A stretch of 64,000 bases of DNA, taken from UHGV virus genome UHGV-0214148. One strand, given 5' to 3'. Source of the stretch: a virus. The notes under the pieces are model-generated. The model saw only the letters and a list, made by a program, of their open reading frames with translations. It was not told the origin of the DNA and did not search any database. A program made the translations under genes and the position numbers. Positions 1 through 64,000 of this stretch are shown here, piece after piece. Within the stretch, counting starts at the first letter, position 1. Every line of letters starts with the position of its first letter.

Positions 1-711
1 GTCTAACCCTGAACAGAGTGCCAGTTCAGAGATAATTGAACTACGCGGGCTACCACGCATAATGCTCGTTACGTTCATATATTCCTGAACATCAAAGTCT
101 GTCCACGGAATAACCAGGTCAGCACCCGATTCGACATAACGACCATCTGGAATTGCAACGGTACCATCGTCGTCGTAATCGTAGTCCGGCAATACCTTCG
201 GTACGGGGTTTAATTCCGTGTCTGTGTACACAAAGTCTTCGACGGTCTCAACACCGTTCTCACGCCTGATATCGTAATCGGTGGTTTTTACAGCGCGCAT
301 GTCGATGCGTTTTAAATAATACGCCCAGTATTCGCGTTTGTTAAACGTTTCCAAAGTACGAAAAGCGTAGTTCTTACGTTGTTCGTCAGACAGATCATTG
401 TCTTTTGTACGCAGGACAAACGGAACGCGGGAAAACATCCCGGAAGCAATAGGTTCTTTACCTACAGGCACAACGTCAGCCACCACATCAGAGGTGTCGA
501 CCATATGGCCACGGTTGCCAATTGCCATGTACTGCAAATGAGGACGCGCTTTACCGTCCGGCACTGGTGTTTGCATGAGTTTATAGAACTCATTCAGTGT
601 GGATTTTTGCGGGTATTGCACGTCAGCACCGGTAATTAATGCGGTAGCCAAACGCATCGCATTAAGCGTTACCGTCGAGAGTTTACCGTCGTAAACTTTG
701 ACATTAGACAT
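1..711 (-). CDS. hypothetical protein, 3'-truncated by window edge (N-terminal 237 codons present)
   Basis: ATG at 709-711, then open minus-strand frame to position 1 with no stop (hand translation MSNVKVYDGKLSTVTLNAMRLATALITGADVQ...). Start overlaps stop of upstream gene (ATGTCTAA). Absent from ORF track because no stop lies inside window. Confidence 0.6.
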   Translation of the reverse strand, partial: MSNVKVYDGKLSTVTLNAMRLATALITGADVQYPQKSTLNEFYKLMQTPVPDGKARPHLQYMAIGNRGHMVDTSDVVADVVPVGKEPIASGMFSRVPFVLRTKDNDLSDEQRKNYAFRTLETFNKREYWAYYLKRIDMRAVKTTDYDIRRENGVETVEDFVYTDTELNPVPKVLPDYDYDDDGTVAIPDGRYVESGADLVIPWTDFDVQEYMNVTSIMRGSPRSSIISELALCSGLD

Positions 712-1231
712 TGATTAATTCTCCTGGGCGGAACCCATCCAACGCTAATTTCGTCACAAGAGACGCCAATTTGCGTGGGGTGGAATCAGTAAATACGACC
801 GGAATCGTTCCTTTAAAAGACAAATGATTCGGGACGAGACGAACATCATAAGAATCCAGCTCCTCTGAAATCGGCTCAATCATAATGTCGTCAGCACGCA
901 GGTCAATCCCTGTTTGTGCAACGATATAATCAGCCAACTCCTCGCTGGACGTTACTGCGCCTTTCGGTACACTCACCGGTTCATCGGCCAGGAACGTTGC
1001 CAAATCAACGCGAGTTAAAATGAATTCCTGGTTACCGACAACGCCGTTACGGAAGACGGCAGCAACCTTTGATTCTAGTCCGTAACGTTGACGTTCTGCT
1101 AAAGTTAGTGGTTGAACGCCGTTTGCGTTAAACTCGATGTTATCAGCAGTATAGGATAGACTAAATACGTAGTTAATCCGGTCTACTAAAATTTGTTTAG
1201 GTGCTTTCGTTAAATCGACACGATATGCCAT
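704..1231 (-). CDS. hypothetical protein (175 aa)
   Basis: ORF track; ATG at 1229-1231; co-oriented and coupled to downstream partial gene. Confidence 0.7.
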   Translation of the reverse strand: MAYRVDLTKAPKQILVDRINYVFSLSYTADNIEFNANGVQPLTLAERQRYGLESKVAAVFRNGVVGNQEFILTRVDLATFLADEPVSVPKGAVTSSEELADYIVAQTGIDLRADDIMIEPISEELDSYDVRLVPNHLSFKGTIPVVFTDSTPRKLASLVTKLALDGFRPGELINV

Positions 1232-1238
1232 GATTCTC

Positions 1239-3422
1239 TCACTTAGGTAGCTGGTCTAACGTAAACCCTTCGAGATCGTTAATTTTCACCTGTTCGTTTA
1301 ACGCCCAGTCGTCAAGTGAAGACTTGACCTTAACAATCCCGGTGGTCGGTTCATTAATATCCACCACGACTTGCTGATTCACTCTCACACGGATACCCAT
1401 GTAAATGTTCATCCGTAGTTTGATGTGTTGCGGCATGGACAGTTCTTTAATCACCGGCGCTGCGGGAAGCACTTTGTCCGTCGTCATGTATTGGTGTCGC
1501 GTAACTGACTGTACGCCTAAGAGAGGTTCAATAATGGTAACTGTACCCTCCCCACTCATAGGGATATCCCCTAAGATTGGACAAAGCGGGTCCATAACGT
1601 CGTAAGAATCTGACCCCATCCGCGCAGCAAAATGTACGGTATACGACGAAAGCGTGGTCATTAATCGGACCATCGCGCGCTGTATTTCAGATTGCGAAAT
1701 TGTTGCACGCGTTTCAAGGTTTGTTGCGGTGTTCAATGCATCGACTGCAATATCTTGCCACGTCTCTGCAGAGACCAACGTATAGTCTAGCCCAAAGGTC
1801 TTAAAGAACTCGTCGTAGTTACGATACTTTAACTTTAAATCACAGCGATAATCACGATAATGGTAATCGAACAACATTAAGCCCGCAGCACGATCGGGAA
1901 TCTTACGGCGGTTTTGGCTGTAACGCCAACGGCGTCGCTTCTGTAAGATAATTTCATTAACCGTATCGTAAAGTTCGTCGGCACTGAGAATGGTCCCGAC
2001 TACCTCGGTGTGGGTGTCGGTATAGTAGTTAATCAGCGCATCGAAACGATGTTCCCAACTCGGGATAAGATGTTGTTCCATTTCATCGAAGGGCACCCAA
2101 CGTTTAATCAACACATCAAAAACGTTAAATACGGGGATTTCTTCAAGGGCAACATCGGAGTAACCTTTATACGCCGCGTACAGAAACAGTGCCAACAGTT
2201 CTTTCGAACTTAACTTTAATGTATCGCCGTTCGTTGGGTTAAGAATCTCATGGTAGATGCTGTATTTTCCCTTCGCTACCAAATGTACCCATTCATTAAA
2301 GAGGTTATGTGTGTATTCAAAACGCTCAATAGCTTCTGGGTCAACGGCGGTTACTTCTACGAGTTTCGTCGTTAAGTTGGGGTATTGTGTCAGACTCAGT
2401 CGTGTGTCTAAGTCTTCTTGGTACTCTGGTTCGTACGCCGGGTTGTTATACGCTAACCCCACCTCTTTTTGGATTATGTCCGTAGTGGTAACAATATCCA
2501 AATCGCGTCCAGAGTCTTTCTCTGTGTAGTTTAAAGATTGCTGATAACCGATAGGCAACGGTGTTAAGGTTGAATCGTCATCATCTTTCGGCTCGTGAAT
2601 CTGCTGCGCAACATTATACCCAACCGCAGGCATTCCCCAGCCTGTCAGTAGCGCATCGATTTGCCAGTCGAAGATCTCCTCTTTCCCTGAGTTACGTTCC
2701 CAGTATCGAATATTTCGATAAAGAATGAATTTTTGTTTCTGAGTCAGGTACGGCATAAACTCATGCAGTTCCTGGTGCGAAGCTAAAAATTCGGTAACGA
2801 AGAAAGAGTGTGTTTCTGTCGTATGCTGTAAAGAAGAACGAATATAACCAATTATGCCCGGTAGCTGCGGAAACAACATGCAGTAGAAAGCTAACACAAA
2901 CGCATCGTTGTGGACCTTCCAACCCTCAGCCATGTAACGGACGTGGGCTGCACGAATTCTCGCTTCCAGTCGGCTAATCAATGACGTCTCTTGTGATTCT
3001 ACTAACGAACTGTCGTAGTACAAAATAGAACAATCGTCTACACGTAACGCGTAATTTAAATCGATTGGCGTAAAGACGCCGCGAATATAAACCGCGTATT
3101 CGGGATAAGTTGCGATCAACGCCTCGATATACTCGACATTCGAACGAAAAACGTTAGAGGTCTTTTTATGACGGGACAGGTTGGCTGTCGTTAATTCTAT
3201 CTGCTCTTGCGTGTCGAGCGACGTGATGTAAATGGGTTTATCCATTTCGTGACGTTGTCCTGCTAAATGCAGGTAGTATCGCCACGTACTACGGTTATCG
3301 GAAACGAAACCGCCGTTCTCGGTTATTGCCAGATTCATCTGTTGTGCGATTGATTCTGATTTAATAATCAGCGATTTCGCCAACGCGATGTTCTGATCAC
3401 GAAATATGTTAAATCTCTGCAT
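1239..3422 (-). CDS. hypothetical protein (~727 aa)
   Basis: ORF track lists 1239..3434 from a TTG; first ATG (MQRFNIF...) is at 3420-3422. Start is uncertain. Confidence 0.75.
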   Translation of the reverse strand: MQRFNIFRDQNIALAKSLIIKSESIAQQMNLAITENGGFVSDNRSTWRYYLHLAGQRHEMDKPIYITSLDTQEQIELTTANLSRHKKTSNVFRSNVEYIEALIATYPEYAVYIRGVFTPIDLNYALRVDDCSILYYDSSLVESQETSLISRLEARIRAAHVRYMAEGWKVHNDAFVLAFYCMLFPQLPGIIGYIRSSLQHTTETHSFFVTEFLASHQELHEFMPYLTQKQKFILYRNIRYWERNSGKEEIFDWQIDALLTGWGMPAVGYNVAQQIHEPKDDDDSTLTPLPIGYQQSLNYTEKDSGRDLDIVTTTDIIQKEVGLAYNNPAYEPEYQEDLDTRLSLTQYPNLTTKLVEVTAVDPEAIERFEYTHNLFNEWVHLVAKGKYSIYHEILNPTNGDTLKLSSKELLALFLYAAYKGYSDVALEEIPVFNVFDVLIKRWVPFDEMEQHLIPSWEHRFDALINYYTDTHTEVVGTILSADELYDTVNEIILQKRRRWRYSQNRRKIPDRAAGLMLFDYHYRDYRCDLKLKYRNYDEFFKTFGLDYTLVSAETWQDIAVDALNTATNLETRATISQSEIQRAMVRLMTTLSSYTVHFAARMGSDSYDVMDPLCPILGDIPMSGEGTVTIIEPLLGVQSVTRHQYMTTDKVLPAAPVIKELSMPQHIKLRMNIYMGIRVRVNQQVVVDINEPTTGIVKVKSSLDDWALNEQVKINDLEGFTLDQLPK

Positions 3423-3433
3423 CGGAGACCCCA

Positions 3434-6151
3434 ATGGACGATATTAGTAAATTAACGGGCGACCCCGCCGTAGCTGCAATTCTTCGTAAAACTACGGGCC
3501 CAGCACCCCAGCAACAACGCGGTACGCGTAGCGAGGGTGGTTCTACGCCAACACGTCAGGAACTTGCAGGAATTGTAAGTTCGCGTATTCGTACTATCAA
3601 AAATGCGGAACGTATCTTTGATGCGTTACCTGAACTCGAAACGATTGTTACCATTGCAACTTCGAGCTTGCTGTCGACAAAAGACTTAATCAACACCACG
3701 TTGATTTACGACAACATCGCAGACATTCCAATTGACTTACGTAATGACCTACTGACACCAACGCGTGATTATCATGATAACGTACGTCAATTACCTAAGA
3801 AATTATATCAGTGGATTTACGACGCGTTAAAAACAAAAGGCGCAAGTCCAGTGATGATAATCTCGGACAACGGTTTTGACCAGTTGTTCGGTTTAGACGC
3901 CAAAGTCGCTACCGAATCCGTACGTCGTTCTCAAGCTGCCTATTTCGAAGAACAGCTCGGTATTCTCGGTCCAATCAACGGGCAAGATGACGGGCAACGG
4001 GTGGGTGTGGAATCTATTCTGAGTCGTGTCCGTGGGCCTGTTAAAGGACCACAATCACTGAAAATCAATTTCAGTAACCATGATAAGATGTTCTCAGATA
4101 AGTTCGAAATGGACATCTCGATCACCGACAACCCACGTATCACGTTACTACCCCATGCTTATCGTCGAATCGCTCATGAGAACGCACGTACTGGTCTCTA
4201 CGGCCAATTAGAGCAAGCCGCATATGAAAAGCCTGCCACACCGACAGGTGCTACGCCGTATGAAGTTAATCAACAGTTTAACGACCGTCAGCGTGACGCG
4301 GCTGAAAAAGGCTTCATTAACTTAGGCGATCTGAACGAAGCGTACAAAGGTACACCAAAAACTCAGACTTATGGCGATATTCCGATTATTTCGATGAATG
4401 AAAACAACCAAATCGAATATTTCGAATGCCTATTGCCTGCTGAGTCTACCGCACCGTTGGTTATCGGCGACGACGTTCGTAACCCTATTGGGTTTCTGAC
4501 CATTATTGACGATATGGGTAACTTCATCAACTCACGTTCTTCACTTTACGGGGACGCGAACTTTATGAACTACCTTAATAACGACGGCATGACGGACAGT
4601 ATTATCAACCGCTCTAATTTGGGTTTGGGTAATACCTCTCGTATAACGCCAGAGATCGCCAACCGTTTAAGTGCCCGTTGTAGCGAGATTGCTGAGAACG
4701 AATTTACCCGTGCGTTAAGCCAGGCATTGGGTGGAGCTGAAATCAGCATGAAAATTACCGAAACTTTCGGTCGTATTCTGCTGGCACGTCACCTCGCAAA
4801 ACGTCACACACAGGTTGTCTATATCCCGGTTAATAACTTGTGCTACTTTGCAACGGACTTTAACGAAGATGGTATTGGGGTGTCTATCACTGAACGTTCC
4901 TTTATCATTTCTACGGTCAGGATGGCGCTGTTGTTCGCAACGATGAACTCTTCAGTGTTGAACTCAGCACGTCACATGCAATACGACATCGAGTTATCGC
5001 CGGACGATATGAACGGTCAGAAAACGGTTGACCAGGTTAAATCAGATATCCTTAACTCCTATAACCGTCGTTTACCGATGTGGGGTGATATCAATGACGC
5101 TTGGTCGATGGGGGCTAATGCCGGGATTGCATTTAACGTGACGGGTAATGAATACTACGCCAGTCATAAAGTGTCCGTTTCGGACACAACGCCTGAGTAT
5201 AAAGTGCCCGATCAACAAATCGATGAAAACTTACTCCGTCGTACTTGTCACATCGCGTGTGTAGACCCGGATCTTGTTTTGACGCCGGAAAACCTGGAAT
5301 TTGCTTCGCAGATTTATTCCAAGTCACTGCTGGTCACTCAGCAAATCGTGAAGAAACAAGAAATTCTGTCTACGCCGTTAACACGCTACGTGACAAACAG
5401 TTTGCAAGCCTCTCCTAAATTACAAGCAGAGTTGGTTCGTATTATTGTTGAATATATTCGCAATCAAAATCCTAATGTAACAGGTGAAGACTTGACCAAA
5501 CAAACGTCGGAGTATCTGGCGAAGTTCATCAACGGTATGAAGGTCACTTTACCACCACCAGACACATCAGCTTCTTCTTCACAAGCGGATCTGTTTGATA
5601 AACGCTATGAGTTCATTGAGAAACTGGCGGATCTGGTTGTTACCGACGATATTTCGAATATGCTTCAGAATGAAGGTATCGAAATGCAGCCTGATGATCT
5701 CAAGACGATGATTAAATCGTTCTATACGCGTAACTGGCTGCGTAATCAAGGCATCGAAACCGATCTGTTTGATTTGATCTACGACGAAGATAAACGTGGT
5801 GAAAACGTCAAGATGATTTCTGATGAAATCGCAGCAGCATCGAAGACGCTGATTCAGTTAGCTAAACGCACAACAGGTAAAGTTGAAACCTTAGCAAAAG
5901 CGGCTGATTTGAATCCTGAGGACGCCAATAACTTCGGCGGGGGTAGCGACTTCGGTGGCGGCTCTGAAGACGACGGTGGCTTAGGGGGCGATGAGGACTT
6001 AGGTGGTGACGATATGGGCGGTGATGAAGACTTGGACATGTCTGATGATGAAACGACGGAAACCGATACGACAACGGAAGAAGACGTTTCTGCTGAAGAC
6101 ACAGACGAGACGGATACCGGTACAGACGACAACGCCGATGAAACTCTCTAA
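3434..6151 (+). CDS. hypothetical large protein (905 aa) with acidic Gly/Asp/Glu/Thr-rich C-terminal tail
   Basis: ORF track; GGAGA Shine-Dalgarno 5 nt upstream of ATG 3434; followed by intrinsic terminator at 6157-6221. C-terminal ~70 aa low complexity (GGGSDFGGGSEDDGG...TDETDTGTDDNADETL). Confidence 0.85.
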   Translation: MDDISKLTGDPAVAAILRKTTGPAPQQQRGTRSEGGSTPTRQELAGIVSSRIRTIKNAERIFDALPELETIVTIATSSLLSTKDLINTTLIYDNIADIPIDLRNDLLTPTRDYHDNVRQLPKKLYQWIYDALKTKGASPVMIISDNGFDQLFGLDAKVATESVRRSQAAYFEEQLGILGPINGQDDGQRVGVESILSRVRGPVKGPQSLKINFSNHDKMFSDKFEMDISITDNPRITLLPHAYRRIAHENARTGLYGQLEQAAYEKPATPTGATPYEVNQQFNDRQRDAAEKGFINLGDLNEAYKGTPKTQTYGDIPIISMNENNQIEYFECLLPAESTAPLVIGDDVRNPIGFLTIIDDMGNFINSRSSLYGDANFMNYLNNDGMTDSIINRSNLGLGNTSRITPEIANRLSARCSEIAENEFTRALSQALGGAEISMKITETFGRILLARHLAKRHTQVVYIPVNNLCYFATDFNEDGIGVSITERSFIISTVRMALLFATMNSSVLNSARHMQYDIELSPDDMNGQKTVDQVKSDILNSYNRRLPMWGDINDAWSMGANAGIAFNVTGNEYYASHKVSVSDTTPEYKVPDQQIDENLLRRTCHIACVDPDLVLTPENLEFASQIYSKSLLVTQQIVKKQEILSTPLTRYVTNSLQASPKLQAELVRIIVEYIRNQNPNVTGEDLTKQTSEYLAKFINGMKVTLPPPDTSASSSQADLFDKRYEFIEKLADLVVTDDISNMLQNEGIEMQPDDLKTMIKSFYTRNWLRNQGIETDLFDLIYDEDKRGENVKMISDEIAAASKTLIQLAKRTTGKVETLAKAADLNPEDANNFGGGSDFGGGSEDDGGLGGDEDLGGDDMGGDEDLDMSDDETTETDTTTEEDVSAEDTDETDTGTDDNADETL

Positions 6152-6156
6152 ATAGC

Positions 6157-6221
6157 AAAAAAAAAATAATTCGAGCTTACTCCGACCCTTCTGGGGTCGG
6201 AGTGGCTTTTCTTTTTTTTTT
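6157..6221. terminator. bidirectional intrinsic terminator
   Basis: A-run 6157-6166, stem ctccgaccc (6180-6188) / gggtcggag (6194-6202) with TTCT loop, T-run 6207-6220; sits between converging genes. Confidence 0.75.
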
Positions 6222-6520
6222 CACCACGCTATCTCGTCTTTCTTAATAGCAAGGTCCAGCATCACTCCTATTGCTAAGGGATCGTTATCGTACGCCGTCA
6301 GTTTCGCTAACAGTTCCGACTGACCTGATTTCTTGACGGCTTTCAGTAACTCATTACGTGCATTATAGTAGATAAGCCAGTATCTACCGTGATTGATTTT
6401 GGTGTTTGAATGCTCTAATAAGTAGCGATTAAACTCCATGGTTGCTTTGGTTTCAGGTAACTCAAAACGAAAACGTGGGCTACGTTCGTAGTCTACATTA
6501 ATAACGACATATTTAATCAT
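6221..6520 (-). CDS. hypothetical protein (99 aa)
   Basis: ORF track; ATG 6518-6520 preceded by GAGGGAATGAGGAA; flanked by terminators on both sides. Confidence 0.65.
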   Translation of the reverse strand: MIKYVVINVDYERSPRFRFELPETKATMEFNRYLLEHSNTKINHGRYWLIYYNARNELLKAVKKSGQSELLAKLTAYDNDPLAIGVMLDLAIKKDEIAW

Positions 6521-6561
6521 TTCCTCATTCCCTCACTATAGTGGGCGGCTATAATAAATTG

Positions 6562-6597
6562 GGGAATAAAAATAAAGGAGGAGAGCCGAAGCTCTCC
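6562..6597 (-). terminator. intrinsic terminator (minus strand)
   Basis: Stem ggagagc (6580-6586) / gctctcc (6591-6597), 4-nt loop; on minus strand followed by TCCTTTATTTTTATT. Confidence 0.6.
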
Positions 6598-6607
6598 TGT
6601 GGGGCGA

Positions 6608-6856
6608 TTAGACAATAGCGGCAATACGTTCTTCTAACAACAACTTCTCTGCGGCCATTACCTCCAGTTCCGCAGTGATCAGTTTCACTTGGCGATCGTC
6701 AATGAAAATTGGGCGTTTTTCAATGAACTGTTCGCGTTCGTGCATCCGAACTTGGAGTTGGTATAACTCCAGATTAAGCTGTTGCTTTAAACGAGCGGCG
6801 GTATCAATCTCCTTTAACTCAATTTTTGTATTACTGTAATCAACATAGGCTGCCAT
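6608..6856 (-). CDS. hypothetical small coiled-coil-like protein (82 aa)
   Basis: ORF track; ATG 6854-6856; heptad-like charged/Leu-rich sequence. Confidence 0.6.
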   Translation of the reverse strand: MAAYVDYSNTKIELKEIDTAARLKQQLNLELYQLQVRMHEREQFIEKRPIFIDDRQVKLITAELEVMAAEKLLLEERIAAIV

Positions 6857-6900
6857 GATACTGTCCTGTGGTGTCTATAGATTAGGGGGCACGAAGCCCC

Positions 6901-8541
6901 TTAGTAACGCACCGGTGCGGTAATTTCACCATTGCTAAGCAGTGTATAGGATGCCGACGGGGTAGCCAGCTTCACAATAGCTTCAGGTGCGCGTTGGTTA
7001 ATTGCTTCATAGATACCGACAATAGGTTCAAACGCATTACCGAAGGAGGAAATCTCTACGATATTGCGACCTTTTGCAGACGGGTAATCCGCAGGCAGCT
7101 GAATGGTGTAAGTTACACGGCAAATTTCAATAGCACGATCGTTAGATTTCAGACGGAAGTGCAGCTTACGAACAGAACGTGCAACCAGCAAGCACAGTTC
7201 GCGGAAGAAATCCGCAGCCGTGGTTACGCCATTTTCACCGATAGTGCGCGGGAACAGCGTGTCACGGAAGTATTCGAGATCGCTTAAGTTACAATCGAAT
7301 TGTACAAATTTCGTACCTGGAATTCCTTTACCGTAGTTTGTCGCAACAGCAATCGCGTTATGAACCAAAACAGTGAGCGTTGCGTTAAACTGCTGACAGA
7401 ACTCCACACAGCTTTGTTTCAGTGTATCCGGCTCCTCTGCCTGAGTATTGAAATATTGCAGTAGGCGCTCAGACATTTTACGGATGCGGAACACCTCATC
7501 GATCGTACGCTTCAGCATTTCTTCAGGATCGTCAATATCGCGAATATCTTCGATACCATCGATTGCCTGGCGGGTGGCAGTATAAAATTCTTGAAGGTAA
7601 GTTTTGCTCGAATCCGTACTCACCATCGGGAACAATTTATACTCGCTTTCGGTTTTCACCATCACATCCGCTTCATCATAAACGCAATAATCGACGTCTT
7701 CATTATCGATGATTTCGTCAACCTTTTCTGACCAATTGTGATGGCTAGAATACGGTGAATTTTTGATGCGTTCATTGAGTTCTTTCGGCGTAAGAATATT
7801 TTTCTTAATCTGTTCTCTAAGTTCGTGATCTAAATAGTCTTCCACAATTTCCACCCGGAAATGATCGATGATAGGTTTATTGTAACGTTCGACAAGTTCT
7901 TCGATAGTTTTCTCGTCGAGCTCACGCGGCTTGTTAGCTTCCACCATAGACTGCGAAACAGTCGGTTTAGGCTGTGCCTGTTGCACGGGTTGCTGTGCAG
8001 GCTGGCCGAAGTTACCTTGCGGTTGCGCTGTTTGCTTCTGTGCCGCTGTGCGCGGATCGTAAGTTGACATTGGGATAGAACCCCCTTGTACCGCTGGTGC
8101 TGGTTGTGGACTACCATAGCCGCTGCCTGGGAAGCTAGACGCTGGCATCGCTAAGCTCGGAGACCCACCCATTGCTGGGCCACCAAAAGTGCTCGATTGC
8201 GCCATAAGCTGTTTAGCTTGTACCGCATACTGATTTGCCGTACGGAATTCCTGTTCCAGCTGGCTGTGAATACGCGGGTCCAGTGGCTGCATACCACGCC
8301 CCAGTAAGTCACTATACAGCGTCGATTTAAAAGTTGCCAGAATCGCCGATGCAGTTTCGTTATCTGGACGACGGTTGTATACAAACCACGTGGCGACGGT
8401 AACGGCATTATCCATGTATTTGTCGTCATTCAATCCAGCAGCACGTGCTTGATTACAAAGATACGATAAAAGTTCATCACGACCACTGGAGATCGTGCTA
8501 TAGATGTGGTTACGAATTACGTCTTTATTGACAGTTGCCAT
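6901..8541 (-). CDS. hypothetical protein (546 aa) with internal Gln/Pro/Gly-rich linker
   Basis: ORF track; AGGAG Shine-Dalgarno upstream of ATG 8541; low-complexity segment GGPAMGGSPSL...QPAQQPVQQAQPKP. Confidence 0.85.
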   Translation of the reverse strand: MATVNKDVIRNHIYSTISSGRDELLSYLCNQARAAGLNDDKYMDNAVTVATWFVYNRRPDNETASAILATFKSTLYSDLLGRGMQPLDPRIHSQLEQEFRTANQYAVQAKQLMAQSSTFGGPAMGGSPSLAMPASSFPGSGYGSPQPAPAVQGGSIPMSTYDPRTAAQKQTAQPQGNFGQPAQQPVQQAQPKPTVSQSMVEANKPRELDEKTIEELVERYNKPIIDHFRVEIVEDYLDHELREQIKKNILTPKELNERIKNSPYSSHHNWSEKVDEIIDNEDVDYCVYDEADVMVKTESEYKLFPMVSTDSSKTYLQEFYTATRQAIDGIEDIRDIDDPEEMLKRTIDEVFRIRKMSERLLQYFNTQAEEPDTLKQSCVEFCQQFNATLTVLVHNAIAVATNYGKGIPGTKFVQFDCNLSDLEYFRDTLFPRTIGENGVTTAADFFRELCLLVARSVRKLHFRLKSNDRAIEICRVTYTIQLPADYPSAKGRNIVEISSFGNAFEPIVGIYEAINQRAPEAIVKLATPSASYTLLSNGEITAPVRY

Positions 8542-8580
8542 TATTATACTCCTGTTACGTCTTTTCTATAATTTAATTCG

Positions 8581-10356
8581 TTAACGGCCAATCTTCGCAA
8601 TGTCTTCTTCGGTTGCTTGGATCAACTCGTTGAGTTTTGGATTACGTACCATCACCAGTTGGGTGTTCGTCTTCATATACGGATTGAGAATACCCGATTT
8701 AAACGGTGATGATTTCGGAATGTAATACACGTTACCACATTCCAGATGAGATGCAGAGGCATGTTTTGTCCGGTCATTAAGGTTAACCGTCTTACCGCCC
8801 TTGCTGTTACGTTTGGATTCTGTTTCTGTCTGGCTGATAGCATGGGTTGAAACCCCCAGCACCATAGACTCGGTAGAAGCGTTGAAATAACTTACACCGC
8901 CATTGCCGGTAATGTTGCGTAATACCAGGCTAGTTACAATGTCTTTATTCAACGCGCTGCGTATCATGTTCGCACAAGACTCCGGTGTTCGATTTTCCGT
9001 TTGTCCCAAGTGGAAACGAATCGCTGCGATGGTAGGCGTAAAGCCACGCTCACCCAATAACAGGTAATCTGTTACGGTCAGACGTTTTCCATACATTGAC
9101 GGAATATCACCTTGTTTCGTAAGGCGCGTTCTCACCATCAACTTCGTCGCGTACCAGAAGAAATCAAACATATCCATATCGTCCGGGATATCGGGATCTG
9201 ACATCATTAACTCACCACGGAATGTTGAGTTAACGTAGCGTTCGCACTCCGTATAGTGTTTCGTCATGCTGTGTGCCAGTTCAATATCGGACGGTTTAAG
9301 TCCAACAATACTTCTCCCCAAAATCTCCCGCCAAATTGCGGAGGAATTCAGGTTTACAACATCGTCCTCCATTGCAAGTTCGTTAATCGCGGTAAACAAC
9401 GGCGGTAAAGGAACAACGTTGCCGTTTTTAATCGCTTGCTTTCCGCAATAATAGTGCGCTGCTTTAAAGAATGCAGAAATCGCCACGAGTAATAAGTGCT
9501 CGTTTTGATCCCATCCCGCTTTATCGAGATTTGGTAAAGCCTCTGCAGGAACCGTCACTACGTACATAATCGACCGATTATGTTTAGGCTCACCTGAACT
9601 GATTACTACTTTTTTATCGAGATCGATTTCAGGTACTTTGAATGCAGGATATATCTCCACATCCACGCCAGTATAACGTTTGATGGCTTCCTTAAATCCA
9701 TAACGCCCGAATAGCCAGTACATTAACGGCTTTTCGTCCGTGTCAGGATGTGTGGCGTTTTTGGCTTTAAACAAATTGTTTGTTCCGGGCAAGAACAACT
9801 CTTCTTTCTTCCCATTCACTAAAATCCGTACCGGGTGCTTACAGAATTTTAATGACGCTTTACGTTTAAAGTCAAAATTAACAAACACCCCGCCGTGCTC
9901 ACGACAGATACCCGGCTGATGAATAACAGGTGCAACATGATACGTTGTTCCGTAATAGTTCATCAACCCACCACGACGAATGAAAGGCAAGTTAATCGGT
10001 CTTGAGATTGGTCTTGAGTCTCCAGGAATACGGAACGACGACATGACCATATACGCATCGGTATTAGCGATTGACATCACACCACGACGCTTATCCATCC
10101 TGCTGCTCTCTGAACGAGACAGCTTATAGATAAAAGTTTCGAACGGCGACATTAAACGAACACCCAACACGGCCAAGCCTTCAGGAACACGAGGGTTCTC
10201 TACAGGATGGTAATCTAGCTCACGTTTCAAGATACGATGTACACGATCGTGAATACCATCTTTGGCTTGTGTATAACCGACTCCTTCCGCAATCGCACGG
10301 TTAAAGGGTACTATTTTACCACTCTCTTTAAGCTTTTTGATTGCATCTTTAAACAC
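8581..10356 (-). CDS. hypothetical protein (591 aa)
   Basis: ORF track; co-oriented block. Confidence 0.85.
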   Translation of the reverse strand: MFKDAIKKLKESGKIVPFNRAIAEGVGYTQAKDGIHDRVHRILKRELDYHPVENPRVPEGLAVLGVRLMSPFETFIYKLSRSESSRMDKRRGVMSIANTDAYMVMSSFRIPGDSRPISRPINLPFIRRGGLMNYYGTTYHVAPVIHQPGICREHGGVFVNFDFKRKASLKFCKHPVRILVNGKKEELFLPGTNNLFKAKNATHPDTDEKPLMYWLFGRYGFKEAIKRYTGVDVEIYPAFKVPEIDLDKKVVISSGEPKHNRSIMYVVTVPAEALPNLDKAGWDQNEHLLLVAISAFFKAAHYYCGKQAIKNGNVVPLPPLFTAINELAMEDDVVNLNSSAIWREILGRSIVGLKPSDIELAHSMTKHYTECERYVNSTFRGELMMSDPDIPDDMDMFDFFWYATKLMVRTRLTKQGDIPSMYGKRLTVTDYLLLGERGFTPTIAAIRFHLGQTENRTPESCANMIRSALNKDIVTSLVLRNITGNGGVSYFNASTESMVLGVSTHAISQTETESKRNSKGGKTVNLNDRTKHASASHLECGNVYYIPKSSPFKSGILNPYMKTNTQLVMVRNPKLNELIQATEEDIAKIGR

Positions 10357-10366
10357 GCCATGCTCC

Positions 10367-11377
10367 TTACGTTAGCATCCCTATAAATGCGACACCCGCC
10401 GCCAAATACGCAGGGACAGATTTAAATAGGTCTGAGCCGTCCTTACGAATGTAAGAACGCGTCTCGTAGAATTCTTTACGCGCCTCAGCCCGTGACTTCG
10501 CTTCCAATTCCTGTTGCTTGAATGCTAAAGTCAATCGCTCCTTTTCTAAAGCCATGCTCTGTAGTTGTTTCTTGTGTTCCAATTCTAACTTGTCTTTTGC
10601 CGAATCCAAGCTTTCTAATTTTTCTTTGTACTGCTCCTCTAAACGTTGCTTAATCTCAAAGAGGCCGGGAACTGCTTCTTGCCATCGAAACGCGTCTGCC
10701 GCTGCCTCATCCTTAAATAATCTAAACGGTGAAGTAATGTCGTCAAATTCAAAATGAATCATTCGACTGCCTTCCACCCTCGTTCCACCTCCTATTATCA
10801 TGTAAACGCCCGGTTCATAATAGCGTGACGTTATTGGTTCGATTTTCATTTTCGTACCGTAGAAACGTAGCCACCGATAATTGTCAGGCTCGTCGTAGCG
10901 CTGCACAACAACAACACCCAATGTAAATTCAGTGCGCTCACCTCCAGGGCGCATAGTTGGGGGTTTACTATCTAAGCGTATCGGTGTTGTTGAGAAAGCA
11001 AAGCCTAACTGCTTTAGTACAACCAAATCTCCTCGCAGCAACGCACCAACGTCGTTTACTGCATACTCTAACGTTACCTCCCCTTTTTCTTTCAATTGGT
11101 CGCAAAAGCGAGAAAACTGTTTTCCCGGCATCAGTTCAGCAAACCCATTGAGATTCGCGCATCTTCCGTATGATTGATACGTCACGTAAACGATAACCCC
11201 ATGCTCATCAGCGGGGTTTTTCGAAGCATTTAAAATAAAGCTACCGCCACTGGTTTCAGTGACGTGGATAGGCACGCCAGTGTTATTTTCAAACGTAACA
11301 AGTTTCCTCAATCCAGACGTTTGACATAACGAGCGTTCAGAGATACTGGGCACCACATCAATATCAAGACGTTTCAT
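10367..11377 (-). CDS. hypothetical protein (336 aa) with central coiled coil and C-terminal hydrophobic anchor
   Basis: ORF track; Lys/Glu-rich heptad region (EIKQRLEEQYKEKLESLDSAKDKLELEHKK...) and C-terminal VPAYLAAGVAFIGMLT. Confidence 0.8.
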   Translation of the reverse strand: MKRLDIDVVPSISERSLCQTSGLRKLVTFENNTGVPIHVTETSGGSFILNASKNPADEHGVIVYVTYQSYGRCANLNGFAELMPGKQFSRFCDQLKEKGEVTLEYAVNDVGALLRGDLVVLKQLGFAFSTTPIRLDSKPPTMRPGGERTEFTLGVVVVQRYDEPDNYRWLRFYGTKMKIEPITSRYYEPGVYMIIGGGTRVEGSRMIHFEFDDITSPFRLFKDEAAADAFRWQEAVPGLFEIKQRLEEQYKEKLESLDSAKDKLELEHKKQLQSMALEKERLTLAFKQQELEAKSRAEARKEFYETRSYIRKDGSDLFKSVPAYLAAGVAFIGMLT

Positions 11378-11467
11378 GGGAACCCAAGCTAAATTTTAAT
11401 GATGACACATATCTTTAGTTTAAACTGTATTTTTTCCATACATACTCCTTTAAAACCAACTGGCCGT

Positions 11468-11490
11468 CTCCCTTTAATAATATCTATCCA
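11468..11490 (-). promoter_or_regulatory. promoter-like conserved motif, copy 5 (weakest)
   Basis: Minus-sense TGGATAGATATTATTAAAGGGAG, ~90 nt upstream of ATG 11377, immediately after the MCP terminator. Confidence 0.35.
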
Positions 11491-11491
11491 A

Positions 11492-11544
11492 AAAATAATA
11501 GAAAGAAAAAAAAATAAAAGGTCTAAGCCCCGAAGGGCTTAGAC
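11492..11544 (-). terminator. intrinsic terminator after putative capsid gene
   Basis: Stem gtctaagccc / gggcttagac (11521-11544) with 4-nt loop; on minus strand followed by CTTTTATTTTTTTTTCTTTC. Confidence 0.8.
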
Positions 11545-11559
11545 TCTTTTTAAGCAAGA

Positions 11560-13854
11560 TTACTTACCAGCAGCAGCTTTGCCTTCGCCAGCAACGTTAC
11601 CTGCTACACCACCTTCGGTTTGTTTCTGACCGTTCTGTTCAACAGAAACATTGTAAGCCAGTTTTTCTTCAACCAGTTTGGTGATGCCTTTAACCCAGAT
11701 CAGACCAGTGATCGGGCAGTGGCAGATGTGCGCGTTACGCGGCTGTACGGCCAGCTCTTTAGAGGTAGAACCGTTACGCTGAATGTTGATGTTGGTAACC
11801 ATGATCGGAGACCAGAAGTGGTTACCCCAGTTCAGCACGTTGTAGGAACCATCGTCCGCAGTCGGAACTTTCAGGAACCATTGCAGACGACGAGTCCAGG
11901 AACCGTCAGCTGCGTTGTAGATACGCCAGCGGTCATCGTTGGTGGTGATCACTTCGTATTCGTAGCGATCGCCCAGCAGACGTTGGTCGCCCTGTACCAG
12001 CAGCAGCATAGATGCAGTCGGTTCGTCAGTTGCAATAACAACTTTCGGCAGAATGTCCGGATCGGCAGTGTACAGACGCAGCGCAGGAATGAAGCGAGAT
12101 TCCTGGATAGCCTGAGTTACCTGATTACCGATACGCTGTACCAGGCCCTGACGAGCGTTGATCAGTGCATCTTTGGTATCCAGGGACTGTACAACTTCAT
12201 CAACGTTGTAGTCAGACTCTTTGAACCACGGAGCAACCCAGTGACGGCCCAGACCACGAATGGCCGGTTTGTCCCACGGAGTGATCATGCTTGCAGCAGC
12301 GTTACGTACCGCTTCGGTGTAAGACAGCGTCTGAGTGATAGCCAGCTGTTCGTTACGGATGTTAACTGCGGAAATCAGGTCGTCCAGACGTTCGGTATCG
12401 TCGTATTCAACGCCAACCGGAGACTTGGTCAGGATCGGAGAACCGTATTGCAGTTTGTAGTTTTCTTGTTCCCAGATTGGGTCAAGCAGCAGACCCTGGG
12501 TACGACGGTTTTCGTTGGTACGAGTACCATCGAAGCGCCAGCCCATCAGTTCAAGTTTCAGACCGTCCAGGATAACTTTGCCGGTACCAGATTTGGTATC
12601 AACTTTGTTACCGGTAGCGTCGTACAGACCTTCGATTTCCAGTTTGTGACCAGCGATGTCAACTTTACCACCGAACTGACCGGTAGTGAACAGAGACATG
12701 TTGATGGTGATCACATAACGCAGGGTGTAGGAGTTCTGTTCCAGTGATTTCAGTGCCGGAATAGCTTCGCCTTTCCAGTCGGTGGTTTTCGCATTCAGAG
12801 AGAACGCAGTACGACGGAATTGCAGTACCAGCTCACGGCCATCACCTTCAGCAGGACGCTGGAAGGTTGCGAACTGCATGTCACGAACGTGCAGTTTGAT
12901 GAATTTACCTGCTTTCGCTTCTTCGGTCGGTTTACGTACGGAAATCAGCAGGCTGCCCAGAGCACAACCCGGTGCGATTTCATCAGTTTCGTCGTAACCT
13001 TCCTGAACGATACCCGGATGCGCAGACAGCTGGAACAGGTTCAGAGTGTCTTTAGCAAAGCTCAGGTAGTTAGTCGGGTACGGAGGTACACGACCCAGGC
13101 GAACAGATTCGTTCGGTACCAGTTCTTCGCTTACGAAGTATTCAGCGTTTTCACCGGTTTCCATTACGTAAGGAACGATGTTGATCGCTTCGTCCTGAAG
13201 AACGGTGTGGTCAGTCAGCGCTTCGTGCAGGTTACGACGATGATCTTCAACAACGTCTTTGGTCAGTAACGCGTGCATGACACCACGAGAAACGGTGGTC
13301 ACTTTGGTACGTACGGTAATACCAACATCGTTGGTGTCAACGGTGATGGTCGGGAACAGAGTCTCAGCAAAACGAGACTGAGTTTCCAGAGCACGTACGT
13401 TCAGCGTCCAGGTCAGACCCAGGTTTTTGTCGTAATCTTTGTTGGTGTAGTATTCCTGAGCAACAACCATACGCTCTTTGCCCCAGTCGCCGTTACCAGC
13501 TTGGGAACCAGGAATCGCAACGTCCAGGTTAAAACGGCTATGGAATTCTGGCTTAGCGTATTCTTGCGCTACTTTTTCTTGCAGGTCCATACCGTGACCA
13601 GCAGCACCCAGAATCATTGCAGAAGCAACTTCCGCAGCGTGGGACATTTTCTTACCGCCAGCAAACGCGTTTGCGTAGTGCTGTGCAGCATCGTCACGCA
13701 GGGTACCAAAAACTTTCGTGTTGCTACGTACAGACTCACCAGCAACGATGGTGTTCCACATTTCGCCAGCACTGTTGTTACTAATGACGCTTTGTACCAG
13801 CGAGTTACCAGCTTGTACGAGTTTCTCCAGATTAGAGATTCGGGTATCTTTCAT
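11560..13854 (-). CDS. putative major capsid protein (764 aa)
   Basis: ORF track; strongly biased highly-expressed-type codon usage (produces a 375-aa antisense ORF artefact); strong terminator downstream; size matches phiKZ-like jumbo-phage capsid proteins. Function is inference. Confidence 0.55.
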   Translation of the reverse strand: MKDTRISNLEKLVQAGNSLVQSVISNNSAGEMWNTIVAGESVRSNTKVFGTLRDDAAQHYANAFAGGKKMSHAAEVASAMILGAAGHGMDLQEKVAQEYAKPEFHSRFNLDVAIPGSQAGNGDWGKERMVVAQEYYTNKDYDKNLGLTWTLNVRALETQSRFAETLFPTITVDTNDVGITVRTKVTTVSRGVMHALLTKDVVEDHRRNLHEALTDHTVLQDEAINIVPYVMETGENAEYFVSEELVPNESVRLGRVPPYPTNYLSFAKDTLNLFQLSAHPGIVQEGYDETDEIAPGCALGSLLISVRKPTEEAKAGKFIKLHVRDMQFATFQRPAEGDGRELVLQFRRTAFSLNAKTTDWKGEAIPALKSLEQNSYTLRYVITINMSLFTTGQFGGKVDIAGHKLEIEGLYDATGNKVDTKSGTGKVILDGLKLELMGWRFDGTRTNENRRTQGLLLDPIWEQENYKLQYGSPILTKSPVGVEYDDTERLDDLISAVNIRNEQLAITQTLSYTEAVRNAAASMITPWDKPAIRGLGRHWVAPWFKESDYNVDEVVQSLDTKDALINARQGLVQRIGNQVTQAIQESRFIPALRLYTADPDILPKVVIATDEPTASMLLLVQGDQRLLGDRYEYEVITTNDDRWRIYNAADGSWTRRLQWFLKVPTADDGSYNVLNWGNHFWSPIMVTNINIQRNGSTSKELAVQPRNAHICHCPITGLIWVKGITKLVEEKLAYNVSVEQNGQKQTEGGVAGNVAGEGKAAAGK

Positions 13855-13866
13855 TTGTTTAATACC

Positions 13867-14391
13867 TTAATGAGATAAATGACATGCGTATAATTGCGTC
13901 AGCACTTCGTTAGCGGCAAACTGCGTTGAGGTACTGAAGCAGTCATCCACGACGCGAGTCTTGGTACGCATATATTTAAAAAGTTCTGCGCAGAACATCT
14001 TTTTCGCAGCGTGGTCTTCACCCGAAGAAAAACCCGAACCGGACTTCGCTTCTGCAAATGACGCCACAATCGTATCACCACGTTGAGTAAACACCCAACG
14101 TACGCGACAAGGAATTGTTTCCCCATATAAATCGTCAAGGGAAACCTTTTCGCCTGATTCGACCAGACGTAACACCTGATCATAATATTTACCTGGAAGC
14201 ACAGGCGGAGCCATCAGTGCTTTATAAATAGCAGAACGACTTACTTCAGGTAAGATAATAGAACTGAAACCATTCGGACAGTCATATAACCAGTTAAAGA
14301 ACCCTGCCTGGAGCAATTCTATACTTTTAACGGCAGCGCCTTTATCTATGTTAGGTTGAACTTCCCACGGTGGACTAAAACGAATTTGCAT
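13867..14391 (-). CDS. hypothetical protein (174 aa), upstream of putative capsid gene
   Basis: ORF track; only 12 nt before capsid ATG, so co-transcribed; start lies 14 nt from a divergent plus-strand start. Confidence 0.75.
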   Translation of the reverse strand: MQIRFSPPWEVQPNIDKGAAVKSIELLQAGFFNWLYDCPNGFSSIILPEVSRSAIYKALMAPPVLPGKYYDQVLRLVESGEKVSLDDLYGETIPCRVRWVFTQRGDTIVASFAEAKSGSGFSSGEDHAAKKMFCAELFKYMRTKTRVVDDCFSTSTQFAANEVLTQLYACHLSH

Positions 14392-14404
14392 TTAAGGATG
14401 CTCC

Positions 14405-15967
14405 ATGAATAACAAAATGATGTTGATAACCGCCTTAGCCACATTATACGCTGAAAGTCTTCTGACCGATCCTGAAAAGGACCACGACATCATAAGAAAA
14501 GTGCTGTTAGAGGCTAAGCTTCCTGATTACGCAGAAGAAGGTGACGAACGTGCCGCCCTCGTCGAAATCAAGGATATCATCACATCCATCATAGACGGCG
14601 GTATGCCTTACGACCACACAAACGTCATGAAACGTTTGAAACTGGCCACTACGCAAATACGTCCTCTATACGATACGATTACCAAATTCCTGGAAGATGA
14701 TATTCCAGAAGAACCAGAAGCACGCATCGAGCATCTTAATCGCCAAGTAGCACAATACTACTTTCAGTTACGTCAAGCTATTCAAGGCGTACAACTGAAA
14801 CAAAAATTGGGTCGTACGTTAGGCGCACTGAACGGCACTGAAACGCGTGTTGATTTACAAACGGCGCTCAACGACCTTAAGGATACCTTATCCACGTTCA
14901 GTGAACGCTCTCATAATAAGATTCCTTCTCTGGTAGGGGAATTGATTACTGACAATAAAGCACCCTTCGTACATGTATTCGACTCTATCAGTAAGAAAGC
15001 GGCAGGGAACGGGTTGCGTACGGGGTGGAAAGCAATTAACCAAATGCTTGGCTGTAACAAAGGGATCACTGAAGAACTCTGGCTGATGCCTGCTCTCCCC
15101 TTTAACTGTAAGTCATTATTCAGTTTATTGCTCTCTATTAGCATTCCTGTATTCAACACCCCAGAAAAGGTGATGGCAAATGTTAAAGGTGACTTACAAC
15201 CGGTTATTCTGGATTTAAGTTTAGAAAACGAATTAGATGTTAACTTGGCTTACGCGTATCAAGCACTTTACGGACACTTTGAAGGTACAGCTCCGGTAAT
15301 GGTTGCACCTGAAACGGCAACTGACGAAGAAAAAGCGCTACACAATGCACAAATGTCAGATTACCTCTGTAGTAAAATGCGGGCAAACGGTTGGGAGTAT
15401 ATTTTCCAAAAACACACAAACTCCGATTTTAAAATTCACTATTTGAATGATTTGATTTTAGATTTAAAACGTCGAGGTTATCATGTAGCTGGAATACGCG
15501 GAGACTATTTCGGTACTATCAGCAAAGCAGGACACGGTAACGGTATTGCGGGTAGTGACATTAAAGAAATTTATCGTATCGCGCGAAACATCCAAGTGGT
15601 ACGTAATCGTGGTTTCCTCTTAGCACCACACCAAATCTCACCAGAAGGCAAAAAATTAAAAGCACTCGACCCAGCAAGTTTCTGTAAGAGCTTACCTGGT
15701 CGTGGTCTTTACGACAACTGCTCTAGCTTAGACAACGAAGCTGACGGTGAGATGTATTTTAACAAACGTGTCGTCAGCGGACACAGCTATTTAGAAGTAC
15801 AACGCGGTAAACACCGTACCATTATTGACACCAAAGAAGCTTATCATTATACTGTAATACCTTTCCGCGATGTTGGCATTTTGCCATGGGATTGTGATAA
15901 AGAAGAAACTGTAACAGCCTCGTCGATTAACGTATTTACCGGCGGCATGGGTGACGAACTCTTTTGA
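14405..15967 (+). CDS. hypothetical protein (520 aa)
   Basis: ORF track; AAGGA Shine-Dalgarno 6 nt upstream; followed by hairpin 15972-15989. Confidence 0.85.
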   Translation: MNNKMMLITALATLYAESLLTDPEKDHDIIRKVLLEAKLPDYAEEGDERAALVEIKDIITSIIDGGMPYDHTNVMKRLKLATTQIRPLYDTITKFLEDDIPEEPEARIEHLNRQVAQYYFQLRQAIQGVQLKQKLGRTLGALNGTETRVDLQTALNDLKDTLSTFSERSHNKIPSLVGELITDNKAPFVHVFDSISKKAAGNGLRTGWKAINQMLGCNKGITEELWLMPALPFNCKSLFSLLLSISIPVFNTPEKVMANVKGDLQPVILDLSLENELDVNLAYAYQALYGHFEGTAPVMVAPETATDEEKALHNAQMSDYLCSKMRANGWEYIFQKHTNSDFKIHYLNDLILDLKRRGYHVAGIRGDYFGTISKAGHGNGIAGSDIKEIYRIARNIQVVRNRGFLLAPHQISPEGKKLKALDPASFCKSLPGRGLYDNCSSLDNEADGEMYFNKRVVSGHSYLEVQRGKHRTIIDTKEAYHYTVIPFRDVGILPWDCDKEETVTASSINVFTGGMGDELF

Positions 15968-15971
15968 GTCT

Positions 15972-15989
15972 GGGGAGCTTCGGCTCCCC
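15972..15989. terminator. stem-loop with UUCG-type tetraloop after plus-strand gene
   Basis: ggggagc TTCG gctcccc; no T-run on plus strand, A9 run at 16018-16026. Confidence 0.45.
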
Positions 15990-16109
15990 CTATAACCCCT
16001 TATGCGTCTCGGAAAGCAAAAAAAAACAGAAGACTATTAATTATGAATGGAAAACAACTACCGAACTAAGCAGGGGGTGGTAGCAACACCCCCTTTATTA
16101 GTTAGTAAC

Positions 16110-16271
16110 TTATCTCCTTACAGGTGGTTGGTGAACATTGTGGTTGTTAACCGTTTTCGGTGCCGCAACGAGGCCGAGACGAACATATTCGTCCATGCGT
16201 TGGTTAAACTGAATTTGTTTCTCACGATTTCGCATCGCGGTATTGAACATCTGTATTTGATATTCGTTCAT
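16110..16271 (-). CDS. small basic protein, paralog family member A (53 aa)
   Basis: Hand translation MNEYQIQMFNTAMRNREKQIQFNQRMDEYVRLGLVAAPKTVNNHNVHQPPVRR; lies downstream of repeat copy 1; not in ORF track (under 60 aa). Confidence 0.45.
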   Translation of the reverse strand: MNEYQIQMFNTAMRNREKQIQFNQRMDEYVRLGLVAAPKTVNNHNVHQPPVRR

Positions 16272-16330
16272 TTTTCATTACCTTTCGTAATGTTGTAAAA
16301 ACGTCAACAACTTTATGTGTTGACACCGTA

Positions 16331-16420
16331 CAGTAGAGACTGTTCCACCAGTCTCTACTGCTTTAACTTCTCTTTGGAAAAGTTAAAGCTAAGAAAAGGG
16401 GTGGTGAAGCACCCTTTTTT
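16331..16420. repeat. structured repeat unit, copy 1
   Basis: Variable hairpin (cagtagagactg/cagtctctactg) + conserved core CTGCTTTAACTTCTCTTTGGAAAAGTTAAAGC (16358-16389) + hairpin with T-run (16394-16420). Confidence 0.7.
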
Positions 16421-16492
16421 ATACCTACGACCACCATCTCGGCAGGTTACTGTACGAGGAGGAGGGGCGCTGACACGCCCCTCCTTTATTTG

Positions 16493-16666
16493 TTAGTAGT
16501 GTTCACTCCTCTTTTCAGTGAATATCTGCGTGAAACGGTTGGTAGACGGTTTTAACCGTTTATCCATGCCGAGCTGACTATACTTGTAGATACGTTGCTG
16601 TAAATTGGTCTTTGCTGCACTCTGTTCTGCAAGCATTTTGTCAGTAAAGTAGTAACCATTGTTCAT
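16493..16666 (-). CDS. small basic protein, paralog family member B1 (57 aa)
   Basis: Hand translation MNNGYYFTDKMLAEQSAAKTNLQQRIYKYSQLGMDKRLKPSTNRFTQIFTEKRSEHY; clear protein-level paralog of B2 with many synonymous codon differences. Confidence 0.6.
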   Translation of the reverse strand: MNNGYYFTDKMLAEQSAAKTNLQQRIYKYSQLGMDKRLKPSTNRFTQIFTEKRSEHY

Positions 16667-16727
16667 GGTAAGCCCTCTTTGTAGGGTGATTAAAGAAATC
16701 CACTACGGAAACGTGGTGGTGCTGTAA

Positions 16728-16820
16728 AGGGTACGCTGGTGCTACAGCGTACCCTGCTTTAACTTCTCTTTCGAAAAGTTAAAGCTATGTAAAGGGGTGT
16801 GACAGCACCCCTTTATTTTA
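16728..16820. repeat. structured repeat unit, copy 2
   Basis: Variable hairpin (agggtacgctg/cagcgtaccct) + core CTGCTTTAACTTCTCTTTCGAAAAGTTAAAGC (16754-16785) + hairpin with T-rich tail (16791-16820). Confidence 0.7.
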
Positions 16821-16821
16821 T

Positions 16822-16992
16822 TTAGTAGTTACTTCTCCTTTCGGTGAAGATCTGTACTCGAGGATTGTTAGAGGCTTTAAGCCTTTTATTTAATCCGAGT
16901 TGTTGAACCTCTCTTAGTCGTTCATTAAACCTCGCTTGTTCTGCATAGCTGTTTGAGATAGAAGTAAAGATACGTGTATTGTTGTTAGTCAT
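16822..16992 (-). CDS. small basic protein, paralog family member B2 (56 aa)
   Basis: Hand translation MTNNNTRIFTSISNSYAEQARFNERLREVQQLGLNKRLKASNNPRVQIFTERRSNY; shares QLG(M/L)xKRLK...QIFTE(K/R)RS..Y with B1. Confidence 0.6.
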   Translation of the reverse strand: MTNNNTRIFTSISNSYAEQARFNERLREVQQLGLNKRLKASNNPRVQIFTERRSNY

Positions 16993-17048
16993 GTTAAAAC
17001 CTCACACGAGTTGGGGATTAAGCTATTACGTACCGGTAATAGCGACAA

Positions 17049-17135
17049 GTAGGGACTGTATAGGCAGTCCCTACTGCTTTAACTTCTCTTTCGAAAAGAT
17101 AAAGCGCCTATGGGGAGTGTTGGCGCATTCCCCCT
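17049..17135. repeat. structured repeat unit, copy 3
   Basis: Variable hairpin (gtagggactg/cagtccctac) + core CTGCTTTAACTTCTCTTTCGAAAAGATAAAGC (17074-17105) + G/C-rich structure. Confidence 0.65.
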
Positions 17136-17153
17136 TTAGGTTGTTACCCCCTC

Positions 17154-17282
17154 TCAACTACCGACTGGGTGTTTCTTGGGTTGTGTTAACGTTGGTTGCG
17201 CTATTTCACTAACCCTTCGTTGAAATTCGAGCTGTTTTACGGACAACTCGTTTAACCGTCGAAACAACAGTTCATGTTTCAT
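17154..17282 (-). CDS. small basic ORF C (42 aa)
   Basis: ATG 17280-17282 preceded by AGGAG 8 nt upstream; hand translation MKHELLFRRLNELSVKQLEFQRRVSEIAQPTLTQPKKHPVGS. Confidence 0.35.
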   Translation of the reverse strand: MKHELLFRRLNELSVKQLEFQRRVSEIAQPTLTQPKKHPVGS

Positions 17283-17309
17283 GAACTTATCTCCTATGTT
17301 GAATTTGCG

Positions 17310-17365
17310 AAAATAAATAAAGTGTACCCCTAATCCCGAAAAGGATTAGGGGTTGCTTTTATTTA
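17310..17365. terminator. bidirectional intrinsic terminator
   Basis: Stem cccctaatcc (17327-17336) / ggattagggg (17343-17352), 6-nt loop, A/T-rich runs on both sides. Confidence 0.6.
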
Positions 17366-18174
17366 GTCGCTACGTATTGAACATGACCACATTCCTTACA
17401 TTGCACGTTGGCTTTCGGGATTGTCAGGCCGGTTAAAGGAACACGTATTTGGTACTGTGCTCCACATTCTTCACAAACAAAATCGTATTCTGGATAGACA
17501 CGACCTTTTAATTTCTCTTCTTTCCTTAGTGTGCCTGCTAAGAACAGCATCGCACCTAACGCTTCATTAATCTGCTGTTCCCATTCTCCGTCTAACGGGT
17601 AAGCGAACGCACGAGTCAACGTTTCCACCATCTCTGGAGCATTACTTACATAAACGTGTTTCAGTTCAAACTCAACACGCTGTAAGCCAAACAATACGCG
17701 CGCTGTTACTGTAACGTTATCTAATGTTTGTGCAAACACAACAGGATTATCGTCACCGTACATTGCGAATAACGCAGCACGTTCGTATTCGATATCACTC
17801 CACTCGATTAGTTCTACAGATTTAATCTCTTCCGCAATCGCTGCATTACCGAACGTTTCATGTTCCAATAATCCGACGATAACTTCATTCAACGATTTCA
17901 ATTGCTGTAAACGAATCACAGGATCGGTGTTCACGATAAGCAAACGATGCATTCTGGATTTCAACCAGTTAATCGTTCCTTCTACACCACCCCCAAACGA
18001 GCAGATGCTTATCACTTCAGGTTCGCGAAGGATAAGAGTGGATTTTCCTGCTGCCGTACTCAAGTAGAGTTTAAAAGACTTATCGCTGGACTCTACAACG
18101 ATGGCAATGTCTTCAGTTGGAACGAAGTTTTCATTGCTCAGTCCACGCGGAAAATAATCTTTAATGGTAATCAT
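17359..18174 (-). CDS. hypothetical protein (271 aa) with C-terminal C4 zinc-ribbon-like motif
   Basis: ORF track; GGAG Shine-Dalgarno upstream of ATG 18174; C-terminal CEECG...(17 aa)...CKECG. Confidence 0.8.
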   Translation of the reverse strand: MITIKDYFPRGLSNENFVPTEDIAIVVESSDKSFKLYLSTAAGKSTLILREPEVISICSFGGGVEGTINWLKSRMHRLLIVNTDPVIRLQQLKSLNEVIVGLLEHETFGNAAIAEEIKSVELIEWSDIEYERAALFAMYGDDNPVVFAQTLDNVTVTARVLFGLQRVEFELKHVYVSNAPEMVETLTRAFAYPLDGEWEQQINEALGAMLFLAGTLRKEEKLKGRVYPEYDFVCEECGAQYQIRVPLTGLTIPKANVQCKECGHVQYVATK

Positions 18175-18190
18175 CTTTTATGCTCCAATT

Positions 18191-18222
18191 AATAAAAAAA
18201 TTAAGGGCACCCGAAGGTGCCT
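18191..18222 (-). terminator. intrinsic terminator after small lipoprotein-like gene
   Basis: Stem aagggcacc / ggtgcctt (18203-18222) with 4-nt loop; on minus strand followed by AATTTTTTTATT. Confidence 0.75.
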
Positions 18223-18228
18223 TATACA

Positions 18229-18372
18229 TTAACCACGACCAGTGCACTGTGCAACGGAATTACCGTTGTCGATGCAAGTGTCGTAGCCTTTGTCGATGTC
18301 CAGATACAGGCAACCCAGAACAACAGCGATAACAACAGCGAAGATAGCTTTTTTGTGTTTTACAGAAATCAT
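18229..18372 (-). CDS. small membrane/lipoprotein-like protein (47 aa)
   Basis: ATG 18370-18372 with AGGAG 8 nt upstream; hand translation MISVKHKKAIFAVVIAVVLGCLYLDIDKGYDTCIDNGNSVAQCTGRG; lipobox-like VVLGC; optimal codons; terminator directly downstream; promoter-like motif upstream. Not in ORF track. Confidence 0.55.
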   Translation of the reverse strand: MISVKHKKAIFAVVIAVVLGCLYLDIDKGYDTCIDNGNSVAQCTGRG

Positions 18373-18419
18373 GATATAACTCCTAATTAAGTATTCGATA
18401 AATGAGTATTACGTAAACT

Positions 18420-18443
18420 CTCACCTAGGTAATATATATCTGA
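18420..18443 (-). promoter_or_regulatory. promoter-like conserved motif, copy 1
   Basis: Minus-sense TCAGATATATATTACCTAGGTGAG, ~48 nt upstream of ATG 18372. Confidence 0.5.
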
Positions 18444-18607
18444 AATCTTTTTGAATCCATATACCCTCTAGAACGCTCTAAAACGCATTCTGACGCAATT
18501 TTCTTTTTAAAGGGTAATTAGTCGTCTTAGCGGTTAAATGACTTCTGCGTGTCGTTTAGGAATAAATAAAAGGTATTCCCGTTACCCATAGAGGTAACGG
18601 GAAGTTT

Positions 18608-19408
18608 TTACAGACCTTGCATCTTATCCATTACAGCGATTTCAGGATCGTTAATGCCCGTCTTCGAAGAAATCATAAAGCGCTTATCGCTAATAGCTTC
18701 TACAGATTCGCGAATAAACAATGACTTTTCTTCCGCAACAGGGAGAATAGAATCGTTATCCTGCGGACCCACAAGCTGACAACTGAATGGCACATAGCTG
18801 TTGAAAGTCACATAAGGACCTAACTGCAAGACCGGATACACTTCATTAAAGTTATTTGATGTACCGCTGTCTGTAGAAATCACAGAATAGCGCACCACCG
18901 CACGAACCGCTGTTGTGTATTCAGGATCGCGGGCTTCACCCACCACGGTAAAACGAAACGCATTGAAGTCGTAGTCTTCCGACTCACTAAAGTGTGAAGG
19001 GAGAATACGTTCAATATACTGAGGATAGGTTTCTTGTTGCCCTGGAACAACCGCTGCAGCTAATTTCTGAGCATAGAAGTAACAATAAGCAAAGCCGTAT
19101 TGCGCTTCTAAAGCACCAGACACCACGGCGGTTGTGATCGCGTGCAGGAACAACAAATGGCCTAACGTCCCTTTTTCTTCGATTGGTAATAAGCGACAAT
19201 TCTGTACACCGTCTACGGTATAAATAACAGAAATCGTTTTGTCAGCACTGGACGCCATGATGTAGTCCAACTGGCGTTGTTCGCCACCAGGAATAACATT
19301 AAGGCAACGTTCTAACAACTTCGACGGTTTCGAAAAATTCTCTTCTTCGAACTTGTCGATTTGAATTAACGTTTGGCCAGACATTCTGAAAGTAAGTAGA
19401 TTACTCAT
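18608..19408 (-). CDS. hypothetical protein (~266 aa)
   Basis: ORF track lists a TTG at 19414; ATG at 19406-19408 has AAAGGA Shine-Dalgarno 8 nt upstream. Confidence 0.8.
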   Translation of the reverse strand: MSNLLTFRMSGQTLIQIDKFEEENFSKPSKLLERCLNVIPGGEQRQLDYIMASSADKTISVIYTVDGVQNCRLLPIEEKGTLGHLLFLHAITTAVVSGALEAQYGFAYCYFYAQKLAAAVVPGQQETYPQYIERILPSHFSESEDYDFNAFRFTVVGEARDPEYTTAVRAVVRYSVISTDSGTSNNFNEVYPVLQLGPYVTFNSYVPFSCQLVGPQDNDSILPVAEEKSLFIRESVEAISDKRFMISSKTGINDPEIAVMDKMQGL

Positions 19409-19440
19409 TAACAAATCCTTTAGGTTACGGACGACATAAT

Positions 19441-20760
19441 TTACGTAGCGGTTGTAAATTTTTCATTAGTCAACCACAACGTCAATTGACTAATGGTATT
19501 AAATTGTGGGGACGCCATCGAACCACCGTCAACGGCAGCTTGGAAAACTTCACCAACCAACGTCCCATAACGAGTGTATACACCGTAATTATTCGCATAC
19601 AGATATTTTACTGCCATACCCGGCTGCAATAAACCGTACGCTGAACGGTTCCAGGTCGTTGCGGTCAGTGTCCCTCTGGCGGCAGCCAACTTAGAACGAC
19701 GAGGCTTATCCGTGTCGCTGAAGTGCTCGTTTGGATCAATAGGTGCATTAACAACACCGCCGGGGTACTGTGTAGGGTCTGCTGCCGAAACAAACGAATC
19801 TGACGTCGTTGCTGAAACGTCGCCTGGAGAGAAAGAACTTGCACGTCCATCTAAGGCACGGATTGAACCCACACGGTAACCTGTTCCCTGATTTAACGCG
19901 AGGGCGTCTTTGTCTTCGAAGGTGTGAACATCGCCACCGCAAATCAGATAAATGACGTCACCTGCAATGTGACACGTTTTATCTAAATAGGCAACTTTCT
20001 CTCTTGGAAGGTTAATTACCACCAGTTTCTTTTTTGCCGAAGAGAATTTCTTAGAATCCCACGGTTGAAAGATATGCCAACGGTGTTTATACAAGAAGAC
20101 ACCTAATCCTTGACTATACACACCGTAGCGGTTCTGAATGAAATCGAAAACCGAAAGAAAACTTTGCGAATCGGGAATCAAAATGTCACGATAAGGCTGT
20201 TGTTCTTCTTCCTCGTATTCCACACCAACCAACTGACCTTCTGGTGCATCCCCGGTAGGTAACGTATCGGCAAGTAATGCACGAACGACACTTAATCCAT
20301 CGGTTTCGTGGTAAATCCCTCCTACCTGACGACAACGAAGGAACCACATCGATTCGTCCATCAGTTCCAACGTTACCACGCCCAACCCTTTTTGGTCAGA
20401 TTCACCCAAAAACATTGTAGGTGATTCCATATCAGGATCGTGGTTGTTAACCACAATTCCTCGGTAGTTCAGTTGCGCAATGGTTTTCTTGTTCATTGTC
20501 CGCATCAGGATTTTAACTGATAAATCCCCTTCTGCCGATGACGTAAGAATACGTTGCTGGCTCAGTGGAATCACCACACTGAGGTGCGTGATGGTCGTTA
20601 AATCCTGAGCGAAATTACTGGCATGGATTATCGACATGGTTTTGTAAACGTCAATCGTCACCCCACGGACCGTGATAAGGGGTACGTAGTCGATGGCCGG
20701 TAATCCCGCCGCTTGTGCAATGTGCACGTTTGCTATGTTCTGTAACCGACCAAACGACAT
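19441..20760 (-). CDS. hypothetical protein (439 aa)
   Basis: ORF track; start overlaps upstream stop (TAATG). Confidence 0.85.
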   Translation of the reverse strand: MSFGRLQNIANVHIAQAAGLPAIDYVPLITVRGVTIDVYKTMSIIHASNFAQDLTTITHLSVVIPLSQQRILTSSAEGDLSVKILMRTMNKKTIAQLNYRGIVVNNHDPDMESPTMFLGESDQKGLGVVTLELMDESMWFLRCRQVGGIYHETDGLSVVRALLADTLPTGDAPEGQLVGVEYEEEEQQPYRDILIPDSQSFLSVFDFIQNRYGVYSQGLGVFLYKHRWHIFQPWDSKKFSSAKKKLVVINLPREKVAYLDKTCHIAGDVIYLICGGDVHTFEDKDALALNQGTGYRVGSIRALDGRASSFSPGDVSATTSDSFVSAADPTQYPGGVVNAPIDPNEHFSDTDKPRRSKLAAARGTLTATTWNRSAYGLLQPGMAVKYLYANNYGVYTRYGTLVGEVFQAAVDGGSMASPQFNTISQLTLWLTNEKFTTAT

Positions 20761-21299
20761 TACAGAATTCCTCCACGTCTACGGTATATCTGTTCAATAC
20801 GGTGCATAATCGTATCGTTGAACTGATGCCGCTCTGTTTCCAATCGGACTTCGCCAAATAACGCTTGTACGGAAACCGCCATTGTTACTTCGGGTTTCTT
20901 AAAGTAACCGTAACGGTTCGCTACCGGGAACAGTTTACGCGCTAACGCATTAAACTGACGCAAGCCCTCCATAGGGACTTTACGTGTTGTCAGGTGTGGG
21001 GTCTGCATGTAATTTAGCCAATCAGCTAAGTGTTCCATGATATACCCGTACACGATGATCCCGTCATGTGGGTCGTGGACGTCTAACGCCGCGCCAGATT
21101 CTGCATAAACCGCAACTTCGAAAGGTCGCATGTATACAGTCTTTTTATTGAGCAGTATCGCGCGTGCTTTTTTCTCGTCTTCCGGTAAGAACAACCCATG
21201 TTCCTGAGACATGTACGTTGAAATCGTCGTCCATTCAGGGACACGCCATCCCACCCACTTGTGAAACAGCATAAATGCTGCGCTACGTTTTTCAGCCAC
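20760..21299 (-). CDS. hypothetical protein (~179 aa; start uncertain)
   Basis: Track ORF 20760..21401 overlaps upstream gene by 100 nt; a GTG at 21297-21299 has GAGGGA Shine-Dalgarno 5 nt upstream. ATG alternatives at 21314 and 21272. Confidence 0.55.
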   Translation of the reverse strand: MAEKRSAAFMLFHKWVGWRVPEWTTISTYMSQEHGLFLPEDEKKARAILLNKKTVYMRPFEVAVYAESGAALDVHDPHDGIIVYGYIMEHLADWLNYMQTPHLTTRKVPMEGLRQFNALARKLFPVANRYGYFKKPEVTMAVSVQALFGEVRLETERHQFNDTIMHRIEQIYRRRGGIL

Positions 21300-21300
21300 G

Positions 21301-22671
21301 TTAATCCCTCGCATACCGTAACAACAAATACACCATCGGAATGTAATAGAATTGCGCATCCTTCGGCAAACGGTAAACTTCTTCAAACAACCGTAATGCA
21401 ATTACCGTTGACAGTGGGCGTTTATTCAGATAGAGATATAAACCGTATTCTAATAACGAACTGTACGAGCCCTCGTAGAACGTTGGGCTTAACAAATACG
21501 GTTCGTAAGTCAGTGGTAGAAATGCAGGGATTGATTCGCCTTCATTACCCCGATAGTTCTCCACTTCAACCGGTTCAAACTCCGTCCACTTCGGCCACTG
21601 TCCAGGGAAACGTTGCGCCATCCCATAGCCCGGTTTTAATTCATCGGTAAAGAATCGGGTATCCGAAATTAATGACCAGGTCACAGAATTCCGATGCTGC
21701 ATCGTACGGAAGGTTTTTACCTGCCAGACACTGGAATCACGTTTATAATCCGCTAAGAACGTTGGCGATTGATTTAACAACGCTGTCCAGACCGTTTCAA
21801 TATCTTCCACACGCATTGGTGGGTGCGGATAGATTTGAATATCTTTACCGACAGTCCGTAAACCTACAGAACGTACAAACTGTGCTAAGAACACGTCGTA
21901 GTACGCGCGACTACGCAGCCCATCGCTGTGCCGATCGTGCGGGAAAAGCAACGTTGCCGTTTCCCCATCGTAAAACCGTTTTACGTAAGTCTGTTCAATA
22001 TCCGCAATCGCATCAACAACCTTCAAAAACGCACGGTATTCTTTCGGTGTCAGTAACGTATCACCGCCCGTCCAGGCACGTTCAGAAACGTAATAATACT
22101 CACGGACCGTACAACGGCGAATGGTTTCTGCAACTTCTGGATCAACTTCAAACAGCAGCGTATATTCAATGTTATACGTTGCAATTTTGTTATTGGACAT
22201 CCGCACGACGTTCGTGACATTGAACAACGCGAACCGTCCGTCTCCAATCGGGGCAACAAAAAAACACCCTTCGTTGGGAATCACCGAGTTCGCCATTGTT
22301 GCGGCACCGGACATGGTGAACGTTTTGTTTGTCGTGTCCTGAGAACGATCTAACGGTGTAGTAACCCGCAATTCTAACCCGATGATTTTCTCTACTTGCT
22401 GGTCAGGCGTAAGTACCTTCGAATCGAAGAATTTCTTCGCGTCGTTACGCCCTTTCAGGAAATTAAAGAAATCCACTGTCCAGGAAGACCCTTCCAGGTA
22501 CTTCATCAGGTACTGTTTCGGTATACGCTCTAAATCCGTCACCGTTGTACGTGTCGGTTGTGTCACCACGTTCGTGGTTTCTTTCACACCGTCTTGTGGT
22601 TTATTCAACTCAGGGATCGGGCGTTCCACCGGTTCGAAAGAAGACGGTTTATCACGCTTCGCTTTGAGCAT
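21301..22671 (-). CDS. hypothetical protein (456 aa)
   Basis: ORF track; GAGGAA Shine-Dalgarno 7 nt upstream of ATG 22671; 20-nt overlap with upstream gene. Confidence 0.85.
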   Translation of the reverse strand: MLKAKRDKPSSFEPVERPIPELNKPQDGVKETTNVVTQPTRTTVTDLERIPKQYLMKYLEGSSWTVDFFNFLKGRNDAKKFFDSKVLTPDQQVEKIIGLELRVTTPLDRSQDTTNKTFTMSGAATMANSVIPNEGCFFVAPIGDGRFALFNVTNVVRMSNNKIATYNIEYTLLFEVDPEVAETIRRCTVREYYYVSERAWTGGDTLLTPKEYRAFLKVVDAIADIEQTYVKRFYDGETATLLFPHDRHSDGLRSRAYYDVFLAQFVRSVGLRTVGKDIQIYPHPPMRVEDIETVWTALLNQSPTFLADYKRDSSVWQVKTFRTMQHRNSVTWSLISDTRFFTDELKPGYGMAQRFPGQWPKWTEFEPVEVENYRGNEGESIPAFLPLTYEPYLLSPTFYEGSYSSLLEYGLYLYLNKRPLSTVIALRLFEEVYRLPKDAQFYYIPMVYLLLRYARD

Positions 22672-24160
22672 TCTCTGTTCCTCGCATGGTAATAATGGTC
22701 GAGTTCAGCACCGTCAATAACACACGGGCTTCTACGTTCGGAATCAGTTTATTAATGTCATCGATAACACTCGGCGGTAACACCGGCTTATCCCACCACC
22801 AATCAGGAACGTCCCATTTCGGGAACAACCACTCAATTAATACTTTCGCTGCCTGTGGATATAACTGTAATGGCCAGAGGTTCATTCCACGCCAGTCAAA
22901 CATGACCGATTCGGTTAAGTAATAACCCTTATTTACTTTCAGGTCACGACCTTTAAGCGAAAACGTATTTCCTTCCCAATGGTAGAAACGCGGTTCGATA
23001 ATCTGTCCCTCTTCGAACAACTCGATACGGAAAACACCCGTCTGTCCTGTCGGGTCGATCGCACGACAATGTTCGATATACGGTAGCAACGCTTCGTTCC
23101 ATTCGTAAGGTAAATCTTCCGTAGACATCACCTTCGGCGATAACATGTTGTCCGGTTCAAAAACAACATCTGTACCGAAAATCGGTAAGAGTTTATCTTT
23201 AAGCGGGGAGTGCGTACGATGGAACTGTTCCGTGGGAGATAACAAATACGGGAGACGAATATACTGACGAGTTTCGTTAATCCACCAGGTTGAATCGAGA
23301 TTCTTCTGTTGTGGATGGCGGTAAACTAACTCCTCGTTAGATACCCACGGAGGATCTATCTCCGGCCAATATTCATCGGGCAGTGGTGTCTGATTGATGA
23401 TATACGGATACGATACCACAATCTCTTCAGGGCGCTGATAAGAGAAACGGATAACGAACGTTGCTTCCCAGTGGTTTTCATCTTTATCCCAAGCCGGTGT
23501 TTGAACGTCATATACCGTTTCTAAACGCGTAGGTGCGTAACGTACCGCAATGGTTTCCTGCCCCCCGGCAACATTGGCTGCACGAAATACGTCGGGCGTA
23601 AAATACGCTTTCAAATAAGCTTTAAAATCGTCAAACGTCGGTACTCGTGTTCCTGCAGCAACGTAGCAGGCATTCAACAACTTTAACGCGGGTTTAGGGA
23701 TATAATAGAACGCTTCTGACTCTGTCATGGTCGAATAACGGCCCATGTCCACTAATGAGTCTAAACGGTTCGTCCAGCGCAATAACTCATCACGTGAGGC
23801 ACTGGTACGTCGTAACGTTACTGTTACGTTATACATCGTTCTAACGGGCCAGGCGCGTACCTGATCGACACGGTTCTCAAAGAAGTACGGTTCAGCCTGC
23901 TGACCAACCTGACGATTGATTCTGGCCCACTCATCGCGTTCTTCTTCTACTTCAACGTAAACCTTTTCAGGTGAACTGTACTCTACTTCAGTACCGTCAC
24001 CTAAAGTAGAATCCGGTTGATGGGCGCTATTGAATTCATCGAGGAAAACAACCGCTGCTGTATCAATACCAGACTCATTAAGTACACGTTGTATAACGCC
24101 ATCGATTATTGGTTTGCGAATGGTCGCGTCTAACGACGGAATTTCAAAATACTGTTGCAT
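22652..24160 (-). CDS. hypothetical protein (502 aa)
   Basis: ORF track; AAGGAA Shine-Dalgarno 8 nt upstream of ATG 24160. Confidence 0.85.
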   Translation of the reverse strand: MQQYFEIPSLDATIRKPIIDGVIQRVLNESGIDTAAVVFLDEFNSAHQPDSTLGDGTEVEYSSPEKVYVEVEEERDEWARINRQVGQQAEPYFFENRVDQVRAWPVRTMYNVTVTLRRTSASRDELLRWTNRLDSLVDMGRYSTMTESEAFYYIPKPALKLLNACYVAAGTRVPTFDDFKAYLKAYFTPDVFRAANVAGGQETIAVRYAPTRLETVYDVQTPAWDKDENHWEATFVIRFSYQRPEEIVVSYPYIINQTPLPDEYWPEIDPPWVSNEELVYRHPQQKNLDSTWWINETRQYIRLPYLLSPTEQFHRTHSPLKDKLLPIFGTDVVFEPDNMLSPKVMSTEDLPYEWNEALLPYIEHCRAIDPTGQTGVFRIELFEEGQIIEPRFYHWEGNTFSLKGRDLKVNKGYYLTESVMFDWRGMNLWPLQLYPQAAKVLIEWLFPKWDVPDWWWDKPVLPPSVIDDINKLIPNVEARVLLTVLNSTIITMRGTENAQSEA

Positions 24161-24250
24161 TGGCTTGTTCCTTCGTTATAGTCATATCACAGGCGCGAAA
24201 TGAAAAAAAAAATAAAAGGGAACCGAAGCCCCCTTTTACGTTTAACCTGC

Positions 24251-24547
24251 CTATAACAGATAAGGTATACCTTCAAAGATAATCTCATCGTTAGCGAAGC
24301 CAACAGACGCTTCCTCACCCCCAGAGGTGGTTGCCCAAATCTCTGCCGCAAAACGCTGGTTGTTAATCAACAGCCCACGGTTGTTTTCGAACAACACTAT
24401 CAAGATCAACCTGACGCTTTTCTCTTGATGTAAACGGCGTATAAACGCGTGCTTTACAGGAGAAGGATACCAGGTGAAGCGCGCTATTTTCCCTTTCGCA
24501 ACTCTACCTAAAAAGAGCTTTTCTAAGGTTACAAACTCAGTGCCCAT
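24251..24547 (-). CDS. hypothetical protein (~98 aa; start uncertain)
   Basis: Track ORF 24251..24583 overlaps the DHFR 3' end; in-frame ATG at 24545-24547 reduces overlap to 11 nt. Confidence 0.45.
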   Translation of the reverse strand: MGTEFVTLEKLFLGRVAKGKIARFTWYPSPVKHAFIRRLHQEKSVRLILIVLFENNRGLLINNQRFAAEIWATTSGGEEASVGFANDEIIFEGIPYLL

Positions 24548-25073
24548 CTCTTTTCCAAATCTGATAATGCCAACGCGGAACATCGCTATCCGGTTTGGAA
24601 GCGTGCGTTAAGTTATAAACCAGTCTAAACGTGTTACGATCGATTTCAGGAAAGAACGCATCCGCACCATCGACTTTAACTTCTACGCGTGACAAGTAAA
24701 TCTTATCCACGTAAGGTAACGCCTGATGGTAAATTTCTGCACCACCGATAATAAAGATTTCTTTAGGATAACCCTTTTTCTCAACCTCAGTTTTGAGGAA
24801 CTCAATAATCGAACCCATTTCACCCTTAAGGTTAAGCACCCCATCGATTTCGGGCACACCACCAGGTCTTCTCGTCAACACGACATGGTGACGATTAGGC
24901 AGGGGTTTATGCCCTAACGATTCCCATGTCTTGCTTCCCATCACGATAACCTTACCTGATGTAAGTGCCTTAAAATTCTTTAAGTCATCGGGAATACGCC
25001 ACGGTAATTTATTGTCTTTCCCAATTTCGTTATTCAACCCAGCAGCAGCTATCATCGAAACTGTAATTGTCAT
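24537..25073 (-). CDS. folA: dihydrofolate reductase
   Basis: Track ORF trimmed to ATG 25071-25073 (MTITVSMIAAAGLNNEIG...). Classical DHFR motifs: LPW, VIMGSKTWES, PLPNR, IIGGAEIY, FFP. GGAG Shine-Dalgarno upstream; ATGA overlap with upstream gene. Confidence 0.9.
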   Translation of the reverse strand: MTITVSMIAAAGLNNEIGKDNKLPWRIPDDLKNFKALTSGKVIVMGSKTWESLGHKPLPNRHHVVLTRRPGGVPEIDGVLNLKGEMGSIIEFLKTEVEKKGYPKEIFIIGGAEIYHQALPYVDKIYLSRVEVKVDGADAFFPEIDRNTFRLVYNLTHASKPDSDVPRWHYQIWKRDGH

Positions 25074-25375
25074 TTCTTTATCTCCAGTGAGCCTCTTAAA
25101 TGGCGTATAAAATCTTTTCGGGTATACCGACTCGTTTTGTACTGATCGGCTAAATGGTAAACGGTAACGTACCGCCCTTTGGCTTCCATATGCAAATGCG
25201 TTATATTGCCATCGTTCGTAGGGAGTGGTCTGATCAGAGGAATCATCAAATCCCCATTCCAACCAGGTTCATTAAGTCTCGGTATCAGTAATCGAATGTC
25301 TAGCCGTTTTACGCAGTACACCACATTACTTTCCGGCAACTTAACAACACATATCGCATCGGCTTTGAGTTTCAT
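25070..25375 (-). CDS. hypothetical protein (101 aa)
   Basis: ORF track; coupled to DHFR start. Confidence 0.6.
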   Translation of the reverse strand: MKLKADAICVVKLPESNVVYCVKRLDIRLLIPRLNEPGWNGDLMIPLIRPLPTNDGNITHLHMEAKGRYVTVYHLADQYKTSRYTRKDFIRHLRGSLEIKK

Positions 25376-25377
25376 TT

Positions 25378-25929
25378 TTAACCTTCCTGGTATTGTCTAA
25401 TTCCGTAATCAGGTAGAATGTTTTCTACTGTGTTTTTCGGTACAACTGAAAGCTGGTTGTATAAATTCAACAAATCTTCACGCAGTAACTTCTGCTCGAT
25501 ATCAAGTTTATAACAAGCCAGTTCTTTTTCTAGCGGTTTAAGTAACACAACGCGTGTTTGAAAACCGTCAATAGGCTCAGGAACACGATAACCACGACGA
25601 CGGTAAAAGGTTTCCAGCTTCGAATAATCGCGAATGTATGTTTTCGTCAGTGTGGAATAACCTGCGTCTAACATAAACTTGTAGAACGGACGTAAAGCAA
25701 TGAAACGATCGTATTCCAGGTGTTCTGGAATATAGAATTCGTAATTGTTGTAAGTGAGCGTGGAGAGTTGAGAACCATTACAATGCGCACAGTTAATAAA
25801 AATAGCCAGTCCAATCATTACCGGACGTGGGACGATAAGGGTTTTATCGCCAAACCGAATACGAAAGATTTCCTGCTGTAAACTGGTTTCAGATACAACT
25901 TCAGCGTCTAAAATATTAAATTTGTTCAT
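25378..25929 (-). CDS. hypothetical protein (~183 aa)
   Basis: Track ORF 25378..25977; ATG at 25927-25929 (MNKFNILDAEVV...) has AGGAG Shine-Dalgarno 8 nt upstream and lies just after the upstream stop. Confidence 0.7.
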   Translation of the reverse strand: MNKFNILDAEVVSETSLQQEIFRIRFGDKTLIVPRPVMIGLAIFINCAHCNGSQLSTLTYNNYEFYIPEHLEYDRFIALRPFYKFMLDAGYSTLTKTYIRDYSKLETFYRRRGYRVPEPIDGFQTRVVLLKPLEKELACYKLDIEQKLLREDLLNLYNQLSVVPKNTVENILPDYGIRQYQEG

Positions 25930-25982
25930 TTCTATTCTCCTAAAGGTCGAAAAAATAAAGCCCTCCGTAGAGGGCATTCTGA

Positions 25983-26624
25983 TTATAGAGCTTCGAAGAA
26001 ACGATCTACCGCCTGCGCAGCGGTAAGGTTAATCTGAATGAAAGTGCTTTCCTGTTCTGTTTCTTCGCTTGCTACCAGCGGGAGCAGCTTAAAGCCATCA
26101 CCTACTTCCAATACGCGCTCCACGATACGCGGTATGTCATTTAATCCAGATAGTGAACTGGTGACATCATCCATACGCATCTCGGCCGCATCATTCGCAA
26201 TACTGCAAACCAACTCTTCATTCGTAGGTTCAACAATACGAAAGTAGATAACGGTCGTAAAGAACTTATTCTCGCCTTCACAGATAGCAACATGCGAATC
26301 TTCAAAAGAGTAATATTTCACACCATCAAAAGTTCTGGTAACAACCGGGGTGTTGACATCTTTAAGCAAGCTGTTTAAAAGGGTCTGTGGCAAACGGCTC
26401 TGAATTTCTGTTTTATACACAAATTCACGTCGACCAACCTTCAGCACCTCTTCATCAAGACCCTTACAGCCAGCGTCTATAGCCCTTGCTAACCAAATCG
26501 AAATTGCAATAACTTCGGCTTGATACAACGATAAGACTCTTGCGTTTGGTGCCGCCATTACGAGTTTGTCGCCTTCAACAGAAAAGGCACATTCACAGAA
26601 GTCAGCTAAATTGTAACGTGTCAT
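25983..26624 (-). CDS. hypothetical protein (213 aa), first gene of the DHFR-containing block
   Basis: ORF track; AGGAG Shine-Dalgarno upstream; promoter-like motif ~50 nt upstream. Confidence 0.75.
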   Translation of the reverse strand: MTRYNLADFCECAFSVEGDKLVMAAPNARVLSLYQAEVIAISIWLARAIDAGCKGLDEEVLKVGRREFVYKTEIQSRLPQTLLNSLLKDVNTPVVTRTFDGVKYYSFEDSHVAICEGENKFFTTVIYFRIVEPTNEELVCSIANDAAEMRMDDVTSSLSGLNDIPRIVERVLEVGDGFKLLPLVASEETEQESTFIQINLTAAQAVDRFFEAL

Positions 26625-26675
26625 GATAATTCTCCTAAACGTAATAAACAGGTCGTTAAAAGATTACATTGTAAT

Positions 26676-26699
26676 CTCACTAAGGTAATATCTATCTGA
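26676..26699 (-). promoter_or_regulatory. promoter-like conserved motif, copy 2
   Basis: Minus-sense TCAGATAGATATTACCTTAGTGAG, between paralog-1 terminator and ATG 26624. Confidence 0.5.
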
Positions 26700-26715
26700 G
26701 ATTATTTTTAATGCG

Positions 26716-26761
26716 AAAAAAAAAAGAAAGGGGAGAACCACCCCATTACAGGGTGGTTCTC
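26716..26761 (-). terminator. intrinsic terminator after paralog 1
   Basis: Stem gagaaccaccc (26733-26743) / gggtggttctc (26751-26761); on minus strand followed by CCTTTCTTTTTTTTTT. Confidence 0.75.
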
Positions 26762-26779
26762 TTACTAAACAATCAGGGA

Positions 26780-28042
26780 TTATTTAGATTTTTCGTAAGC
26801 AGCGATACCTGCGGAGATATAGCCGTTCAGACCGCCAGCCAGATGTTTCTGAGTAGAGGCAATAACTTTCTCGCCCAGAGACACTGCCTGGTTAATGCTG
26901 TTGATGTAACGACGTGCGGTACGTACAGATTCGGTCAGTTCCGGTTTTTCGTCGATCTTCACGCTGTCGATTTCTTTCAGCAGCTTCTCAATCTGCTGAC
27001 TGAATTTCTCGCGAGCCTGTTCGGTCTTACGATATTCCAGAACGTTCTTCTCAATCTGTTTACCCACTTCGTTGAAGAAGGCATTGGTCTTAGCCAGTTC
27101 GCTAACAGACGGAGTTTTAACGTTGGTTTCAGCACGGTTTTCAGCTTCCACGTAGCTGGAGCTAAAGCCGCCTTCTTCGTCATATTCCATCTTCAGCGCC
27201 ATGTTACCAAGTTTGAACTTGTTAACGTCTTCTTTGGCCAGAGCAGCGAAGTCTGCTTTCAGTTTATCAACTTTAGCGCCATCGCCTTTAACAACGTTAC
27301 CAACCAAATCCGTACCGTTGTTCAGGAAGCTCTGAACGTTACCACTGTAGTAGGTGGAAACGTGGTTCAGGATATTCTTCAGGCGCACCAGATCGTCACC
27401 AACGAATTTACCGTCGACGGACAGAGACTTGATGAAGCCACCAGAGATTTCATCTTTCTTCTGTTTGCCCAGCTTACGAATAGCTTCGTCGTATTTCTTA
27501 GAACGGGCCTGGATGGATTTACCCTGGTTGGAGAATTTCAGCCAACGATCTTTGATCTTACGGCCTTGTTCTTTCAGCCATTCCCAAATACGTTTCAGGA
27601 AGGCTTTAATGTCTTCCCACAGGGATTCACGAGCAACCTGACGACGGTTACGAGAACCGTAGGATTCGTGAGCAACAGAAGAACGGTGTTCGAAGTTCCA
27701 ACGAGAACGGATAGATTCCTGAGCAACGTCCAGCGCAGTCGCAGCGTCGTCCGGCATATCTTCTTCGGCGTCCATCGGTTCTTCACCGTCTTCGCCAGCA
27801 CCTTCACCGTCAGCAGCAGCCTGAGCTTCATCCAGAACTTCCAGCTGAGCATCAGTTTCGTCACCGTCTTCTGCCAGCAGTTCAGCGTCAGCGTCCAGGG
27901 CTTCGATCGGTTTGGTATCATGCTCGATATCGGCCAGAGTACCTTCAACAGATTCTGCTGGCAGTTCGATGCCGTCTGGAACTACAGTGGCAGTAGCTTC
28001 CATCGATTCACGAGCGGCGCGAGTTTTTGCGAAATTTGCCAT
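26780..28042 (-). CDS. acidic paralog 1 of tandem pair (~420 aa); possible abundant virion/head protein
   Basis: Track ORF 26780..28069 starts at GTG; ATG at 28040-28042 gives MANFAKTRAARESMEA, identical to the paralog 2 N-terminus; shared C-terminus GLNGY..AGI.AY.KSK; optimal codon usage. Confidence 0.85.
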   Translation of the reverse strand: MANFAKTRAARESMEATATVVPDGIELPAESVEGTLADIEHDTKPIEALDADAELLAEDGDETDAQLEVLDEAQAAADGEGAGEDGEEPMDAEEDMPDDAATALDVAQESIRSRWNFEHRSSVAHESYGSRNRRQVARESLWEDIKAFLKRIWEWLKEQGRKIKDRWLKFSNQGKSIQARSKKYDEAIRKLGKQKKDEISGGFIKSLSVDGKFVGDDLVRLKNILNHVSTYYSGNVQSFLNNGTDLVGNVVKGDGAKVDKLKADFAALAKEDVNKFKLGNMALKMEYDEEGGFSSSYVEAENRAETNVKTPSVSELAKTNAFFNEVGKQIEKNVLEYRKTEQAREKFSQQIEKLLKEIDSVKIDEKPELTESVRTARRYINSINQAVSLGEKVIASTQKHLAGGLNGYISAGIAAYEKSK

Positions 28043-28118
28043 TTTAAGCTTTTCCTCTAAGGGGAACACGTCGTTCCCCTATTGATTTATTTCAAGAACT
28101 GTACGAGCGTAAGTCTAA

Positions 28119-29390
28119 TTATTTAGACTTTTTGTACGCGCCGATACCAGCACCCAGGTAACCGTTCAGACCGCTAATGACGGTGTTAGCTACGTAGCTA
28201 ACGGCACGGTTCAGGGTCTGGTAGTTCTTCACAGACTGATCAGCAGCTTGACGTGCATTACGCAGTCCTTCCCACTTACTCTCGTCTTTTTCGTTGTTCA
28301 GCGCGTTGGACGCTTTTTCAGCAGCCTGTTGCAGTTTCACGATTTCAGAATCGTAAGCACGGAAATCTTTCAGTACGGCTTCGAAGCCTTTACCGATTGC
28401 TTCCAGAGCAGATGCTGCGCCAGCCATTTCAGAAACAGACGGAGTAGCCACTTCTTTATCGTCAGAAGCGTCACCGGTGCTCATGAAAGCAATTGCGGTG
28501 AACTTGTGGCCGCCAGCCAGTTCTTTAGTACCAGCCTGAACGTAAGCGTTGCCCGGCAGTGCCAGCAGTTTAGACGCATCACCATTTTCAAAGTTCGGCA
28601 GAGAATGCAGTTTAGACGCTGCTTTACCAAACAGTTCTACCGGCTGATCGCCACGCATTGCTTTGAATGCGTCATCGTCACCTTTGGTAACAGCGGTCAC
28701 AGCTTCACCGGCTTGTTTTTCCAGTGCACCGATAGCACCTTTCGCTTTACCTGCGGTAACTTCTTTAGCGATGGCAATAGAGCCAGCAGCATCGAATTTA
28801 CCTTCGATGGACAGTTTGGTGATAAAGCCACCAGAAATGTTGTCTTTATCTTGTTTGCCCAGCTTGCGGATCATTTCCTGATATTTCTTCGCACGTTTCT
28901 GCGCGGTCTTACCGACGTTGAAATATTTCAGTTTCAGGTCTTTGATCTTCGCGATCACTTCTTTACAGAACTGAATGAAGCGCTCGTAAAGACCCTTCAG
29001 GGTTTCTTTCCAACCTTCCTGGGCAGCAGCAGTCATGCCACGACCACGGCGATAGGATTCGCGAGCCAGTTTAGTGCGCTCCAGGTTCCAACGACGTGCG
29101 ATGGATTCCTGTGCCACTTCGTGCAGGGCAACCGCTTCTTCCGGCATTTCTTCACCGTTAGCAACGGCTTCTTCCGCCTGTTCGATAGCGTCTTCAGTAC
29201 GCTCGGTATCGGCAGCCAGGGTTTCACCGTCGGTTTCCAGCTGATCGAGCTGACCGTCGATAGATGCTACGTCCGCAAGTTGGACGTCCAGGTTCTCTTC
29301 TGCCGGTTCAACGTTGCTGATACCGTCGATTACTTCATCGGCCGCTTCCATCGATTCACGAGCGGCGCGAGTTTTTGCGAAATTTGCCAT
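28119..29390 (-). CDS. acidic paralog 2 of tandem pair (423 aa); possible abundant virion/head protein
   Basis: ORF track; ATG 29388-29390 with AAGGA Shine-Dalgarno; N-terminal 16 aa identical to paralog 1 (47 nt identical at DNA level). Confidence 0.85.
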   Translation of the reverse strand: MANFAKTRAARESMEAADEVIDGISNVEPAEENLDVQLADVASIDGQLDQLETDGETLAADTERTEDAIEQAEEAVANGEEMPEEAVALHEVAQESIARRWNLERTKLARESYRRGRGMTAAAQEGWKETLKGLYERFIQFCKEVIAKIKDLKLKYFNVGKTAQKRAKKYQEMIRKLGKQDKDNISGGFITKLSIEGKFDAAGSIAIAKEVTAGKAKGAIGALEKQAGEAVTAVTKGDDDAFKAMRGDQPVELFGKAASKLHSLPNFENGDASKLLALPGNAYVQAGTKELAGGHKFTAIAFMSTGDASDDKEVATPSVSEMAGAASALEAIGKGFEAVLKDFRAYDSEIVKLQQAAEKASNALNNEKDESKWEGLRNARQAADQSVKNYQTLNRAVSYVANTVISGLNGYLGAGIGAYKKSK

Positions 29391-29449
29391 TTCGTTTATT
29401 TCCTTTGGTTATATAACCCAATTACACGCCCCTAGAATGAGGGGCCCCC

Positions 29450-30010
29450 TTAGGGACGTGCGATTTTCAAAAACACTGCTAACGACGAGATCATGTCGGA
29501 CAACCCGTTCGGGCGCGTCATCCAGCGTGCCAGCAGTTCATGGTCTGCATAAGATAAAAGACGTTTGCTACACTCAACAGATTGGTGAGCGGAGCCCATA
29601 TTACGTACAGTACCTCGGCGACCAAACGCAGCAGCTAACAGACGCGAGCCTAATGCACCCGTCTGTTCAACATTCTTCGTGTTACGAACATCGTTCATAT
29701 ACGACGACAGCAAAGTCGACCACTGCCCTAACGTCACATTACGTCGCTTACCATCCAGCAGGAAGGCTACGCTTTCGTTATAAAACGTATTAAAGGTAAA
29801 TCCGACCTGCGGATATTCGTCATATAATACCTGCTGCAATGAGTCAGCAGCCATCAGACGAAAGTACGGTAAAATAACGGCGGCGGCTTCCAGTGTTTTG
29901 TGAATAACCTCGTCATCGTGTGTGTCGATTGGGTTTTTCGATAAAATCGACATGTAGGATTTAATGCGCTCTACAGCAACATTAAATTCTGGACTATCGT
30001 GCTCAAACAT
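29450..30010 (-). CDS. hypothetical protein (186 aa)
   Basis: ORF track; co-oriented block. Confidence 0.75.
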   Translation of the reverse strand: MFEHDSPEFNVAVERIKSYMSILSKNPIDTHDDEVIHKTLEAAAVILPYFRLMAADSLQQVLYDEYPQVGFTFNTFYNESVAFLLDGKRRNVTLGQWSTLLSSYMNDVRNTKNVEQTGALGSRLLAAAFGRRGTVRNMGSAHQSVECSKRLLSYADHELLARWMTRPNGLSDMISSLAVFLKIARP

Positions 30011-30027
30011 TCGCCTCTCCTAACGGT

Positions 30028-30963
30028 TTACGCTAAACCGTATTTCTTTTCAAGACGCTCACGCTTGTGCTTGAGTTCCATCAGATGCTTTTCACTGATT
30101 TCAATCAGTTTCTCAATGTGGGCATCACCCTTACCTTCTGCGACTTGCTTTTTGTAAAGTAAGATACGCAGTTCCGCCGCTTTCGCCGCTTCTACACACT
30201 CGTCGTACTTATCCATCTGCCGTTCAGCGATATTCAAACGTACGCGCAATATCAGCGAGATTGGGAACGGTACACTGCTCATTCCCAGTGGGTCAACGGA
30301 GCTCGAACCGAACTGTTGCGCCAACTCACCGTAAGTTTCGTCGTTAAAGATCGCTTCAGGAATTTCCGCATAATCCGCTTTCAGTTTATTCAGCGGCGTT
30401 GCCAGCACACGGACAGCAATGCAGTAAGAAATAGAACGAGTATTGAGGTATTGAAGGTCATTCGGACCGACGCCTTTTACTTCAATATTCGAGCCTTCTA
30501 CGGCGGCTATTTCTTCTGCGGTTACGTAGTTAAGTAAGGTGGCACTGTAACCTGTAAAGAAGTCAATCAGGTCAAGCAGTCTGAGCACCGTTAATTTATT
30601 AAACGTCATTGAAGACGTGACTAACGCTTTACCAATGTCACGCGTAATACATTGGTCTAAGAAAGAACGCAATTGTAGCGTGTTTTCCATCGAGGCAACG
30701 ATGTATTCCAGCATCGAAGGATTACGGAGACCTTTGGCTTCCAGACCGGAATTCCGCAGGTATTTAACCAAATCATCCGACATGTCCTGCACCGTTTTCG
30801 ATTTAAACGGCTTGCCTTCTTTCGACGCTACCAGCTCTTGCAGAGACTGGAAACGCGGTAAAAGTTGTTCACCAATCGCATCACAGTTTGATGAGAGTTG
30901 GTTTTTCAAGTTTGTTGCTTCAAAGCTCGGCAACAACATAGCGAGCATATTCGGGATTGCCAT
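30028..30963 (-). CDS. hypothetical protein (311 aa)
   Basis: ORF track. Confidence 0.8.
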   Translation of the reverse strand: MAIPNMLAMLLPSFEATNLKNQLSSNCDAIGEQLLPRFQSLQELVASKEGKPFKSKTVQDMSDDLVKYLRNSGLEAKGLRNPSMLEYIVASMENTLQLRSFLDQCITRDIGKALVTSSMTFNKLTVLRLLDLIDFFTGYSATLLNYVTAEEIAAVEGSNIEVKGVGPNDLQYLNTRSISYCIAVRVLATPLNKLKADYAEIPEAIFNDETYGELAQQFGSSSVDPLGMSSVPFPISLILRVRLNIAERQMDKYDECVEAAKAAELRILLYKKQVAEGKGDAHIEKLIEISEKHLMELKHKRERLEKKYGLA

Positions 30964-30973
30964 GCCTTACCCC

Positions 30974-32080
30974 TTAAAGAACTGGCTGAGCGCCAGAGCG
31001 ATACGCTTCGATGATTTTATTTACATCGGCGCTACCAGACTTCGATTTACTAAAGTCAGATTTATCGAGTTCCTGAGAGCCGTTCTGACCACGGGTATAA
31101 ATAGTGACACGATTCCAGGTGGTGTCCACAACAACATAGTAGACGGTCAAGGTGTCTTTGAATACACGTTGACGGATATTGAAATCGTCGAATTCGCCAC
31201 CTAGCTGTGCGGTCAAACCGTCGATGGTGTCTTGAGAAACCACCATGACGGAAGATGCGTTATTGATAGACGGTGCCAGAGACAGCAAACCAGACAACCA
31301 GTTACCGTTCTTCTTCTCCATCATCTTACGGTAATAACCGGACTTATCGCGATAACGGTTCTTACGATATTCTTCTACCAGGTCGTTACAGAACGCGATG
31401 TCTTTTACGTAACTCAACGCACCAACACGTGCACGCAGCCAACGTTCCCAGAATGTTTTCGTCTGGTCACTGAACGCAATCAGCGTTTCAATTTGTTCGG
31501 TCGGTAAGGATTTCACATCCAAACGTAGGCGCATTGGGAGTTCGACTTTATTACCGTCACGTTCGAATGTTACTGAGAACATTTTCCCGTTGGACAACCC
31601 TTCTTGATCGAAAAGCAGTTTAATCGGTTCACCTTTCCCGCCACTGACCGAACCTTTTGATTCCTGGGCGACCCGTCGGGCAGATTCGCCGACTGCAATG
31701 CCGATTTTATCGTATGATGGTAAACCATAACGGGCAGATTCGCCGACTGCAAGCGCTGCTAAGCGGGAACCGCTGCGGACTGCGTTATCAAGTGCACTAC
31801 GACGTGTGCTGACCTGATCCAGGGTACCGATAATGTCAACATCCGGTACACCGGTTAACAGTGAGATAGCCGTTAATTGGTTTCCTGCCAGCAAAATTTG
31901 GATTTTCTCCAGAATTCCCGGAAGGTAATCTAAACCCAGCAGGCTTTGTTCGACTAAGGTAATGTGCTCGTTATAGAGCACTGAGTTAAATTCCTCCATC
32001 GACTCCGCACGCGAACGAAACAGCATGGGAAGTCTGGAGAGGAAAGAGACAACGCTTGTCTCAAACGTTTTTTCTAACAT
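30974..32080 (-). CDS. hypothetical protein (368 aa)
   Basis: ORF track; divergent from plus-strand gene at 32107. Confidence 0.8.
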   Translation of the reverse strand: MLEKTFETSVVSFLSRLPMLFRSRAESMEEFNSVLYNEHITLVEQSLLGLDYLPGILEKIQILLAGNQLTAISLLTGVPDVDIIGTLDQVSTRRSALDNAVRSGSRLAALAVGESARYGLPSYDKIGIAVGESARRVAQESKGSVSGGKGEPIKLLFDQEGLSNGKMFSVTFERDGNKVELPMRLRLDVKSLPTEQIETLIAFSDQTKTFWERWLRARVGALSYVKDIAFCNDLVEEYRKNRYRDKSGYYRKMMEKKNGNWLSGLLSLAPSINNASSVMVVSQDTIDGLTAQLGGEFDDFNIRQRVFKDTLTVYYVVVDTTWNRVTIYTRGQNGSQELDKSDFSKSKSGSADVNKIIEAYRSGAQPVL

Positions 32081-32106
32081 TTTCCTAATGAACTCCGGAG
32101 TTAAAG

Positions 32107-33405
32107 ATGAGTGACGAGACAGATAAGAACGATCCGGGGTATGACCCGAATACTGACTACGACGATTCTCTCCACAATCCGAATAACGCGGACGCGGTGC
32201 CTTCGGTCGCAGGATATTTCGACGGACGGATTAGTAATGCTAACCCCCCGACGCCTTACGACGCTAATACTGAACTTACGGCATGGAACGATCGTATCCG
32301 TCTTACTGTAGGTTTGGGTCTTGCTGCGCAGCGTTTGACCAACCCCTACATGGGGTTCAACCATATGATGGCGTCTAACCCCACGCCAATCAACCGAGAA
32401 TACGGTGGACTAACTTTTATTACCCGGCCCGATTTTAACCTGTGCTACGACAACATTGCTAAGTCACGTAAAATGTCGAACATGGCAATGCAGCCAAAGG
32501 ACTCCATAGATTATTCGATTTTAGCTGCGCTTGACCCCGATTTTGAACTCGGATTTACGGACGCACCTATGGAAAACGGTAGGCGGAAAAATCGCTTAGG
32601 TACGCCGTTTATGCCTCAAGTAAAATTCGATAATCTACAAGCGTTCATACCAATACTCAGTACGCAGCTGATTAGCCTTAGTGGTGCACCCGATCAATCT
32701 ATTGATAACTGGATGGCAAGTGAAGGTTTAATGCGTGAACAGTGGGGGATGGTTGACTCTACCCATGAAGTTAACAACAGCTTTTCCATCAGCATGTCAT
32801 TAAACAACCCCTATGGCGACCCATTAATGAAAATGATGGGCGTGTGGCTAGAGTATATGTCTGGTGTGAAGATGGGTAAGTTCCGTCCGAAAATGCGTAA
32901 CTCCATTCAACGTAGAATCGATTATCAATCGCGAATCTACGGGATGCGTTACGATGCCTTAGGGAACATCACCCGTTTCTGGACGATTTGTGTCGCATGG
33001 CCGATGAACGATAACGCGGGACAAATGGCGAACGTTGATAACTCCAAACCGCAGTTAAACGACGATGTTACGATTACTATTAACTGGCAAGCTATCGGTG
33101 CGCGGTTTAACGATCCATTATACATGGAAATGTTTAACCGCACCGTTTCCATTTTTAATCCCGATATGCTCCCGCAGCCAGGCTCTATTCAATCGGGCAA
33201 CTTCATCCCGATTGCTAGTGATCAATTAGTCCCCATCGCACCACAATTGCTGCCGTTGTTTAACTATTACGGTTATCCGCATATCGATTCCGTACGACGC
33301 AAACTTACCTGGTATGTTTACCAGGCAGACTACCAACATATTCTCAAGAAAGCGGGATTACTGGATAACGCTAATGCCGCTTCACTACCGACAGGTAATA
33401 ACTGA
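32107..33405 (+). CDS. hypothetical protein (432 aa)
   Basis: ORF track; GGAG Shine-Dalgarno 8 nt upstream; stop overlaps next start (TGATG). Confidence 0.8.
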   Translation: MSDETDKNDPGYDPNTDYDDSLHNPNNADAVPSVAGYFDGRISNANPPTPYDANTELTAWNDRIRLTVGLGLAAQRLTNPYMGFNHMMASNPTPINREYGGLTFITRPDFNLCYDNIAKSRKMSNMAMQPKDSIDYSILAALDPDFELGFTDAPMENGRRKNRLGTPFMPQVKFDNLQAFIPILSTQLISLSGAPDQSIDNWMASEGLMREQWGMVDSTHEVNNSFSISMSLNNPYGDPLMKMMGVWLEYMSGVKMGKFRPKMRNSIQRRIDYQSRIYGMRYDALGNITRFWTICVAWPMNDNAGQMANVDNSKPQLNDDVTITINWQAIGARFNDPLYMEMFNRTVSIFNPDMLPQPGSIQSGNFIPIASDQLVPIAPQLLPLFNYYGYPHIDSVRRKLTWYVYQADYQHILKKAGLLDNANAASLPTGNN

Positions 33406-36359
33406 TGAGTTCTACGACTTACGATACTTTGGCAAAGAACATATTGTTGTTTGCCCACCATCCGGCAGCGATGCAAACACTGCTCTTGAATCAGCTTCTG
33501 GATGTAGAAGACGCCGAAGGCCAAATAGTGTTACGTGACCCAACAGACCCTGTTGTTTATTTGGCGGAAATGGGGACAATGTTGGGCCATGCAACGCTTA
33601 TGGGGTTGCAAGAATCAGTGCCAAAGACATTTCCATCAATGGCGCAAACGTACGACGACCTGTTCCGACATATGTCCGATGTGGACTACGTTGATGTGTT
33701 CGCCCAACCTTCAACCACCGAGCTGTTGTTATTAATCGATGTTGATAGCTTAATCTCCAAGGCGTACCCTTTACAGATTGCGGGTGTGCGTAAGGTTGTT
33801 ATCCCACGTGACACAGTTTTCACGGTGTCAGGTTACACCTTTGCCATCCAGTACCCGATTGAAATCAGGGTACTTCCTTACGGCACCAATGAAAACCCAG
33901 CGTTTCAAGTTCTTTGGATTACCGAAACACAGTCGCCTATTTCTCCTGTGTCGACGAATGCGCTGGATTGGGAATTGACATCGTCTAACACCACGGCCTC
34001 GCAACTACTGGCAATCCATATCCCGGTTATGCAGTATGCGGTGAAGAACGAAAGCGACACCGTTGCGGGGAAAAATACCTTTGTCATGACCCGCCATTAC
34101 ACTAACAAATTTTTCTACGTAAGGGTGTGGATGAAATCAACCAACGATAACAAGTGGGTTGAAATTCAGCATACGCACAGTCGTGACGTTTACGACCCCA
34201 ACACCCCAACCGCGTTAATCCAGGTCGGTGACGGTGTTATACGGTGTACTATCCCCTCGATCTACATGGCGAAGAATTTGGTCAGTGGTGAAATTCGTAT
34301 GGATATCTACACGACCTTAGGGCCTTTAAGTGTCGATATCTCGGCTTATCCGTCTGACGAATACACGTTCACGTTGCGTGATTTAAACGGCGAATACGAC
34401 GAAAACTACGTTAACCCGATTAAGAGTTTTTCCATCAAACAGATGGCTGCAAAAGCAGGTAAAATGTTGTCAGGTGGTCGTAGCCAGCTCACGTTCGAAG
34501 ATTTGCGTACACGTGTAGTCAACAACGCTGTAGGTGCACGAAAACTCCCTGTAACGGAGAAACAATTAGAAGCAACGGTTTCTGACTACGGTCTAACGTT
34601 GTCGAAACCAAACGACTATGTTACTAGCCGTACATACTTCTTAACGGCACCGATGCTCGAATCGACAATTCCTAATGTCAGTTCTCCCATCGGGACGATC
34701 ACGGCACCGTTCTATTTCTCCTGGAATGAATTGGTTAATCTACCGACGGTAAAGGTTAACGGTAATCGCCTGACGATTCTTCCTGACACACTTTATCGGT
34801 TCACCGACACCAGCCTGACGGTTGATGCGGAGATGACGGTCTTGGCAAAAACCATGCGAAAAGAAGATTTGATTAACGCGGCCAACGCTAATCGTTATCT
34901 CTTTACACCATTCCATTACGTTGTGGATATCAACAATAAAGCCATTGACGTTCGTATTTATCAATTAGATAAACCGACGTTAAACTCCAAACGCTTTATT
35001 GCTACTAACGTAAGCACGGAACTCAGTGTGGTAACGGCCGACTACACTATCGAAAAGACCGAAGCAGGTTATGTTTTGCGTACCGTAACGAAGTCGGAGG
35101 CACCTTATCAAGCACTGACTGACGACCAAGTTTTTGCGCAGCTATCGTTCCGTCCGCGTAACGCAGACAACACTTTAGCGTACATCAACGGTACGTTAGT
35201 CGGTAAGCAGGGTAGCGAACGTGTATGGGAGTTCCTACTGGAAACCAACCTGGACGTTGACCGTAATGACGAATTGGTACTAACGAATACGCGTATTAGT
35301 AGTAGCACGCCAACGGAAACGCCTGTACCGCTGACAACAGACTTCAACCTGTTCTACGGCTGCACGGGTTACTACCCTGGCAATTACGAACGTGCGGAAA
35401 TGGATGCGTTAATCACTGCCCCATCACGTGATGCGATAGGTATTACCCATGAAATTTTCAAAATCGAATTGGGTAAGGCAATGACGTACTACTGGCGTAA
35501 AGCGCGTGCTGTTACTGACAGCATTAACTACCAGTATTACGAACAAGACGTGATGGCAACGTGGGAGATCGATGTTGTTAAACGCGATGAGAATGGTGTA
35601 CCAATCTATACTTACGATGCAGGCCGCACACCACCACTTCAGATCACGTACGAACATCGTAAAGGCGATCCTAAACTCGACGAAGCTGGGGAACAGATCG
35701 TCCTACATCGTGAAGGCGACTTAGTTAAAGACGAGTTTGGTAATCCGAAAATTGCGAAATCACGTTCTATCAAATTCCGGAGTGAGATGGCAGTGTTCGA
35801 TGCGCGATATAAATTCGCGACGACGTCTTCTGCAAAATCGTATCTGAATGAAGTTATCGAAAACATCGTTAACTACGTCACGGTAATACTCCCGACTTTG
35901 AAGCCTATGTTGTTAGAACGCACCGAAGGTTACTTTGTGCCGATTACAACAATGGGGTATATCGACGCTCGTACAGAGGACGGGGTAGTAACACCTGTCC
36001 CTGCGGAAAACCAGTTCACAGTACGCTATTACCTAACGGCTGCTAACCGTAATAACACCGAGCTCTTAACGCAGATTCGTAAGAAAACTTCTCAGGTTAT
36101 CAACGATTACTTGGGTAGCCATCTAACAATCTCTGCAACAGAAATCGGTAATGCGTTGAGTGAAACCCTCGATGCGTCTATTATCGGTGTTGAACTCGAT
36201 GCTATGGGGCCAGATAAAGACATGCGTCTCTTTACCGTTGTCTCAGAAGCATCAAGAGCAACTATAGGTAAAAAGCTGGACATTGAGGCCAGCGGCGACA
36301 TCGGGCTTAAAGACGATATCGTTATTGTTTATAACCGCCACGATACTACCGCCGATTAA
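33405..36359 (+). CDS. hypothetical large protein (984 aa), possibly structural
   Basis: ORF track; coupled to upstream gene; strong terminator downstream. Confidence 0.85.
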   Translation: MSSTTYDTLAKNILLFAHHPAAMQTLLLNQLLDVEDAEGQIVLRDPTDPVVYLAEMGTMLGHATLMGLQESVPKTFPSMAQTYDDLFRHMSDVDYVDVFAQPSTTELLLLIDVDSLISKAYPLQIAGVRKVVIPRDTVFTVSGYTFAIQYPIEIRVLPYGTNENPAFQVLWITETQSPISPVSTNALDWELTSSNTTASQLLAIHIPVMQYAVKNESDTVAGKNTFVMTRHYTNKFFYVRVWMKSTNDNKWVEIQHTHSRDVYDPNTPTALIQVGDGVIRCTIPSIYMAKNLVSGEIRMDIYTTLGPLSVDISAYPSDEYTFTLRDLNGEYDENYVNPIKSFSIKQMAAKAGKMLSGGRSQLTFEDLRTRVVNNAVGARKLPVTEKQLEATVSDYGLTLSKPNDYVTSRTYFLTAPMLESTIPNVSSPIGTITAPFYFSWNELVNLPTVKVNGNRLTILPDTLYRFTDTSLTVDAEMTVLAKTMRKEDLINAANANRYLFTPFHYVVDINNKAIDVRIYQLDKPTLNSKRFIATNVSTELSVVTADYTIEKTEAGYVLRTVTKSEAPYQALTDDQVFAQLSFRPRNADNTLAYINGTLVGKQGSERVWEFLLETNLDVDRNDELVLTNTRISSSTPTETPVPLTTDFNLFYGCTGYYPGNYERAEMDALITAPSRDAIGITHEIFKIELGKAMTYYWRKARAVTDSINYQYYEQDVMATWEIDVVKRDENGVPIYTYDAGRTPPLQITYEHRKGDPKLDEAGEQIVLHREGDLVKDEFGNPKIAKSRSIKFRSEMAVFDARYKFATTSSAKSYLNEVIENIVNYVTVILPTLKPMLLERTEGYFVPITTMGYIDARTEDGVVTPVPAENQFTVRYYLTAANRNNTELLTQIRKKTSQVINDYLGSHLTISATEIGNALSETLDASIIGVELDAMGPDKDMRLFTVVSEASRATIGKKLDIEASGDIGLKDDIVIVYNRHDTTAD

Positions 36360-36360
36360 G

Positions 36361-36412
36361 AAAAAATAATAAAAGTTACCCTACTCCCGGAGGAGTAGGG
36401 TAATCTTTTTTT
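36361..36412. terminator. bidirectional intrinsic terminator (stem shared with 41721-41770)
   Basis: A-run, stem ttaccctactcc (36376-36387) / ggagtagggtaa (36392-36403), T-run 36404-36412. Confidence 0.8.
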
Positions 36413-38081
36413 AATCAACTAATTTATTGAACTTCCCGCCTTTTACAAGTGGGTTGGACTTGGCGCGTTTCAACACCGTTGCCATAGACCCTGCAGCCTT
36501 GCACCACATGTTAATCATGTTTGCACTGTGCGCAACAGAATCCCAGACATTACGGTCAGGGTTTAACACCATCATCGTGGTCAATTCACGGCCGTGAATG
36601 TTAAAATTTTCCCTTCGCGTCACCTGGTCTTTAAACGCCTGTTCCATCGCCTGCCATTTCTCAGTGTCAACACCAGAACGTGACTGACGCGCCATCTCTT
36701 TCAGCGTTTTTACAACCTGATCGACACGTTTTTCCAACACCTTATACTTGTCCAGCGCAGTATTCGCCACACCGTCCGAGATACCACTACGTGCCAGCGT
36801 AATCAGACATGCTAACAGCTCACGATAGTCGCCGTTACTTAAGCTCAACTCCTGGCGCATCATCTCCAGGTTTGTTGTGGAGCCAAAGAAAGAGTTAACA
36901 CCGACTGATGCAATCATCCAACCGTTGTCTAATTCACGTGTGGTATAGCCGAGAAGCTCAACCTTGTCTTTTACACGCAAAATTGGGCCCGGGCTACCTT
37001 TCTGTCGACCGAACTCCGTGGCAGTAAATTCAATTCGGCCGTTGATCTCACCTAACGCACGGACCAGATGCACCGCAGCAACTTGGTTCTCTTGCGACGT
37101 GCCTACCTTCGGGTTATTTGACAGGTAGTAAGTTTTGATATCTTTCAGCGACTGGTCTAAGTCCTGAAGCGCACGAGCAAAACTGTCAAGAATCATGCTC
37201 ATTAGGTTGAACTGGGTATCTGACGGAATGTTCACACCAGCACGTTTCACATCAGGCGGCAAACCGTTATAGACTTCCTCAGCAACCCCGAAATCAAATA
37301 CACCGTAACCGATGTTCGTCCGTAGCAGCGTATCTAGCAGATCCTGAATAACCTGCAGCTCATTCTGACGTCGTTTAAGGTGGTTCTTAAACGTATCGAT
37401 AAACGGCGATTTCCCTAACGCGGCGGCGAGTTTATTTAGAAACTCTTCAGCTTCCATGTTCACGAAAACATCGTCGGCCAGTGAAAGAGATAACTCCAGG
37501 TTGCTTAACTCGCTGTCTTTCAAACCTTTTGACAGTACCAGATAAACTTCTTTCAGTACAGTAGTTTTCAAGCGCTCTGTGAAAGGAAGATCGGCCAACT
37601 TCTCTTCCAGTTTCTCGCGATAGTCGTTCCCGTCAATGTTCGCAGCGCCCGCAAAAGGAACAGCGTTGCTGATAATCCAACTGAGGATTTTCATTATCCC
37701 CATCATCACCATCACGATAAGGCTAATCTTACCGAAATTAGCGTAAGACTCTAATGCCACCACCGTTTCTTTCTGGTGTGTTTTGGAATAATTCGACGTC
37801 AGTACACTTTGTACAGCCTTCGGGATCGTGCCAGGACGCAAAGATTCAGTCGCTACAGCAACATCACGGTTCAATCCTGCTTTACGGATTTCACGCAGAA
37901 TCGCTTCAATCTGTGCGATAAGACGAGAACCGTAGATCAGGTCTGCTTCATTACGCTGCATGTAGAGATTGAGTTGGCTAACAGAATCGATTCGTTCTTC
38001 CATACGTTGTTCTAATAACGCAGGAAGTTCATCGAGTTTCCACTGCGGTTGCGCAATGTTTGCCATCATCTCCATGCTCAT
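36411..38081 (-). CDS. hypothetical protein (556 aa) with a hydrophobic segment
   Basis: ORF track; ISLIVMVMMGIMKILSWIISNAV hydrophobic stretch; ATGA overlap with upstream gene. Confidence 0.8.
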   Translation of the reverse strand: MSMEMMANIAQPQWKLDELPALLEQRMEERIDSVSQLNLYMQRNEADLIYGSRLIAQIEAILREIRKAGLNRDVAVATESLRPGTIPKAVQSVLTSNYSKTHQKETVVALESYANFGKISLIVMVMMGIMKILSWIISNAVPFAGAANIDGNDYREKLEEKLADLPFTERLKTTVLKEVYLVLSKGLKDSELSNLELSLSLADDVFVNMEAEEFLNKLAAALGKSPFIDTFKNHLKRRQNELQVIQDLLDTLLRTNIGYGVFDFGVAEEVYNGLPPDVKRAGVNIPSDTQFNLMSMILDSFARALQDLDQSLKDIKTYYLSNNPKVGTSQENQVAAVHLVRALGEINGRIEFTATEFGRQKGSPGPILRVKDKVELLGYTTRELDNGWMIASVGVNSFFGSTTNLEMMRQELSLSNGDYRELLACLITLARSGISDGVANTALDKYKVLEKRVDQVVKTLKEMARQSRSGVDTEKWQAMEQAFKDQVTRRENFNIHGRELTTMMVLNPDRNVWDSVAHSANMINMWCKAAGSMATVLKRAKSNPLVKGGKFNKLVD

Positions 38082-38521
38082 ACCAGTTTGCCTCGCGTTT
38101 CATCCATATAGAATTTCACCGTTTCCATGAAGCGTTCCAGCCACAGGTTAACGGTATCCCATACATCATCGCCCAGCGCTTCATTGAAAATCTCACGAAC
38201 AGAGAAATTCTCAATAGCGCGACGACCGCCCCAAGCACTGTCGTAACGGTTGCAGAATAGCCCAACGGTCAAATCTTCGATGCTGCCCAGGTCGACACAA
38301 TAGAGTTCGTTCACATCGGACACAACATTTTTCATCAACGGACGAAGTTTAAGTTGTGCTACCTCATTCGCTCCCAGCGGTCCATTATCGGGCATATCGG
38401 CGTTATACGCCAGTGTGAATGCAACCAGGCCAGTCAGAGCACGTTGTGCCTGTACTCCCTTACCCTCGTTCGTACGTTTAAAGTCCAGAACTAAGGAGTT
38501 TAAAGAAACTTTATGCGTCAT
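38078..38521 (-). CDS. hypothetical protein (147 aa)
   Basis: ORF track. Confidence 0.7.
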   Translation of the reverse strand: MTHKVSLNSLVLDFKRTNEGKGVQAQRALTGLVAFTLAYNADMPDNGPLGANEVAQLKLRPLMKNVVSDVNELYCVDLGSIEDLTVGLFCNRYDSAWGGRRAIENFSVREIFNEALGDDVWDTVNLWLERFMETVKFYMDETRGKLV

Positions 38522-38535
38522 GATTTTACCTTTAC

Positions 38536-39903
38536 TTATTCGACATTAAACATGGCTGAAGCAATACGAAGGTCATTCGACATGTACTTCCCGATTGCAC
38601 GCTGATAGTCCACAGCAGCACGTGAACGACGACCCTTCGGCGTCAAGGTATTCCAGATAAACTGATACAGATTATCTTTGTCTTTTACCGTTTCTAACAG
38701 CTTGTCGATAACCGCAATACCATCCAGAATACGTTTACGTTGTTCGTTAGCAGCTTTCGTATTCTTGTCTTTAATCGTATTGAGTTCTTCAACGAGTGTA
38801 CGACGCATCGCCTCAAAACGCTGCTGCGGCGGATCGTAAATGGTGTTATCCGGGTCATTTAAGATCATTCCGAACGTCACAGAGATCACCGGAATAATTG
38901 GAATCGTAGAAGAAACTATCAGCGCAGTCACGCGGAAAAGCTCCAGTGTCAAATGGACACCCATGTTCATATACGCTGAGTTCCGCAGCAAATAGAACGG
39001 ACTGGTTTCCATTTTATACAGTGCCGAGGCCAGATAAGGAGCGCCACCAAAGCGGGAAGCAAAATCATCCGCAGCACGTTCCCATGTCCTGTTAGCAAAA
39101 CCTTGACTGCCGCTAATGTACGGACGATCTAATAACAGCTGTGTGACTAAGTGCATATAGACGTTTTCTTTTTTGTACTCAGTACAAATCGTTTCCGGCT
39201 GATTCACTTTCGTGTTCAGCATCTTTTCCACGTCTTTAACGATACGCAGGCGGACAGTTTGGTCTTCCGTTTCCATAATGCGGTTAGCCGCAGCATCTGC
39301 CAGCAAATCAGTCACTACAGTGCGCATCAGCGTACGGAAATAATAGTAGATGTGGCCCACCTCGTGAAGAATCACCGAAGCGATCTCCAGATCGGTCAAG
39401 TTTAGTTTTTCCAGCAGCACCGGGGTAAGGTAAAGCGGAGAACCTACTTTGCTTAGGTCACCACTGATTTTTGCACTGCTGTCATCGATTGTTGTGTTTA
39501 ACTCGTTTTCTTTGATGAACTTACTGTACATATCCAGGTCTTTGTTACCTGCGTACAGTGCGCGAGTCATCGATGCGATGATTGGGCTGTTTGCATCCAA
39601 TTTCGGTGGTTCTACACCTGCAAAAGCAACGTCAGCAAGACCCAGTTCGCCACCGTTCTTAAAGTGAATCGTAATGCCGATATTCTTAAATACCCAATCC
39701 GAAACCCCGGCACTTTCGTAGCCCGCAGGACTGAAATCGCCTGCCCCACGAAACTTAGCAATAACATCAGCCAATTCTGCCAGCTTCTTTTTGTCTTGGA
39801 ATTTAATCGATTCTGCGGCTACAACCTTTGCATCCGCAACTGATGCAATGTGATTTTGCCAATATCCCATTTGTGTTTCCTTTTGAGAAATTACATTACC
39901 CAC
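38536..39903 (-). CDS. putative zinc metalloprotease (HExxH; M48/M56-like)
   Basis: ORF track; ILHEVGHIYYY (HExxH) followed ~75 aa later by WERAADDFA (ExxADxxA-like third-ligand motif). Confidence 0.6.
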   Translation of the reverse strand: MGNVISQKETQMGYWQNHIASVADAKVVAAESIKFQDKKKLAELADVIAKFRGAGDFSPAGYESAGVSDWVFKNIGITIHFKNGGELGLADVAFAGVEPPKLDANSPIIASMTRALYAGNKDLDMYSKFIKENELNTTIDDSSAKISGDLSKVGSPLYLTPVLLEKLNLTDLEIASVILHEVGHIYYYFRTLMRTVVTDLLADAAANRIMETEDQTVRLRIVKDVEKMLNTKVNQPETICTEYKKENVYMHLVTQLLLDRPYISGSQGFANRTWERAADDFASRFGGAPYLASALYKMETSPFYLLRNSAYMNMGVHLTLELFRVTALIVSSTIPIIPVISVTFGMILNDPDNTIYDPPQQRFEAMRRTLVEELNTIKDKNTKAANEQRKRILDGIAVIDKLLETVKDKDNLYQFIWNTLTPKGRRSRAAVDYQRAIGKYMSNDLRIASAMFNVE

Positions 39904-39941
39904 AAATCAGTATAGCAGCCGCTAGATTTGAGAGTGAAATC

Positions 39942-41723
39942 ATGAATAACTATTACGCACCGGAAGACGTTATTGCCAAGGAGTGCAAGTTTGTTTCTTA
40001 CGCAACCGATCAGCAGAAAGAAAACGACTTCGTGCTCATAAAGGAGGTCGTCCATACTAAAGATGGCAGATATATCCCACGAATTGTCATGCGTGAAAAT
40101 CTGAAACGTCCCATCTACATTACATTACCACAACATCGTAACCACAAGGAAAAGAAGGAATACGAGGAACGTAGTAAGTGTCAGGAGTATTTAACAACGG
40201 ATGTAATGATGTCCTCAACCATACAGATGGGTTTGGGGATTCGTTTTCCCGACAAAAAGAAACCACTCCGCCAAGTTTGCACTTCACCGTTTGTTTACTG
40301 GGCCGATTTGCCCATTACGAGCTGGATTAAAGAAAAGTACATGCGTAAATGGCCTAATGCTGTTTCACCCAACCGCATCTGTGTATACGACGTGGAAACT
40401 CGAGAAGAAGACAAATCTCGAGACCCCTGGATTATGAGTTTTGTTTTAGACGACGAAATTCATTTCTTTGCTACGAAAGACTATGTCACACGCTGCGGAC
40501 GTGAAAACTTTGAAGCGCGACTCGTCAATCGTGCTCAGGAATTGCTTTCTAAAATCGCTTTTCGTGGGAAAGACGAGAACGACAATCCTATCGTTAAATA
40601 CAAAAACGTTATCGACGGTTACAAAATCTTCGTTTACGAATGTCTCAATTCGGGCTGTTGTATTCAACGGATGTTTGAGGAAATTCACCCTCGTCTCCCT
40701 GACTTACTCGTCGCATGGAACCACGAGTTCGATATTTCACGTATGTTAGAAGCTTTAGAAGCAGCGGGCATTCCACCGGAAGACGTCTTCTGTCATCCAG
40801 ACGTGCCGAAACAGTACCGTCGTGTCTACTTTAAGAAAGACGAAGCATCGAAGAAAACGGAATCAAAGTCACTAACAAAAGCACCTTCACAGCAGTGGCA
40901 CATTCTTTATTGTACGGCGTCATTCTACTGTGTAGATGCGATGTGTCTATTCCGTTCATTGCGTGTACACGAAGGGCAACGTCCTTCTTACAAACTTAAC
41001 GCGATACTGGAAACCGAGTTGGGTTTAAACAAGTTAGACTTACCGGATTTACCCTACGAGGAAAAATTGGAATGGCACTTAAAGGCACAGAAAGATTTCC
41101 CGTTAGAATACTGCGTTTATAACATCTTCGATAACCTGATGATTGTTCTGCTTGATAAAAAGACGAACGATCTGTCTTCTGCTATTTCAGTGTTGGCAGG
41201 TTATTCGATGTACGATATCTTCCCTTCACTGCCGAAGCGAATCTGTATTGCGTACACGTACTACCTCTACGAACAAGGTCTGGTTATCGGCTGTGTTGGT
41301 AGCGCGATGCGTAACGATTTTGACAATGAAGTCATTGGGACAGACGGTTGGATTGTTACATTGACCGCGTGTATGAACGCAGAGAATGGCCTACGAAACA
41401 TCATCAAGGAGGTTGATGATTTCTACACGGCTTTCCGTGGACAAACCGCAGATGCTGACTTAACCCAGGCATACCCATCCGCAACAAACATGATGAACCA
41501 GTCTCGTGAGACGACGTTAATCGAGTTATTAAGCATTCACGGTGTTCCTGAAGAAGTACGGCGTCGCGTCGGTATTAACCTTACTGCAGGTCGCGTTAAC
41601 GCAATGGAGATCGCGACAGATTTCTTCCTATTACCCGATAAAAACGACGTCTTAGAAGCTTTTCTACGTCGACAAGGAGAAGCAATTACCGATCCTTTTG
41701 AATACATCAAAGCCGCAAAGTAA
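39942..41723 (+). CDS. putative 3'-5' exonuclease (DnaQ / family-B polymerase exonuclease-domain-like)
   Basis: Track ORF 39828..41723 trimmed to ATG 39942 (MNNYYAPEDV) to avoid overlapping the divergent gene; motifs VYDVETRE (Exo I DxE), WNHEFD (Exo II), YNIFDNL (Exo III YxxxD). No polymerase motifs A/C seen. Confidence 0.55.
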   Translation: MNNYYAPEDVIAKECKFVSYATDQQKENDFVLIKEVVHTKDGRYIPRIVMRENLKRPIYITLPQHRNHKEKKEYEERSKCQEYLTTDVMMSSTIQMGLGIRFPDKKKPLRQVCTSPFVYWADLPITSWIKEKYMRKWPNAVSPNRICVYDVETREEDKSRDPWIMSFVLDDEIHFFATKDYVTRCGRENFEARLVNRAQELLSKIAFRGKDENDNPIVKYKNVIDGYKIFVYECLNSGCCIQRMFEEIHPRLPDLLVAWNHEFDISRMLEALEAAGIPPEDVFCHPDVPKQYRRVYFKKDEASKKTESKSLTKAPSQQWHILYCTASFYCVDAMCLFRSLRVHEGQRPSYKLNAILETELGLNKLDLPDLPYEEKLEWHLKAQKDFPLEYCVYNIFDNLMIVLLDKKTNDLSSAISVLAGYSMYDIFPSLPKRICIAYTYYLYEQGLVIGCVGSAMRNDFDNEVIGTDGWIVTLTACMNAENGLRNIIKEVDDFYTAFRGQTADADLTQAYPSATNMMNQSRETTLIELLSIHGVPEEVRRRVGINLTAGRVNAMEIATDFFLLPDKNDVLEAFLRRQGEAITDPFEYIKAAK

Positions 41724-41770
41724 AAAAAAATAAACGTTACCCTACTCCCATCGGGAGTAGGGTAATACTT
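41721..41770. terminator. bidirectional intrinsic terminator (stem shared with 36361-36412)
   Basis: A-run 41721-41733, stem ttaccctactccc (41737-41749) / gggagtagggtaa (41753-41765), T-rich tail. Confidence 0.8.
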
Positions 41771-42280
41771 TTATGCCGCGTTGAAGCAGTAAGCCAGTAA
41801 GTGTTGCAGCTCTGGATCGGTCACACGTTGTACCAAACGACCAACGTTGTCACGCTGAGCGAAGTTTGCTTTATCCTGGGAATTTGCGAAACGTACTAAC
41901 ATATTGATGAACACGACGTATGTTTCACGTTCGGCGGAATCGTAAAACCAATCTAAATGGTAGTTTACATTCGGATAGTAGAAGATACCGCGCTTGTGTT
42001 TAATTGCAGCTTCAACGAACACGTTGAAAGCATCAATGAACGCCTGACCGCGTAATTCAAATAACGAACGGAACGATTGATGCAGCTTACGGAAAGCGTC
42101 GTCAGCTTCTGGGGTATCTTTCGGTTTATTTTGGCTAATTGCCCCGCCAGCCTCATCGAGCTGAGTAGCAATAAGTCGCACCTGGTACGCATCATCCTGA
42201 CTGTAAGTTACCGCATTTTCCTCAGCGCGTCTTACCGCTGATGGGCGTTCATCTTGTGTCGAAATATCTTTAGTTGCCAT
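41771..42280 (-). CDS. hypothetical protein (169 aa)
   Basis: ORF track. Confidence 0.7.
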   Translation of the reverse strand: MATKDISTQDERPSAVRRAEENAVTYSQDDAYQVRLIATQLDEAGGAISQNKPKDTPEADDAFRKLHQSFRSLFELRGQAFIDAFNVFVEAAIKHKRGIFYYPNVNYHLDWFYDSAERETYVVFINMLVRFANSQDKANFAQRDNVGRLVQRVTDPELQHLLAYCFNAA

Positions 42281-42293
42281 TGGCTAATAATCC

Positions 42294-43595
42294 TTACGTA
42301 ATGTGGATCGATGGATTAAATTCGTGTACCACTGTCTCTTTACCGTGCATCGCGGCCATTGCCACGGACATAACGTTAGAGAACGCCGAGGATATATCCG
42401 CAGCGATTGCGCGAGGTTCTTCCCCTTTATTCGCAGACGAACACGCTGTGCAGGTGTCGATGTGGCCATACTGACATAAGATGGGTCGGCGTAACCGCAC
42501 CACTTTACCTAACTGCTGTTTTAAATATTCCTCAGTCAGTGGTGTCAGTTTACCATTAACCATCGCGTTCATCCCAACGTAACGTTTTACGTTATCATCG
42601 GTAATCACAACTGGATACGTTAATTTCGTTCCACAGTCACCAGGGACGATTCGGTGGTTCTGGAAAATCATCTGGATAATACGTACCTGCTCACCCCCTT
42701 TCGCTGTTTCCGCACCACGAGAGAACGAACCTTCGCGGATAGAGTTGAATTTCGCGACCAGGTTTTCCATCCCCGCCTTATCAACTTCAACTAATGCGTT
42801 CGGAATGAGCGTATAATGCCCCCCTTCCTGAAAAGACGATTCAATACCGTACATCAGCATTAATTTACGTCGACGCATCCGCGATTTCGGCGAGTTATAA
42901 AACTCAATAGATTGGTCACCCGACAACCACTCTTTATCTAACTCATCCAGCGCTTTTTCAATCTTAACGATAACGGCAGGATCGTCTAACTCGTCCTTAT
43001 GCTTTAATAGCAACGCATCACGTATTTTATACGCATCAGGATGCACCGTGAGACTTCGTAACGTACCGGTTGGTGCAATACCTGACGTGAGCGGTGCGAG
43101 CTCGTGTAAGCCGCTTACAAAGCGCTCAATCATACTCGGTCGAATTGCACCTTCGTTTTCTGGCTCATCGGTTTCATGGTCTAAACAACGACGATGCATC
43201 TCTTTGCGATATTCCAACGGGTTTTGTGAAATCGCCAGATAGGGTAAGCGTGTACCAAATGCATACCAGATAACAATCCAGTTAAAAACGTATCGTCCTA
43301 CTGTCGTGGGAATAGGACCGTCTAAACCGGGATAATCGTCAGGGCGTAGCTCGAACTGTTCTTCAGGGATAAACAGCTCCTGGTCCTTTACACCGTCAGT
43401 AATCGGTTCCCAACTGCCCTTACCGTCTTCTACAGCGTAATAATGCGGTAAGCCGTCGATATACGTTATATCAAACGCTTCGGGTTCTTCGCGTCCTGTT
43501 GGAAACACCGACATGTTAAAAATAGCAATACGCCAAACCAGACGTCGCCAAGCTTCTGCTTTACATGCCGCTACTAAGAACTCAAACCTCGTCAT
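42294..43595 (-). CDS. hypothetical protein (~433 aa)
   Basis: Track ORF starts at TTG 43613; ATG at 43593-43595 has GAGGAGG Shine-Dalgarno ~10 nt upstream. Confidence 0.8.
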   Translation of the reverse strand: MTRFEFLVAACKAEAWRRLVWRIAIFNMSVFPTGREEPEAFDITYIDGLPHYYAVEDGKGSWEPITDGVKDQELFIPEEQFELRPDDYPGLDGPIPTTVGRYVFNWIVIWYAFGTRLPYLAISQNPLEYRKEMHRRCLDHETDEPENEGAIRPSMIERFVSGLHELAPLTSGIAPTGTLRSLTVHPDAYKIRDALLLKHKDELDDPAVIVKIEKALDELDKEWLSGDQSIEFYNSPKSRMRRRKLMLMYGIESSFQEGGHYTLIPNALVEVDKAGMENLVAKFNSIREGSFSRGAETAKGGEQVRIIQMIFQNHRIVPGDCGTKLTYPVVITDDNVKRYVGMNAMVNGKLTPLTEEYLKQQLGKVVRLRRPILCQYGHIDTCTACSSANKGEEPRAIAADISSAFSNVMSVAMAAMHGKETVVHEFNPSIHIT

Positions 43596-44448
43596 CGTGC
43601 TCTGCCTCCTCAACCTGATAAATCAGCCGTAGGCTTTTTAATGCAGGTTGTAAAACAGTAATGGGTTGTAACCCATCATTATTAAGTTTCTCTAAGTTCG
43701 TCGAAAGATCGGCATACGCGTCATCGAAGTCATCGTTATCGATAATCGAAAGTCCTACCGTATACATCTCGAGTAACTCTGTTTCGCTGTAATCTTCGAC
43801 GTCAAACACTAACGATTGTTGGACAACCGTCAAATCAGGATCTTCAGGTAAGTTTAGGAATACGAACGCAGAAGGGTTTTGCGGATAAAGACGCAAGTAT
43901 TCTGCAATACGTGTCAGACGCGCATCGTTACCTACTGCGAGTTGTTCATCCACAACCATAGCTGAGAGATAGTTACGCATCACTGTCATTACACGGGGTG
44001 AAACACGAATGACTAAATCTTCAAAATGGATATTGTCATCGCCGTATACGTAACGGCAGATACTTTCCAGGATAAACTCTGGCGTTTCTCCAGACATCAC
44101 GAGGCCGTATAGCGTATCGGTGTCTTCGAACTCTTCGAATTTAGACGTAATACCATCCAGAATACGTACGGTCTCTTTCGGTTTACGGAAAACTTCTTGT
44201 GGGTTTAAAGCAACGCCTAAACGGTTACCTAACGCCACGGCACATTTTACAATAATCCCTTCCAGTCTTACGGTTTCGTCGGCAGGATCAGACGACGGTT
44301 GCCAATACACATCGCTTAACGCAACATCGTAACCGTAATCCATACACAGCGTTACTAAGTCCAGGAAAGGCGCAGCACGTTCTTCCGCACGATTGACGGT
44401 AAGAACGGCGGCGTAATCGGTATAAATGTCAATCATAGCCTTTTCCAA
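43582..44448 (-). CDS. hypothetical protein (288 aa)
   Basis: ORF track. Confidence 0.8.
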   Translation of the reverse strand: MEKAMIDIYTDYAAVLTVNRAEERAAPFLDLVTLCMDYGYDVALSDVYWQPSSDPADETVRLEGIIVKCAVALGNRLGVALNPQEVFRKPKETVRILDGITSKFEEFEDTDTLYGLVMSGETPEFILESICRYVYGDDNIHFEDLVIRVSPRVMTVMRNYLSAMVVDEQLAVGNDARLTRIAEYLRLYPQNPSAFVFLNLPEDPDLTVVQQSLVFDVEDYSETELLEMYTVGLSIIDNDDFDDAYADLSTNLEKLNNDGLQPITVLQPALKSLRLIYQVEEAEHDDEV

Positions 44449-44470
44449 TACAAGGGGTTCATACCAAAGC

Positions 44471-44513
44471 GAAAAAAAAAAGAAAAAGCTAAGGGAGTCG
44501 TAAAGACTCCCTT
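44471..44513 (-). terminator. intrinsic terminator
   Basis: Stem aagggagtc (44491-44499) / gactccctt (44505-44513), loop GTAAA; on minus strand followed by AGCTTTTTCTTTTTTTTTT. Confidence 0.75.
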
Positions 44514-44517
44514 ATAC

Positions 44518-44823
44518 TTAATTTTTCAGCTTAAGTTCTTTCTCCAAACCTTGTAGCTCTGGATCACCGGCAGTAACGTCACTCATGACTTTCTTAATCG
44601 CAGCTTTACGACGATTAAGCACACGGAGCATCATCATAATCTCCCACCGTGGCCGATCTAACCACTCGTCGAAGGTCATTCTGAAATGCTCGCCTATCTG
44701 CTCGCGCAGATACACTTCCATCCAGATTTCATACAGACTTCCATATTCGGCGTTTTCGAAATCTGATAACCCAACATGTCTCGTCCCGGTGTCTAGTCCG
44801 ACCGATAAATCGTACGCACCCAA
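44518..44823 (-). CDS. hypothetical protein (101 aa; start uncertain)
   Basis: ORF track begins at TTG; first in-frame ATG would give 67 aa. Confidence 0.45.
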   Translation of the reverse strand: MGAYDLSVGLDTGTRHVGLSDFENAEYGSLYEIWMEVYLREQIGEHFRMTFDEWLDRPRWEIMMMLRVLNRRKAAIKKVMSDVTAGDPELQGLEKELKLKN

Positions 44824-44939
44824 AAGCTCGTCGTGGGCTTCCTGATAAGTTATCGGGCGCGTGCTACGTTGTTTGAACAGAGAGGTGGTATCAAGCTTAA
44901 GCGTATTAATGACGTGATCCGAAGGAATCTCGTTCGGGT

Positions 44940-46898
44940 CTAGCCAATAACGGCGTATTGATCCCTCAGATACCGCTGAATCTCGGACACCACTCGAGAT
45001 AGCTCGAAAAAAACGCGGTCCGGTGAGATCGTCACGATACCACGGTAAGTGCCTTCTTTCTCGCCTTCATGCGTTTTGCCGCAAGACGGACATTTCTGTC
45101 CCATATATCCGAACACCGCCAAACGACTACGTTCGTTATAGTTCGCTGCAGCCGCCTCAAACTCATACACATAGCGACGATCGGAGGACAGCTCCTCCAG
45201 AATCTGGATAATCTTATCAGTATCCGTTTCTGTGGTGCTTACCTCACGAATCTCATCGTCCTGCACAACTTCTTCACTTACTGTAATGGATTCCACCATG
45301 TACGCGTAACGTGTTAGGCGACGTGCTTCGGTAATGAGCCGGAGATGATTTTCACGCTCACGTTCGGTACCTTTCTCAGCCAACGCAGATGTAGACGCGG
45401 TGTTGTTCTCTTCCACCCAACGTTCTGTATTGTCAAAGAACTTACCTAACGTCGAACGGCCGAATTTAACGGTAATACCATCGCTTACGAATGTCGCAGA
45501 CGGATCTTTCAGATGTTCTTCAACAAACTTACGTTGCTCCAAACGACTGATCGTAACGTCTTCTTTACCGCGCTGCTGGGCCCACAGGCTACGCTGCATA
45601 TCGGTGTAAAGTGACGTACCCATACGGATACAACGAGCCAAGTTCAGACGAATGTCTTCCTGATAGCCACAACCCTCATGGCCACAGATTAACGTCCACG
45701 GTAAACCACCCGGATATTTCGCTTGCATCACACCAATCAGCAACAGCCAATAATCCGCAAGATCGATAGTATCCAGCAGCACGGTCTTCATGTCGTTCCC
45801 TTCGCAATCCAACGTGCAGTCGGTGACGAAGCGTAACGCAAATTCAACCATATGGCTTAAATAGATACCTGAAGACGCAGATAACATCAGACCGTAAGTC
45901 TGCATACCGATTTTTGCAGTTTCCAGGGTCAGCTGAATATCAAAATCACAGATTTCGCGTTCTAACGGTGCGCGGAAACCTACGAAGATGCCCGTTGCGG
46001 GTAGCCATACCCAGTTAGGGATACCTGACTTACGGCGACGACGAAGTGCCGCAATAGCACCAGTGTGTTGACTGTTACGTGGTGTAATGAAGCCGACCGG
46101 CTTAGACATTCCCGGCAACTGCACACGCTGTTCCCAGGCGGTATCTTCACGAGACAATGCACCATCGAACGCTTGCTGTTGGTTTTGTAAACGCGGCGGC
46201 ATCATGTTCAATGCACGATACAAACGCTCGTACAGGTCACGCTGTTCTTCCGATTTAAACAGGAGCCGACCATCATTACCACGCGGAACGCTGGAAAAGA
46301 ATTTCTTCAGTTCTCTACCGATGAGATTAGGATCTTCACGTAAACCAATCAGTGTATTAAACTCCGTCAGAATTTGACCCGGGTCGTCTTCAGGCAATTC
46401 ACTGAACTCTTCGTGCGGTGCTTGCGTACCGAAATTCACATGGTGTTCACCAGGTTGTTCTTTCACTGCCGGTGACGCTTCAGGTTCGTGATCAGCGGCA
46501 ATCTTCGAACCTTCAATCGCTTGAGGAACGTAAGGTTCTTCGGCTTTCTTTTCTACCACAGGCTCAGACTTGTGTGTGGCAGGGGCAGCATCAGTTTGCT
46601 GAATAACCGGCTCAACGACGACGGGTTCTGGCTCGGTAATTGTCACTACCGGAGCAGGTTCTTCTTCATAAACCGGTTTAGGTAGAACGGGTTCTTCAGC
46701 AGGTTTCGCTTTTACGAGATTGTGATACATCTCTTCTGCTTGAGCAAATGAAAATTGGGGATTACTGCGCTTGATTGCCATAATCCCATCATCGGCGGAC
46801 ATCGTAGACAAGTCAACCTCAGGCACGACGACGTGAGGTGCGTCTTCCTGAGCCCGCCGACGCCCATTGCCCGGGCGTTGGTCTAAAGTATCTGACAT
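44940..46898 (-). CDS. hypothetical protein (652 aa) with Pro/Glu/Val-rich N-terminal region
   Basis: ORF track; N-terminal ~150 aa low complexity (PEPVVVEPV...EPVVEKKAEEPYVPQ). Confidence 0.85.
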   Translation of the reverse strand: MSDTLDQRPGNGRRRAQEDAPHVVVPEVDLSTMSADDGIMAIKRSNPQFSFAQAEEMYHNLVKAKPAEEPVLPKPVYEEEPAPVVTITEPEPVVVEPVIQQTDAAPATHKSEPVVEKKAEEPYVPQAIEGSKIAADHEPEASPAVKEQPGEHHVNFGTQAPHEEFSELPEDDPGQILTEFNTLIGLREDPNLIGRELKKFFSSVPRGNDGRLLFKSEEQRDLYERLYRALNMMPPRLQNQQQAFDGALSREDTAWEQRVQLPGMSKPVGFITPRNSQHTGAIAALRRRRKSGIPNWVWLPATGIFVGFRAPLEREICDFDIQLTLETAKIGMQTYGLMLSASSGIYLSHMVEFALRFVTDCTLDCEGNDMKTVLLDTIDLADYWLLLIGVMQAKYPGGLPWTLICGHEGCGYQEDIRLNLARCIRMGTSLYTDMQRSLWAQQRGKEDVTISRLEQRKFVEEHLKDPSATFVSDGITVKFGRSTLGKFFDNTERWVEENNTASTSALAEKGTERERENHLRLITEARRLTRYAYMVESITVSEEVVQDDEIREVSTTETDTDKIIQILEELSSDRRYVYEFEAAAANYNERSRLAVFGYMGQKCPSCGKTHEGEKEGTYRGIVTISPDRVFFELSRVVSEIQRYLRDQYAVIG

Positions 46899-46901
46899 TA
46901 A

Positions 46902-47474
46902 TTAACCCTCTGCTTCAACGACGGTGTCTGGTTGTTTTACAGCCTGCTCGGCTTGCTGTAGAAGTTCGTACGCTTCGGCGAACGTGCTACCTTGCTGCAT
47001 TGCACGTTTTACGAAATCGGCGCGACTATTGTACAGTGACAAGATTTCAATCGCGGCACCCTGAATATCTTTGCCCAGGAAGATCGCATCGGTTTCCAGG
47101 TTAGTCACCAGAAGGGTATCCAGCTCGTATTGCTCTTTGACATTGGCCCAATTTGTGCTTTCCAACATCGTTTTGGTTTTGGTTGCCACTTCATCGATCG
47201 CAATCAATTTAGCACCCAGCTTTTCTTTCCCCTCTGCCATCAGACCCACGAAAGCCGCTTTCGCTTCGTCTAACGCGTTAATGGCAAATTCTTTATATTC
47301 TGGTTCTTGCAGCGCGTCCAGAATCTCGCGTTCTTTGTCGATACGCTCAGCCAAAATCTTCATTTGGTCTTCGAACAGAATGACCAGTTTATACACGTTC
47401 TTCACGCTATCACGAAGGGTTTTCTTCGCCAGAGCACGTGGGTTATAAGCGGGTTTCTTTTTACGACGTGACAT
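46902..47474 (-). CDS. hypothetical protein (190 aa)
   Basis: ORF track; AAAGGAA Shine-Dalgarno upstream. Confidence 0.75.
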   Translation of the reverse strand: MSRRKKKPAYNPRALAKKTLRDSVKNVYKLVILFEDQMKILAERIDKEREILDALQEPEYKEFAINALDEAKAAFVGLMAEGKEKLGAKLIAIDEVATKTKTMLESTNWANVKEQYELDTLLVTNLETDAIFLGKDIQGAAIEILSLYNSRADFVKRAMQQGSTFAEAYELLQQAEQAVKQPDTVVEAEG

Positions 47475-47491
47475 TTTTATATTCCTTTAGC

Positions 47492-47523
47492 AAAAAAAGA
47501 AAGGGTGTACACAATATACACCC
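47492..47523 (-). terminator. intrinsic terminator
   Basis: Stem gggtgta (47503-47509) / tacaccc (47517-47523); on minus strand followed by TTTCTTTTTTTG. Confidence 0.65.
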
Positions 47524-47535
47524 GTTCTGTTCTTT

Positions 47536-47784
47536 TTAACCGTTATCATGAGGAACGGTTACCCAACTGTGCCATTTCTCGGAGTATAACCGATAGGCCA
47601 CTTTCGGGTTTTGGTCTACATTACCTGCTGGGTTTTCAGACCACAGAACCCAACTGTACAATTCATAAGACGAAGTATTACGAATACTGGAGTTACGTGT
47701 GATATAATAGCATTTACCACGTTGGAAAATCTGCATTCCTGCATAGTGTTCATTCACCATGTAATAGTGAAATGCAACGCCCAT
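47536..47784 (-). CDS. hypothetical small protein (~82 aa; start uncertain)
   Basis: Track ORF 47536..47919 overlaps the upstream helicase gene by 116 nt; first ATG after the helicase stop is at 47782-47784; no clear Shine-Dalgarno. Confidence 0.4.
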   Translation of the reverse strand: MGVAFHYYMVNEHYAGMQIFQRGKCYYITRNSSIRNTSSYELYSWVLWSENPAGNVDQNPKVAYRLYSEKWHSWVTVPHDNG

Positions 47785-47803
47785 CACAGGATCGGTACAG
47801 AGT

Positions 47804-49513
47804 TTATTTACGACGTCTAAAACGTCGGGATACGCCTTTAAAACTTTTTCGAGAAAACTTGCTAAGTTCAGACCGGCATACGGCGCGGTTGGCTCTGTTG
47901 GCTGCGGCGGTAGTAACATCAGCTTTCCTTACAATATACGGTGAGGTGGCTATCTTAAACGACAACACAGAATCACTCAGTGATTTTTGACGCGCATTCA
48001 AATAATTACAATGCTTCGGTATCGAATAAGAATGGAATAACCACACAACGGGATCGAGTTCACCCCAGTCGTTGTGGAGAATCTTACGAGGGCGTCCGGC
48101 CATCTGGCGGTTTAACTGCTGGTCTTCCACAGGGGTAGTGATGTACATGTGTACCAACCCCGGTTTGTCGACCGCAGTACCTGCTTTCCCTGGTGTTGAA
48201 ATAGAGAAATCCGCTTGAATAAAGTCGTCATACGAATCCCCTGCGTTATATTTCGCAACCATCAAAGCGTGGAACTTATCAGATTGTGCGAGCTTCTCTC
48301 GCACGTAATCCGTAAAGAACTCACACATTGCGACGGTTGCAAACAACACCAACACTTTCTGACCAGGTTGATAACCTGCCAGATACGTCCGTTCTATTAC
48401 ATCCCAGACCATATCCGCGTACGACTGATGAAGGTTTTCGCTAATCAGCTTCCCTTCAAACAGTTTGTGGTTATACGGGGTCATCTTCGTTGCCCACCAC
48501 GCAAACCGTTTATTCTCAATTCGGTAATACAACGCTTTCACGTGCACCGCAGGAATAATCGGAATGGTGATACGTGCCTCTTGTGGGAAACGTTCTTTAT
48601 ACCGTTCTGCCAAGAACGCTTTCGATTCACCCGGTTGGAGTGTGGCTGACATCTCAACAGAGGGCGGCGGATTCAACATAATTCCAGCCATGTACACCAA
48701 GTGGAAATGTTCGTGCACTTCATCCATCGATAAAAACCCAACACCTAGCGTGTTATAGAAATCATCGATGTTCGCTGGGTTAGTCGCAGCGGTATTGATA
48801 TATTCTTTCAAAAACCGCTGTAACGTCACTGTAGAGACGATAATAACTTTGATGCCACGTTTATCCAACTCACCACTTTCACCCATTTCTAGCGCTTCGT
48901 AGACCGCTTGTACGCCCTGTATAACCAAGACGTCCTCTTTCGATTCACGAAGTCCAGTAGGATCTTCCGTTAAGTCGAATAACCATTTAGAGATGTACGT
49001 GGGTCGATGAATCAATAACGTTCTTACCCCTTTACGAACCATCACTTTCATGTTCGTCTTCGACTTACCCATCCCTGTACCAATCTCAAAGATGGTTTGT
49101 AAGCGGTTAGGCTGGCACGCCGTTTCTACAACGCCATTCTGATAAAAGAAACGTGACGACTCATCTTCTTCTATCATGTTAAAGCCGTAGTTTTCAAACG
49201 TACAGCGGTAAGGTGTTCCCTGGGTTAAGTGGTGCTCGTAGAGTTTAAAGTCAATAGCAAACTCAGCGGCCGTTCGGTTAATAATGATTCGTAAACGTTC
49301 GGAAAAATTCCGGTGGAATATAAAGGTACGGATAGAAGGTATATGCGCGTAATACGGATCGCCACGTTCGGTGATGATTCTTCCGTATTGTTTACCCATT
49401 TTCGGGGCGTGCATATTCTCTTCTGCCCACTTTAGGATTGCCGACTCTATAGGTCGACAAGGGACTTCGACCCTCACGCCCATGCTCGTAAAGGTCATGT
49501 GGAATTCGTACAT
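47804..49513 (-). CDS. SF2 DExH-box helicase
   Basis: ORF track; Walker A GTGMGKSKT, Walker B DEVHE, motif III SAT, motif VI QMAGRPRK. Confidence 0.8.
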   Translation of the reverse strand: MYEFHMTFTSMGVRVEVPCRPIESAILKWAEENMHAPKMGKQYGRIITERGDPYYAHIPSIRTFIFHRNFSERLRIIINRTAAEFAIDFKLYEHHLTQGTPYRCTFENYGFNMIEEDESSRFFYQNGVVETACQPNRLQTIFEIGTGMGKSKTNMKVMVRKGVRTLLIHRPTYISKWLFDLTEDPTGLRESKEDVLVIQGVQAVYEALEMGESGELDKRGIKVIIVSTVTLQRFLKEYINTAATNPANIDDFYNTLGVGFLSMDEVHEHFHLVYMAGIMLNPPPSVEMSATLQPGESKAFLAERYKERFPQEARITIPIIPAVHVKALYYRIENKRFAWWATKMTPYNHKLFEGKLISENLHQSYADMVWDVIERTYLAGYQPGQKVLVLFATVAMCEFFTDYVREKLAQSDKFHALMVAKYNAGDSYDDFIQADFSISTPGKAGTAVDKPGLVHMYITTPVEDQQLNRQMAGRPRKILHNDWGELDPVVWLFHSYSIPKHCNYLNARQKSLSDSVLSFKIATSPYIVRKADVTTAAANRANRAVCRSELSKFSRKSFKGVSRRFRRRK

Positions 49514-49523
49514 GCTCCCCTCT

Positions 49524-49551
49524 TACAAAAAAAGAGGGGCGCAGGCCCCTC
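49524..49551 (-). terminator. intrinsic terminator between beta-prime-like gene and helicase gene
   Basis: Stem gaggggc (49534-49540) / gcccctc (49545-49551); on minus strand followed by TTTTTTTGT. Confidence 0.6.
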
Positions 49552-49555
49552 TCGT

Positions 49556-51655
49556 TTACTCAATGATAGTCGCGGCCACCGTATTGTCGTATAACGACGC
49601 CGGACGTTTACGCGACGTGTAGAAACGCACGTTGTCCAGGTTTTTCTGTTGGCCTTCGAATAACAACATCGGTACAGCTGAACGCATCGCAATCAACGTA
49701 TTGTGATCCTCGAAACGTTTGCCATCCATCACATCAGCATCTTCACTATCAAACCCAACCGCCGGGAAAGGATTGGTCGGTGATTCAACGCGTGATATCG
49801 CCAGCATAATCGCGATGTGTGTCATCGGAATACCACCGAGCTTACGTTGGATATATTTAAACACATCAAATAACGCGTGCGTACATTGCTTTTCTGTAGC
49901 ACCGCGCATCTGAACCAGTGTCGTTGGTTTTACCTTACCCGACTTCTTGCTCAAGCGCATTGAGTCATCAGAGAACTGTTCGAAAGTATCCGATTTATCA
50001 GATGCAACCGAACGAAGTTTCAATTCTAACCCTGCTACAAACTCCGCCATAGATTCAGACCGATTCGTATAAATTAGTATCGGCCAACTCGGCTTCCAAC
50101 CTTTCAGAGGAATCCGTACCAGTTTCTTCGACGGAAACGTAATGTTATCACGCTGCTTCAGGAAGAAATGCAAGAAGGCTTTCGAGAAGTTACCACAAAC
50201 CCCCATACGGACGTCAATGGGATCTTCAGCCAACACATTCCCAGCTTCATCCAACCGCAAAAAGGTCAGTTCGTTAATCTCCGGCAATGCCGTTTCGTCA
50301 ATCACTTCCAAATCGTCGTGATACGCGATTTGGCTGATTTCAGAATAGACTTCATCAGAAATAACGAGTTGGTATTCATCCCAATTACCGTACTGTGGTT
50401 TCTCCCGTAAACTCAACCCTTTTACGGAGTTGTGTTTATACTCCCCAAGATAATCCCGCATTCTTGGGGTCAGCACCAGATTCAGCAGATAACGTAAGAA
50501 GTCCAAGTGCTTCGTTGAGAGAATCCCCTGCGTACCCTTTACAGATATCGAGGTTGAGGCCAAGTGACCTGGGGATGTTCCCGGCGAAAGGTTATAAATC
50601 AAATCACCCATGCATGTTGCACAAATGCTTTGACGTGCCATCCCCTTACAACACATCGCGGTACGAAACTCAATAGGTTTGCCTAAGACTTTCTCAAACT
50701 CCCCTTTCTCGAATCGTAGCCACGGGCCACCCACACCTTCAAAACGATAACGCATCCCTACCATCGCATCGTACTTCTTACGCTCCAGTTTACTTTCTGT
50801 AAACGTGTGGCGATGAACATGATGCGTACCACAATCGTCGTATTCGAAATACATTAACACGTTGGCTGCTAACTGTAGCTTACGTGACGCATATTCCGCA
50901 TCGGCGATTTTATCGGTATTATACAGGTGAGAACGTGACGTTGCTCCCGCTTCTTTCAGACGACTAATTACAGAATGTAGACCCGTAAAGAAACCTTCCC
51001 ATACCTGGTTAGAATAAACACGAGAATCAATCTCTGATGTTTTCCCGCGTATATACGCCTGAAGAACCTGGTTCATTTTGATGGTCTTATCCAAGACCGA
51101 CATCACCACAGGGTTTAAACGAAGTTGTGGGTCTTTGAAGATATCTTCGATAAGAAGATACGCTTCCTCAACCATATCCCGACCTTCTTCGTCGTACCCA
51201 GTAGGATACATTTGTGCCCACTGATGAATCTGCGTAAAGTTTCGGTGTTGGTAAATTTCCATCATCGTATCGTAGTCAATCGTGACGCAATACGATAACA
51301 AATTTTTCACCGATAAATTAAACGCATCCGCATAAACGTGCTGCTGTAATAAATAACGGGTGTCTGCTAAATCCACACCCGCTTTACGAGCCGCTACAGC
51401 TGCCAATGACATAAACTTCAGATGTGCGTCGTCTGTAGCAGTATCGCCATGTTTATACGCCATTTGCGAACTGATTGGGATCTGCGGATAAAATCGTGTT
51501 AGCCCCCAATAAGGCCAACTGATTTTAATGTGACGTCCTGACATGTTTAAGGTTACCCCGTCATCAAACGTCACTTCATATCTGCCGCGCAATAGCCACA
51601 CCTGATCCGAGTTCAGTTTACACAGATCACGCACGTGAACTGGAGTGCCCTTCAT
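49556..51655 (-). CDS. possible RNA polymerase beta-prime-like subunit (bridge-helix region)
   Basis: ORF track; coupled to beta gene (TAATG). Segment KGTQGILSTKHLDFLRYLLNLV resembles the beta-prime bridge helix (G.RKGLADTALKTA.SGYLTRRLV). No NADFDGD motif present. Confidence 0.4.
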   Translation of the reverse strand: MKGTPVHVRDLCKLNSDQVWLLRGRYEVTFDDGVTLNMSGRHIKISWPYWGLTRFYPQIPISSQMAYKHGDTATDDAHLKFMSLAAVAARKAGVDLADTRYLLQQHVYADAFNLSVKNLLSYCVTIDYDTMMEIYQHRNFTQIHQWAQMYPTGYDEEGRDMVEEAYLLIEDIFKDPQLRLNPVVMSVLDKTIKMNQVLQAYIRGKTSEIDSRVYSNQVWEGFFTGLHSVISRLKEAGATSRSHLYNTDKIADAEYASRKLQLAANVLMYFEYDDCGTHHVHRHTFTESKLERKKYDAMVGMRYRFEGVGGPWLRFEKGEFEKVLGKPIEFRTAMCCKGMARQSICATCMGDLIYNLSPGTSPGHLASTSISVKGTQGILSTKHLDFLRYLLNLVLTPRMRDYLGEYKHNSVKGLSLREKPQYGNWDEYQLVISDEVYSEISQIAYHDDLEVIDETALPEINELTFLRLDEAGNVLAEDPIDVRMGVCGNFSKAFLHFFLKQRDNITFPSKKLVRIPLKGWKPSWPILIYTNRSESMAEFVAGLELKLRSVASDKSDTFEQFSDDSMRLSKKSGKVKPTTLVQMRGATEKQCTHALFDVFKYIQRKLGGIPMTHIAIMLAISRVESPTNPFPAVGFDSEDADVMDGKRFEDHNTLIAMRSAVPMLLFEGQQKNLDNVRFYTSRKRPASLYDNTVAATIIE

Positions 51656-53892
51656 TATTCATCGCCCCTTTTCATTTTCACCAATTCAAACCCTTCACAG
51701 TTGTGGATGTTTTTCATCATCCTGTCAATCTGCGAATCCCCTAACGGGAATTTATTCCGGTCTACTAATGGACCCGGATTAGATGGGGTTTGAGATCGAT
51801 AAAGCCCTACTAAAATCTCACGATGTACCGCAGGGTTATTTGCCCTGTCGTGAACTTCTTCGTAGTTACCTGGACCATAACCCGCTAACAGTCGTTCTTC
51901 CGAAGGACCAGCCCATTTTAGCGTTTTATAGTTTATCGGATACGAGCCACGACCTTGGTTAGACGCGTCTATCGTACCCAGATAATTCAGATACATTGAC
52001 GAGATACTGGAAAACTCACGACCTGTTTTATCCAGACGTAATGTCTCCACACCACCTACGTAAAACTCATTTTTTGTCCATTCCTGTTTACCATCGAAAT
52101 TAGTAATCAGGAGTTTGGATTTACGCGGTTTAAATTCACCCAACCGTTCACTAATATCGACTGGTGTGTCGTCAAGTTCATGTGGTAAGTAAATACGGAT
52201 TGTAAAATCGTAAATCTCTTTGAAAAGTTCGCGTTGTAAATCCTCCGTAGGATGTGTTACCTGTAGTGTGTTGGCCCATTCAGGATTAAAGCGTGACAGA
52301 TAATCCATCAGAATTTCCCAACACTCACTGATACGACCTTCGTCCAGCATCGGTTTAAGACGCATCTTCAACTGCTCAGACGCAGCTGACCAATACATGT
52401 GGAATAATGCTGCATAAGTCGAGCGACGAATTACAGCGTTCATCGAACGTAAAACGTGAACACGTTCACCGAATTCGTTAATCGGCATCTGTTCAACGGG
52501 TAATACACGACCAACAATCCCTTTCGTGCCCGAGCGGTCGGTAATCTTAGACGACACCGTTACCGGGATCGGATAACGAACAGCAATACGAATGGTATAC
52601 GTGTTGATGGGATCGCTGAGTCCACGTTGTACTGGTGAGGTCAACTTAGAAAGAATCTGCTGACTGACATTTTCTTTACCGTATTCACCACGACGAATTG
52701 CTTCATCAATCACCACGCGTATCTCTTCACGAAACTCGTGATAGACCTCGTACGTTTCAGAAGCGAACGCTTTTTCCAACAACACACACGCTTTCGGCGA
52801 CCAGATAATATTTTTGTCACGGGACATCGAGAAATAGAATCGTACGATGGCATTGTAATAGTCTTTCAATGCTAATGCGTATTTATCCAGTTCTCGTTTG
52901 TTCTCTTCGGTACAAGAAATATTGTTAGCACCATTCGCGCAAGACGTTTCATCACGCCACACCTGGATATCGACGATACGTGTACCGCTACGTTCCATCA
53001 GTTCTTTGTCGCCTGCAAGGCGTGCTTTATAGTGAACGGGATCGGCATCCACATATTCGCAGCTATCGAAGAACGGAGAGACGTGTTGGGTTTCCCCAAG
53101 CGACGCATCAATTGCACCGTAAAGCTCATCGAAACGACGCGATGCAATGACCAACCCATCGTCACGAATAGCCTCCCCCACATCCGGGAAATACCGTGGG
53201 ACGCGATTACCGTTCGGATCGATATAACCGTAAGTATCCAGTAAAAACTCGTCTTCACGTAGCGTCTTTTCAACGATTTTCAAACCATAACCGTGGAGTT
53301 TTTGGGCGGCGTACTCAGAGATGGTGTAGGAATCCTCGATGATATCAGGATGCGAAATCGTAACGGTTGGTAACACGACGCTATCGGCGTACTCGCCTTC
53401 CACCATACACGACATCGTTGTAAGGATTTCATCCTTTTCCAACTGATCGGTTTCGCCACGTAAAATACTACGCAGTTTCATCGACTCACGTTTCTCAGAT
53501 GAGAAGATGTTGTCGTGGTTAGTATAGAAATTAATCTCCAGCACATCTATCATGGTTTTACCGCCCTTCATTTCTGCACGGCGGAAGAAGATAGCATGTT
53601 CCAACGCTTTAGAATCCCCACGACGTCCATAACGTGTAAACGTCGCGCGGCGCTGACGACCGTCTTTGGTCATATAGTGGCAGATGCTACCGGGATCTTC
53701 TACAACGTCATTGAACAGAAAATCGTGGTAGTTTATATCAGCCCCTGTAAAATGTGGCGATGGTTCAGGATTGTCGATAGGGACCGCAGACTTCATATGG
53801 TTGCCTACCATCGATGCCCTTGCACCTGATACTTCGGTGATATTAATCTCACGGTCAGCCACACTGCTCATTAGCTCTACTGGCGTTTTCAT
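51655..53892 (-). CDS. multisubunit RNA polymerase beta subunit, C-terminal half
   Basis: ORF track; GEYADSVVLP matches beta NGYNFEDS; RSGTKGIVGRVLPVEQMP...LRSMNAVI matches beta GNKGVISKINPIEDMP...SRMNIGQ. AAAGGAG Shine-Dalgarno; promoter-like motif ~22 nt upstream. Confidence 0.8.
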   Translation of the reverse strand: MKTPVELMSSVADREINITEVSGARASMVGNHMKSAVPIDNPEPSPHFTGADINYHDFLFNDVVEDPGSICHYMTKDGRQRRATFTRYGRRGDSKALEHAIFFRRAEMKGGKTMIDVLEINFYTNHDNIFSSEKRESMKLRSILRGETDQLEKDEILTTMSCMVEGEYADSVVLPTVTISHPDIIEDSYTISEYAAQKLHGYGLKIVEKTLREDEFLLDTYGYIDPNGNRVPRYFPDVGEAIRDDGLVIASRRFDELYGAIDASLGETQHVSPFFDSCEYVDADPVHYKARLAGDKELMERSGTRIVDIQVWRDETSCANGANNISCTEENKRELDKYALALKDYYNAIVRFYFSMSRDKNIIWSPKACVLLEKAFASETYEVYHEFREEIRVVIDEAIRRGEYGKENVSQQILSKLTSPVQRGLSDPINTYTIRIAVRYPIPVTVSSKITDRSGTKGIVGRVLPVEQMPINEFGERVHVLRSMNAVIRRSTYAALFHMYWSAASEQLKMRLKPMLDEGRISECWEILMDYLSRFNPEWANTLQVTHPTEDLQRELFKEIYDFTIRIYLPHELDDTPVDISERLGEFKPRKSKLLITNFDGKQEWTKNEFYVGGVETLRLDKTGREFSSISSMYLNYLGTIDASNQGRGSYPINYKTLKWAGPSEERLLAGYGPGNYEEVHDRANNPAVHREILVGLYRSQTPSNPGPLVDRNKFPLGDSQIDRMMKNIHNCEGFELVKMKRGDE

Positions 53893-53913
53893 TTTAATGC
53901 TCCTTTAGGTTGA

Positions 53914-53937
53914 TTCAGTAGGATAATATCTATCTCA
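53914..53937 (-). promoter_or_regulatory. promoter-like conserved motif, copy 3
   Basis: Minus-sense TGAGATAGATATTATCCTACTGAA, ~22 nt upstream of beta gene ATG 53892; sits in the divergent region with plus gene 53956. Confidence 0.5.
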
Positions 53938-53955
53938 CTTATTTTAGGAACGATT

Positions 53956-54279
53956 ATGTTAGACAATTTTATTACCCTAGAAGAATTCATACCTGCGCCT
54001 TACACCACGACATGGAAAGTGATGCACGATTACACAGACTATCTGCGTAAACACCCGAAAACTAAAATAGAAAATGTTGACCCACGCTACAGTTGGCCTG
54101 AGGTCCACAATTTCTACGCCTACTGTAAACTCAAAGGTTACGCCGATATCATTATCTATCCGATGATGCTATTAAACGGGCTAGAAGACCCCATGAATTT
54201 CACCCCTGAAATCACGCAACTAATCGTACCCGACGTCGGAACGGTTAGTGAGATTATTAGCACCATCGGTAATGATTAA
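53956..54279 (+). CDS. hypothetical protein (107 aa)
   Basis: ORF track; AGGAA Shine-Dalgarno upstream; bidirectional terminator downstream. Confidence 0.65.
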   Translation: MLDNFITLEEFIPAPYTTTWKVMHDYTDYLRKHPKTKIENVDPRYSWPEVHNFYAYCKLKGYADIIIYPMMLLNGLEDPMNFTPEITQLIVPDVGTVSEIISTIGND

Positions 54280-54310
54280 AAAAAGAAGGGACCGAGTCCC
54301 TTCTTTTATA
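54277..54310. terminator. bidirectional intrinsic terminator
   Basis: A-run, stem aagaagggac (54283-54292) / gtcccttctt (54296-54305), 3-nt loop, T-rich tail. Confidence 0.75.
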
Positions 54311-54316
54311 CTTCAC

Positions 54317-55672
54317 TTAACGCGTAAATGCCGAAGTTGCAAATCCACCGAAACTGCTGTTCGTTGCAAATGCTGAACTCGTGCTAAACGCGCTAGTCCC
54401 ACCGACATCCCCGCTGAAAGAATTATTCCCTCCACCAAAGGTACTTGCCAAAGAGCCTCCGGTATTCCCTACACCAAAAATACTCTGACCACCGAAAGGT
54501 GACACCTTGCGCTCACCACCAAACGCATCCACAACAGAAATTCGACTTACCATACCGTTGGCAGGGCTAGTTGTTCCGTGTTGCTCAGCGTAACGTTGCA
54601 TCGCTGGCGTCAAATTCCCATAAGGACTTCGCGCGGCCATGTTACGTTCACGAGCACGGAAGAATTCCATCGGATCTGACTTATCCGCTTTATCCGCATC
54701 CGATGCACGTTTTTGTGGAATCTGCTGCGGAGCCTGCGCACGATCGATACGGAAATCATGCGCCGTGGTATCACGTTCAGGGCTGTCAGAACGTGGGCCG
54801 GTGTTATACGGTAAAGTCTGAATAACGTTATCGTAAATATCCATATTGTCCAGCTGAGAAATCCATTCATCTTCCAACGGACGTAAAGATGTGTGGTCGC
54901 GCAATCCCTTAACGACATTATTGTAATTCACAACGTACTGCGCCCAGCCACGTGCTAAGCAACCGAAATACGGACGCGAATCATTAGACCCCGTTACGCT
55001 CGGATACCAACCGAACACGGTGGTCAGTAAACGGTGGATAATGATTTTGTCTTGTTTACGTTGAAGCTTCGCAGAGAAGTACATTGCAGTACCATCTAAC
55101 GATTCTTCTTCGAACATATTCCGATAATTAGCTACGCGGTTAAACTTCACGCCGTCGATAACTAAATCAGATGCAATAAAAAGCTGGGTGATCTTGTGCT
55201 TTTTATCTTTTTCCAATTGTCCATAGACGAACGCTTTCACCGCTTCCCAGGATTTCACCAAACGTTCGTCGAACGTCGGATCTTTCATCCCTTCGCAAAT
55301 CTGTTCTGTTAAGAACTTCTTGTAGGATGCAGAACGTACTGCTTTACCACTTGCCCCCGTTTCCAGAATCGCGTCGATTAATGCAAAGGAACGAATGAAC
55401 AGGTTCGCATTAATGGATTTCTTCAGGAAACGAATTGTCCCTGATTCACCTGCCAGTACCGATTCACACAGTGGATGAAATGCCTGACATTCACGACCAT
55501 CATCGTCTTCCATACCACGCTTAATCATCGCTGGGGTGGGAAGCGCCAAACGGCGCTTCACTTTGTTATACGTAAACTCTGCCGGTTCACCACCGTCACG
55601 AGTGAGTAAATCGTTTTCAAAATCGAATCCTTGTGATTTAAGAAACGATTTGTAGAATTCAATAATTTTCAT
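54317..55672 (-). CDS. hypothetical protein (451 aa) with Gly/Ser/Phe-rich C-terminal tail
   Basis: ORF track; AAGGA Shine-Dalgarno; C-terminal ~60 aa FGGQSIFGVGNTGGSLASTFGGGNNSFSG...FGGFATSAF. Confidence 0.8.
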   Translation of the reverse strand: MKIIEFYKSFLKSQGFDFENDLLTRDGGEPAEFTYNKVKRRLALPTPAMIKRGMEDDDGRECQAFHPLCESVLAGESGTIRFLKKSINANLFIRSFALIDAILETGASGKAVRSASYKKFLTEQICEGMKDPTFDERLVKSWEAVKAFVYGQLEKDKKHKITQLFIASDLVIDGVKFNRVANYRNMFEEESLDGTAMYFSAKLQRKQDKIIIHRLLTTVFGWYPSVTGSNDSRPYFGCLARGWAQYVVNYNNVVKGLRDHTSLRPLEDEWISQLDNMDIYDNVIQTLPYNTGPRSDSPERDTTAHDFRIDRAQAPQQIPQKRASDADKADKSDPMEFFRARERNMAARSPYGNLTPAMQRYAEQHGTTSPANGMVSRISVVDAFGGERKVSPFGGQSIFGVGNTGGSLASTFGGGNNSFSGDVGGTSAFSTSSAFATNSSFGGFATSAFTR

Positions 55673-55694
55673 TTAAGAGTCCTTGATTAATCTT

Positions 55695-57401
55695 TTACTC
55701 GCCGAATGCACCAAAGCCAGACACTGGCGCAGAGGTTGACATATCGCCACCACCAAAGCTACCGAAGCTACCCAGGCTCGTAGGTGCAGACACAGGGGCA
55801 GTTGGGATATTCGACAGGATATTCGAACGGTTCTGACCACGGTTGAATTCTTGGTACCCTTCTTCCACTTTGTTCATCAGCTGCGCTGTTTCTGCAGCTA
55901 ACTGGTTCGTGTACTGAAGGTCAGTCGTTGTACCACAATGCAGACGTGCTTTCATGAACGACGCATGAGTATAATACTCAGGTAGCTCACCATCGATTTC
56001 GATTTCAATACGTGAAACCACCCCAACGATACACGTTACGGTCATCTTACAACGAATACGGTTGTGTTTAGTCACTTGCAAGAACACGCCTTGTAAGTCA
56101 CTTAAGAAGCGACGTGCTAACACATCCGGTAATCCGTCTTCAGTTAATGCCCCAACGTTGTGTTTTGACACTTGCAGCAGAGGAGGTGTTGCAATATCCG
56201 CCATACGGTTATCGTAGAAGAAAGTCACTTCGCCGATAAGGTTACGAGTGACCACAGGCCCCAGTAACATGGCTAAATCAAATGCCACCAACGAACCCTG
56301 AGTAGAATAGTTGTTACGTCCTACCCAATCATCGGTGCGTTCAATTTCACCAAAACCACGACGGGCTGCGACAGCCAGCGAGTGCGCAATTGCAGCATCC
56401 ACATCTTCGGGATTAATCACCGCGTTACGCAGGTCGCACAGTTTGAATGCTGCACGGTTCGCAACGTTCCAACCGCTAGTCATATCGGACGTGGCGTTGG
56501 ATATGGCGGTTCTAAAAGCCTTCACCAACTCGTAACTGTTGAAATTACGCATCACACCAATCTGGCTAAGTTCAGATTCTACCCCAAGAGAATGATCTCC
56601 TGCGAAGAAGCTGTCTACTGCGCTCAACTCCGTTTCAATCCCCATGGTGTTAATAAAGGAATTGGAGATCGCCGTCACGAAAGATTCTGGTCTGGTTAAT
56701 TGACTAGACATCAACTGTGGCGCACGCTGGCAATTAGCGGAGATAACGGTGTTGTTATCCAGCTCAATCTGCTCACCTGCTTTCACCACTTTACGCACCA
56801 TATCAGCTGCTTTCGCGGTAGAAATAACGTCAATGGTGTGCTCTACATAGCTGTCTGCGGTTAATGTCTTGGACAACACATAGTTGTCTATCAAACGGAA
56901 GGAATCCGGGTTGATACGACGTCCACCAAACGCATCGGTGATATACGTACATTGTAACCCGTATATTTCGTTGATATACAGAACCATGTCATCCGGCAGG
57001 TGATTAAACATGGATCGCTCTGCCTGGGACGTATACCCGGAAACAACATAACGTGTTTCTTGAGTCCGTGTGTCATTTAACGAGTTCGAAACAATAATCG
57101 CCACGAAGTTATACACACCAGTATCGCGAGAATTATACGCAAAATGGATTGGTTGCGATTCGTTATCACTCACGTTAATGAATGGACGTTCAATGCCAGT
57201 TGGGGTATTGTCGAAACCCACAATCTGCCCCAAGGCTTCTTGATAAGCCCGAGAACCTGTTGCTTTATCACCATGTTCTGCAACCACATCCACTAACTCA
57301 TCCAAAGCGTGCTGCGATTCAAAGAACCCAATGCGACGACGAATCTGCTCTGGGATTTCGTACACTGGATACATTTGTAGTTTCAAAAGTTTCATTGCCA
57401 T
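55695..57401 (-). CDS. hypothetical protein (568 aa) with Gly/Ser/Phe-rich C-terminal tail
   Basis: ORF track; AAAGGAG Shine-Dalgarno; C-terminus SLGSFGSFGGGDMSTSAPVSGFGAFGE. Confidence 0.8.
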   Translation of the reverse strand: MAMKLLKLQMYPVYEIPEQIRRRIGFFESQHALDELVDVVAEHGDKATGSRAYQEALGQIVGFDNTPTGIERPFINVSDNESQPIHFAYNSRDTGVYNFVAIIVSNSLNDTRTQETRYVVSGYTSQAERSMFNHLPDDMVLYINEIYGLQCTYITDAFGGRRINPDSFRLIDNYVLSKTLTADSYVEHTIDVISTAKAADMVRKVVKAGEQIELDNNTVISANCQRAPQLMSSQLTRPESFVTAISNSFINTMGIETELSAVDSFFAGDHSLGVESELSQIGVMRNFNSYELVKAFRTAISNATSDMTSGWNVANRAAFKLCDLRNAVINPEDVDAAIAHSLAVAARRGFGEIERTDDWVGRNNYSTQGSLVAFDLAMLLGPVVTRNLIGEVTFFYDNRMADIATPPLLQVSKHNVGALTEDGLPDVLARRFLSDLQGVFLQVTKHNRIRCKMTVTCIVGVVSRIEIEIDGELPEYYTHASFMKARLHCGTTTDLQYTNQLAAETAQLMNKVEEGYQEFNRGQNRSNILSNIPTAPVSAPTSLGSFGSFGGGDMSTSAPVSGFGAFGE

Positions 57402-57431
57402 TGTAAATGCTCCTTTAGGTCAAGCCGAAAA

Positions 57432-59060
57432 TTATTGATTAAACCATGCTACTTCTTCGCATTTCTTTCTGTTTTGAATTAACAGAAATTCTGCTAACAT
57501 GTTCTGAAGTCGCGGATGAGGTGAATAGTCCAACATCACTGTCCCACACCGTAACATTCTGGCTGCTTCCGGTGTTGCCCTGAGATTGAAGTTGAACGGC
57601 GCAATATGTTCACGAACCAACAAGCTGAGAGAATCCTTCAATGTTGATTGTTCGTAAGTATTACGATGTTTACGGTATGCTTGTGGATAATATCTATCCG
57701 TTTTTATTTTAATCTCATTATCGATAGGCTCGATGGGATACCCGCCATTTAGTGGTGCCCGGATCATTTCACAACTTAACAACTGTGCAATCTCAGGCAT
57801 TCCGTAATAGATGTAAACGGCTTGGGATATACCCATCGCGTTCTTAAACGCTTCTGAGTCGATTTCCTTGTATGTACGACGATCTGCAAATCGGTGCATC
57901 ACTGCCGCCACCAACCATTCGTAGAGTTCGTAGAACGGATATTGATGATTAATGTTGATGGAATCTATCAACACTTTCACATCAGCGGGAGCAATATCGA
58001 GATTCAAAGCACGTACCGCACGACGATAGTCATTAAAGAATTCTTGGGTACGAACGAATTCCTTCATTGGTGCTTTAGTCCGAGCTTGAACCAGGTCAAT
58101 CGACGAAGTTTTCCCCTTCTCGCCATTGAACATGATTTTCTCAGGATTCGCTTTTAACATCACGTTTTGGCCGGAAATTTTTCCCGCGAAGCCCGTTTCG
58201 ATTTCTTGTCGAATATTGAAATACATCCCCGCCACGATGTTGTTTTCAACCATCGTACCTGGCGGTAGTTCGGCACCGATTAACTTCATTGCAATTAAAC
58301 GGATAACGGCGAACGCTATGATGTATTCCTCTACCATATCCGTACCGTAGCCACAGATAGATGCCAGGACGGTAAGGTTTGCAGTATTGGGTCCTTTACT
58401 CCCTCCGTCCTGAACTTTCGAAATCACCGACACTAAAAACTCACGCAACTTTGTAATGGCTGGCAGTGTAGCAATCTCGGTATCAGACAACAACTCCATG
58501 CAGTAGGTCAGGTTATAAACACTTTTGCGCTTCGACTCAACAGAAGCGCGTGTTGCAGGAAAAGCGTCCAAAATCAAGAATACGGGAATAAACGGTTTTG
58601 TCATCAAAGACAAAATCACCAATTCGTAATAATCTTGTACGATATACGTCATCTCTTTTGGATAATTCGACGACATCTCTTCGTACGTTTCGTGGACGTT
58701 TTGAGGAATCCACACCGAACCGTGTGGATAAAGCTGGCGGAATCTATCTGCGTGATGAAATTTAGCAATTCTCGCGACGAGCGTGGGGACGTGTTCACGA
58801 ATAACTTCTGGGGGTTCATTAGCTAACAACTCTAATTCTTCGTAAACTGAAAACAGTTCGCTTTTCTCTTCAGGCGTTAAAGTTGACCAATAACGCTCGA
58901 TTTCCATGAACATGATTTTATCGTGCGTTACGATCTGTCCGAAACTATCGCGTACGTCTGGCACATTCACGTCTTTACGTCCATTTCGGAAACCATTAAA
59001 CGCGACCTCTTTTTCGCCGTACTTTATCACTAAACGGTCACGATTCTTTTCAATGCGCAT
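57432..59060 (-). CDS. hypothetical protein (~542 aa)
   Basis: Track ORF starts upstream at a non-ATG codon (59144); ATG at 59058-59060 (MRIEKNRDRL) has GGAG Shine-Dalgarno 9 nt upstream and lies ~30 nt downstream of promoter-like motif copy 4. Confidence 0.75.
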   Translation of the reverse strand: MRIEKNRDRLVIKYGEKEVAFNGFRNGRKDVNVPDVRDSFGQIVTHDKIMFMEIERYWSTLTPEEKSELFSVYEELELLANEPPEVIREHVPTLVARIAKFHHADRFRQLYPHGSVWIPQNVHETYEEMSSNYPKEMTYIVQDYYELVILSLMTKPFIPVFLILDAFPATRASVESKRKSVYNLTYCMELLSDTEIATLPAITKLREFLVSVISKVQDGGSKGPNTANLTVLASICGYGTDMVEEYIIAFAVIRLIAMKLIGAELPPGTMVENNIVAGMYFNIRQEIETGFAGKISGQNVMLKANPEKIMFNGEKGKTSSIDLVQARTKAPMKEFVRTQEFFNDYRRAVRALNLDIAPADVKVLIDSININHQYPFYELYEWLVAAVMHRFADRRTYKEIDSEAFKNAMGISQAVYIYYGMPEIAQLLSCEMIRAPLNGGYPIEPIDNEIKIKTDRYYPQAYRKHRNTYEQSTLKDSLSLLVREHIAPFNFNLRATPEAARMLRCGTVMLDYSPHPRLQNMLAEFLLIQNRKKCEEVAWFNQ

Positions 59061-59088
59061 TTTAAAATCTCCAGGAATAACATAGTCG

Positions 59089-59112
59089 TCCACTAAGATA
59101 AAATCTATCTCA
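59089..59112 (-). promoter_or_regulatory. promoter-like conserved motif, copy 4
   Basis: Minus-sense TGAGATAGATTTTATCTTAGTGGA, ~29 nt upstream of ATG 59060. Confidence 0.45.
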
Positions 59113-59193
59113 GATAACTTCGACTGTATTCTACACACATACACGATAAAGAGCCCCAGGATATCCTGGGGCTATGTTATAGTTTTACATTAT

Positions 59194-59838
59194 TTAGATA
59201 ATATCGTCAAAATCGTTAGTTGGTGTTGGGGCTTTTGCACCGGATTGGTTGTTATAACCGCCGCCATTGCCGCCGTTATTGTAACCACCACGACCGTAAC
59301 TACCACCACCCGCATTATTAAACTCACGCGGTTTGTAGTTGTCACGGAAATCTTCCAGGAATACATCCGCATTTTTCAGGAACGCGCGTAGCTGACGCTC
59401 TGCCAGTTCCAGATCGGAGACCAGTTGTCCATTACGGAAAACACGATAACCTTTCGGATAAGTGAAATAGAATTTCTTCTGACGCGCACCAACCCCTGGG
59501 ATCTCGCCGCTCAGTGCAAAGAACGGTGTCAGGTTTTCATCACGACCTACGTGTAAGCTAACCGGTGCCTTCTTACCTTTTGCATCTTCCCATTTGAAAA
59601 CAACTTTTTCGGGTTTCTGCATCACCGTACGTAGGGTTTCAAAGATATCAACGCAAACGGTATAGCCTGCGGTGAAATAAAGACCTTCGCCTTTACCAAA
59701 GGAGTAGTGGAATTTCATCAGTTCCACATCACCATTGAACTCGTTCAGTTCAATGCCCAGTTTACGCGTACGGCCCTGTTGATCCGGCTCAGTCTGCGGG
59801 TAAAGCCATTTCTCTTTAAGGAAGTTTTTATTGACCAT
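59194..59838 (-). CDS. putative single-stranded DNA-binding protein (SSB-like)
   Basis: ORF track; C-terminal Gly/Asn/Tyr-rich linker ending in acidic tip NDFDDII, like the SSB C-terminal tail (DFDDDIPF); AGGA Shine-Dalgarno. Confidence 0.5.
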   Translation of the reverse strand: MVNKNFLKEKWLYPQTEPDQQGRTRKLGIELNEFNGDVELMKFHYSFGKGEGLYFTAGYTVCVDIFETLRTVMQKPEKVVFKWEDAKGKKAPVSLHVGRDENLTPFFALSGEIPGVGARQKKFYFTYPKGYRVFRNGQLVSDLELAERQLRAFLKNADVFLEDFRDNYKPREFNNAGGGSYGRGGYNNGGNGGGYNNQSGAKAPTPTNDFDDII

Positions 59839-59896
59839 TTACTTATCCTATTTTTACATTTTCGGAGTGCTCAAACTAACAAAACGATCTGTAAAA

Positions 59897-60733
59897 TTAG
59901 CGAGACAATCTACGAAGGAACTCAATGACAAAGGGTTCGTTAACCAACTTCAAACAACTGTAAATACGATCCATAGTCGTATCTTGTCGCCAGTGGTATT
60001 TCTCGGCAGTCTTCAAAACCACCTTACGCACCTTTCTGTCAAGTGGGGAGAACATATACCCATCGCCAAATAGCGTTAGAAACGCTTTGTTAAACGGGAT
60101 CTGTTCGGGTTTACCGTAAAGCTTCGTGTACCATTCTAACCGACCTTTAATCTTACCCGTGTGTGATTCTAGCAGATTCAACAGCGGGAAATCTTTGTAG
60201 GCCAGTAGATCGGCAGGGTAATGGGTTAAAATCAATGTGTCATGCTGCCCTTTCGGAAACACATCAAAGCTTTTGAATTGTTCAGGGTATTTTTCACCGT
60301 ATAACTTTAACGTATCGTGTTCTAGCGCATTAAAGTGATGCTGGTTAGGTGTCATCTTTTCCTGCCCTCCTGCAATCGTACGGAACGCTGCTTCGGGGAA
60401 GATTCTGTTCGCACTTTTATACGTACAGATATAGGGGACACATAGCACCGAAGGCGCTACCGCTTTCGCGGTAGCGTTAATAGAAGCAATATCTTCTTCA
60501 ATCGATGCCAGCAACACTTCAGGTGTTAATCGTTCACGATTCGTTTCAAACGCGTAAAACGCGTTACGGAACAACGTCCGTAGATTCAGGTAAATATCCT
60601 GATACTTGTGGATAGGGACAGGACCCTTCCAATCGGCATATTCTCCTTCATGGAGAAGCCCTTCAAAAGCCAACGATGTAGCAATTGACATTTGATAAAA
60701 CCCAAACGTGCGATCAACACTGATTGGGGTCAT
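59897..60733 (-). CDS. hypothetical protein (278 aa)
   Basis: ORF track; ATGA overlap with upstream gene. Confidence 0.75.
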   Translation of the reverse strand: MTPISVDRTFGFYQMSIATSLAFEGLLHEGEYADWKGPVPIHKYQDIYLNLRTLFRNAFYAFETNRERLTPEVLLASIEEDIASINATAKAVAPSVLCVPYICTYKSANRIFPEAAFRTIAGGQEKMTPNQHHFNALEHDTLKLYGEKYPEQFKSFDVFPKGQHDTLILTHYPADLLAYKDFPLLNLLESHTGKIKGRLEWYTKLYGKPEQIPFNKAFLTLFGDGYMFSPLDRKVRKVVLKTAEKYHWRQDTTMDRIYSCLKLVNEPFVIEFLRRLSR

Positions 60734-61878
60734 TTGATGCTCCTGATAATGTCAGTGACAATTTGTGCATCGTATTTAAACGGCACTAATGCTTCTAACA
60801 AAATCGCTTCCACATTCTCTTCAGAGATGGTTTCCTCGACCTCTGCGTCGATAGCAAAACCGGCTGCGAGAATTTGCTCCTCTTCAGGCGTACGTATACG
60901 CGTACCTGAAATATGGAAAGAATATTGTGATTTCCAACGAGTGATGGCTTCCGCCAATGGAGAATCAGGGTAATATTCAATTTCCAATCGTCCAATCACT
61001 GAGGACGGATGAGTATCAATGTACTCAAGCGCAGAGAGACATTTCGCGTACTGCGATTCATAGTCCTCCTCCGCAGCAATCTTAATCTGCGGGCAAGCGC
61101 GTTCATTAACCAAGAAATAATCTCTGGCTAAATCAGGAGTGAAATCGACAATAGCAAAGCCTTTGTCCTCTTCTTCACCCATTGCCAGGCGATCAGGGCT
61201 GCCTGGTACACGAATCTTACCCAATTGTTTCCTACGATGATCGTGATGGATGATAATCAAATGCTTGACTAACGGTTCCCAAAAATCCGTATGGAAAAAG
61301 CGGGTAGACTCAACGGGAACTTGGAACTGAAAGCAGCCATGCATAAAGCAGAAATCCATCTGCTGTATACCACGCGTGGCTAATAATTCAGCCATTTCCT
61401 GTTCTGTTGCGGCAGCATCAATGGATTCGGAACCCAGGGCTTTATACTCGTCCTGGACCCAACCGACTGTCGCTTCTAACGCCTCGTCGTAAAACACGCC
61501 AATCTTATCCAGATACAAACAATCTGCACCCACCGCCTGATTTAACTCTTCGACGATTTTCGATTGTTTGTGATCGTGGGAGGGTGTTCCTTCCAAGACA
61601 CGAATAGCGGTATTCGTCTGTTTGGCCCAGAGCAATAACCAAGTTAAAAACCCTATGGCTTCCTGAGAATCTTCTTGCCGCAAATGCCGGGAATCATCAA
61701 ATAAATCACCAGCTATATAAATAGCGTCAATCGTATTATCGAACCGTTCTAAGGTTTCCTTGAGCACGTTAACAATATGCCACGTCGGTACACGACGGTG
61801 CAATAAGTGTACATCGCCCGTTGAGAAAATGCGCTTAACGCCAACTGGTTTCGGTGGCGGATTAGTAATCCTCTTCAT
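60730..61878 (-). CDS. calcineurin-like metallophosphoesterase, Mre11/SbcD-like nuclease
   Basis: ORF track; phosphoesterase motifs GDVHL (I), AGDLFDD (II), GTPSHDH (III), MHG (IV), IIHHDH (V). Confidence 0.65.
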   Translation of the reverse strand: MKRITNPPPKPVGVKRIFSTGDVHLLHRRVPTWHIVNVLKETLERFDNTIDAIYIAGDLFDDSRHLRQEDSQEAIGFLTWLLLWAKQTNTAIRVLEGTPSHDHKQSKIVEELNQAVGADCLYLDKIGVFYDEALEATVGWVQDEYKALGSESIDAAATEQEMAELLATRGIQQMDFCFMHGCFQFQVPVESTRFFHTDFWEPLVKHLIIIHHDHRRKQLGKIRVPGSPDRLAMGEEEDKGFAIVDFTPDLARDYFLVNERACPQIKIAAEEDYESQYAKCLSALEYIDTHPSSVIGRLEIEYYPDSPLAEAITRWKSQYSFHISGTRIRTPEEEQILAAGFAIDAEVEETISEENVEAILLEALVPFKYDAQIVTDIIRSIK

Positions 61879-62530
61879 CGATGATTCTTCTTCCCTTAGC
61901 AGGGGAGGACTGTTCAGGCTGTGCCGCCGTTACAGGTTTCTTTTGTCCCTGGATACGATTGCACAATTCTTCAAGTCCTTCAGGATAAGGTAATTGTCCT
62001 GACACGTTATAACGACGGAAGATCCAGTTTAACAGATCGATAGTCTGTTTCGCACGAAGTGCATTTTCTTCGTACGACAACTTTTCGATGCCGTCCAACG
62101 TATAGTCGATCATCTGATACATCTGCCGTTCACCGACCTCGGAAATGATATCGGCTTGTTGGCGAATCATCTCTGTTTCTTCAGTGAGCGACGGCTGACC
62201 ATCGACGTGTTGGAGCGACCGACCAGTATTAAGCAGGGGCGGGATCGTAAAGAGTAGTTTTGAATTATCCGAATCCGAAACAATCTGTAACGGAACGAAA
62301 GCACTACCTACATAATCCGTCCAGGTATCTTCGTTAAACGTACCGTCCAACATCCCCGACAACAGCGGTAAACCTTGTCGACGGAACATCGATTCAGTAA
62401 ACACGCTGCACACACCCTGGCCCTGTTTAAGCATCTCTTCCATTTCAAGAAGTTTCTCAAACTCAAACTTAGCACGGCCAGAAAGTTCTTCAATGGCCAC
62501 CCCATTAAATTTTCCCGGTTCTTGATCCAT
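61862..62530 (-). CDS. hypothetical protein (222 aa)
   Basis: ORF track. Confidence 0.7.
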   Translation of the reverse strand: MDQEPGKFNGVAIEELSGRAKFEFEKLLEMEEMLKQGQGVCSVFTESMFRRQGLPLLSGMLDGTFNEDTWTDYVGSAFVPLQIVSDSDNSKLLFTIPPLLNTGRSLQHVDGQPSLTEETEMIRQQADIISEVGERQMYQMIDYTLDGIEKLSYEENALRAKQTIDLLNWIFRRYNVSGQLPYPEGLEELCNRIQGQKKPVTAAQPEQSSPAKGRRIIDEEDY

Positions 62531-62532
62531 CC

Positions 62533-62916
62533 TTACTCATCCTCAATGACTGATGATTCAGTTTCAACGTAACGTTCCACATCATACCACACCCCACCCG
62601 ACATAACACGAGCTTGGATGATGATACGGTAGCGTACATCGGTATCCGGCAAATATTCCCAGGTTGTCTCTACTTCAACCCCCTCAGGGAAAATATGTTC
62701 GTAAAGCGTGGTTAAGTCTGTTTTCACCCGATTGGCTAAGCCGTCGGGATCTTGAGCAAACATTTGCTTTGCTTTCGCAAGTGACCGGACGTTGCCTTGA
62801 TAAATTTGCGATTGGCTATACCCCGCTTCCGTGTAATGATTCATCATCTCACGAATACGTTCACGGGGAGTTTTTGCCCAGCCGCGTGTAGAAACCGTGC
62901 CTACTGCAATCGCCAT
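62533..62916 (-). CDS. hypothetical protein (127 aa)
   Basis: ORF track; AGGAG Shine-Dalgarno upstream. Confidence 0.65.
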   Translation of the reverse strand: MAIAVGTVSTRGWAKTPRERIREMMNHYTEAGYSQSQIYQGNVRSLAKAKQMFAQDPDGLANRVKTDLTTLYEHIFPEGVEVETTWEYLPDTDVRYRIIIQARVMSGGVWYDVERYVETESSVIEDE

Positions 62917-62954
62917 TCTCTACTCCTATCACATTGATAGCTGCTGCTGTAAAT

Positions 62955-62990
62955 AAGAAAAAAGAAGGGGGTGCCCAATCCCCTTCTTTT
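62955..62990. terminator. bidirectional intrinsic terminator
   Basis: A-run, stem agaagggg (62963-62970) / ccccttct (62980-62987), T-run 62987-62990. Confidence 0.65.
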
Positions 62991-62993
62991 CGA

Positions 62994-63581
62994 TTAACAC
63001 GAAGCGCCGAGTTCAGAACACGGATCTTCGTCTTCCCAATCAAAACTCCGCATACGTGCCCAGTTGATTTGCATGTCAACTTGCTCCACACGCGTGAGTT
63101 TGTTGGATCGATCTTCGTTGGATACCCAGTTCCAAATACGATCTTCATCGTACTCGTTGGACATACCCGACGTTACTTCGCGGAAGTTATCGTCCGTATG
63201 CATATACGCCGAACCACGGAAGTTATCGATTTTCGAATACCCGTTCTCGTAACCGGTCGCCATGTTGTTATTGTACAATTGTCGATATTCAGGCAATGCC
63301 ATCAGCAACGGCTGTAAAGTTGCGTTTGCAAACTGGAATTGTCCTATCTTCTCCAATTGTCGTACAACGTCAGTCGCATCGCTGTGCTGTACTTTGCGTG
63401 CGGCTGCATACATCTCACGGAAACGCTCTAATGAAATTAACTCATTACATTTTCGTTTAACGCTTTCGATCATGTCAGGAGCAAAGGCGTTAATATCGAA
63501 ATTGTCTCTGAAATAGCGATACATCCCGCTATTTTCAGTTTGTCGCGTCCAGATGGTTCCGCCTAAGTTCCACATGCCCAT
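62994..63581 (-). CDS. hypothetical protein (195 aa)
   Basis: ORF track; separated from the upstream ORF by tandem in-frame stops TAA TGA. Confidence 0.65.
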   Translation of the reverse strand: MGMWNLGGTIWTRQTENSGMYRYFRDNFDINAFAPDMIESVKRKCNELISLERFREMYAAARKVQHSDATDVVRQLEKIGQFQFANATLQPLLMALPEYRQLYNNNMATGYENGYSKIDNFRGSAYMHTDDNFREVTSGMSNEYDEDRIWNWVSNEDRSNKLTRVEQVDMQINWARMRSFDWEDEDPCSELGASC

Positions 63582-63587
63582 GTTTCA

Positions 63588-63872
63588 TTACCCCGCCAAT
63601 TTTAATAATTCCGAGTCAAGCGCGATACCGGCTTCCAAGTCCTCTTCAGTATCCTGGAAGAAACTGTTTATGTTGCTGATATTCTCGTTATGGAGAATCA
63701 TGCAACTCGAAACCTCGTCCACATTCGTGCTTGACATAAACCCGTTGTCTGGGCGATAAGCCATGCCCAGTTCCATTTCAATCTGGTCGATTGCCAATCT
63801 GCATTGTAACTGGTCGCCATCGAAATCCTGTTTGTCCACTCCATTCCTTTTGGAGCAGGTGTGCAATGACAC
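63588..63872 (-). CDS. hypothetical small protein (94 aa) carrying a DFDGD motif
   Basis: ORF track; starts at GTG, in-frame stop 13 nt upstream; contains KQDFDGDQLQCRLAIDQIEMEL. Confidence 0.45.
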   Translation of the reverse strand: MSLHTCSKRNGVDKQDFDGDQLQCRLAIDQIEMELGMAYRPDNGFMSSTNVDEVSSCMILHNENISNINSFFQDTEEDLEAGIALDSELLKLAG

Positions 63873-64000
63873 CCTCCCATGCTTTCACATGGGCACAGAC
63901 TATATCATAACCGTAGGTATTGCTACCCGTAGGTCTCCCCCACTTCGCCGCTAAACTAAGCAGCTACTCTACTCGGTTTTACCCTTTCGATAGTCGTTGA

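Follow-up and report, generated by a model that had tools for sequence, protein, structure and literature searches.

The gene at 38536-39870 on the minus strand of the window (the whole 64,000-nt stretch of DNA analysed here, which is from an SPN3US-like chimallivirus) very probably encodes an M48-type head protease. Judging from the sequence, the protein is probably a divergent gluzincin, a zinc metallopeptidase of the M48 type that is catalytically competent and is packaged in the head. By homology, the protein is an orthologue of SPN3US gp45, phiKZ gp84 and Goslar gp67. The assignment as a zinc peptidase is not new: it was made earlier by Iyer et al. 2021 and in the GenBank notes for two phages, Moabite and AR9. 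In GenBank, the homologue of Serratia phage Moabite, which we recovered directly by tblastn, is entered as 'M48 family lipoprotein protease', with a note that cites phiKZ084 and reports HHpred 98% to HtpX 3CQB, while the 'Zincin protease' entries of Bacillus phage AR9 were found as Foldseek matches to our AF2 model. Iyer et al. 2021 (PMC7824862) described a 'conserved, uncharacterized zincin-like metallopeptidase' in group 1 jumbo phages (e.g. AMR59696.1), and this family is very likely the same as PHROG 2767. None of these sources goes into the propeptide site, the fusions, the hydrophobic segment or the partners in the operon, and in the literature that we searched no paper calls gp84, gp45 or gp67 a protease, or tests them. 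Because the zinc-peptidase idea has already been published, what the present analysis adds is not a discovery but a sharper picture that can be tested.

The mechanically called ORF for this gene covers 38536..39903 on the minus strand and gives 455 aa from a GTG. An earlier, sequence-only reading of the window had taken this ORF as the gene; the ORF is present, but its start is more likely the ATG at 39870 than the GTG at 39903. The ATG, which gives 444 aa and is most likely the true start, is favoured by an AAGGAA Shine-Dalgarno sequence (39877-39882, 6 nt 5′ of the ATG), by the start of the PHROG match (residue 12 of the called ORF, with homologues also beginning at the ATG), and by the length of the closest database protein, P0001 from Salmonella assemblies (444 aa, 90% identical). 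The predicted mass of the 444-aa protein is 49.8 kDa, or 47.7 kDa without residues 1-20. The features of the gene are as follows, with residues numbered from the ATG:

38536..39870, minus strand: predicted M48-like zinc metallopeptidase CDS, 444 aa (PHROG 2767)
39871..39903, minus strand: 11 extra codons of the called ORF (from GTG 39903), containing the AAGGAA ribosome-binding site; probably 5′ UTR
39811..39870, minus strand: propeptide, residues 1-20 (MGYWQNHIASVADAKVVAAE), predicted capsid targeting, ending in A-A-E
39352..39366, minus strand: HEVGH, residues 169-173, predicted two zinc-ligand His and catalytic Glu
39067..39081, minus strand: ERAAD, residues 264-268, with E264 as predicted third zinc ligand in an M48-type E-x-x-A-D helix
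38857..38931, minus strand: uncharged hydrophobic segment, residues 314-338 (VTALIVSSTIPIIPVISVTFGMILN), with a central Pro-rich turn
38818..38838, minus strand: YDPPQQR, residues 345-351, a family signature

The phrog_2767 match (E 8e-151) spans residues 12-453 of the called ORF. A tblastn search against the SPN3US group matched 'virion structural protein 1' at 70% identity over 99% of the length, and phiKZ gp84 is recovered by BLASTP at 26% identity (E 2e-20). Gene order is common to the window and six reference phages (SPN3US, phiKZ, Goslar, Moabite, JM-2012 and RAY), and consists of a divergent DNA polymerase, the protease gene, a ~147-aa gene, at least one variable protein, and a convergent baseplate-wedge-type gene, the last of which was seen in the reference phages where the flank is annotated. 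Besides this neighbourhood, the window protein shares with SPN3US gp45, phiKZ gp84 and Goslar gp67 an S/A-x-E site near residue 20, the HExGH, the E...D and the hydrophobic segment; no substantive difference separates it from them, and it represents a new orthologue. The diversity of the family comes from an exhaustive representative search (2009 clusters at E <= 1e-3), two word-indexed protein searches having yielded only relatives of at least 42% identity.

The sequence-only reading had singled out HEVGH followed by ERAADDFA, and both are present, at residues 180-184 and 275-282 of the called 455-aa ORF. The distance between HEVGH and the Glu, which it had described as expected, is roughly right but somewhat long: 95 residues in the window protein (91-99 in 142 homologues) versus 80 (ZMPSTE24) and 83 (E. 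coli HtpX) in the M48 references. An HExxH alone is not evidence, since ~0.46 are expected by chance in the ORFs of the window (47 long ORFs with 19,354 codons), where two are seen. The second of these is the DEVH box of a helicase and clearly fortuitous. The evidence for a zinc peptidase consists of the invariance of the motifs in the family together with profile matches and the predicted fold. HE[LIVCFT]GH occurs in 146 of 147 representative homologues, and H169, E170, G172, H173, E264, D268 and R351 are invariant among 142 sequences with a mean column identity of only 24%. H169, H173 and E264 are predicted to be placed to bind zinc, with E170 acting as general base. We consider it very improbable that this is an unrelated helical protein with an HExxH by chance, or a member of a different zincin family, for instance M56 (sensor proteases of the BlaR1/MecR1 type). 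The chance expectation and the fortuitous copy in the helicase speak for this explanation, as do weak Pfam matches to ATLF and, in 2 relatives, SprT-like, but invariant motifs combined with significant M48 profile matches effectively refute a chance motif, and the M56 family PF05569 was not matched in any of the 100 relatives scanned. The 'M48/M56-type' label of the sequence-only reading is supported in its M48 half, M56 sensor-protease domains not being the closest fold or profile match.

Pfam Peptidase_M48 (PF01435) is matched by 33 of these 100 relatives at E <= 0.01 (best 2e-5), and the scan found no other recurrent family. Searching the PDB with a 142-sequence profile retrieved ZMPSTE24 (E 3.8e-5) in an alignment that pairs both zinc motifs, and hhalign against E. 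coli HtpX resulted in a probability of 78% and an E of 1.8e-5. HEVGH 169-173 aligns with HELGH 335-339 of ZMPSTE24 and with HEISH 139-143 of HtpX, while in profile alignments E264 pairs with E415 of ZMPSTE24 and with the REFHAD motif of HtpX. The earlier reading had named the lack of a metallopeptidase fold around the HExxH as the outcome that would speak against it; the M48 profile matches are the opposite outcome. Single-sequence searches are too weak to decide M48 membership, for which the 142-sequence profile is needed: phmmer of the single sequence against the PDB returned nothing relevant, and a profile of close relatives reached ZMPSTE24 at a mere E of 0.84. The window protein itself scores 17.5 bits against Pfam M48 (E ~0.004; 0.0038), below the gathering score of 20.3 bits, and 12.4 bits against the NCBIfam HtpX equivalog, where the cut-off is 422. 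As these scores are below the curated cut-offs, we file the protein as 'M48-like, divergent' and not as a curated M48 member. Structure prediction, which the sequence-only reading had suggested as a check, gave a moderate AF2 model (pLDDT 73, from a 21-sequence alignment) whose predicted fold appears to match M48 peptidases best, although Foldseek against the PDB, with ZMPSTE24 ranked first, stayed short of significance (best E 0.12, TM ~0.16). In the YDPPQQR signature, R351 is the invariant residue, and Y345 and D346 are conserved in at least 90% of sequences. A correspondence of YDPPxxR to the C-terminal HPPxxxR motif of M48 (THPPLDKRI in the HtpX sequence P0184) is not supported and is kept as a visual resemblance only, with hhalign of the C-terminal sub-alignment against the HtpX alignment leaving the motifs unpaired and matching a different region (E 0.31).

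A protein with an M48-derived fold might also serve as a head-internal building block, possibly zinc-binding, with no proteolytic role. Pseudo-enzymes normally lose their catalytic residues. In this family the general base E170 would be dispensable in a zinc site of purely structural function, yet it is invariant in 142 sequences, and so are H169, H173, E264 and D268 despite the low column identity. Such a structural pseudo-enzyme would fit the scores under curated M48 thresholds, the labelling of homologues in most genomes as just 'virion structural protein', and the fact that cleavages other than those of gp245 are unreported in SPN3US heads; we nevertheless consider it improbable.

M48 enzymes (E. 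coli HtpX, Ste24p/ZMPSTE24, BepA and Geobacter 3C37) have the HExxH and the Glu of E-x-x-A-D in common with the window protein, and the profile-level similarity between them is significant. Most M48 enzymes are membrane-associated, and the hydrophobic segment of the window protein suggests the same. This segment, a candidate membrane anchor or re-entrant hairpin, has a Kyte-Doolittle mean of 1.96 over 19 residues, and its equivalent reaches at least 1.6 by the same 19-residue measure in 137 of 142 homologues, while the sequence itself is variable. The uncharged run in the family is 25-31 residues long (median 27.5 aa), and the AF2 model has helices at 303-320 and 325-337. Unlike the M48 references, the window protein is devoid of N-terminal transmembrane helices or a signal peptide, and its hydrophobic segment follows the Glu helix, whereas that of HtpX lies between the HExxH and the Glu. 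Further differences are a ~140-aa N-terminal region and a ~100-aa C-terminal helical domain, both extra in the window protein, and a family that is capsid-delivered and trimmed by a viral serine protease.

Presence in the head, which the sequence-only reading had not recognized, is known from the orthologues, and the window protein is predicted to be packaged inside the phage head likewise. Table 1 of PMC5694885 enters SPN3US gp45 as 'Head. Processed at ASE-20', and it is the T4 gp21-like prohead protease that removes its first 20 residues (PMC5694885, PMC10052503). The window protein carries A-A-E20/S-I-K-F-Q, an instance of the prohead-protease motif S/A/G/T-x-E, in which cleavage after E20 is predicted, SPN3US gp45 alone being the protein for which cleavage at the residue-20 site has been demonstrated. 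E20 is present in 99% of 143 homologues, is invariant in a 100-sequence alignment, and is kept at the junction of fused homologues. According to Ali et al., gp45 is the sole SPN3US head protein with a propeptide of the length of the T4 CTS. The SC/M value of gp45 is 2.99, versus 1.29 for the portal and 2.17 for gp47 (PMC5694885). Goslar gp067 has been estimated at 32-76 copies per virion, with its HEIGH peptide among the MS data, and phiKZ gp84 is annotated as 'structural head protein'.

The closest parallel to such packaging is offered by Alt and IPI-III of T4 (PMC5694885), which, like the gp45 family, have a short N-terminal targeting peptide that is removed by gp21-type cleavage at x-x-E. 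They are present in tens of copies inside the head, as are the gp45 orthologues, and Alt is also an enzyme. The T4 proteins have no sequence or fold relationship to the window protein, and the chemistry differs as well, being that of an ADP-ribosyltransferase in Alt and of a predicted peptidase here. Ejection is proven for the T4 proteins, while for the family of the window protein we propose it by analogy; data on injection are available for other head proteins of Goslar and phiKZ, and an injection assay has been done with Goslar gp60 and gp61. The enzyme may travel as head cargo that is ejected along with the DNA, as are Alt and the internal proteins of T4. Its hydrophobic segment would then insert into a membrane, either the inner membrane or that of the early-infection (EPI) vesicle, and membrane-proximal polypeptides would be cleaved; these could come from the host or be phage proteins ejected at the same time, for example the gp47-like partner. 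An ejected, membrane-inserting effector step of this kind is quite possible, and we favour it over a maturation role within the capsid. The sequence-only reading had supposed that a metalloprotease would more likely target host or regulatory substrates, which is plausible, with the in-capsid role as a serious rival.

The protease gene leads a three-gene minus-strand operon, and a terminator closes both this operon and a convergent baseplate-wedge-like gene. The remaining features of the locus are:

38078..38521, minus strand: second operon gene, 147 aa, SPN3US gp46 orthologue (phrog_8529)
36411..38081, minus strand: third operon gene, 556 aa, orthologue of the essential SPN3US head protein gp47 (phrog_8131)
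36375..36404, no strand: bidirectional hairpin terminator with a 12-13 bp stem and T-runs on both strands
39871..39941, no strand: divergent intergenic region of 71 bp between the protease operon and the DNA polymerase gene

Both co-oriented genes had been pointed out in the sequence-only reading, as had a hydrophobic segment in the 556-aa protein, which is found to be transmembrane-like and to span residues 116-134. The 147-aa protein is 72% identical to SPN3US gp46. Pairwise BLAST of this protein against phiKZ gp85 and Goslar gp66 detected nothing, but a 4-sequence profile finds Goslar gp66 (E 2.5e-4) and phiKZ gp85 (E 1e-3), indicating that it is a remote homologue of these two proteins, whose role is in the inner-capsid vertex-binding complex (PMC11297242; bioRxiv 10.64898/2026.04.21.720040). 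The profile linked the 147-aa protein only. The 556-aa protein matches phrog_8131 (E 1.8e-143), is 41% identical to SPN3US gp47, and has protease motifs at ATE-79 and ALE-111 ahead of the transmembrane-like segment. Its gene lies where phiKZ has gp86 and Goslar has gp65, which are vertex-complex proteins; pairwise BLAST against these two detected no similarity, and the equivalence is based on this position and on Ali et al. 2017. Some metagenomic homologues of the protease are fused to gp47-like sequence with the protease site kept at the junction, and a Pfam scan of the extensions at the N-terminus of these fused homologues gave no match.

In the in-capsid version, the same enzyme would be a second maturation protease inside the prohead, tethered at or near the vertex-binding complex and with no function after ejection. 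It would degrade what the gp21-like serine protease releases, namely fragments of propeptides or scaffold, and would perhaps be activated when that protease removes residues 1-20. Iyer et al. 2021 (PMC7824862) proposed exactly such a role for the zincin-like peptidase of group 1 jumbo phages. It agrees with an operon shared with a gp85-like gene and a gene in the gp86 position, which belong to the inner vertex complex in phiKZ and Goslar, and with the natural gp47-like fusions that retain the protease site at their junction. It also agrees with an abundance near that of the 55-copy vertex-complex proteins, both in Goslar (copy estimates of 32/48/76 for gp067 versus 51/76/120 for gp065) and in SPN3US (gp45 versus gp47). 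The cleavages in SPN3US heads argue against it, as all 14 of the 14 sites mapped fit the gp245 motif (after Glu) and no other specificity is reported; some propeptide fragments also persist in these heads, so that no thorough scavenger is evident. Moreover, the protein is not visible in icosahedral or C5 maps of the phiKZ and Goslar capsids, and the transmembrane-like segment found across the family would be left unexplained. Overall, we regard an in-capsid role as less likely than ejection. Two observations stand beside this assessment: in phiKZ and Goslar the partners from the operon are structural proteins of the inner capsid and are not known to be ejected, which is a point against ejection, and the copy number, which resembles the 55 of the vertex complex, the operon partners and the gp47-like fusions fit an in-capsid role at least equally.

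Conserved catalytic residues, a membrane-type segment, tens of copies per head and an insertion-free orf84 make the protein a concrete, mutable candidate for a protease functioning in early infection or head maturation. In Tn-seq of phiKZ, the 1242 bp of PHIKZ084 received 0 insertions, where the genome as a whole averages one unique insertion per 42 bp, but this gap may be a polar or read-through artefact: orf85-86 next to it were deleted in that study although these were also insertion-free. The ejection reading in its most specific form, an M48 protease that inserts into the membrane in the first minutes of infection and acts on the inner or EPI vesicle membrane, is put forward tentatively. 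It would be conserved in chimalliviruses and in those related jumbo phages that have multisubunit RNA polymerases of their own, and could, for example, clear or clip host inner-membrane proteins or process the co-ejected gp47-like partner. Recent reviews list the formation of the early-infection vesicle and the identity of injected virion proteins as questions, and the enzyme, if the ejection reading is true, would be one missing protein factor for the formation or function of this vesicle. Chimalliviruses, among them phiKZ, Goslar, SPN3US and relatives, are candidates for use as therapeutic phages.

Upstream of the operon, the 71-bp divergent region contains one weak sigma-70-like match. Its relevance is doubtful, since the phage uses its own RNA polymerases, and the sigma-70 promoter scan was at background level (6 found versus 6.1 expected). 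On the far side of this region, the true start of the DNA polymerase is the ATG at 39942, and the PHROG DNA-polymerase match begins at residue 41 of the called polymerase ORF.

The minus-strand ORF at 38536-39903 is present as the sequence-only reading had claimed, encoding 455 aa from a GTG, and HEVGH and ERAADDFA were found at the positions it gave. The true start is almost certainly ATG 39870, predicting a protein of 444 aa, because this ATG is preceded, at a distance of 6 nt, by an AAGGAA ribosome-binding site, the PHROG profile match starts at residue 12 of the called ORF, and homologues begin with MG(Y/H)W, the nearest being 444 aa long at 90% identity. We therefore number residues in the 444-aa form (H169-E-V-G-H173 and E264-R-A-A-D268). 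A bare HExxH is weak evidence, since chance alone would give about 0.46 copies in the 19,354 codons of the window ORFs, and the sole other copy among the long ORFs, DEVHEHFHL in ORF 47804-49513 (minus strand), is a fortuitous match to the DExH (DEVH) box of a PHROG_16 DNA helicase.

Taken as a single sequence, the protein gives marginal evidence for a metallopeptidase (Pfam Peptidase_M48, E 0.004, 17.5 bits with a cut-off of 20.3); at the level of the family, the evidence for this predicted function is strong. An exhaustive profile search recovered 2009 representative clusters at E <= 1e-3, and HE[LIVCFT]GH occurs in 146 of 147 homologues among the matches listed. In an alignment of 142 sequences with a mean column identity of 24%, the sole invariant positions are H169, E170, G172, H173, E264, D268 and R351. 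The profile built from this alignment matches ZMPSTE24 at E 3.8e-5, pairing HExGH with residues 335-339 and the family glutamate with the zinc ligand E415, while hhalign against E. coli HtpX (the sequence used is 100% identical to a database entry) returns E 1.8e-5 with both zinc motifs paired. Pfam M48 is found at E <= 0.01 in 33 of 100 relatives and every other family in at most two; the Foldseek ranking is concordant with M48, its scores carrying no significance. The invariant residues, the ZMPSTE24 and HtpX matches and the M48 hits in relatives support the metallopeptidase interpretation, and a chance HExxH or membership of M56, for which Pfam gave no hit among the 100 relatives scanned, is effectively excluded. 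We conclude that the protein is probably a divergent gluzincin with an intact catalytic apparatus, which, as it scores below the curated thresholds, we name M48-like and do not count as a curated M48 member. Its predicted M48-like active site, which is strongly supported, would use H169, H173 and E264 for zinc and E170 as the base, in the product of a late operon. That the protein is a pseudo-enzyme with a purely structural role is decidedly unlikely, because the general base E170 is invariant.

The peptidase gene heads an operon of three closely packed minus-strand genes, with a 14-nt gap and then a 4-nt overlap between them. The remaining features of the locus are as follows.

39871-39941, divergent intergenic region of 71 bp, between the peptidase ATG (39870) and the DNA polymerase ATG (39942) and shared by both genes
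38078-38521, minus strand, second operon gene, SPN3US gp46 orthologue, 147 aa
36411-38081, minus strand, third operon gene, SPN3US gp47 orthologue, 556 aa
36375-36404, strong bidirectional hairpin terminator with a 12-13 bp stem and T-runs on both strands, at the operon end

The called ORFs 39828-41723 (plus strand) and 38536-39903 (minus strand) overlap head-to-head, both called starts being placed too far upstream; ATG 39942 (MNNYYAPEDV...) is the most likely start of the DNA polymerase. At the other end, the terminator separates the 556-aa gene from a convergent 984-aa gene, which by position matches the baseplate-wedge genes of phiKZ (gp87) and Moabite. A 432-aa protein encoded just upstream of this baseplate-wedge-like gene (32107-33405, plus strand) has a match at E 4e-176 to Pfam Phage_TTP_15 ('putative phage tail tube protein'), so that genes for the head interior are interspersed here with tail/baseplate genes on the other strand. 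SPN3US, phiKZ, Goslar, Moabite, Halocynthia phage JM-2012 and RAY share the operon arrangement, in most cases with a convergent baseplate-wedge-type gene at its end.

Pairwise comparison of the 147-aa protein with phiKZ gp85 and Goslar gp66 shows no similarity, yet these two are the top non-self matches of a four-sequence profile (Goslar gp66, E 2.5e-4; phiKZ gp85, E 1e-3), which supports its candidacy as the dimer protein of the inner-capsid vertex-binding complex. The 556-aa gene sits in the place of phiKZ gp86 and Goslar gp65, and no sequence similarity to either was found. Its product retains both mapped protease motifs of SPN3US gp47, an essential head protein, at the same residue numbers (ATE-79 and ALE-111), and its transmembrane-like segment 116-134 is the most hydrophobic 19-mer of the window. 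The SPN3US authors call gp47 an ejection protein, whereas its positional counterparts in phiKZ and Goslar are fixed vertex proteins of the inner capsid, and the two views stand at odds.

Residues 1-20 of the peptidase end in A-A-E, followed by S-I-K-F-Q, and E20 is kept in 99-100% of homologues. For its SPN3US orthologue gp45, mass spectrometry showed cleavage by the T4 gp21-like prohead protease gp245 ('processed at ASE-20'), and gp45 alone among SPN3US head proteins has a propeptide as short as T4 capsid-targeting sequences (PMC5694885). In the same work, gp45 is a mid-to-low-abundance head protein, with an SC/M of 2.99 vs 1.29 for the portal (12 copies) and 2.17 for gp47 (PMC5694885). Goslar virions contain the orthologue gp067 in an estimated 32-76 copies, with its HEIGH-containing peptide among the data; for gp065 and gp042, vertex proteins present in 55 copies, the estimates are about 50-125. 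The peptidase orthologues are not seen in the phiKZ and Goslar capsid maps. Targeting of the peptidase into the prohead, trimming after E20 and retention at tens of copies are strongly supported predictions.

An uncharged hydrophobic stretch (residues 314-338) separates the glutamate helix from a conserved Y-D-P-P-x-x-R. It ranks among the three most hydrophobic stretches of the window, with that of the 556-aa operon partner in first place. The Kyte-Doolittle mean over a 19-residue window here is at least 1.6 in 137 of 142 homologues (median 2.2), and the uncharged run has a median of 27.5 residues, often with a central Pro or Gly and without sequence conservation. Hydrophobicity kept in this way is typical of a membrane-embedded segment, which may cross the membrane once or form a re-entrant hairpin; in the AF2 model it consists of two short helices. 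Equating YDPPxxR with the C-terminal HPPxxxR of HtpX was not supported by hhalign.

M48 enzymes typically act at membranes, where their substrates are chains that are unfolded or close to the membrane. This habit, the T4-type short targeting peptide, the presence of an enzyme at Alt-like copy number, and a conserved membrane-type segment that would be superfluous for a capsid-interior scavenger lead us to favour, at slightly less than even confidence and with the site of action inferred, a peptidase that is ejected as an effector. In chimalliviruses, its most obvious target membrane would be the inner membrane or the early-infection (EPI) vesicle made from it.

Somewhat doubtful, by comparison, is a second maturation protease at work within the prohead, close to the vertex complex. 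The operon partners, the stoichiometry and a set of fusions lend weight to this reading; against it, the cleavage sites found in SPN3US heads are only of the gp245 type. The fusions are metagenomic homologues of 800-1450 aa with the M48-like domain and long extensions (P0071, P0100, P0066, P0063, P0116, P0123, P0111 and P0088), the first three carrying upstream sequence that resembles the N-terminal part of the gp47-like protein. In these three, the putative junctions keep an x-x-E|[SAG]-[IV]-x-[FH]-Q site, so that the prohead protease would free the peptidase domain, and they look like polyproteins for cutting in the prohead.

In a phiKZ transposon screen, PHIKZ084 received 0 insertions in 1242 bp, vs one unique insertion per 42 bp genome-wide. 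Essentiality of orf84 is suggested, not proven, because the same study deleted the adjoining orf85-86, also insertion-free, and put the discrepancy down to polar effects.

The zinc-peptidase annotation of the family is not very new. In GenBank, the homologue of Serratia phage Moabite is an 'M48 family lipoprotein protease', citing HHpred at 98% to HtpX and BLAST to phiKZ084, and Bacillus phage AR9 'zincin protease' entries match the predicted model of our protein. For group 1 (phiKZ-like) jumbo phages, Iyer et al. (2021) described a 'conserved, uncharacterized zincin-like metallopeptidase' (example AMR59696.1), very likely of this family, with a suggested role in maturation (PMC7824862); the recent reviews and structural, proteomic and genetic papers examined do not discuss the head protein as an enzyme. 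Our analysis adds that the catalytic residues are invariant across the family and that a processing site and a membrane-type segment are conserved with them; it also adds the link through the operon to vertex-complex proteins, the fusions and a comparison of copy numbers. Overall, the initial observation is confirmed and its interpretation supported: the gene is an unexceptional orthologue of a conserved jumbo-phage head protein that is already known, with a putative M48-like function.

Nucleotide and protein searches group the window with SPN3US-like jumbo phages of Salmonella and Erwinia (Seoulvirus, family Chimalliviridae), with about 74% DNA identity in the polymerase region and 70% identity of the peptidase to 'putative virion structural protein 1' of the SPN3US group. 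Consistent with this placement are a major head protein, a phiKZ-type internal head protein (PF12699), RNA polymerase beta-type subunits, a divergent DnaB-like ATPase and a helicase. Homologues P0030-P0036, from Salmonella phages SPFM1-SPFM20, match the peptidase in many short pieces (20 stretches in P0031), which suggests frameshift-ridden assemblies rather than real divergence. A minority-strand ORF of 449 aa (26711-28060, plus strand), without PHROG or Pfam match, is a fast-evolving gene, about 42% identical to its SPN3US-group counterparts where the peptidase and the 147-aa protein reach about 70%.

Follow-up and report, generated by a model that had tools for sequence, protein, structure and literature searches.

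The stretch of viral DNA analysed here (UHGV virus genome UHGV-0214148; 64 kb, hereafter the window) contains an open reading frame that extends on the (+) strand from an ATG at position 39942 to a stop codon at 41723. The reading frame is real, and only the size of ~594 aa originally assigned to it needs a small adjustment, since the 594 codons include the stop and the protein has 593 aa. On the evidence of the reading frame itself, PHROG 3011, tblastn and synteny, it is annotated as the very probable DNAP^N gene, ortholog of SPN3US gp44, encoding the N-terminal subunit (N subunit) of a split family-B DNA polymerase (PolB). A TTG at 39828 would offer a longer start, but it is unsupported and was dropped because the homologues begin at the same MNN... 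as the protein read from ATG 39942. A candidate Shine-Dalgarno-like GAGAG (39930-39934, +) can be read off the sequence 7 nt 5' of this ATG.

The gene is a lone (+) gene, both of its neighbours being encoded on the (-) strand. Between it and the convergent gene on its 3' side a hairpin with a 14-bp perfect stem is found at 41736-41766, with the sequence GTTACCCTACTCCC-ATC-GGGAGTAGGGTAA and T-rich tracts on either side, which looks like a putative bidirectional intrinsic terminator. The divergent upstream neighbour (38536-39903, -) encodes a protein of 455 aa that belongs to PHROG 2767 and whose label in Asesino is 'putative virion structural protein'; it also matches Peptidase_M48 below threshold (E 0.004, 17.4 bits vs a cut-off of 20.3) around the sequence HEVGH, of the HExxH type, and may be a zinc metalloprotease. 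Elsewhere in the window, the gene at 44940-46898 (-) encodes a 652-aa protein of PHROG 8054 whose N-terminal third is rich in proline and glutamate and which has a cysteine motif, CPSCG, near its C-terminus; the Pfam scan gave no match for it.

The protein encoded at 39942-41723 falls in PHROG 3011 'DNA polymerase' (E 1.3e-249, aa 3-583). Its top tblastn match is gp61 of Erwinia phage Asesino, labelled 'DNA polymerase' (79% identity), followed by the SPN3US-like Salmonella phages, with 74.7% identity by tblastn to the SPN3US gene at 41236-43002. Gene order around the ORF is the same as in Asesino gp44-gp98, and the genes common to the window and this phage include those for multisubunit RNA polymerase, a divergent DnaB, the major head protein and SbcD. 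The divergent DnaB-like replicative helicase is encoded at 14405-15967 (+) and is recognised both by Pfam PF20307 divDNAB (E 2e-125) and by PHROG 3213; helicases of this divDNAB type are paired with the divergent polymerase by Iyer et al. (PMC7824862). This gene content and order place the window in a PhiKZ-related jumbo phage of the SPN3US/Erwinia Asesino type.

Public E. coli-associated assemblies hold a 94% identical protein. In the closest complete relative, NZ_CP173450.1, a DNA copy of the gene is 85% identical and is accompanied by the same neighbouring genes. That record is deposited as 'plasmid p98232-contig_4' of E. coli strain 98232, a circular molecule of 221,873 bp from a urine isolate; in view of the same neighbouring genes and the 85% identity to the window, it is therefore evidently a jumbo phage genome of the window's group.

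The family comprises 1504 representative clusters and has a length class of ~560-600 aa. No fused relative of ~1300 aa, uniting N and C subunits, was found among the best 150 of the 1504 representatives. A metagenomic homologue of 894 aa was evaluated as a possible fusion with the C subunit and rejected, the part beyond the usual end at ~570 aa being only an acidic, repeat-like C-terminal extension of ~330 aa. The public labels of the N subunit are inconsistent, namely hypothetical protein, DNA polymerase, T4-like DNA polymerase and RNA polymerase beta subunit, because no Pfam or NCBIfam model exists for it and it goes undetected by DNA_pol_B_exo1; for the C subunit, Pfam offers the curated model PF20286. 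The lack of any Pfam or NCBIfam match, together with the many records that say hypothetical protein, would suit a degenerate or inactive PolB remnant devoid of a replication role, such as a decaying paralogue. Nonetheless, a remnant is highly unlikely for a protein that spans 1504 representative clusters, keeps its catalytic residues strictly conserved and matches 300 of 50,697 phage records by tblastn, 287 of them at a coverage of at least 80%, with full-length matches spread over phages of many host genera.

Three exonuclease motifs, DVETRE, WNHEFD and YNIFDNL, had been noted in the right order in the original prediction, and they are confirmed here by their positions, by conservation in 28 homologues and by colinearity with Exo I-III of RB69 gp43. 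In the alignment of these homologues, which reaches down to 29% identity and underlies the conservation figures for this protein, D150 and E152 of Exo I (DVETRE, aa 150-155, 40389-40406, +) are invariant, as are Y393 and D397 of Exo III (YNIFDNL, aa 393-399, 41118-41138, +), and W259, N260 and D264 of Exo II (WNHEFD, aa 259-264, 40716-40733, +) are conserved in at least 90%. Such residue conservation argues that the three motifs are not due to chance. In the family profile, Exo I pairs with FDIEV of RB69, Exo II with WNVESFD, and YNIFD of Exo III with YNIID.

The relationship to family-B polymerases was reached only by family-profile and fold searches. Searches of Pfam, NCBIfam and the PDB with the single protein returned nothing meaningful (Integrin_A_Ig_3, E 0.17; CDK7, E 1.5), and the Pfam models DNA_pol_B_exo1 and DNA_pol_B fail to detect it. 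When the family profile was compared with all PDB sequences, 57 matches were obtained at E <=1, all but one of them family-B DNA polymerases. RB69 gp43 was the top one, with a whole-sequence E of only 0.001, and it is colinear with the profile over 91-231, 273-380 and 406-430; in addition, PHROG 262 and 2062, both T4-like PolB families, match aa 320-431 of the protein. The AlphaFold model has a mean pLDDT of 80.9, with values >90 over most of aa 1-450, and the corresponding segment (39942-41291, +) is confidently modelled as the PolB N-terminal domain followed by the 3'-5' exonuclease domain. Foldseek with this model agrees (E 8e-13), its best structural match again being RB69 gp43, and the protein is thus predicted to adopt a PolB-type N-terminal and exonuclease fold. 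The profile and structure checks put forward with the original prediction hence converge on a family-B polymerase, and no non-nuclease family was assigned. The protein carries a complete DEDD 3'-5' proofreading exonuclease, with Exo I-III all present and the activity itself being predicted.

Polymerase motifs had been reported as missing from the ORF, a claim that stands in part. Motifs B (KxxxNSxYG) and C (YGDTDS) are absent from it, but a motif of the DxxSLYPS type is present as DADLTQAYPS at aa 504-513 (nt 41451-41480), followed by ...N.S.ET. As a useful correction to the earlier reading, the ORF does hold a polymerase motif, which by its residues is a divergent motif A with Q-A replacing S-L. 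The motif A block DADLTQAYPSATNMMNQSRET (aa 504-524, 41451-41513, +) is assigned from its invariant residues, its alignment with RB69 and its chance expectation. Residues D504, D506, Y511, P512, T524 and E528 are invariant in the 28 homologues, and the block aligns with RB69 406-430 with 10 of the 25 residues identical, aa 506-513 corresponding to RB69 411-418, D506 to the catalytic D411 and Y511 to the sugar gate Y416. The pattern D[LIVM]T..YP[ST] has a chance count of 1e-4 in a protein of this composition, and of 1e-9 once the N.S.ET extension is included. Taken by itself, the motif A stretch is weak in the profile-to-PDB alignment (0.4 bits), and the gap from Exo III to motif A is of 109 residues vs 84 in RB69.

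Motif A would be embedded in a palm-domain fragment with a conserved tail (aa 455-566, 41304-41639, +), which is modelled with low confidence alone and includes the best conserved stretches of the protein, conservation being 0.64 over aa 500-531 and 0.63 over aa 532-566 vs 0.53 over the whole protein. In the AlphaFold monomer, pLDDT falls below 50 at aa 455-531 and 544-553, and aa 455-553 are the sole part left unplaced. That this region is conserved yet unmodelled is as expected if a palm strand can fold only together with the remainder of its sheet.

The same model can be read differently, since the exonuclease module is complete and folds confidently alone and the motif A region does not, as if the protein were the stand-alone proofreading 3'-5' exonuclease that the original prediction also contemplated, working in trans with a complete polymerase and retaining the motif A-like block as a relic or docking element. 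Two earlier studies lean the same way: Kazlauskas and Venclovas 2011 (PMC3201878) treat the exonuclease as a protein of its own and assign the catalytic aspartates, D229 and D398 of phage EL, both to the polymerase chain, and Iyer et al. 2021 likewise have the exonuclease separate and both catalytic aspartates on the polymerase chain. A relic or docking element is difficult to reconcile with D504, D506, Y511 and P512 being invariant down to 29% identity, and with the block and its tail forming the best conserved part of the protein; because of this invariant motif A and conserved palm fragment, the stand-alone exonuclease is disfavoured. The features of the partner protein also bear on this alternative.

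In relatives, motifs B and C reside on a separate PF20286 protein, which makes the ORF product one subunit of a PolB rather than a complete enzyme. In the rest of the window, where an ORF for the palm, fingers and thumb had been suggested as a search target, none was found within the 64 kb: a regex scan of its six frames for motifs B and C gave no candidate, tblastn with the SPLA1a partner gave no match in it, and PHROG and Pfam scans detected no DNA polymerase or RNase H protein among 20 of its other ORFs. The product of 8581-10356 (-; 591 aa, PHROG 2943, Asesino gp94, 'polymerase') was considered as the missing half and discarded, its sequence being devoid of PolB motifs; its counterpart in PhiKZ is gp123, a beta-like subunit of the non-virion RNA polymerase, to which it is homologous.

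The partner of SPLA1a, labelled 'DNA polymerase', is encoded at 23592-25871, with 759 aa counted from a GTG start, and belongs to PHROG 2927 (E 2.5e-301) and to Pfam PF20286 'Divergent Family B DNA polymerase' (E 6e-284). In NZ_CP173450.1 the partner gene lies 26.8 kb downstream of the ortholog of the N-subunit gene and adjoins a gene for a 'DNA polymerase-associated SH3 family protein'; PGAP labels the N subunit of this record 'hypothetical protein' and its C subunit 'family B DNA polymerase'. The N- and C-subunit genes of relatives are ~27 kb apart and on opposite strands. The end of the window cuts an RNA polymerase beta-like gene (63612-63875, -), of which the C-terminal ~88 residues match SPLA1a 29608-31032 with 51% identity, and in SPLA1a this gene is 3.7 kb from that of the partner. 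From synteny with SPLA1a and NZ_CP173450.1, we infer that the source phage also has a partner gene, which would be at ~68.5-70.8 kb in window coordinates, past the window end.

Conservation in the partner was evaluated over 28 partner homologues. Invariant residues R127, K131, K157, N160, N161, S164 and G165 correspond to the fingers helices and motif B, S418-T423 (SDTDST) to motif C, and K497, H498 and Y499 to the KxY motif. Profile positions 85-165 of the partner pair with a part of Pol zeta that comprises the hairpin before the fingers, the fingers themselves and motif B; its aa 94-189 align to positions 98-190 of the 453 of Pfam DNA_pol_B, a model in which the site of motif A presumably precedes the aligned part, so that the latter would start after motif A. 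The best PDB fold match of the partner is also RB69 gp43, and PHROG 262 (T4-like PolB, 856 positions) is matched colinearly by both proteins (N subunit, 249-353; partner, 576-701). Among the 28 homologues, no conserved acidic residue was found N-terminal to the partner fingers. A single further Asp is invariant, D288; it falls between two helices of the insert that follows motif B (aa 179-337, entirely helical), as part of an invariant Y285-x-G287-D288 located between motifs B and C. D288 possibly corresponds to D229 of phage EL, which PMC3201878 took for the 'motif A' Asp.

A complete polymerase chain, as the stand-alone exonuclease would need at its side, is hardly what these features describe, considering that (i) the partner is without a conserved acidic residue before the fingers, (ii) its D288 comes after motif B, out of PolB order, (iii) its alignment to PolB begins only after motif A, and (iv) the PhiKZ core consists of DNAP^N and DNAP^C stably bound 1:1 (PMC13648687). 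On this balance a free-standing exonuclease is considered unlikely. The two genes being far apart, and split-intein PolBs as well as endonuclease-fractured PolB genes being known in archaea and phages, the halves might instead be spliced into one polypeptide by a split intein once translated, the arrangement known from the PolB of Nanoarchaeum equitans. This has almost no chance of being correct, given that no Hint or intein family was detected in the N subunit (Pfam E <=10) or in the partner (E <=0.1), that neither the C-terminal tail of the former nor the N-terminus of the latter shows intein blocks, and that the PhiKZ enzyme is reported as a two-subunit complex (PMC13648687).

The reading preferred here, which is held with high confidence, is that the protein encoded at 39942-41723 is the N-terminal subunit of a heterodimeric T4-like family-B replicative polymerase of a PhiKZ-related (chimallivirus) jumbo phage. 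This agrees with the other branch of the original prediction, in which the ORF gives a polymerase its N-terminal part and another gene provides the catalytic half, as reported for some jumbo phages; that branch gains support from the orthology with SPN3US gp44, from the PhiKZ complex and from the match of both halves to the RB69 fold. In such an enzyme, the N chain would contribute the PolB N-terminal domain, the proofreading exonuclease and a first piece of the palm with motif A, providing the catalytic Asp D506 and the ribose-discriminating Y511, and would also proofread. The C chain of ~760 aa (DNAP^C, SPN3US gp18, PF20286) would supply motif B within the fingers, the thumb, motif C (SDTDS) and the KxY motif and, in addition, a long insert made of helices. 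Both chains are expected to assemble 1:1, with the C-terminal fragment of the N chain (aa ~455-566) folding only against its partner. From the alignments of both chains we infer that the polymerase is split within the palm, past motif A but before the fingers, at about RB69 430-460. A split at this point makes a composite polymerase active site probable, to which the N chain would bring motif A and the C chain motifs B and C.

These assignments have a practical consequence for annotation. A DNAP^N label that mentions motif A guards against calling the protein a free-standing exonuclease, and equally against calling the PF20286 protein a self-sufficient polymerase.

A split PolB N subunit is already known from PhiKZ and SPN3US, and in this respect nothing biological is added here. 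SPN3US gp44 and gp18 have been described as a split-subunit T4-like DNA polymerase (PMC5694885), the original report of such a split being that of Cornelissen 2012 for phage OBP, as cited in PMC5105663 and PMC5694885. According to the 2026 study (PMC13648687), DNAP^N and DNAP^C associate stably at 1:1 into the PhiKZ core polymerase, which shows B-family homology, was solved by cryo-EM at 2.1 A and is helped by an RNase H/clamp-like subunit, Rhc. PhiKZ DNAP^N and SPN3US gp44 share family, syntenic position and length class with the protein of the window, and no functional difference from them was detected. The reading of a composite site differs in emphasis from PMC3201878 and PMC7824862 in placing the motif A Asp on the exonuclease chain. 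It is rather doubtful that a composite chimallivirus site, in which the 'exonuclease' subunit gives the motif A Asp and the steric-gate Tyr in trans and the break is unlike the catalogued PolB splits, represents a novelty, because the 2026 PhiKZ structure most likely shows it already.

With stand-alone DEDD (DnaQ-like) exonucleases, such as Pol III epsilon, TREX1 and ExoI, the protein has in common the RNase H-like core and the acidic residues, but it falls outside that class by possessing a PolB N-terminal domain and motif A. Compared with RB69/T4 gp43, which is a single chain, the N chain ends ~80 residues after motif A, a second protein carrying the thumb, the fingers and what remains of the palm, and motif A reads DLTQAYPS instead of the DLTSLYPS of RB69 (FDLTSLYPS). 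The sequences are also so dissimilar that neither Pfam DNA_pol_B_exo1 nor DNA_pol_B picks up the protein of the window. Other PolB splits are on record (PMC3061061), located at the fingertip in the T4-like phages 133, 44R, 31, 25 and 65, in the palm after the fingers in Methanothermobacter, and between the N-terminal and palm domains in RM378. The break deduced here, between motif A and the fingers, matches none of these positions, and the genes are far apart and not adjacent; both features, however, characterise the known family in general and are not peculiar to this window. In the enzyme considered here and in those catalogued splits alike, two polypeptides with separate genes have to come together to make the PolB.

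Follow-up and report, generated by a model that had tools for sequence, protein, structure and literature searches.

What kind of gene block occupies positions 47804-62916 on the minus strand of the viral DNA analysed here, a stretch of 64,000 nucleotides referred to below as the window? A first-pass annotation had read a replication/recombination gene set in this region, in which an SF2 DExH helicase, an SSB-like protein and an Mre11/SbcD-like phosphoesterase are interleaved with RNA polymerase genes, and had regarded the lack of a Rad50/SbcC-like ATPase beside the Mre11-like gene as unusual. The present analysis indicates that the locus is very probably a copy of core block 2 of the Chimalliviridae, the nucleus-forming jumbo phages, in an uncultivated phage resembling SPN3US and Asesino, with the functions of its genes assigned by orthology. 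No evidence contradicting this block identification was found.

Core block 2 is already well known, and with it the oddities flagged in the stretch are explained. In the core-genome table, gp065, 066, 067, 068, 069, 071-073, 074 and 075 are listed as cg8-cg17 of block 2 (Prichard et al., 2023). PicA/Imp1 has been described as a protein-import factor of the phage nucleus (bioRxiv 10.1101/2024.03.21.585822; 10.1101/2024.03.27.586873), PhiPA3 gp64 has been reported to be associated with the nuclear shell, and ChmC binds both phage mRNA and PicA/Imp1 according to published work.

Gene order and origin of the block

The block is collinear, gene for gene, with phiKZ gp62-gp75 (Table 1); in phiKZ numbering its order is gp62, gp64, gp65, gp66, gp67, gp68, gp69, gp70, gp71-73, gp74 and gp75. 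The same gene order is present in SPN3US (20362-35109) and in PhiPA3 (gp58-gp68), and each of the eight window ORFs compared shares a PHROG family with its positional PhiPA3 counterpart. The order gp64-like, SbcD, FEN-like, ChmC, gp68-like was kept in all 18 related IMG/VR loci. The nearest isolates are phiEaH2, Asesino and SPN3US (65-74% amino-acid identity), and two IMG/VR contigs of 220-225 kb are 96.1 and 98.4% identical to the window at the nucleotide level over 7.6 kb; the phiKZ, PhiPA3 and Goslar orthologs, from which all functions were transferred, are only 25-35% identical. At the place corresponding to the outermost ORF of the block, the SPN3US locus carries a 387-nt gene, and SPN3US gp25 is a low-copy tail protein of 14.6 kDa with a homolog in phiKZ ORF62 (PMC5105663). 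The three minus-strand ORFs on which the earlier reading was built (47804-49513, 59194-59838 and 60730-61878) were recovered at exactly these coordinates, and they are long ORFs with strong family matches rather than chance occurrences.

Table 1. Features assigned in the block, listed 5' to 3' along the minus strand, with the matches on which the assignments are based.
Feature	Coordinates	Strand	Evidence
127-aa ORF at the position of SPN3US gp25/phiKZ gp62 (cg7)	62533..62916	-	Position and size only
phiKZ gp64/PhiPA3 gp58 homolog	61862..62530	-	phrog_5171 8e-71
SbcD/Mre11-type nuclease (phiKZ gp65, SPN3US gp27, core gene cg8), 382 aa	60730..61878	-	phrog_100 1e-59
phiKZ gp66/PhiPA3 gp60 homolog (cg9, annotated hypothetical), predicted divergent flap-endonuclease/5'-3' exonuclease-like fold	59897..60733	-	
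ChmC/Imp6 ortholog (phiKZ gp67), predicted Whirly-fold nucleic-acid-binding core, aa 1-173	59320..59838	-	
ChmC disordered tail, aa 174-214, Gly/Asn-rich linker and acidic tip NDFDDII (tip 59197-59217)	59197..59319	-	
Fifth, phage-specific nvRNAP subunit (phiKZ gp68 homolog)	57432..59144	-	phrog_3209 3e-154; PDB 7ogp_B PHIKZ068 E 3e-10, residues 70-481
PicA/Imp1 ortholog (phiKZ gp69, PhiPA3 gp63)	55695..57401	-	phrog_3141 1.5e-127, PhiPA3 gp63 family; collinear position
phiKZ gp70/PhiPA3 gp64 homolog	54317..55672	-	phrog_3520 2e-123, PhiPA3 gp64 family; collinear position
nvRNAP beta-like subunit, PHIKZ071-073 homolog	51655..53892	-	phrog_3295 4e-251; PDB 7ogp_C PHIKZ071 E 3e-29
nvRNAP subunit, PHIKZ074 homolog	49556..51655	-	phrog_3015 9e-223; PDB 7ogp_D E 3e-31, residues 8-684
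SF2 DEVH-box helicase/translocase, 569 aa; ortholog of phiKZ gp75, PhiPA3 gp68 and RAY gp250 (cg17)	47804..49513	-	phrog_16 5e-50

RNA polymerase genes and the adjacent helicase

The interleaving of RNA polymerase genes in a single orientation was confirmed; these encode subunits of the non-virion RNA polymerase (nvRNAP), and three products match chains of PDB entry 7ogp. The beta-like subunit was also matched by Pfam RNA_pol_Rpb2_6 (2e-5), and bacterial beta subunits were among its matches.

The helicase assignment was upheld as well, the matching PHROG family being annotated 'DNA helicase'. Motifs I (GTGMGKS, residues 145-151), II (DEVH, 264-267), III (SAT, 289-291) and VI (QmaGRpR, 470-476) were located, together with a Q-motif-like YQ at 124-125 in which Q125 is invariant, and the key motif residues are invariant among 51 homologs. 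PhiPA3 gp68 is 26% identical (E 4e-36), and among solved structures the family profile scores best against XPB/Rad25/Ssl2 (E 2e-10 to 4e-9). The RAY ortholog localizes in the phage nucleus (PMC10299810), and cg17 is listed as 'putative RAD2/SF2 helicase' in the core-genome table (Prichard et al., 2023). By orthology the protein is a nuclear XPB/Rad25-type SF2 DEVH translocase, which may have a role in recombination or in transcription.

As to the choice between these roles, the helicase could serve transcription by the adjacent nvRNAP instead of recombination or replication, acting as an XPB- or Snf2-like double-stranded DNA translocase that opens promoters, recycles RNAP or removes R-loops; we consider this possible and propose it only tentatively. 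The gene always lies directly downstream of two nvRNAP genes (cg15, cg16, cg17), and a separate DnaB-like replicative helicase is encoded in the window at 14405-15967; the DEVH form of motif II, the relationship to the TFIIH proteins XPB/Rad25/Ssl2 and the intranuclear RAY ortholog point in the same direction. However, gene adjacency is weak evidence in these shuffled genomes, the XPB match is largely limited to the part with motifs Q, I and Ia (profile positions 93-178), and Iyer et al. propose a recombination role for the group 1 Snf2/Swi2-type helicases, in place of UvsW.

The ChmC ortholog and its SSB-like tail

The 214-aa product of ORF 59194-59838 is a ChmC/Imp6 ortholog on the basis of profiles, synteny and fold. 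The hhalign probability against the phiKZ/PhiPA3/Goslar set is 98.8%, whereas pairwise BLAST against PhiPA3 gp61 is weak when taken alone (E 0.075). The predicted fold is Whirly and non-OB, and the earlier SSB reading, which called for an OB fold, is not borne out; the acidic DFDDII tip noted in that reading is real, and most of the ChmC orthologs sampled have kept such a tip. The C-terminus ends in NDFDDII after a Gly/Asn-rich stretch, with pLDDT below 50 throughout residues 174-214. A tip pattern consisting of an aromatic residue, an acidic pair and a hydrophobic C-terminus was present in 24 of 28 ChmC orthologs and in one of 378 control proteins; the E. coli SSB C-terminus reads MDFDDDIPF. 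No mention of the Gly/Asn-rich linker and SSB-like acidic tip in most sampled ChmC proteins was found in the literature searched.

Such a tail raises the idea that ChmC/Imp6 is the functional counterpart of bacterial SSB in the phage nucleus, besides or instead of being an mRNA chaperone: as a tetramer binding single strands, it would use its flexible Gly/Asn-rich linker and DDD-I-P-F-like tip to recruit partner proteins, candidates being PicA/Imp1, phage replication or recombination enzymes such as the adjacent SbcD and FEN-like proteins, and host SSB-interacting proteins. Plant Whirly proteins are organellar single-stranded DNA binders, which counts in its favour. The architecture is parallel: the PhiPA3 protein has been published as a tetramer, the linker is G/N/Q-rich and variable, and the tip is conserved; the tips of the family (DFDDII, YDEFL, FDEDMPSF, FDDEIPNF, GDDDIPM, SDDIPW and FDDDVPL) may be compared with DFDDDIPF of E. 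coli SSB, the frequency of the tip pattern among orthologs and controls agrees with this, and nine of 11 tails align to the SSB tail above composition-matched shuffles (z ~2-4). The published affinity for ssDNA is only ~3-fold below that for ssRNA (184 versus 58 nM), and less DNA has been reported in knockdown nuclei. Furthermore, Iyer et al. count the classic OB-fold SSB among the hallmarks of group 2 jumbo phages, not of the phiKZ-like group 1, and no SSB is named for nucleus-forming phages in the literature searched. Nevertheless, we judge this role unlikely: published eCLIP, mRNA-FISH and knockdown data favour mRNA export, GFP fusions were observed at the shell and not throughout the nucleoid, and acidic tails can be merely auto-inhibitory 'electronegative clusters', as has been proposed. 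The tips of some orthologs are degenerate (...ASFDW in 201phi2-1, ...AFDGLAF in Goslar), and the likeness of the tails may be convergent and driven by low complexity.

The SbcD nuclease and its neighbours

The family and the motifs of the Mre11/SbcD-like phosphoesterase were verified (GDVHL, GDLFD, GTPSHD, MHG and HHDH), with the qualification that motif III reads GTPSHD instead of the canonical GNHD, the metal-ligand Asn being replaced by an invariant Ser. The metal-site residues D22, H24, D58, H101, H180, H212 and H214 are invariant among 56 homologs. PhiPA3 gp59 is 28% identical (E 2e-35), and the family profile matches solved structures, namely Mre11 from T. maritima (1.6e-11) and P. furiosus as well as E. 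coli SbcD.

A Rad50/SbcC gene was indeed not found: tblastn of SPN3US SbcC against the 64-kb window gave a best E of 0.31. The two neighbouring ORFs, in which a degenerate ABC ATPase was to be sought, both lack a Walker A motif, and neither encodes such an ATPase: 59897-60733 has a predicted flap-endonuclease-like fold, and 61862-62530 gave no matches in PDB or Pfam with a profile of 11 homologs. The two genomes that are 96-98% identical to the window carry a full SbcC ~130 and ~90 kb from SbcD (phrog_77 at 7e-90). This protein of 834 residues has a CPQC hook at residue 411, besides Walker A GGNGCGKT, Walker B LLLDEP and the H-loop VSH. With SbcC present at such a distance in near-identical genomes, the lack of Rad50 here is nothing anomalous. 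A split of SbcC and SbcD had been reported in 2016 for SPN3US, phiKZ and their relatives, SPN3US gp186 (SbcC) being essential and encoded far from gp27 (SbcD) (PMC5105663), and no transposon insertions were recovered in phiKZ orf165 (SbcC-like).

The start of the FEN-like ORF overlaps the SbcD stop codon (ATGA). No mention of a flap-endonuclease fold for this ORF was found in the literature searched. Nuclease activity of the predicted protein is doubtful because only four acidic residues are conserved and, at the level of sequence, hhalign gives no significant match to a genuine 5' nuclease (probability 0.6%).

A dedicated replication/recombination module, in which a helicase and an OB-fold SSB would be joined by an orphan Mre11 nuclease acting without a Rad50 partner, is very improbable and largely refuted: the helicase and Mre11/SbcD families were rightly assigned, the Gly-rich linker and acidic tip of the 214-aa protein are SSB-like and the window holds no SbcC gene, but that protein is a ChmC/Imp6 ortholog predicted to be Whirly and not OB, a full-length SbcC with a zinc hook lies elsewhere in the near-identical genomes, and the genes in between are trafficking and transcription factors, so that the block mixes nucleases, an mRNA-export/protein-import pair, nvRNAP subunits and a helicase.

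Proposed functions of the block

As a copy of core block 2, the locus would contain four gene groups: DNA-end processing, nuclear-shell trafficking, nvRNAP subunits and a nuclear SF2 translocase. SbcD/Mre11 and the divergent FEN-fold protein would form a translationally coupled DNA-end processing pair, SbcD working with an SbcC/Rad50 ATPase encoded ~90-130 kb away, as seen in the near-identical genomes. ChmC/Imp6, as a Whirly-fold tetramer, would bind phage mRNA and aid its exit from the phage nucleus, and would also bind PicA/Imp1, the protein-import licensing factor, as its partner in nuclear-shell trafficking. The gp68-like, beta-like and PHIKZ074-like nvRNAP subunits would be responsible for middle and late transcription within the nucleus.

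Comparison with known systems

The helicase shares the Q motif, motif I GxGKS/T, DEVH, SAT and motif VI QxxGRxxR with the XPB/Rad25/Ssl2 translocases. The significant match lies mainly in its N-terminal RecA lobe, and unlike these translocases it carries an N-terminal domain of its own (120 aa) and a C-terminal tail that is very basic. To the FEN/5'-3' exonuclease family (T5 D15 exonuclease, T4 RNase H, M. smegmatis FenA) the SbcD-coupled protein is related by TM-scores of only ~0.4, with no significant sequence or profile similarity; this family has seven or eight carboxylates, whereas only four acidic residues (E24, D175, E189, D224) are conserved in the window protein, with conserved Arg, Asn and His at carboxylate positions.

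In comparison with SbcCD/Mre11-Rad50, the phosphoesterase motifs and the capping-domain region of the window SbcD align to T. maritima Mre11 over residues 8-302, with an extension to ~358, and the partner ATPase in the near-identical genomes likewise has split ABC motifs and a CxxC hook. Unlike in E. coli SbcCD, T. maritima Mre11-Rad50 and T4 gp46/gp47, the phage sbcC and sbcD genes do not form one operon; SbcD is instead coupled to the FEN-fold protein, and T4 gp46 is shorter than the phage SbcC (834 aa).

In bacterial SSB (E. coli ssb) and the window ChmC alike, a low-complexity linker, rich in Gly and variable in length, leads to a conserved acidic tip with a hydrophobic C-terminus (...APTPTNDFDDII in the window, ...PSNEPPMDFDDDIPF in E. 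coli SSB); the two would also share an oligomeric state if the PhiPA3 result transfers. Their cores differ, an OB fold in SSB versus a predicted Whirly fold in ChmC with no detectable sequence similarity, and ChmC, unlike SSB, has a published preference for ssRNA over ssDNA. With the known ChmC/Imp6 proteins (PhiPA3 gp61, phiKZ gp67, Goslar gp176) the window protein shares predicted tandem beta-alpha repeats of the Whirly type, a C-terminal region that is disordered, N/G-rich and acidic at its end, one PHROG family and a position two genes after SbcD and directly before the gp68-like gene. It is shorter (214 aa, against 246-262 aa), without an N-terminal extension, and its tip DFDDII has no Pro and ends in Ile, in contrast to FDDEIPNF or FDEDMPSF; RNA binding, tetramerization and PicA binding, known from published work on ChmC/Imp6, are presumed for the window protein by orthology.

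From core block 2 as a whole (phiKZ gp62-gp75, PhiPA3 gp56-gp68, SPN3US gp25-gp36 region) the window differs by sequence divergence (65-79% amino-acid identity to phiEaH2, Asesino and SPN3US, 25-35% to the phiKZ and PhiPA3 proteins). In PhiPA3 an intron splits the nvRNAP beta-like gene, which is uninterrupted here, and the helicase is free of the intein present in many relatives. Gene content, order and orientation are the same, down to a small ORF that lies on the opposite strand upstream of the RNAP genes, and an ORF that overlaps the 3' end of the helicase gene.

Results and discussion

Origin and synteny of the gene block

The observation of a helicase, an SSB-like protein and a nuclease encoded among RNA polymerase genes was confirmed, and its interpretation was supported in part. 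In the ORF map, the three flagged ORFs lie on the minus strand, within a gene run from 62916 to 47804 with almost no gaps. Every ORF of the region was identified using PHROG profiles; a single-sequence Pfam search with ten of these ORFs gave one marginal RNA polymerase domain only, because the proteins of the block are too divergent for searches of this kind. Single-sequence PDB searches with the 214-aa protein, the nuclease and the helicase likewise returned nothing meaningful, and profiles were needed for these three.

The nearest relatives by tblastn were the Erwinia phages phiEaH2, Stratton and Asesino and the Salmonella phage SPN3US (65-74% identity), with more distant copies in phiKZ, PhiPA3, 201phi2-1 and many other jumbo phages, and megablast of the region returned two phage records only, which covered it in part at ~72% identity. 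Over 7.6 kb, the window shares 96.1% and 98.4% identity with two 220-225-kb IMG/VR contigs (L024 and L032; near-identical UViGs IMGVR_UViG_3300029126_000001 and 3300045988_113438). On sequence evidence, these near-identical contigs and the relatives of the phiEaH2/SPN3US type identify the window as part of an uncultivated nucleus-forming jumbo phage (Chimalliviridae).

The region is collinear with SPN3US 20362-35109 and with PhiPA3 gp58-gp68, and all eight of the window ORFs compared share a PHROG family with their positional PhiPA3 counterparts. Furthermore, the order gp64-like, SbcD, gp66-like, ChmC, gp68-like was kept in 18 of 18 related IMG/VR loci. In the published core-genome table, phiKZ gp062 is cg7 and gp065, 066, 067, 068, 069, 071/073, 074 and 075 are among cg8-cg17 of block 2, under labels that include 'putative nuclease', 'hypothetical', 'putative nvRNAP sigma factor' and 'putative RAD2/SF2 helicase' (PMC10299810 supplement). 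The genes form an ordinary and well-documented core block of the nucleus-forming jumbo phages, here in an uncultivated member that is new, and this textbook conserved block has, as flagged, little import. The gain lies in annotation, in that assignments by orthology are now available for all ORFs between 47804 and 62530; records of this lineage mostly read 'hypothetical protein'. Two unremarked details, the SSB-like design of the ChmC tail and the FEN-like fold of cg9, raise the interest slightly, and both can be tested cheaply.

Three of the intervening ORFs match solved subunits of the phiKZ non-virion RNA polymerase (nvRNAP), which upholds the reported interleaving with RNA polymerase genes in one orientation. 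Two small ORFs, of 107 aa between the gp70-like gene and the RNA polymerase genes and of 127 aa at the end of the helicase gene, may be real genes because SPN3US has annotated counterparts in the same places. Positions 1-47000 of the window hold further chimallivirus core genes, including several large proteins without an assigned function. Entries from the Salmonella phages SPFM1/9/10/12/14/20 (sampled proteins P0014, P0055, P0057, P0058, P0171, P0172, P0214, P0219 and P0228) were left out of the alignments. Alignments of these SPFM GenBank proteins to the ChmC, SbcD and gp66-like queries consist of nothing but many short, out-of-order pieces, which looks like scrambling of the sequences as deposited or of the gene calls.

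Coordinates of the genes and protein segments discussed
Feature	Coordinates	Strand	Size or evidence
Virion structural protein	3434-6151		
DNA polymerase family ORF	8581-10356		
Major head protein	11560-13854		
DnaB-like replicative helicase	14405-15967		
DNA polymerase family ORF	39828-41723		
127-aa ORF overlapping last 116 nt of helicase gene	47536-47919	-	Counterpart annotated in SPN3US
SF2 helicase	47804-49513	-	569 aa
Helicase basic C-terminus	47804-47890	-	Residues 541-569
nvRNAP subunit, PHIKZ074 homolog	49556-51655	-	PDB 7ogp chain D, 3e-31
nvRNAP subunit, PHIKZ071 homolog	51655-53892	-	PDB 7ogp chain C, 3e-29
107-aa ORF	53956-54279	+	Counterpart annotated in SPN3US
gp70 / PhiPA3 gp64 family	54317-55672	-	Shared PHROG family
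PicA/Imp1 family	55695-57401	-	Same PHROG family as PhiPA3 counterpart
nvRNAP subunit, PHIKZ068 homolog	57432-59144	-	PDB 7ogp_B, 3e-10
ChmC/Imp6	59194-59838	-	214 aa
ChmC tail	59197-59319	-	Residues 174-214
gp66-like (FEN-like) ORF	59897-60733	-	
SbcD	60730-61878	-	382 aa
SbcD motif V	61237-61248	-	HHDH
SbcD motif III	61573-61590	-	GTPSHD
gp64-like ORF	61862-62530	-	

The SbcD nuclease and its putative SbcC partner

The claim of an Mre11/SbcD-like nuclease was borne out. The SbcD profile (56 homologs) matched Thermotoga maritima Mre11 at 1.6e-11 over residues 8-302 (to 358 in the full-length chain), a match that spans the nuclease and capping domains, as well as P. furiosus Mre11 at 9e-8 and Escherichia coli SbcD at 2e-5. 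The protein falls in phrog_100 at 1e-59, and a single-sequence Pfam search with it gave no match. Residues D22, H24, G57, D58, H101, H180, H212 and H214 are invariant in the 56 homologs. Judged by the profile matches to solved relatives and by these invariant residues, the product is a genuine SbcD/Mre11.

Its motifs are GDVHL, GDLFD, GTPSHD, MHG and HHDH. The earlier statement that all five motifs are present stands for motifs I (DxH), II (GD), IV (H) and V (GHxH), the ligand residues of which are all kept, but motif III is not canonical. In motif III of Mre11, GNH[D/E], the Asn is a metal ligand and the His is the catalytic residue. Here, the motif is G97-T98-P99-S100-H101-D102, invariant in the 56 homologs. 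It retains the His and the Asp, has Ser in place of the Asn and, in the alignment with LPG--NHD of T. maritima Mre11, gains two residues (Thr-Pro). Motif V of this copy has its first His where most relatives have the Gly of GHxH.

The lack of a Rad50/SbcC-like ATPase beside this gene had been called unusual. No SbcC was detected in the 64-kb window by tblastn with SPN3US SbcC (best E 0.31), and the ten largest other window ORFs all belong to other families. However, a full SbcC of 834 aa (phrog_77 at 7e-90) is encoded in each of the two near-identical contigs, ~130 kb and ~90 kb from SbcD, respectively, with a Walker A motif GGNGCGKT, a CPQC hook at residue 411, a Walker B motif LLLDEP and an H-loop VSH. 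The SbcC/SbcD pair is practically universal in jumbo phages (Iyer et al., 2021), SPN3US gp186 (SbcC) is essential (Thomas et al., 2016; PMC5105663) and phiKZ orf165 (SbcC-like) received no transposon insertions. The local absence of SbcC is real but already explained, the 'orphan Mre11' puzzle having been settled in 2016.

The ORFs flanking SbcD

The gp66-like ORF, the start of which overlaps the SbcD stop codon (ATGA), encodes a homolog of phiKZ gp66 and PhiPA3 gp60; this core gene, cg9, carries the annotation 'hypothetical' and is listed among genes that are specific for phages forming a nucleus (PMC10299810 supplement). An AlphaFold2 model from 51 homologs had a pLDDT of 95.8, and its top seven Foldseek matches comprised T4 RNase H, T5 D15 and plastid exonuclease, with probability up to 0.99 and a TM score of ~0.4. 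The protein is confidently predicted to have a divergent flap-endonuclease/5'-3' exonuclease fold. Alignment of the family to the E. coli PolI 5' nuclease using hhalign gave no significant match (probability 0.6%), so that membership of the FEN family is assigned from the predicted fold only; this insignificant alignment puts D175 near PolI D140 and G223-D224 on G184-D185. The active site of FEN and 5'-3' exonucleases is a cluster of seven or eight conserved carboxylates. Because only four acidic residues are conserved among the 51 homologs (E24, D175, E189 and D224), the protein may be inactive or may have a different active site. No link between gp66 and flap endonucleases was found in the literature searched, and phiKZ gp65, gp66 and gp75 go unmentioned in the main text of both preprints on transposon mutagenesis that were consulted. 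From its FEN-like fold, the cg9 product may be a second factor for nucleic-acid processing, one coupled to SbcD.

A profile search with the gp64-like ORF on the other side gave no match in the PDB or Pfam. The idea that a neighbour of SbcD might be a degenerate ABC ATPase failed for both ORFs, neither of which contains a [GA]xxxxGK[ST] motif or similarity to SPN3US SbcC; one has the FEN-like fold, and the other has no P-loop or profile match.

In the gp64-like proteins of the window and of the sampled loci L004-L021, a low-complexity segment leads to an acidic tip, the last residue of which is aromatic or aliphatic (IIDEEDY, GDGDDDY, GDGEDY, DGEDL and DDGDAL; EGEYED in PhiPA3 gp58). With that of ChmC, this makes two acidic C-terminal tips in the block.

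The SF2 helicase

The assignment of an SF2 DExH helicase holds. Motifs Q, I (GTGMGKS, residues 145-151), II (DExH; DEVH, 264-267), III (SAT, 289-291) and VI (QMAGRPR, 470-476) are all kept, and 51 sequences show no variation at Q125, G147, G149, K150, D264, E265, H267, S289, T291, Q470, R474 and R476. The family is large and counts 1209 representatives at E<=1e-3. The nearest solved relatives of the profile are of the XPB/Rad25/Ssl2 type (archaeal XPBII, 2e-10; human and yeast XPB/Ssl2, 2e-9 to 2e-8), with the match mainly at profile positions 93-178 in the first RecA lobe and extending to 287 in one chain. The helicase may serve either recombination (Iyer et al.) or transcription, the latter being suggested by this XPB-like character and the fixed position after the RNA polymerase genes. 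A separate DnaB-like replicative helicase is encoded elsewhere in the window. The ortholog RAY gp250 is a core protein that localizes inside the phage nucleus (PMC10299810).

Many homologs of 730-940 aa (sampled proteins P0244, P0247, P0249 and others) carry an intein (Hint and LAGLIDADG homing endonuclease) inserted at about residue 150, in the motif I P-loop; the window copy is intein-free. The C-terminus is very basic (...SKFSRKSFKGVSRRFRRRK). Most of the ~510-aa relatives are shorter, with matches to the query that stop at about residue 510-530. As an extension, the basic tail may serve for nucleic-acid binding or for targeting.

The 214-aa protein as ChmC/Imp6

The 214-aa protein had been described as SSB-like with an acidic DFDDII tip. 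The tip is present and conserved, but the predicted fold is Whirly rather than OB, and an OB-fold SSB of the bacterial SSB, T4 gp32 or T7 gp2.5 type was rejected for this protein. Pairwise BLAST to PhiPA3 gp61 (ChmC) is weak on its own (E 0.075), and a related-locus search with gp61 alone returned only gp61 itself; PHROG, hhalign, synteny and fold evidence were used in place of this marginal score. The two proteins share phrog_3284 (5e-51 and 6e-81), and in hhalign the window clade aligned to the phiKZ/PhiPA3/201phi2-1/Goslar clade with a probability of 98.8% (E 6e-17, 162 columns). The genomic position is also kept (SbcD, gp66-like, ChmC, gp68-like, PicA): in PhiPA3, gp59 is the SbcD homolog and gp61 lies two genes downstream, the slot occupied by the window protein. 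The AlphaFold2 model, from an 11-sequence alignment, had a mean pLDDT of 78.6, with core blocks mostly at 81-95, and a predicted topology of beta-beta-beta-alpha and beta-beta-beta-beta-alpha, in this order, with a tail that is disordered from residue 174 onward. A Whirly/PUR fold with an N/G-rich disordered C-terminal region is also what has been published for ChmC. Homology, synteny and predicted fold agree in identifying the protein as an ortholog of ChmC/Imp6, the family of PhiPA3 gp61, phiKZ gp67 and Goslar gp176.

ChmC is a homotetramer that binds ssRNA with a Kd of 58 nM and ssDNA with a Kd of 184 nM. In vivo, it binds phage mRNAs, and the condensates that it forms require its C-terminal region; upon knockdown, mRNA is kept in the nucleus, nuclei are smaller with less DNA and plaquing falls to ~4% of the control (PMC11077065). 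Imp6, which is ChmC, binds the import factor Imp1/PicA directly (bioRxiv 10.1101/2024.03.27.586873), and SPN3US gp29 (24.5 kDa), the phiKZ ORF67 homolog, is essential (PMC5105663). The tetramer, ssRNA binding, Imp1/PicA binding and shell localization have been shown for the PhiPA3, Goslar and phiKZ orthologs only.

Resemblance of the ChmC tail to that of bacterial SSB

The protein ends in ...GGGSYGRGGYNNGGNGGGYNNQSGAKAPTPTNDFDDII, and residues 174-214, with pLDDT <50, form a G/N-rich linker followed by the DFDDII tip. In the SPN3US-like clade, ChmC ends in [FY]D[DE] and two hydrophobic residues (DFDDII, YDDFV, YDEFL, FDDYV and YDEMF). Distant orthologs, sampled from GenBank phage records, end in FDEDMPSF (phiKZ), FDDEIPNF (PhiPA3), GDDDIPM (Xanthomonas phage LucasX), SDDIPW (Ralstonia phage FLC4-3B) and FNFDDDVPL (Pseudomonas phage DT01). 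The resemblance was also read in the sampled loci L004-L021 and L034-L041. A tip with an aromatic residue, an acidic pair and a hydrophobic C-terminus occurs in 24 of 28 ChmC proteins, compared with one of 378 unrelated control proteins and one of 78 window ORFs. When aligned to the SSB tail, the ChmC tails also did better than shuffled versions of the same composition, with z of ~2-4 in nine of 11 cases; this modest signal argues for a shared order, with a linker and then a tip, rather than homology.

The ChmC paper treats this end as an 'electronegative cluster' and never mentions SSB (PMC11077065). Neither the tail resemblance nor a named SSB for the phage-nucleus compartment was found in the literature searched, and the likeness is an unremarked resemblance, a hypothesis rather than a finding. 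It is conceivable, but rather unlikely, that ChmC/Imp6 is a Whirly-fold analogue of SSB, that is, a tetrameric single-strand binder in which a linker-borne peptide resembling the SSB C-terminus docks partners, and which perhaps coats ssDNA. On such a reading, the partners may be PicA/Imp1 at the shell, the SbcD and FEN-like enzymes or hijacked host SSB-interacting proteins. How RNA binding, mRNA export and protein import are linked was called open in the import-factor preprint (bioRxiv 10.1101/2024.03.27.586873), and the SSB-like tail provides a concrete, cheap hypothesis for how ChmC engages PicA/Imp1 or other partners. The known system that it resembles is E. coli SSB, which ends in MDFDDDIPF after a G/Q/P-rich linker (MG1655 genome): as in ChmC, the linker of which is Gly/Asn/Gln-rich, a variable Gly-rich linker leads to an acidic tip with a hydrophobic end.

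Follow-up and report, generated by a model that had tools for sequence, protein, structure and literature searches.

Which parts of a transcription machine are encoded by two long, adjoining genes on the minus strand of a viral genome, and which machine do they belong to? The genes lie within 64,000 nucleotides of the virus UHGV-0214148 (hereafter the window), and a preliminary description, made from the letters of the sequence, had read them as translationally coupled genes for pieces of a split, phage-encoded multisubunit RNA polymerase like those of phiKZ-like jumbo phages. Both open reading frames were confirmed as described, at 51655..53892 (745 aa) and 49556..51655 (699 aa), in a window that is collinear with phiKZ gp65-gp80, SPN3US gp23-gp42 and Asesino. 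Our analyses make it very probable that the source of the DNA is an uncultivated jumbo phage of SPN3US-like (phiKZ-related) type, and that the pair encodes the C-terminal halves of the β-like (745 aa) and β′-like (699 aa) subunits of its non-virion RNA polymerase (nvRNAP), referred to below as β-C and β′-C (Table 1).

Table 1. Features of the nvRNAP genes and their surroundings in the window.
Feature	Position	Strand	Remarks
β N-terminal half of nvRNAP, 591 aa	8581..10356	-	phiKZ gp123 homologue; 7ogp_E E 9e-18; PHROG 2943
Terminator-like hairpin (9 bp, 6 GC), then T-run	49532..49553	-	3 nt after β′-C stop
β′ C-terminal half of nvRNAP, 699 aa	49556..51655	-	orthologue of SPN3US gp35, phiKZ gp74
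β′-C features (residues)			bridge helix 237-267; Zn site C275/C336/C345/C348; trigger-loop arm 363-386 with H383
TAATG stop/start overlap, β-C to β′-C	51653..51657	-	read from sequence
Shine-Dalgarno-like AAGGGG	51665..51670	-	within last β-C codons, 9 nt before β′-C ATG; read from sequence
β C-terminal half of nvRNAP, 745 aa	51655..53892	-	orthologue of SPN3US gp34, phiKZ gp71-73; uninterrupted
β-C motifs (residues)			GARASMVGNHMKSAVP 23-38; IIEDSYTISE 184-193; K449/K457 block 449-470; GPSEERLLAGYGPG 662-675
Strong Shine-Dalgarno AAGGAG	53900-53905	-	between promoter-like motif and β-C
Promoter-like motif ATAGATATTATCC	53921..53933	-	29 nt 5′ of β-C ATG; candidate early (virion-RNAP) promoter
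GC-rich hairpin, T-runs on both strands	54278..54304	.	between convergent 451-aa and 107-aa genes; read from sequence
Fifth-subunit homologue, phiKZ gp68	57432..59060	-	sigma-like promoter-specificity factor; 7ogp_B E 3e-10
Last exon of nvRNAP β′ N-terminal half	63588..63827	-	begins at DFDGD (catalytic Mg-binding motif); exon 1 beyond window end
3′ part of group I intron	63828..64000	-	cut by window end; Rfam RF00028 21.7 bits, E 0.003, 5′-truncated

The 745-aa product had been singled out because it appeared to carry two conserved signatures of the β C-terminus, and both were found. The catalytic-site block, K449ITDRSGTK457GIVGRVLPVEQMP, matches E. coli β 1065-1134 in a pairwise BLASTP comparison (E 5e-6), with K449 and K457 aligned to K1065 and K1073, the phiKZ equivalents of which are K386/K394 (PMC8287921). 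A second, divergent block, GPSEERLLAGYGPG, aligns with GESETRSY of phiKZ gp71-73. Membership of the RpoB family was tested in several ways: the protein scores 24.3 bits with the Pfam domain RNA_pol_Rpb2_6 (PF00562; RpoB domain 6, DPBB) against a gathering score of 23.4, phmmer searches of the PDB returned dozens of bacterial β chains (bacterial RpoB, E 2.5e-5), and full-length matches were obtained to the β-C chains of phiKZ (7ogp_C, gp71-73; E 3e-29 over residues 21-737) and AR9 (7s00_C; E 3e-14). PHROG 3295 covers residues 1-744 (E 4e-251). Compared directly with E. coli RpoB, the profile of the 745-aa family gave a weak match (probability 30%), since its alignment comprised just four close sequences. 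The alignment with phiKZ gp71-73 begins at residue 21 in both proteins, so that the N-terminal half of β is absent from the 745-aa product. On this sequence homology we assign the protein to the RpoB family as the C-terminal half of β.

For the 699-aa product, the bridge-helix-like segment that had been pointed out is found at residues 237-267 and does align with E. coli β′: an hhalign comparison with β′ 733-938 (probability 92.7%, E 4e-7) spans the bridge helix, the four zinc cysteines and the trigger-loop histidine. These residues (C275, C336, C345, C348 and H383) are invariant among 26 homologues, and the phiKZ counterpart has a bridge helix and a zinc site at C288/C341/C350/C353 (PMC8287921). 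The protein matches PHROG 3015 (E 9e-223, 742 bits); PHROG 2962 gave 28.8 bits, and the 699-aa protein was rejected as a member of the virion RNA polymerase (vRNAP) family. In the PDB it matches phiKZ gp74 over residues 8-684 (7ogp_D; E 3e-31) and AR9 (7s00_D; E 1e-3). A Foldseek search with an AF2 model of the protein gave phiKZ gp74 (8que_D, 3e-26), followed by AR9 (7s01_D, 3e-12) and bacterial β′ chains (1e-8 to 1e-6), all with a probability of 1.00. The confidence of this model was moderate (pLDDT 73, pTM 0.49) and its TM-scores against the solved chains were low (0.2-0.3), as expected for an extended subunit modelled alone. We identify the 699-aa protein, from its homology and its predicted fold, as the C-terminal half of β′. 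Neither of the outcomes that had been named in advance as refuting the preliminary reading, a 745-aa product outside the RpoB family or a 699-aa product of unrelated fold, was obtained.

As had also been described, the 699-aa gene lacks NADFDGD: a six-frame scan of the window found DFDGD only once, at 63827 on the minus strand, and there it opens the last exon of the β′ N-terminal half (β′-N). DNA homology of this exon to SPN3US gp23 begins exactly at GATTTCGATGG. A group I intron interrupts β′-N between NA and DFDGD, thereby splitting NADFDGD. A full 350-nt copy of the intron, in another contig (L033) that shares ~98% identity with the window end, reaches 61.4 bits with RF00028 (E 2e-14; gathering score 50). 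Conceptual splicing after GCU and between the last intron G and GAU restores NADFDGD, the Rfam alignment puts the conserved splice-site U at GCU, and the product so reconstructed from L033 aligns without gaps to SPN3US gp23.

The preliminary description had further supposed that the remaining subunits must lie elsewhere. They do have separate genes, but the window contains three of them in whole or in part: the search for N-terminal fragments located the β′-N exon and the β N-terminal half (β-N), the latter at a distance of two genes from that for the major head protein, an arrangement shared with phiKZ, and a homologue of the fifth subunit, phiKZ gp68, was also found. The gp68-like reading frame as listed extends to a GTG at 59144, and the PHROG 3209 alignment starts at residue 27; the start is probably the ATG at 59060, which is preceded by a GGAG Shine-Dalgarno sequence. 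All five nvRNAP components were thus identified, β′-N by exon 2 in the window together with the complete L033 gene. Alignment and fold show that β-C supplies one double-psi β-barrel with K449/K457, and β′-C the bridge helix, zinc site and trigger loop. To judge by the homologous enzymes of phiKZ and AR9, which have been solved and studied biochemically, the pair would assemble with β-N, β′-N (bearing NADFDGD), whose mRNA would first have to lose the group I intron, and the sigma-like gp68 homologue, and the resulting five-subunit enzyme, without α or ω, would transcribe the middle and late genes of the phage with no need of the host polymerase. As in phiKZ and SPN3US (PMC8287921, PMC5105663), it would be expressed early and be missing from virions.

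The nearest named relatives of the pair are gp34/gp35 of Salmonella phage SPN3US, and gp51/gp52 and gp127/gp126 of the Erwinia phages Asesino and pEa_SNUABM_29, at 70-77% amino acid and 72% nucleotide identity. In these phages β-C is likewise 745 aa long and β′-C has 701 aa, against 699 aa here; the genes share the same 1-nt stop/start overlap and the same neighbours, namely a gp68-like gene, two Gly-tailed proteins, an antisense 107-aa gene upstream and a helicase downstream. SPN3US gp35 has been described as the nvRNAP β′ C-terminal subunit, gp77 as nvRNAP β-N and gp42 as a virion RNAP subunit (PMC5105663), while pEa_SNUABM_29 and such relatives are still annotated wholly as ‘hypothetical protein’. 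The window phage represents a distinct lineage, in that no GenBank phage exceeds about 77% amino acid identity to the pair, and identical or 88% identical copies occur only in IMG/VR and Logan assemblies.

The nvRNAP of Pseudomonas phage phiKZ (gp55, gp68, gp71-73, gp74 and gp123; PDB 7OGP/7OGR/8QUE/9RJS) is made up of the same five components, with β and β′ divided at the same sites, and its gene order from gp65 to gp80 matches that of the window; the two lysines, bridge helix, four zinc cysteines and trigger loop are kept at an identity of only about 20-25%. The full-length matches and the complementary halves bear out the idea of a split polymerase as in phiKZ-like jumbo phages. There are differences of organization: in phiKZ an intron containing the HNH gene gp72 breaks up β-C, which is uninterrupted in the window, and a 30-nt gap separates β-C from β′-C in phiKZ where the window has an overlap. 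A group I intron adjoins DFDGD of β′-N in phiKZ too, but it carries the HNH gene gp56 and appears to lie one codon upstream, between N and A as against between A and D. More precisely, we are dealing with the nvRNAP of an SPN3US-like phage and not with that of phiKZ itself. The nvRNAP of Bacillus phage AR9 (PDB 7S00/7S01/7UM0) also has split β and β′ subunits and a fifth, promoter-specificity subunit. It is much more distant, with sequence and fold matches still detectable. The genes for its subunits are not known to lie next to one another. The AR9 genome contains uracil, and promoters are recognised on the template strand (PMC7598289). In bacterial RpoB and RpoC the catalytic blocks align (β 1065-1134 and β′ 733-938), while similarity beyond the core motifs is too low for BLAST. 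β′ is split after the DPBB domain, as in cyanobacterial RpoC1/RpoC2 (PMC7598289); unlike the bacterial and cyanobacterial enzymes, β is also split, and there is no α or ω.

Jumbo phages of this group carry two paralogous split polymerases (PMC7598289), and the pair might instead encode the virion-packaged enzyme that transcribes early genes. We consider this highly improbable, since the best matches of both proteins run full-length along the phiKZ nvRNAP chains gp71-73 and gp74, their position is syntenic with phiKZ gp68-gp74 and SPN3US gp30-gp35, and tblastn with the 745-aa protein hits a single site in each phage genome and does not pick up the vRNAP paralogue. Moreover, the vRNAP β′-C paralogue is a separate 439-aa gene at 42294..43613, the true PHROG 2962 member in the window and the counterpart of SPN3US gp42, a proven virion protein. 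That each reading frame corresponds to only half of a cellular subunit, with very low similarity to cellular RpoB/RpoC outside the catalytic blocks, could also be taken to mean that these are decaying, functionless fragments of a captured bacterial rpoBC operon. We give this reading next to no credence: both frames are long, intact and conserved in >250 phage genomes, the catalytic lysines, zinc cysteines and trigger-loop histidine are invariant, the phage also has the complementary halves and the fifth subunit, and the homologous complexes of phiKZ and AR9 are enzymatically active (PMC8287921, PMC7598289).

Within the nvRNAP pair, the shared TAATG was confirmed: the sequence at the junction is gaaTAATGaag, TAA occupying 51657-51655 and ATG 51655-51653. 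Because 1- or 4-nt stop/start overlaps also occur elsewhere in the window (20760, 33405 and 60730-60733), the overlap alone is unremarkable; the notable part is its conservation, as 1-nt (TAATG/TGATG) or 4-nt (ATGA) overlap, at 18/18 related IMG/VR loci, down to 54% protein identity. A Shine-Dalgarno sequence likewise precedes β′-C at 18/18 loci, relatives keeping an equivalent GGGAGG or GAGGA, with AAGGGG/GGGAGG-like sites 7-9 nt 5′ of the ATG in every relative. A scan of the junction found no terminator-like or enriched promoter-like site. From the conserved overlap and Shine-Dalgarno sequence we infer that translation of the two genes is coupled: ribosomes would begin β-C at its strong AAGGAG and, at TAATG, would start β′-C by re-initiation or via the site embedded in the last β-C codons, which, if coupling holds, would yield roughly equimolar β-C and β′-C. 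Alternatively, the overlap may reflect mere genome compaction, with β′-C translated independently from its own Shine-Dalgarno sequence, without functional termination-reinitiation coupling. This is a serious possibility, if one that we somewhat doubt: the site before β′-C could by itself drive initiation, such junctions are common in the window, and phiKZ, with 30 nt between gp73 and gp74 at the corresponding junction, shows that the enzyme does not require an overlap. Against this, the persistence of TAATG, TGATG or ATGA across all 18 loci suggests selection on the junction, and the products are needed 1:1 in the complex.

Beyond coupled translation, the pair may share a transcript. The motif ATAGATATTATCC upstream of β-C is kept in 12 diverged relatives and occurs five times in the window, against 0.86 expected, always on the minus strand; 0/100 shuffles reach five copies. 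One copy (57685-57697) falls within a coding region and another lies near the gp68-like gene (59096-59108). According to a review, early operons of these phages have a conserved ~10-nt AT-rich motif (PMC7598289), and we infer from its distribution that ATAGATATTATCC may function as a promoter. The GC-rich hairpin upstream of the pair, which is missing from the terminator-scan list, appears to divide the upstream transcription unit from that of β-C and β′-C. The conserved motif and the phiKZ precedent suggest that, after injection, the virion-packaged RNAP would transcribe the pair as one bicistronic early mRNA, starting at the AT-rich motif (53933-53921) and ending at the hairpin (49553-49532).

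The β′-N intron is absent from SPN3US, Asesino, pEa29 and 7/7 other IMG/VR relatives, and hardly varies between phages that show differences of about 12% in their exons. In the window phage it is 350 nt long and has no ORF. The intron endonuclease of PhiPA3/PhiKZ reportedly acts in competition between co-infecting jumbo phages. It is conceivable, if unlikely, that an endonuclease-free group I intron gates nvRNAP production in this lineage; it could be a mobile element that has spread recently, and might act in competition between co-infecting phages or as a checkpoint on polymerase assembly. Even then, the β-C/β′-C pair is ordinary.

In summary, the reading made from raw sequence rightly singled out a split phage-encoded multisubunit RNA polymerase and interpreted it correctly, the pair being an additional case of a well-described system. 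Since structures (phiKZ, AR9) and a genetic description (SPN3US) of this enzyme class already exist, the result does not advance any open question. The practical use lies in corrections to the annotation, among them the probable true start of the gp68-like gene; annotation pipelines would take the intron-split gene for a truncated β′-N. The analysis also provides a candidate early-promoter motif for the clade, AG-ATA(G/T)AT(A/T)TTA(T/C)C(C/T), and locates the complete set of five nvRNAP components in this uncultivated SPN3US-like phage.

The two adjacent genes, both of which lie exactly where the preliminary description had put them and have the lengths it gave, encode proteins with homology to the beta and beta' subunits of multisubunit RNA polymerases. 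For the 745-aa protein, the proposed membership of the RpoB family was upheld. The Pfam domain RNA_pol_Rpb2_6 covers residues 430-507 (24.3 bits against a curated cut-off of 23.4), and a phmmer search of all PDB sequences matched residues 21-737 to phiKZ gp71-73 (7ogp_C, E 3e-29), followed by the beta-C chain of the AR9 non-virion RNA polymerase (nvRNAP; 7s00_C, E 3e-14) and then by dozens of bacterial beta chains (E 2.5e-5 at best). BLASTP aligned residues 449-518 with residues 1065-1134 of E. coli RpoB, and K449 and K457 are therefore the counterparts of the two active-site lysines, which in phiKZ are K386/K394 (PMC8287921). PHROG 3295 ('RNA polymerase beta subunit') matches the protein over its full length (E 4e-251). 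Two blocks, GARASMVGNHMKSAVP (residues 23-38) and IIEDSYTISE (184-193), sit inside stretches aligned to phiKZ and AR9; we take them to resemble the bacterial beta blocks RALMGANMQRQAVP and NFEDS, and neither gave a significant alignment to RpoB blocks here. Since the four-sequence beta-C alignment was too shallow, hhalign returned a probability of only 30% against E. coli RpoB, and the assignment is based on Pfam, PDB phmmer and BLASTP instead.

Features of the polymerase region and related loci in the window
Feature	Coordinates	Strand	Match or remark
beta-N, 591-aa ORF	8581..10356	-	phiKZ gp123 (7ogp_E), E 9e-18
439-aa protein, vRNAP paralogue	42294..43613	-	PHROG 2962, E 7e-169
652-aa protein	44940..46898	-	PHROG 8054, E 1e-269; counterpart of SPN3US gp39
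Hairpin, 9 bp, GC-rich, then TTTTTTT	49553-49532		three bases past beta'-C stop
beta'-C, 699-aa ORF	49556..51655	-	
beta-C, 745-aa ORF	51655..53892	-	
Candidate promoter motif ATAGATATTATCC	53933-53921	-	then AAGGAG and beta-C ATG
107-aa gene	53956..54279	+	between 451-aa gene and beta-C, opposite strand
Hairpin, T-runs both sides	54304-54278		upstream of beta-C; closes preceding convergent genes
451-aa protein	54317..55672	-	phiKZ gp70 homologue, E 2e-11; Gly-rich low-complexity tail
568-aa protein	55695..57401	-	positional counterpart of phiKZ gp69; Gly-rich low-complexity tail
gp68-like, sigma-like fifth subunit, ORF	57432..59144	-	phiKZ gp68 (7ogp_B), E 3e-10
Promoter-like motif copies	18427-18439, 26683-26695, 53921-53933, 57685-57697, 59096-59108	all -	
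Last exon of beta'-N	63588..63827	-	holds the window's only DFDGD
Group I intron, 3' half	63828..64000	-	Rfam model, 21.7 bits, E 0.003; truncated by window end

Pfam gave no significant match to the 699-aa protein. A PDB sequence search matched it across its whole length to phiKZ gp74 (7ogp_D, E 3e-31) and weakly to the AR9 beta'-C chain (E 1e-3), and it also matches PHROG 3015 (E 9e-223). From 47 collected homologues, 26 were aligned, and the resulting profile matched E. coli RpoC (probability 92.7%, E 4e-7), pairing residues 194-385 with beta' 733-938. This stretch holds the bridge helix, as had been suspected from the sequence, together with a DDCGT...C...CxxC zinc site and the first arm of the trigger loop, which ends TKH(383)LD, facing RTFH(936)IG of E. 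coli beta'; C275, C336, C345, C348 and H383 are invariant in all 26 sequences. An AlphaFold2 model generated from the same alignment (pLDDT 73, pTM 0.49) was compared with the PDB using Foldseek, which ranked phiKZ gp74 at the top (8que_D, 3e-26), AR9 second (7s01_D, 3e-12) and the E. coli, Thermus and Mycobacterium beta' subunits next (1e-8 to 1e-6), all with probability 1.00. The low TM-scores (0.2-0.3) are expected when an elongated subunit is modelled in isolation. The profile match and the Foldseek ranking place the protein with beta' C-terminal subunits rather than in an unrelated fold. The reported lack of NADFDGD was likewise confirmed by a six-frame scan for DFDGD-type motifs, which found none in either ORF and a single DFDGD in the window, at 63827 on the minus strand.

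Phages of the phiKZ type have genes for two split polymerases (PMC7598289). Between 62.5 kb and 42.3 kb on the minus strand, the window carries, in order, genes for an SbcD-like nuclease, 278-aa and 214-aa proteins, a homologue of phiKZ gp68, the 568-aa and 451-aa proteins, the antisense 107-aa gene, beta-C, beta'-C, a helicase, further genes, a 288-aa gene and the 439-aa protein. The same order was found in phiKZ (gp65-gp80), SPN3US (gp27-gp42), Asesino and the Erwinia phage pEa_SNUABM_29. According to Thomas et al. (PMC5105663), the nvRNAP of SPN3US has gp35 as its C-terminal beta' subunit and gp77 as its N-terminal beta fragment, and gp42, a beta' subunit of the virion-packaged polymerase (vRNAP), is present in virions. 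SPN3US gp34/gp35 and their Erwinia-phage counterparts share 70-77% identity with the window's two proteins. Gene order, these descriptions and this level of identity together identify the two genes, as judged from sequence, as nvRNAP beta-C and beta'-C. The 439-aa protein, which had no PDB sequence match, is by position the orthologue of SPN3US gp42 and phiKZ gp80, a virion RNAP beta' C-terminal-type subunit. By DNA, pEa_SNUABM_29 (L001, MW812339) is the closest GenBank genome (72% identity); all 37 of its genes in the syntenic region, every RNAP subunit included, are annotated as 'hypothetical protein'.

The remaining subunits, which the preliminary description had assigned to other parts of the genome, do exist, but three of them lie within the window: beta-N, the gp68-like protein and the last exon of beta'-N. 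The gp68-like ORF as mechanically called begins at a GTG (59144) upstream of a promoter-like motif, and the PHROG and phiKZ alignments start about 30 residues into it; translation probably begins instead at an ATG (59060) that is preceded by a GGAG Shine-Dalgarno sequence and gives a protein of 542 aa.

At the beta'-N exon, similarity at the DNA level to SPN3US gp23, a gene without interruption, starts exactly at GATTTCGATGG. Upstream of the exon, the last 173 bases of the window fit the 3' half of the Rfam model for group I introns. A search of the whole window at the gathering threshold returned nothing; the intron was picked up first when the window end alone was searched by E-value, and then whole in L033, a ~98% identical IMG/VR contig from which the sequence beyond the window end was taken. 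There, the complete intron (10388..10737) is 350 nt long and lacks an ORF (61.4 bits against a gathering score of 50, E 2e-14). It cuts the catalytic NADFDGD between NA and DFDGD, with no endonuclease gene. Conceptual splicing at GCU/...G/GAU joins ...KAPNA to DFDGD..., restoring the canonical motif in a protein of 535 aa, 523 residues of which align gaplessly to SPN3US gp23 (67% identity). KAPN/DFDGD and KAP/NGVDKQDFDGD were also considered as splice junctions and rejected in favour of KAPNA/DFDGD, with which the universal motif is recovered, position -1 is a U, the intron's last base is a G and the alignment has no gaps. An 88% relative (L032) carries a nearly unchanged copy of the intron, which is absent in SPN3US, Asesino, pEa_SNUABM_29 and seven other IMG/VR relatives examined. 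In phiKZ, too, beta'-N contains a group I intron (75.6 bits); it carries the HNH gene gp56, and its position is practically the same, apparently about one codon further upstream. PhiKZ beta-C, in turn, is broken by the gp72 HNH-containing insert and was matched in two pieces; the beta-C gene of the window has no such break. That RNAP genes of jumbo phages can contain introns is already known (PMC13282480).

The TAATG described as shared by the pair reads gaaTAATGaag on the minus strand, the TAA stop (51657-51655) and ATG start (51655-51653) having one base in common. Among related IMG/VR loci covering the junction, which extend down to 54% beta'-C identity, the overlap is kept in 18/18 (TAATG/TGATG in 13, ATGA in 5), and all 18 have a GGAGG-like Shine-Dalgarno sequence 7-13 nt upstream of the beta'-C start. 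Since overlaps of this type are common in the window, and the two phiKZ genes are instead separated by 30 nt, the overlap is a lineage-conserved way to co-express two subunits needed 1:1, putatively by re-initiation, and not a requirement of the enzyme.

Upstream of beta-C, ATAGATATTATCC is the only conserved block in a region otherwise diverged among twelve relatives. A degenerate form, AG-ATA(G/T)AT(A/T)TTA(T/C)C(C/T)-TAsTG, was found at five places in the window (0.86 expected), a count reached in 0/100 shuffles; four of the five copies are intergenic, 30-65 nt ahead of a Shine-Dalgarno sequence and ATG, and one of these four precedes the gp68-like gene. Enrichment was seen only with this longer motif derived from relatives, and not with the 10-mer GATATTATCC with one mismatch allowed (5 versus 3.6 expected). 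The motif may be an early promoter of this phage clade, in line with the general statement in the literature that vRNAP recognises an AT-rich motif of ~10 nt in the early operons of these phages (PMC7598289). A sigma-70 promoter scan of 47400-54400 was uninformative (12 sites versus 12.7 expected).

The adjacent 451-aa and 568-aa genes have in common the Gly-rich low-complexity character of their protein ends. By BLASTP, the 568-aa protein has no significant similarity to phiKZ gp69, which we take to be the nuclear import factor Imp1/PicA. The tails are F/S/G-rich ('FG-like') in the window and L/G-rich in SPN3US gp31/gp32 and pEa_SNUABM_29, so that the hydrophobic residue is switched while the Gly-repeat character is retained. 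Counterparts of the 107-aa gene, with conserved position and length, occur in SPN3US (gp33), Asesino (gp50) and pEa_SNUABM_29. No PDB sequence match was found for the 652-aa protein, which also lacks a functional annotation, or for a 615-aa protein encoded upstream of beta'-N in L033, whose position makes it a chimallin candidate.

The sequence of the pair is already present in IMG/VR (100% in L006 and L017), and 99% copies occur in Logan assemblies; among GenBank phages, none exceeds ~77% protein identity to it. The family, split sites, motifs, gene order and overlap of the pair all have described counterparts in SPN3US, in phiKZ or in both, and the pair is a further example of a described polymerase type. 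The sole lineage-specific feature is the intron in beta'-N.
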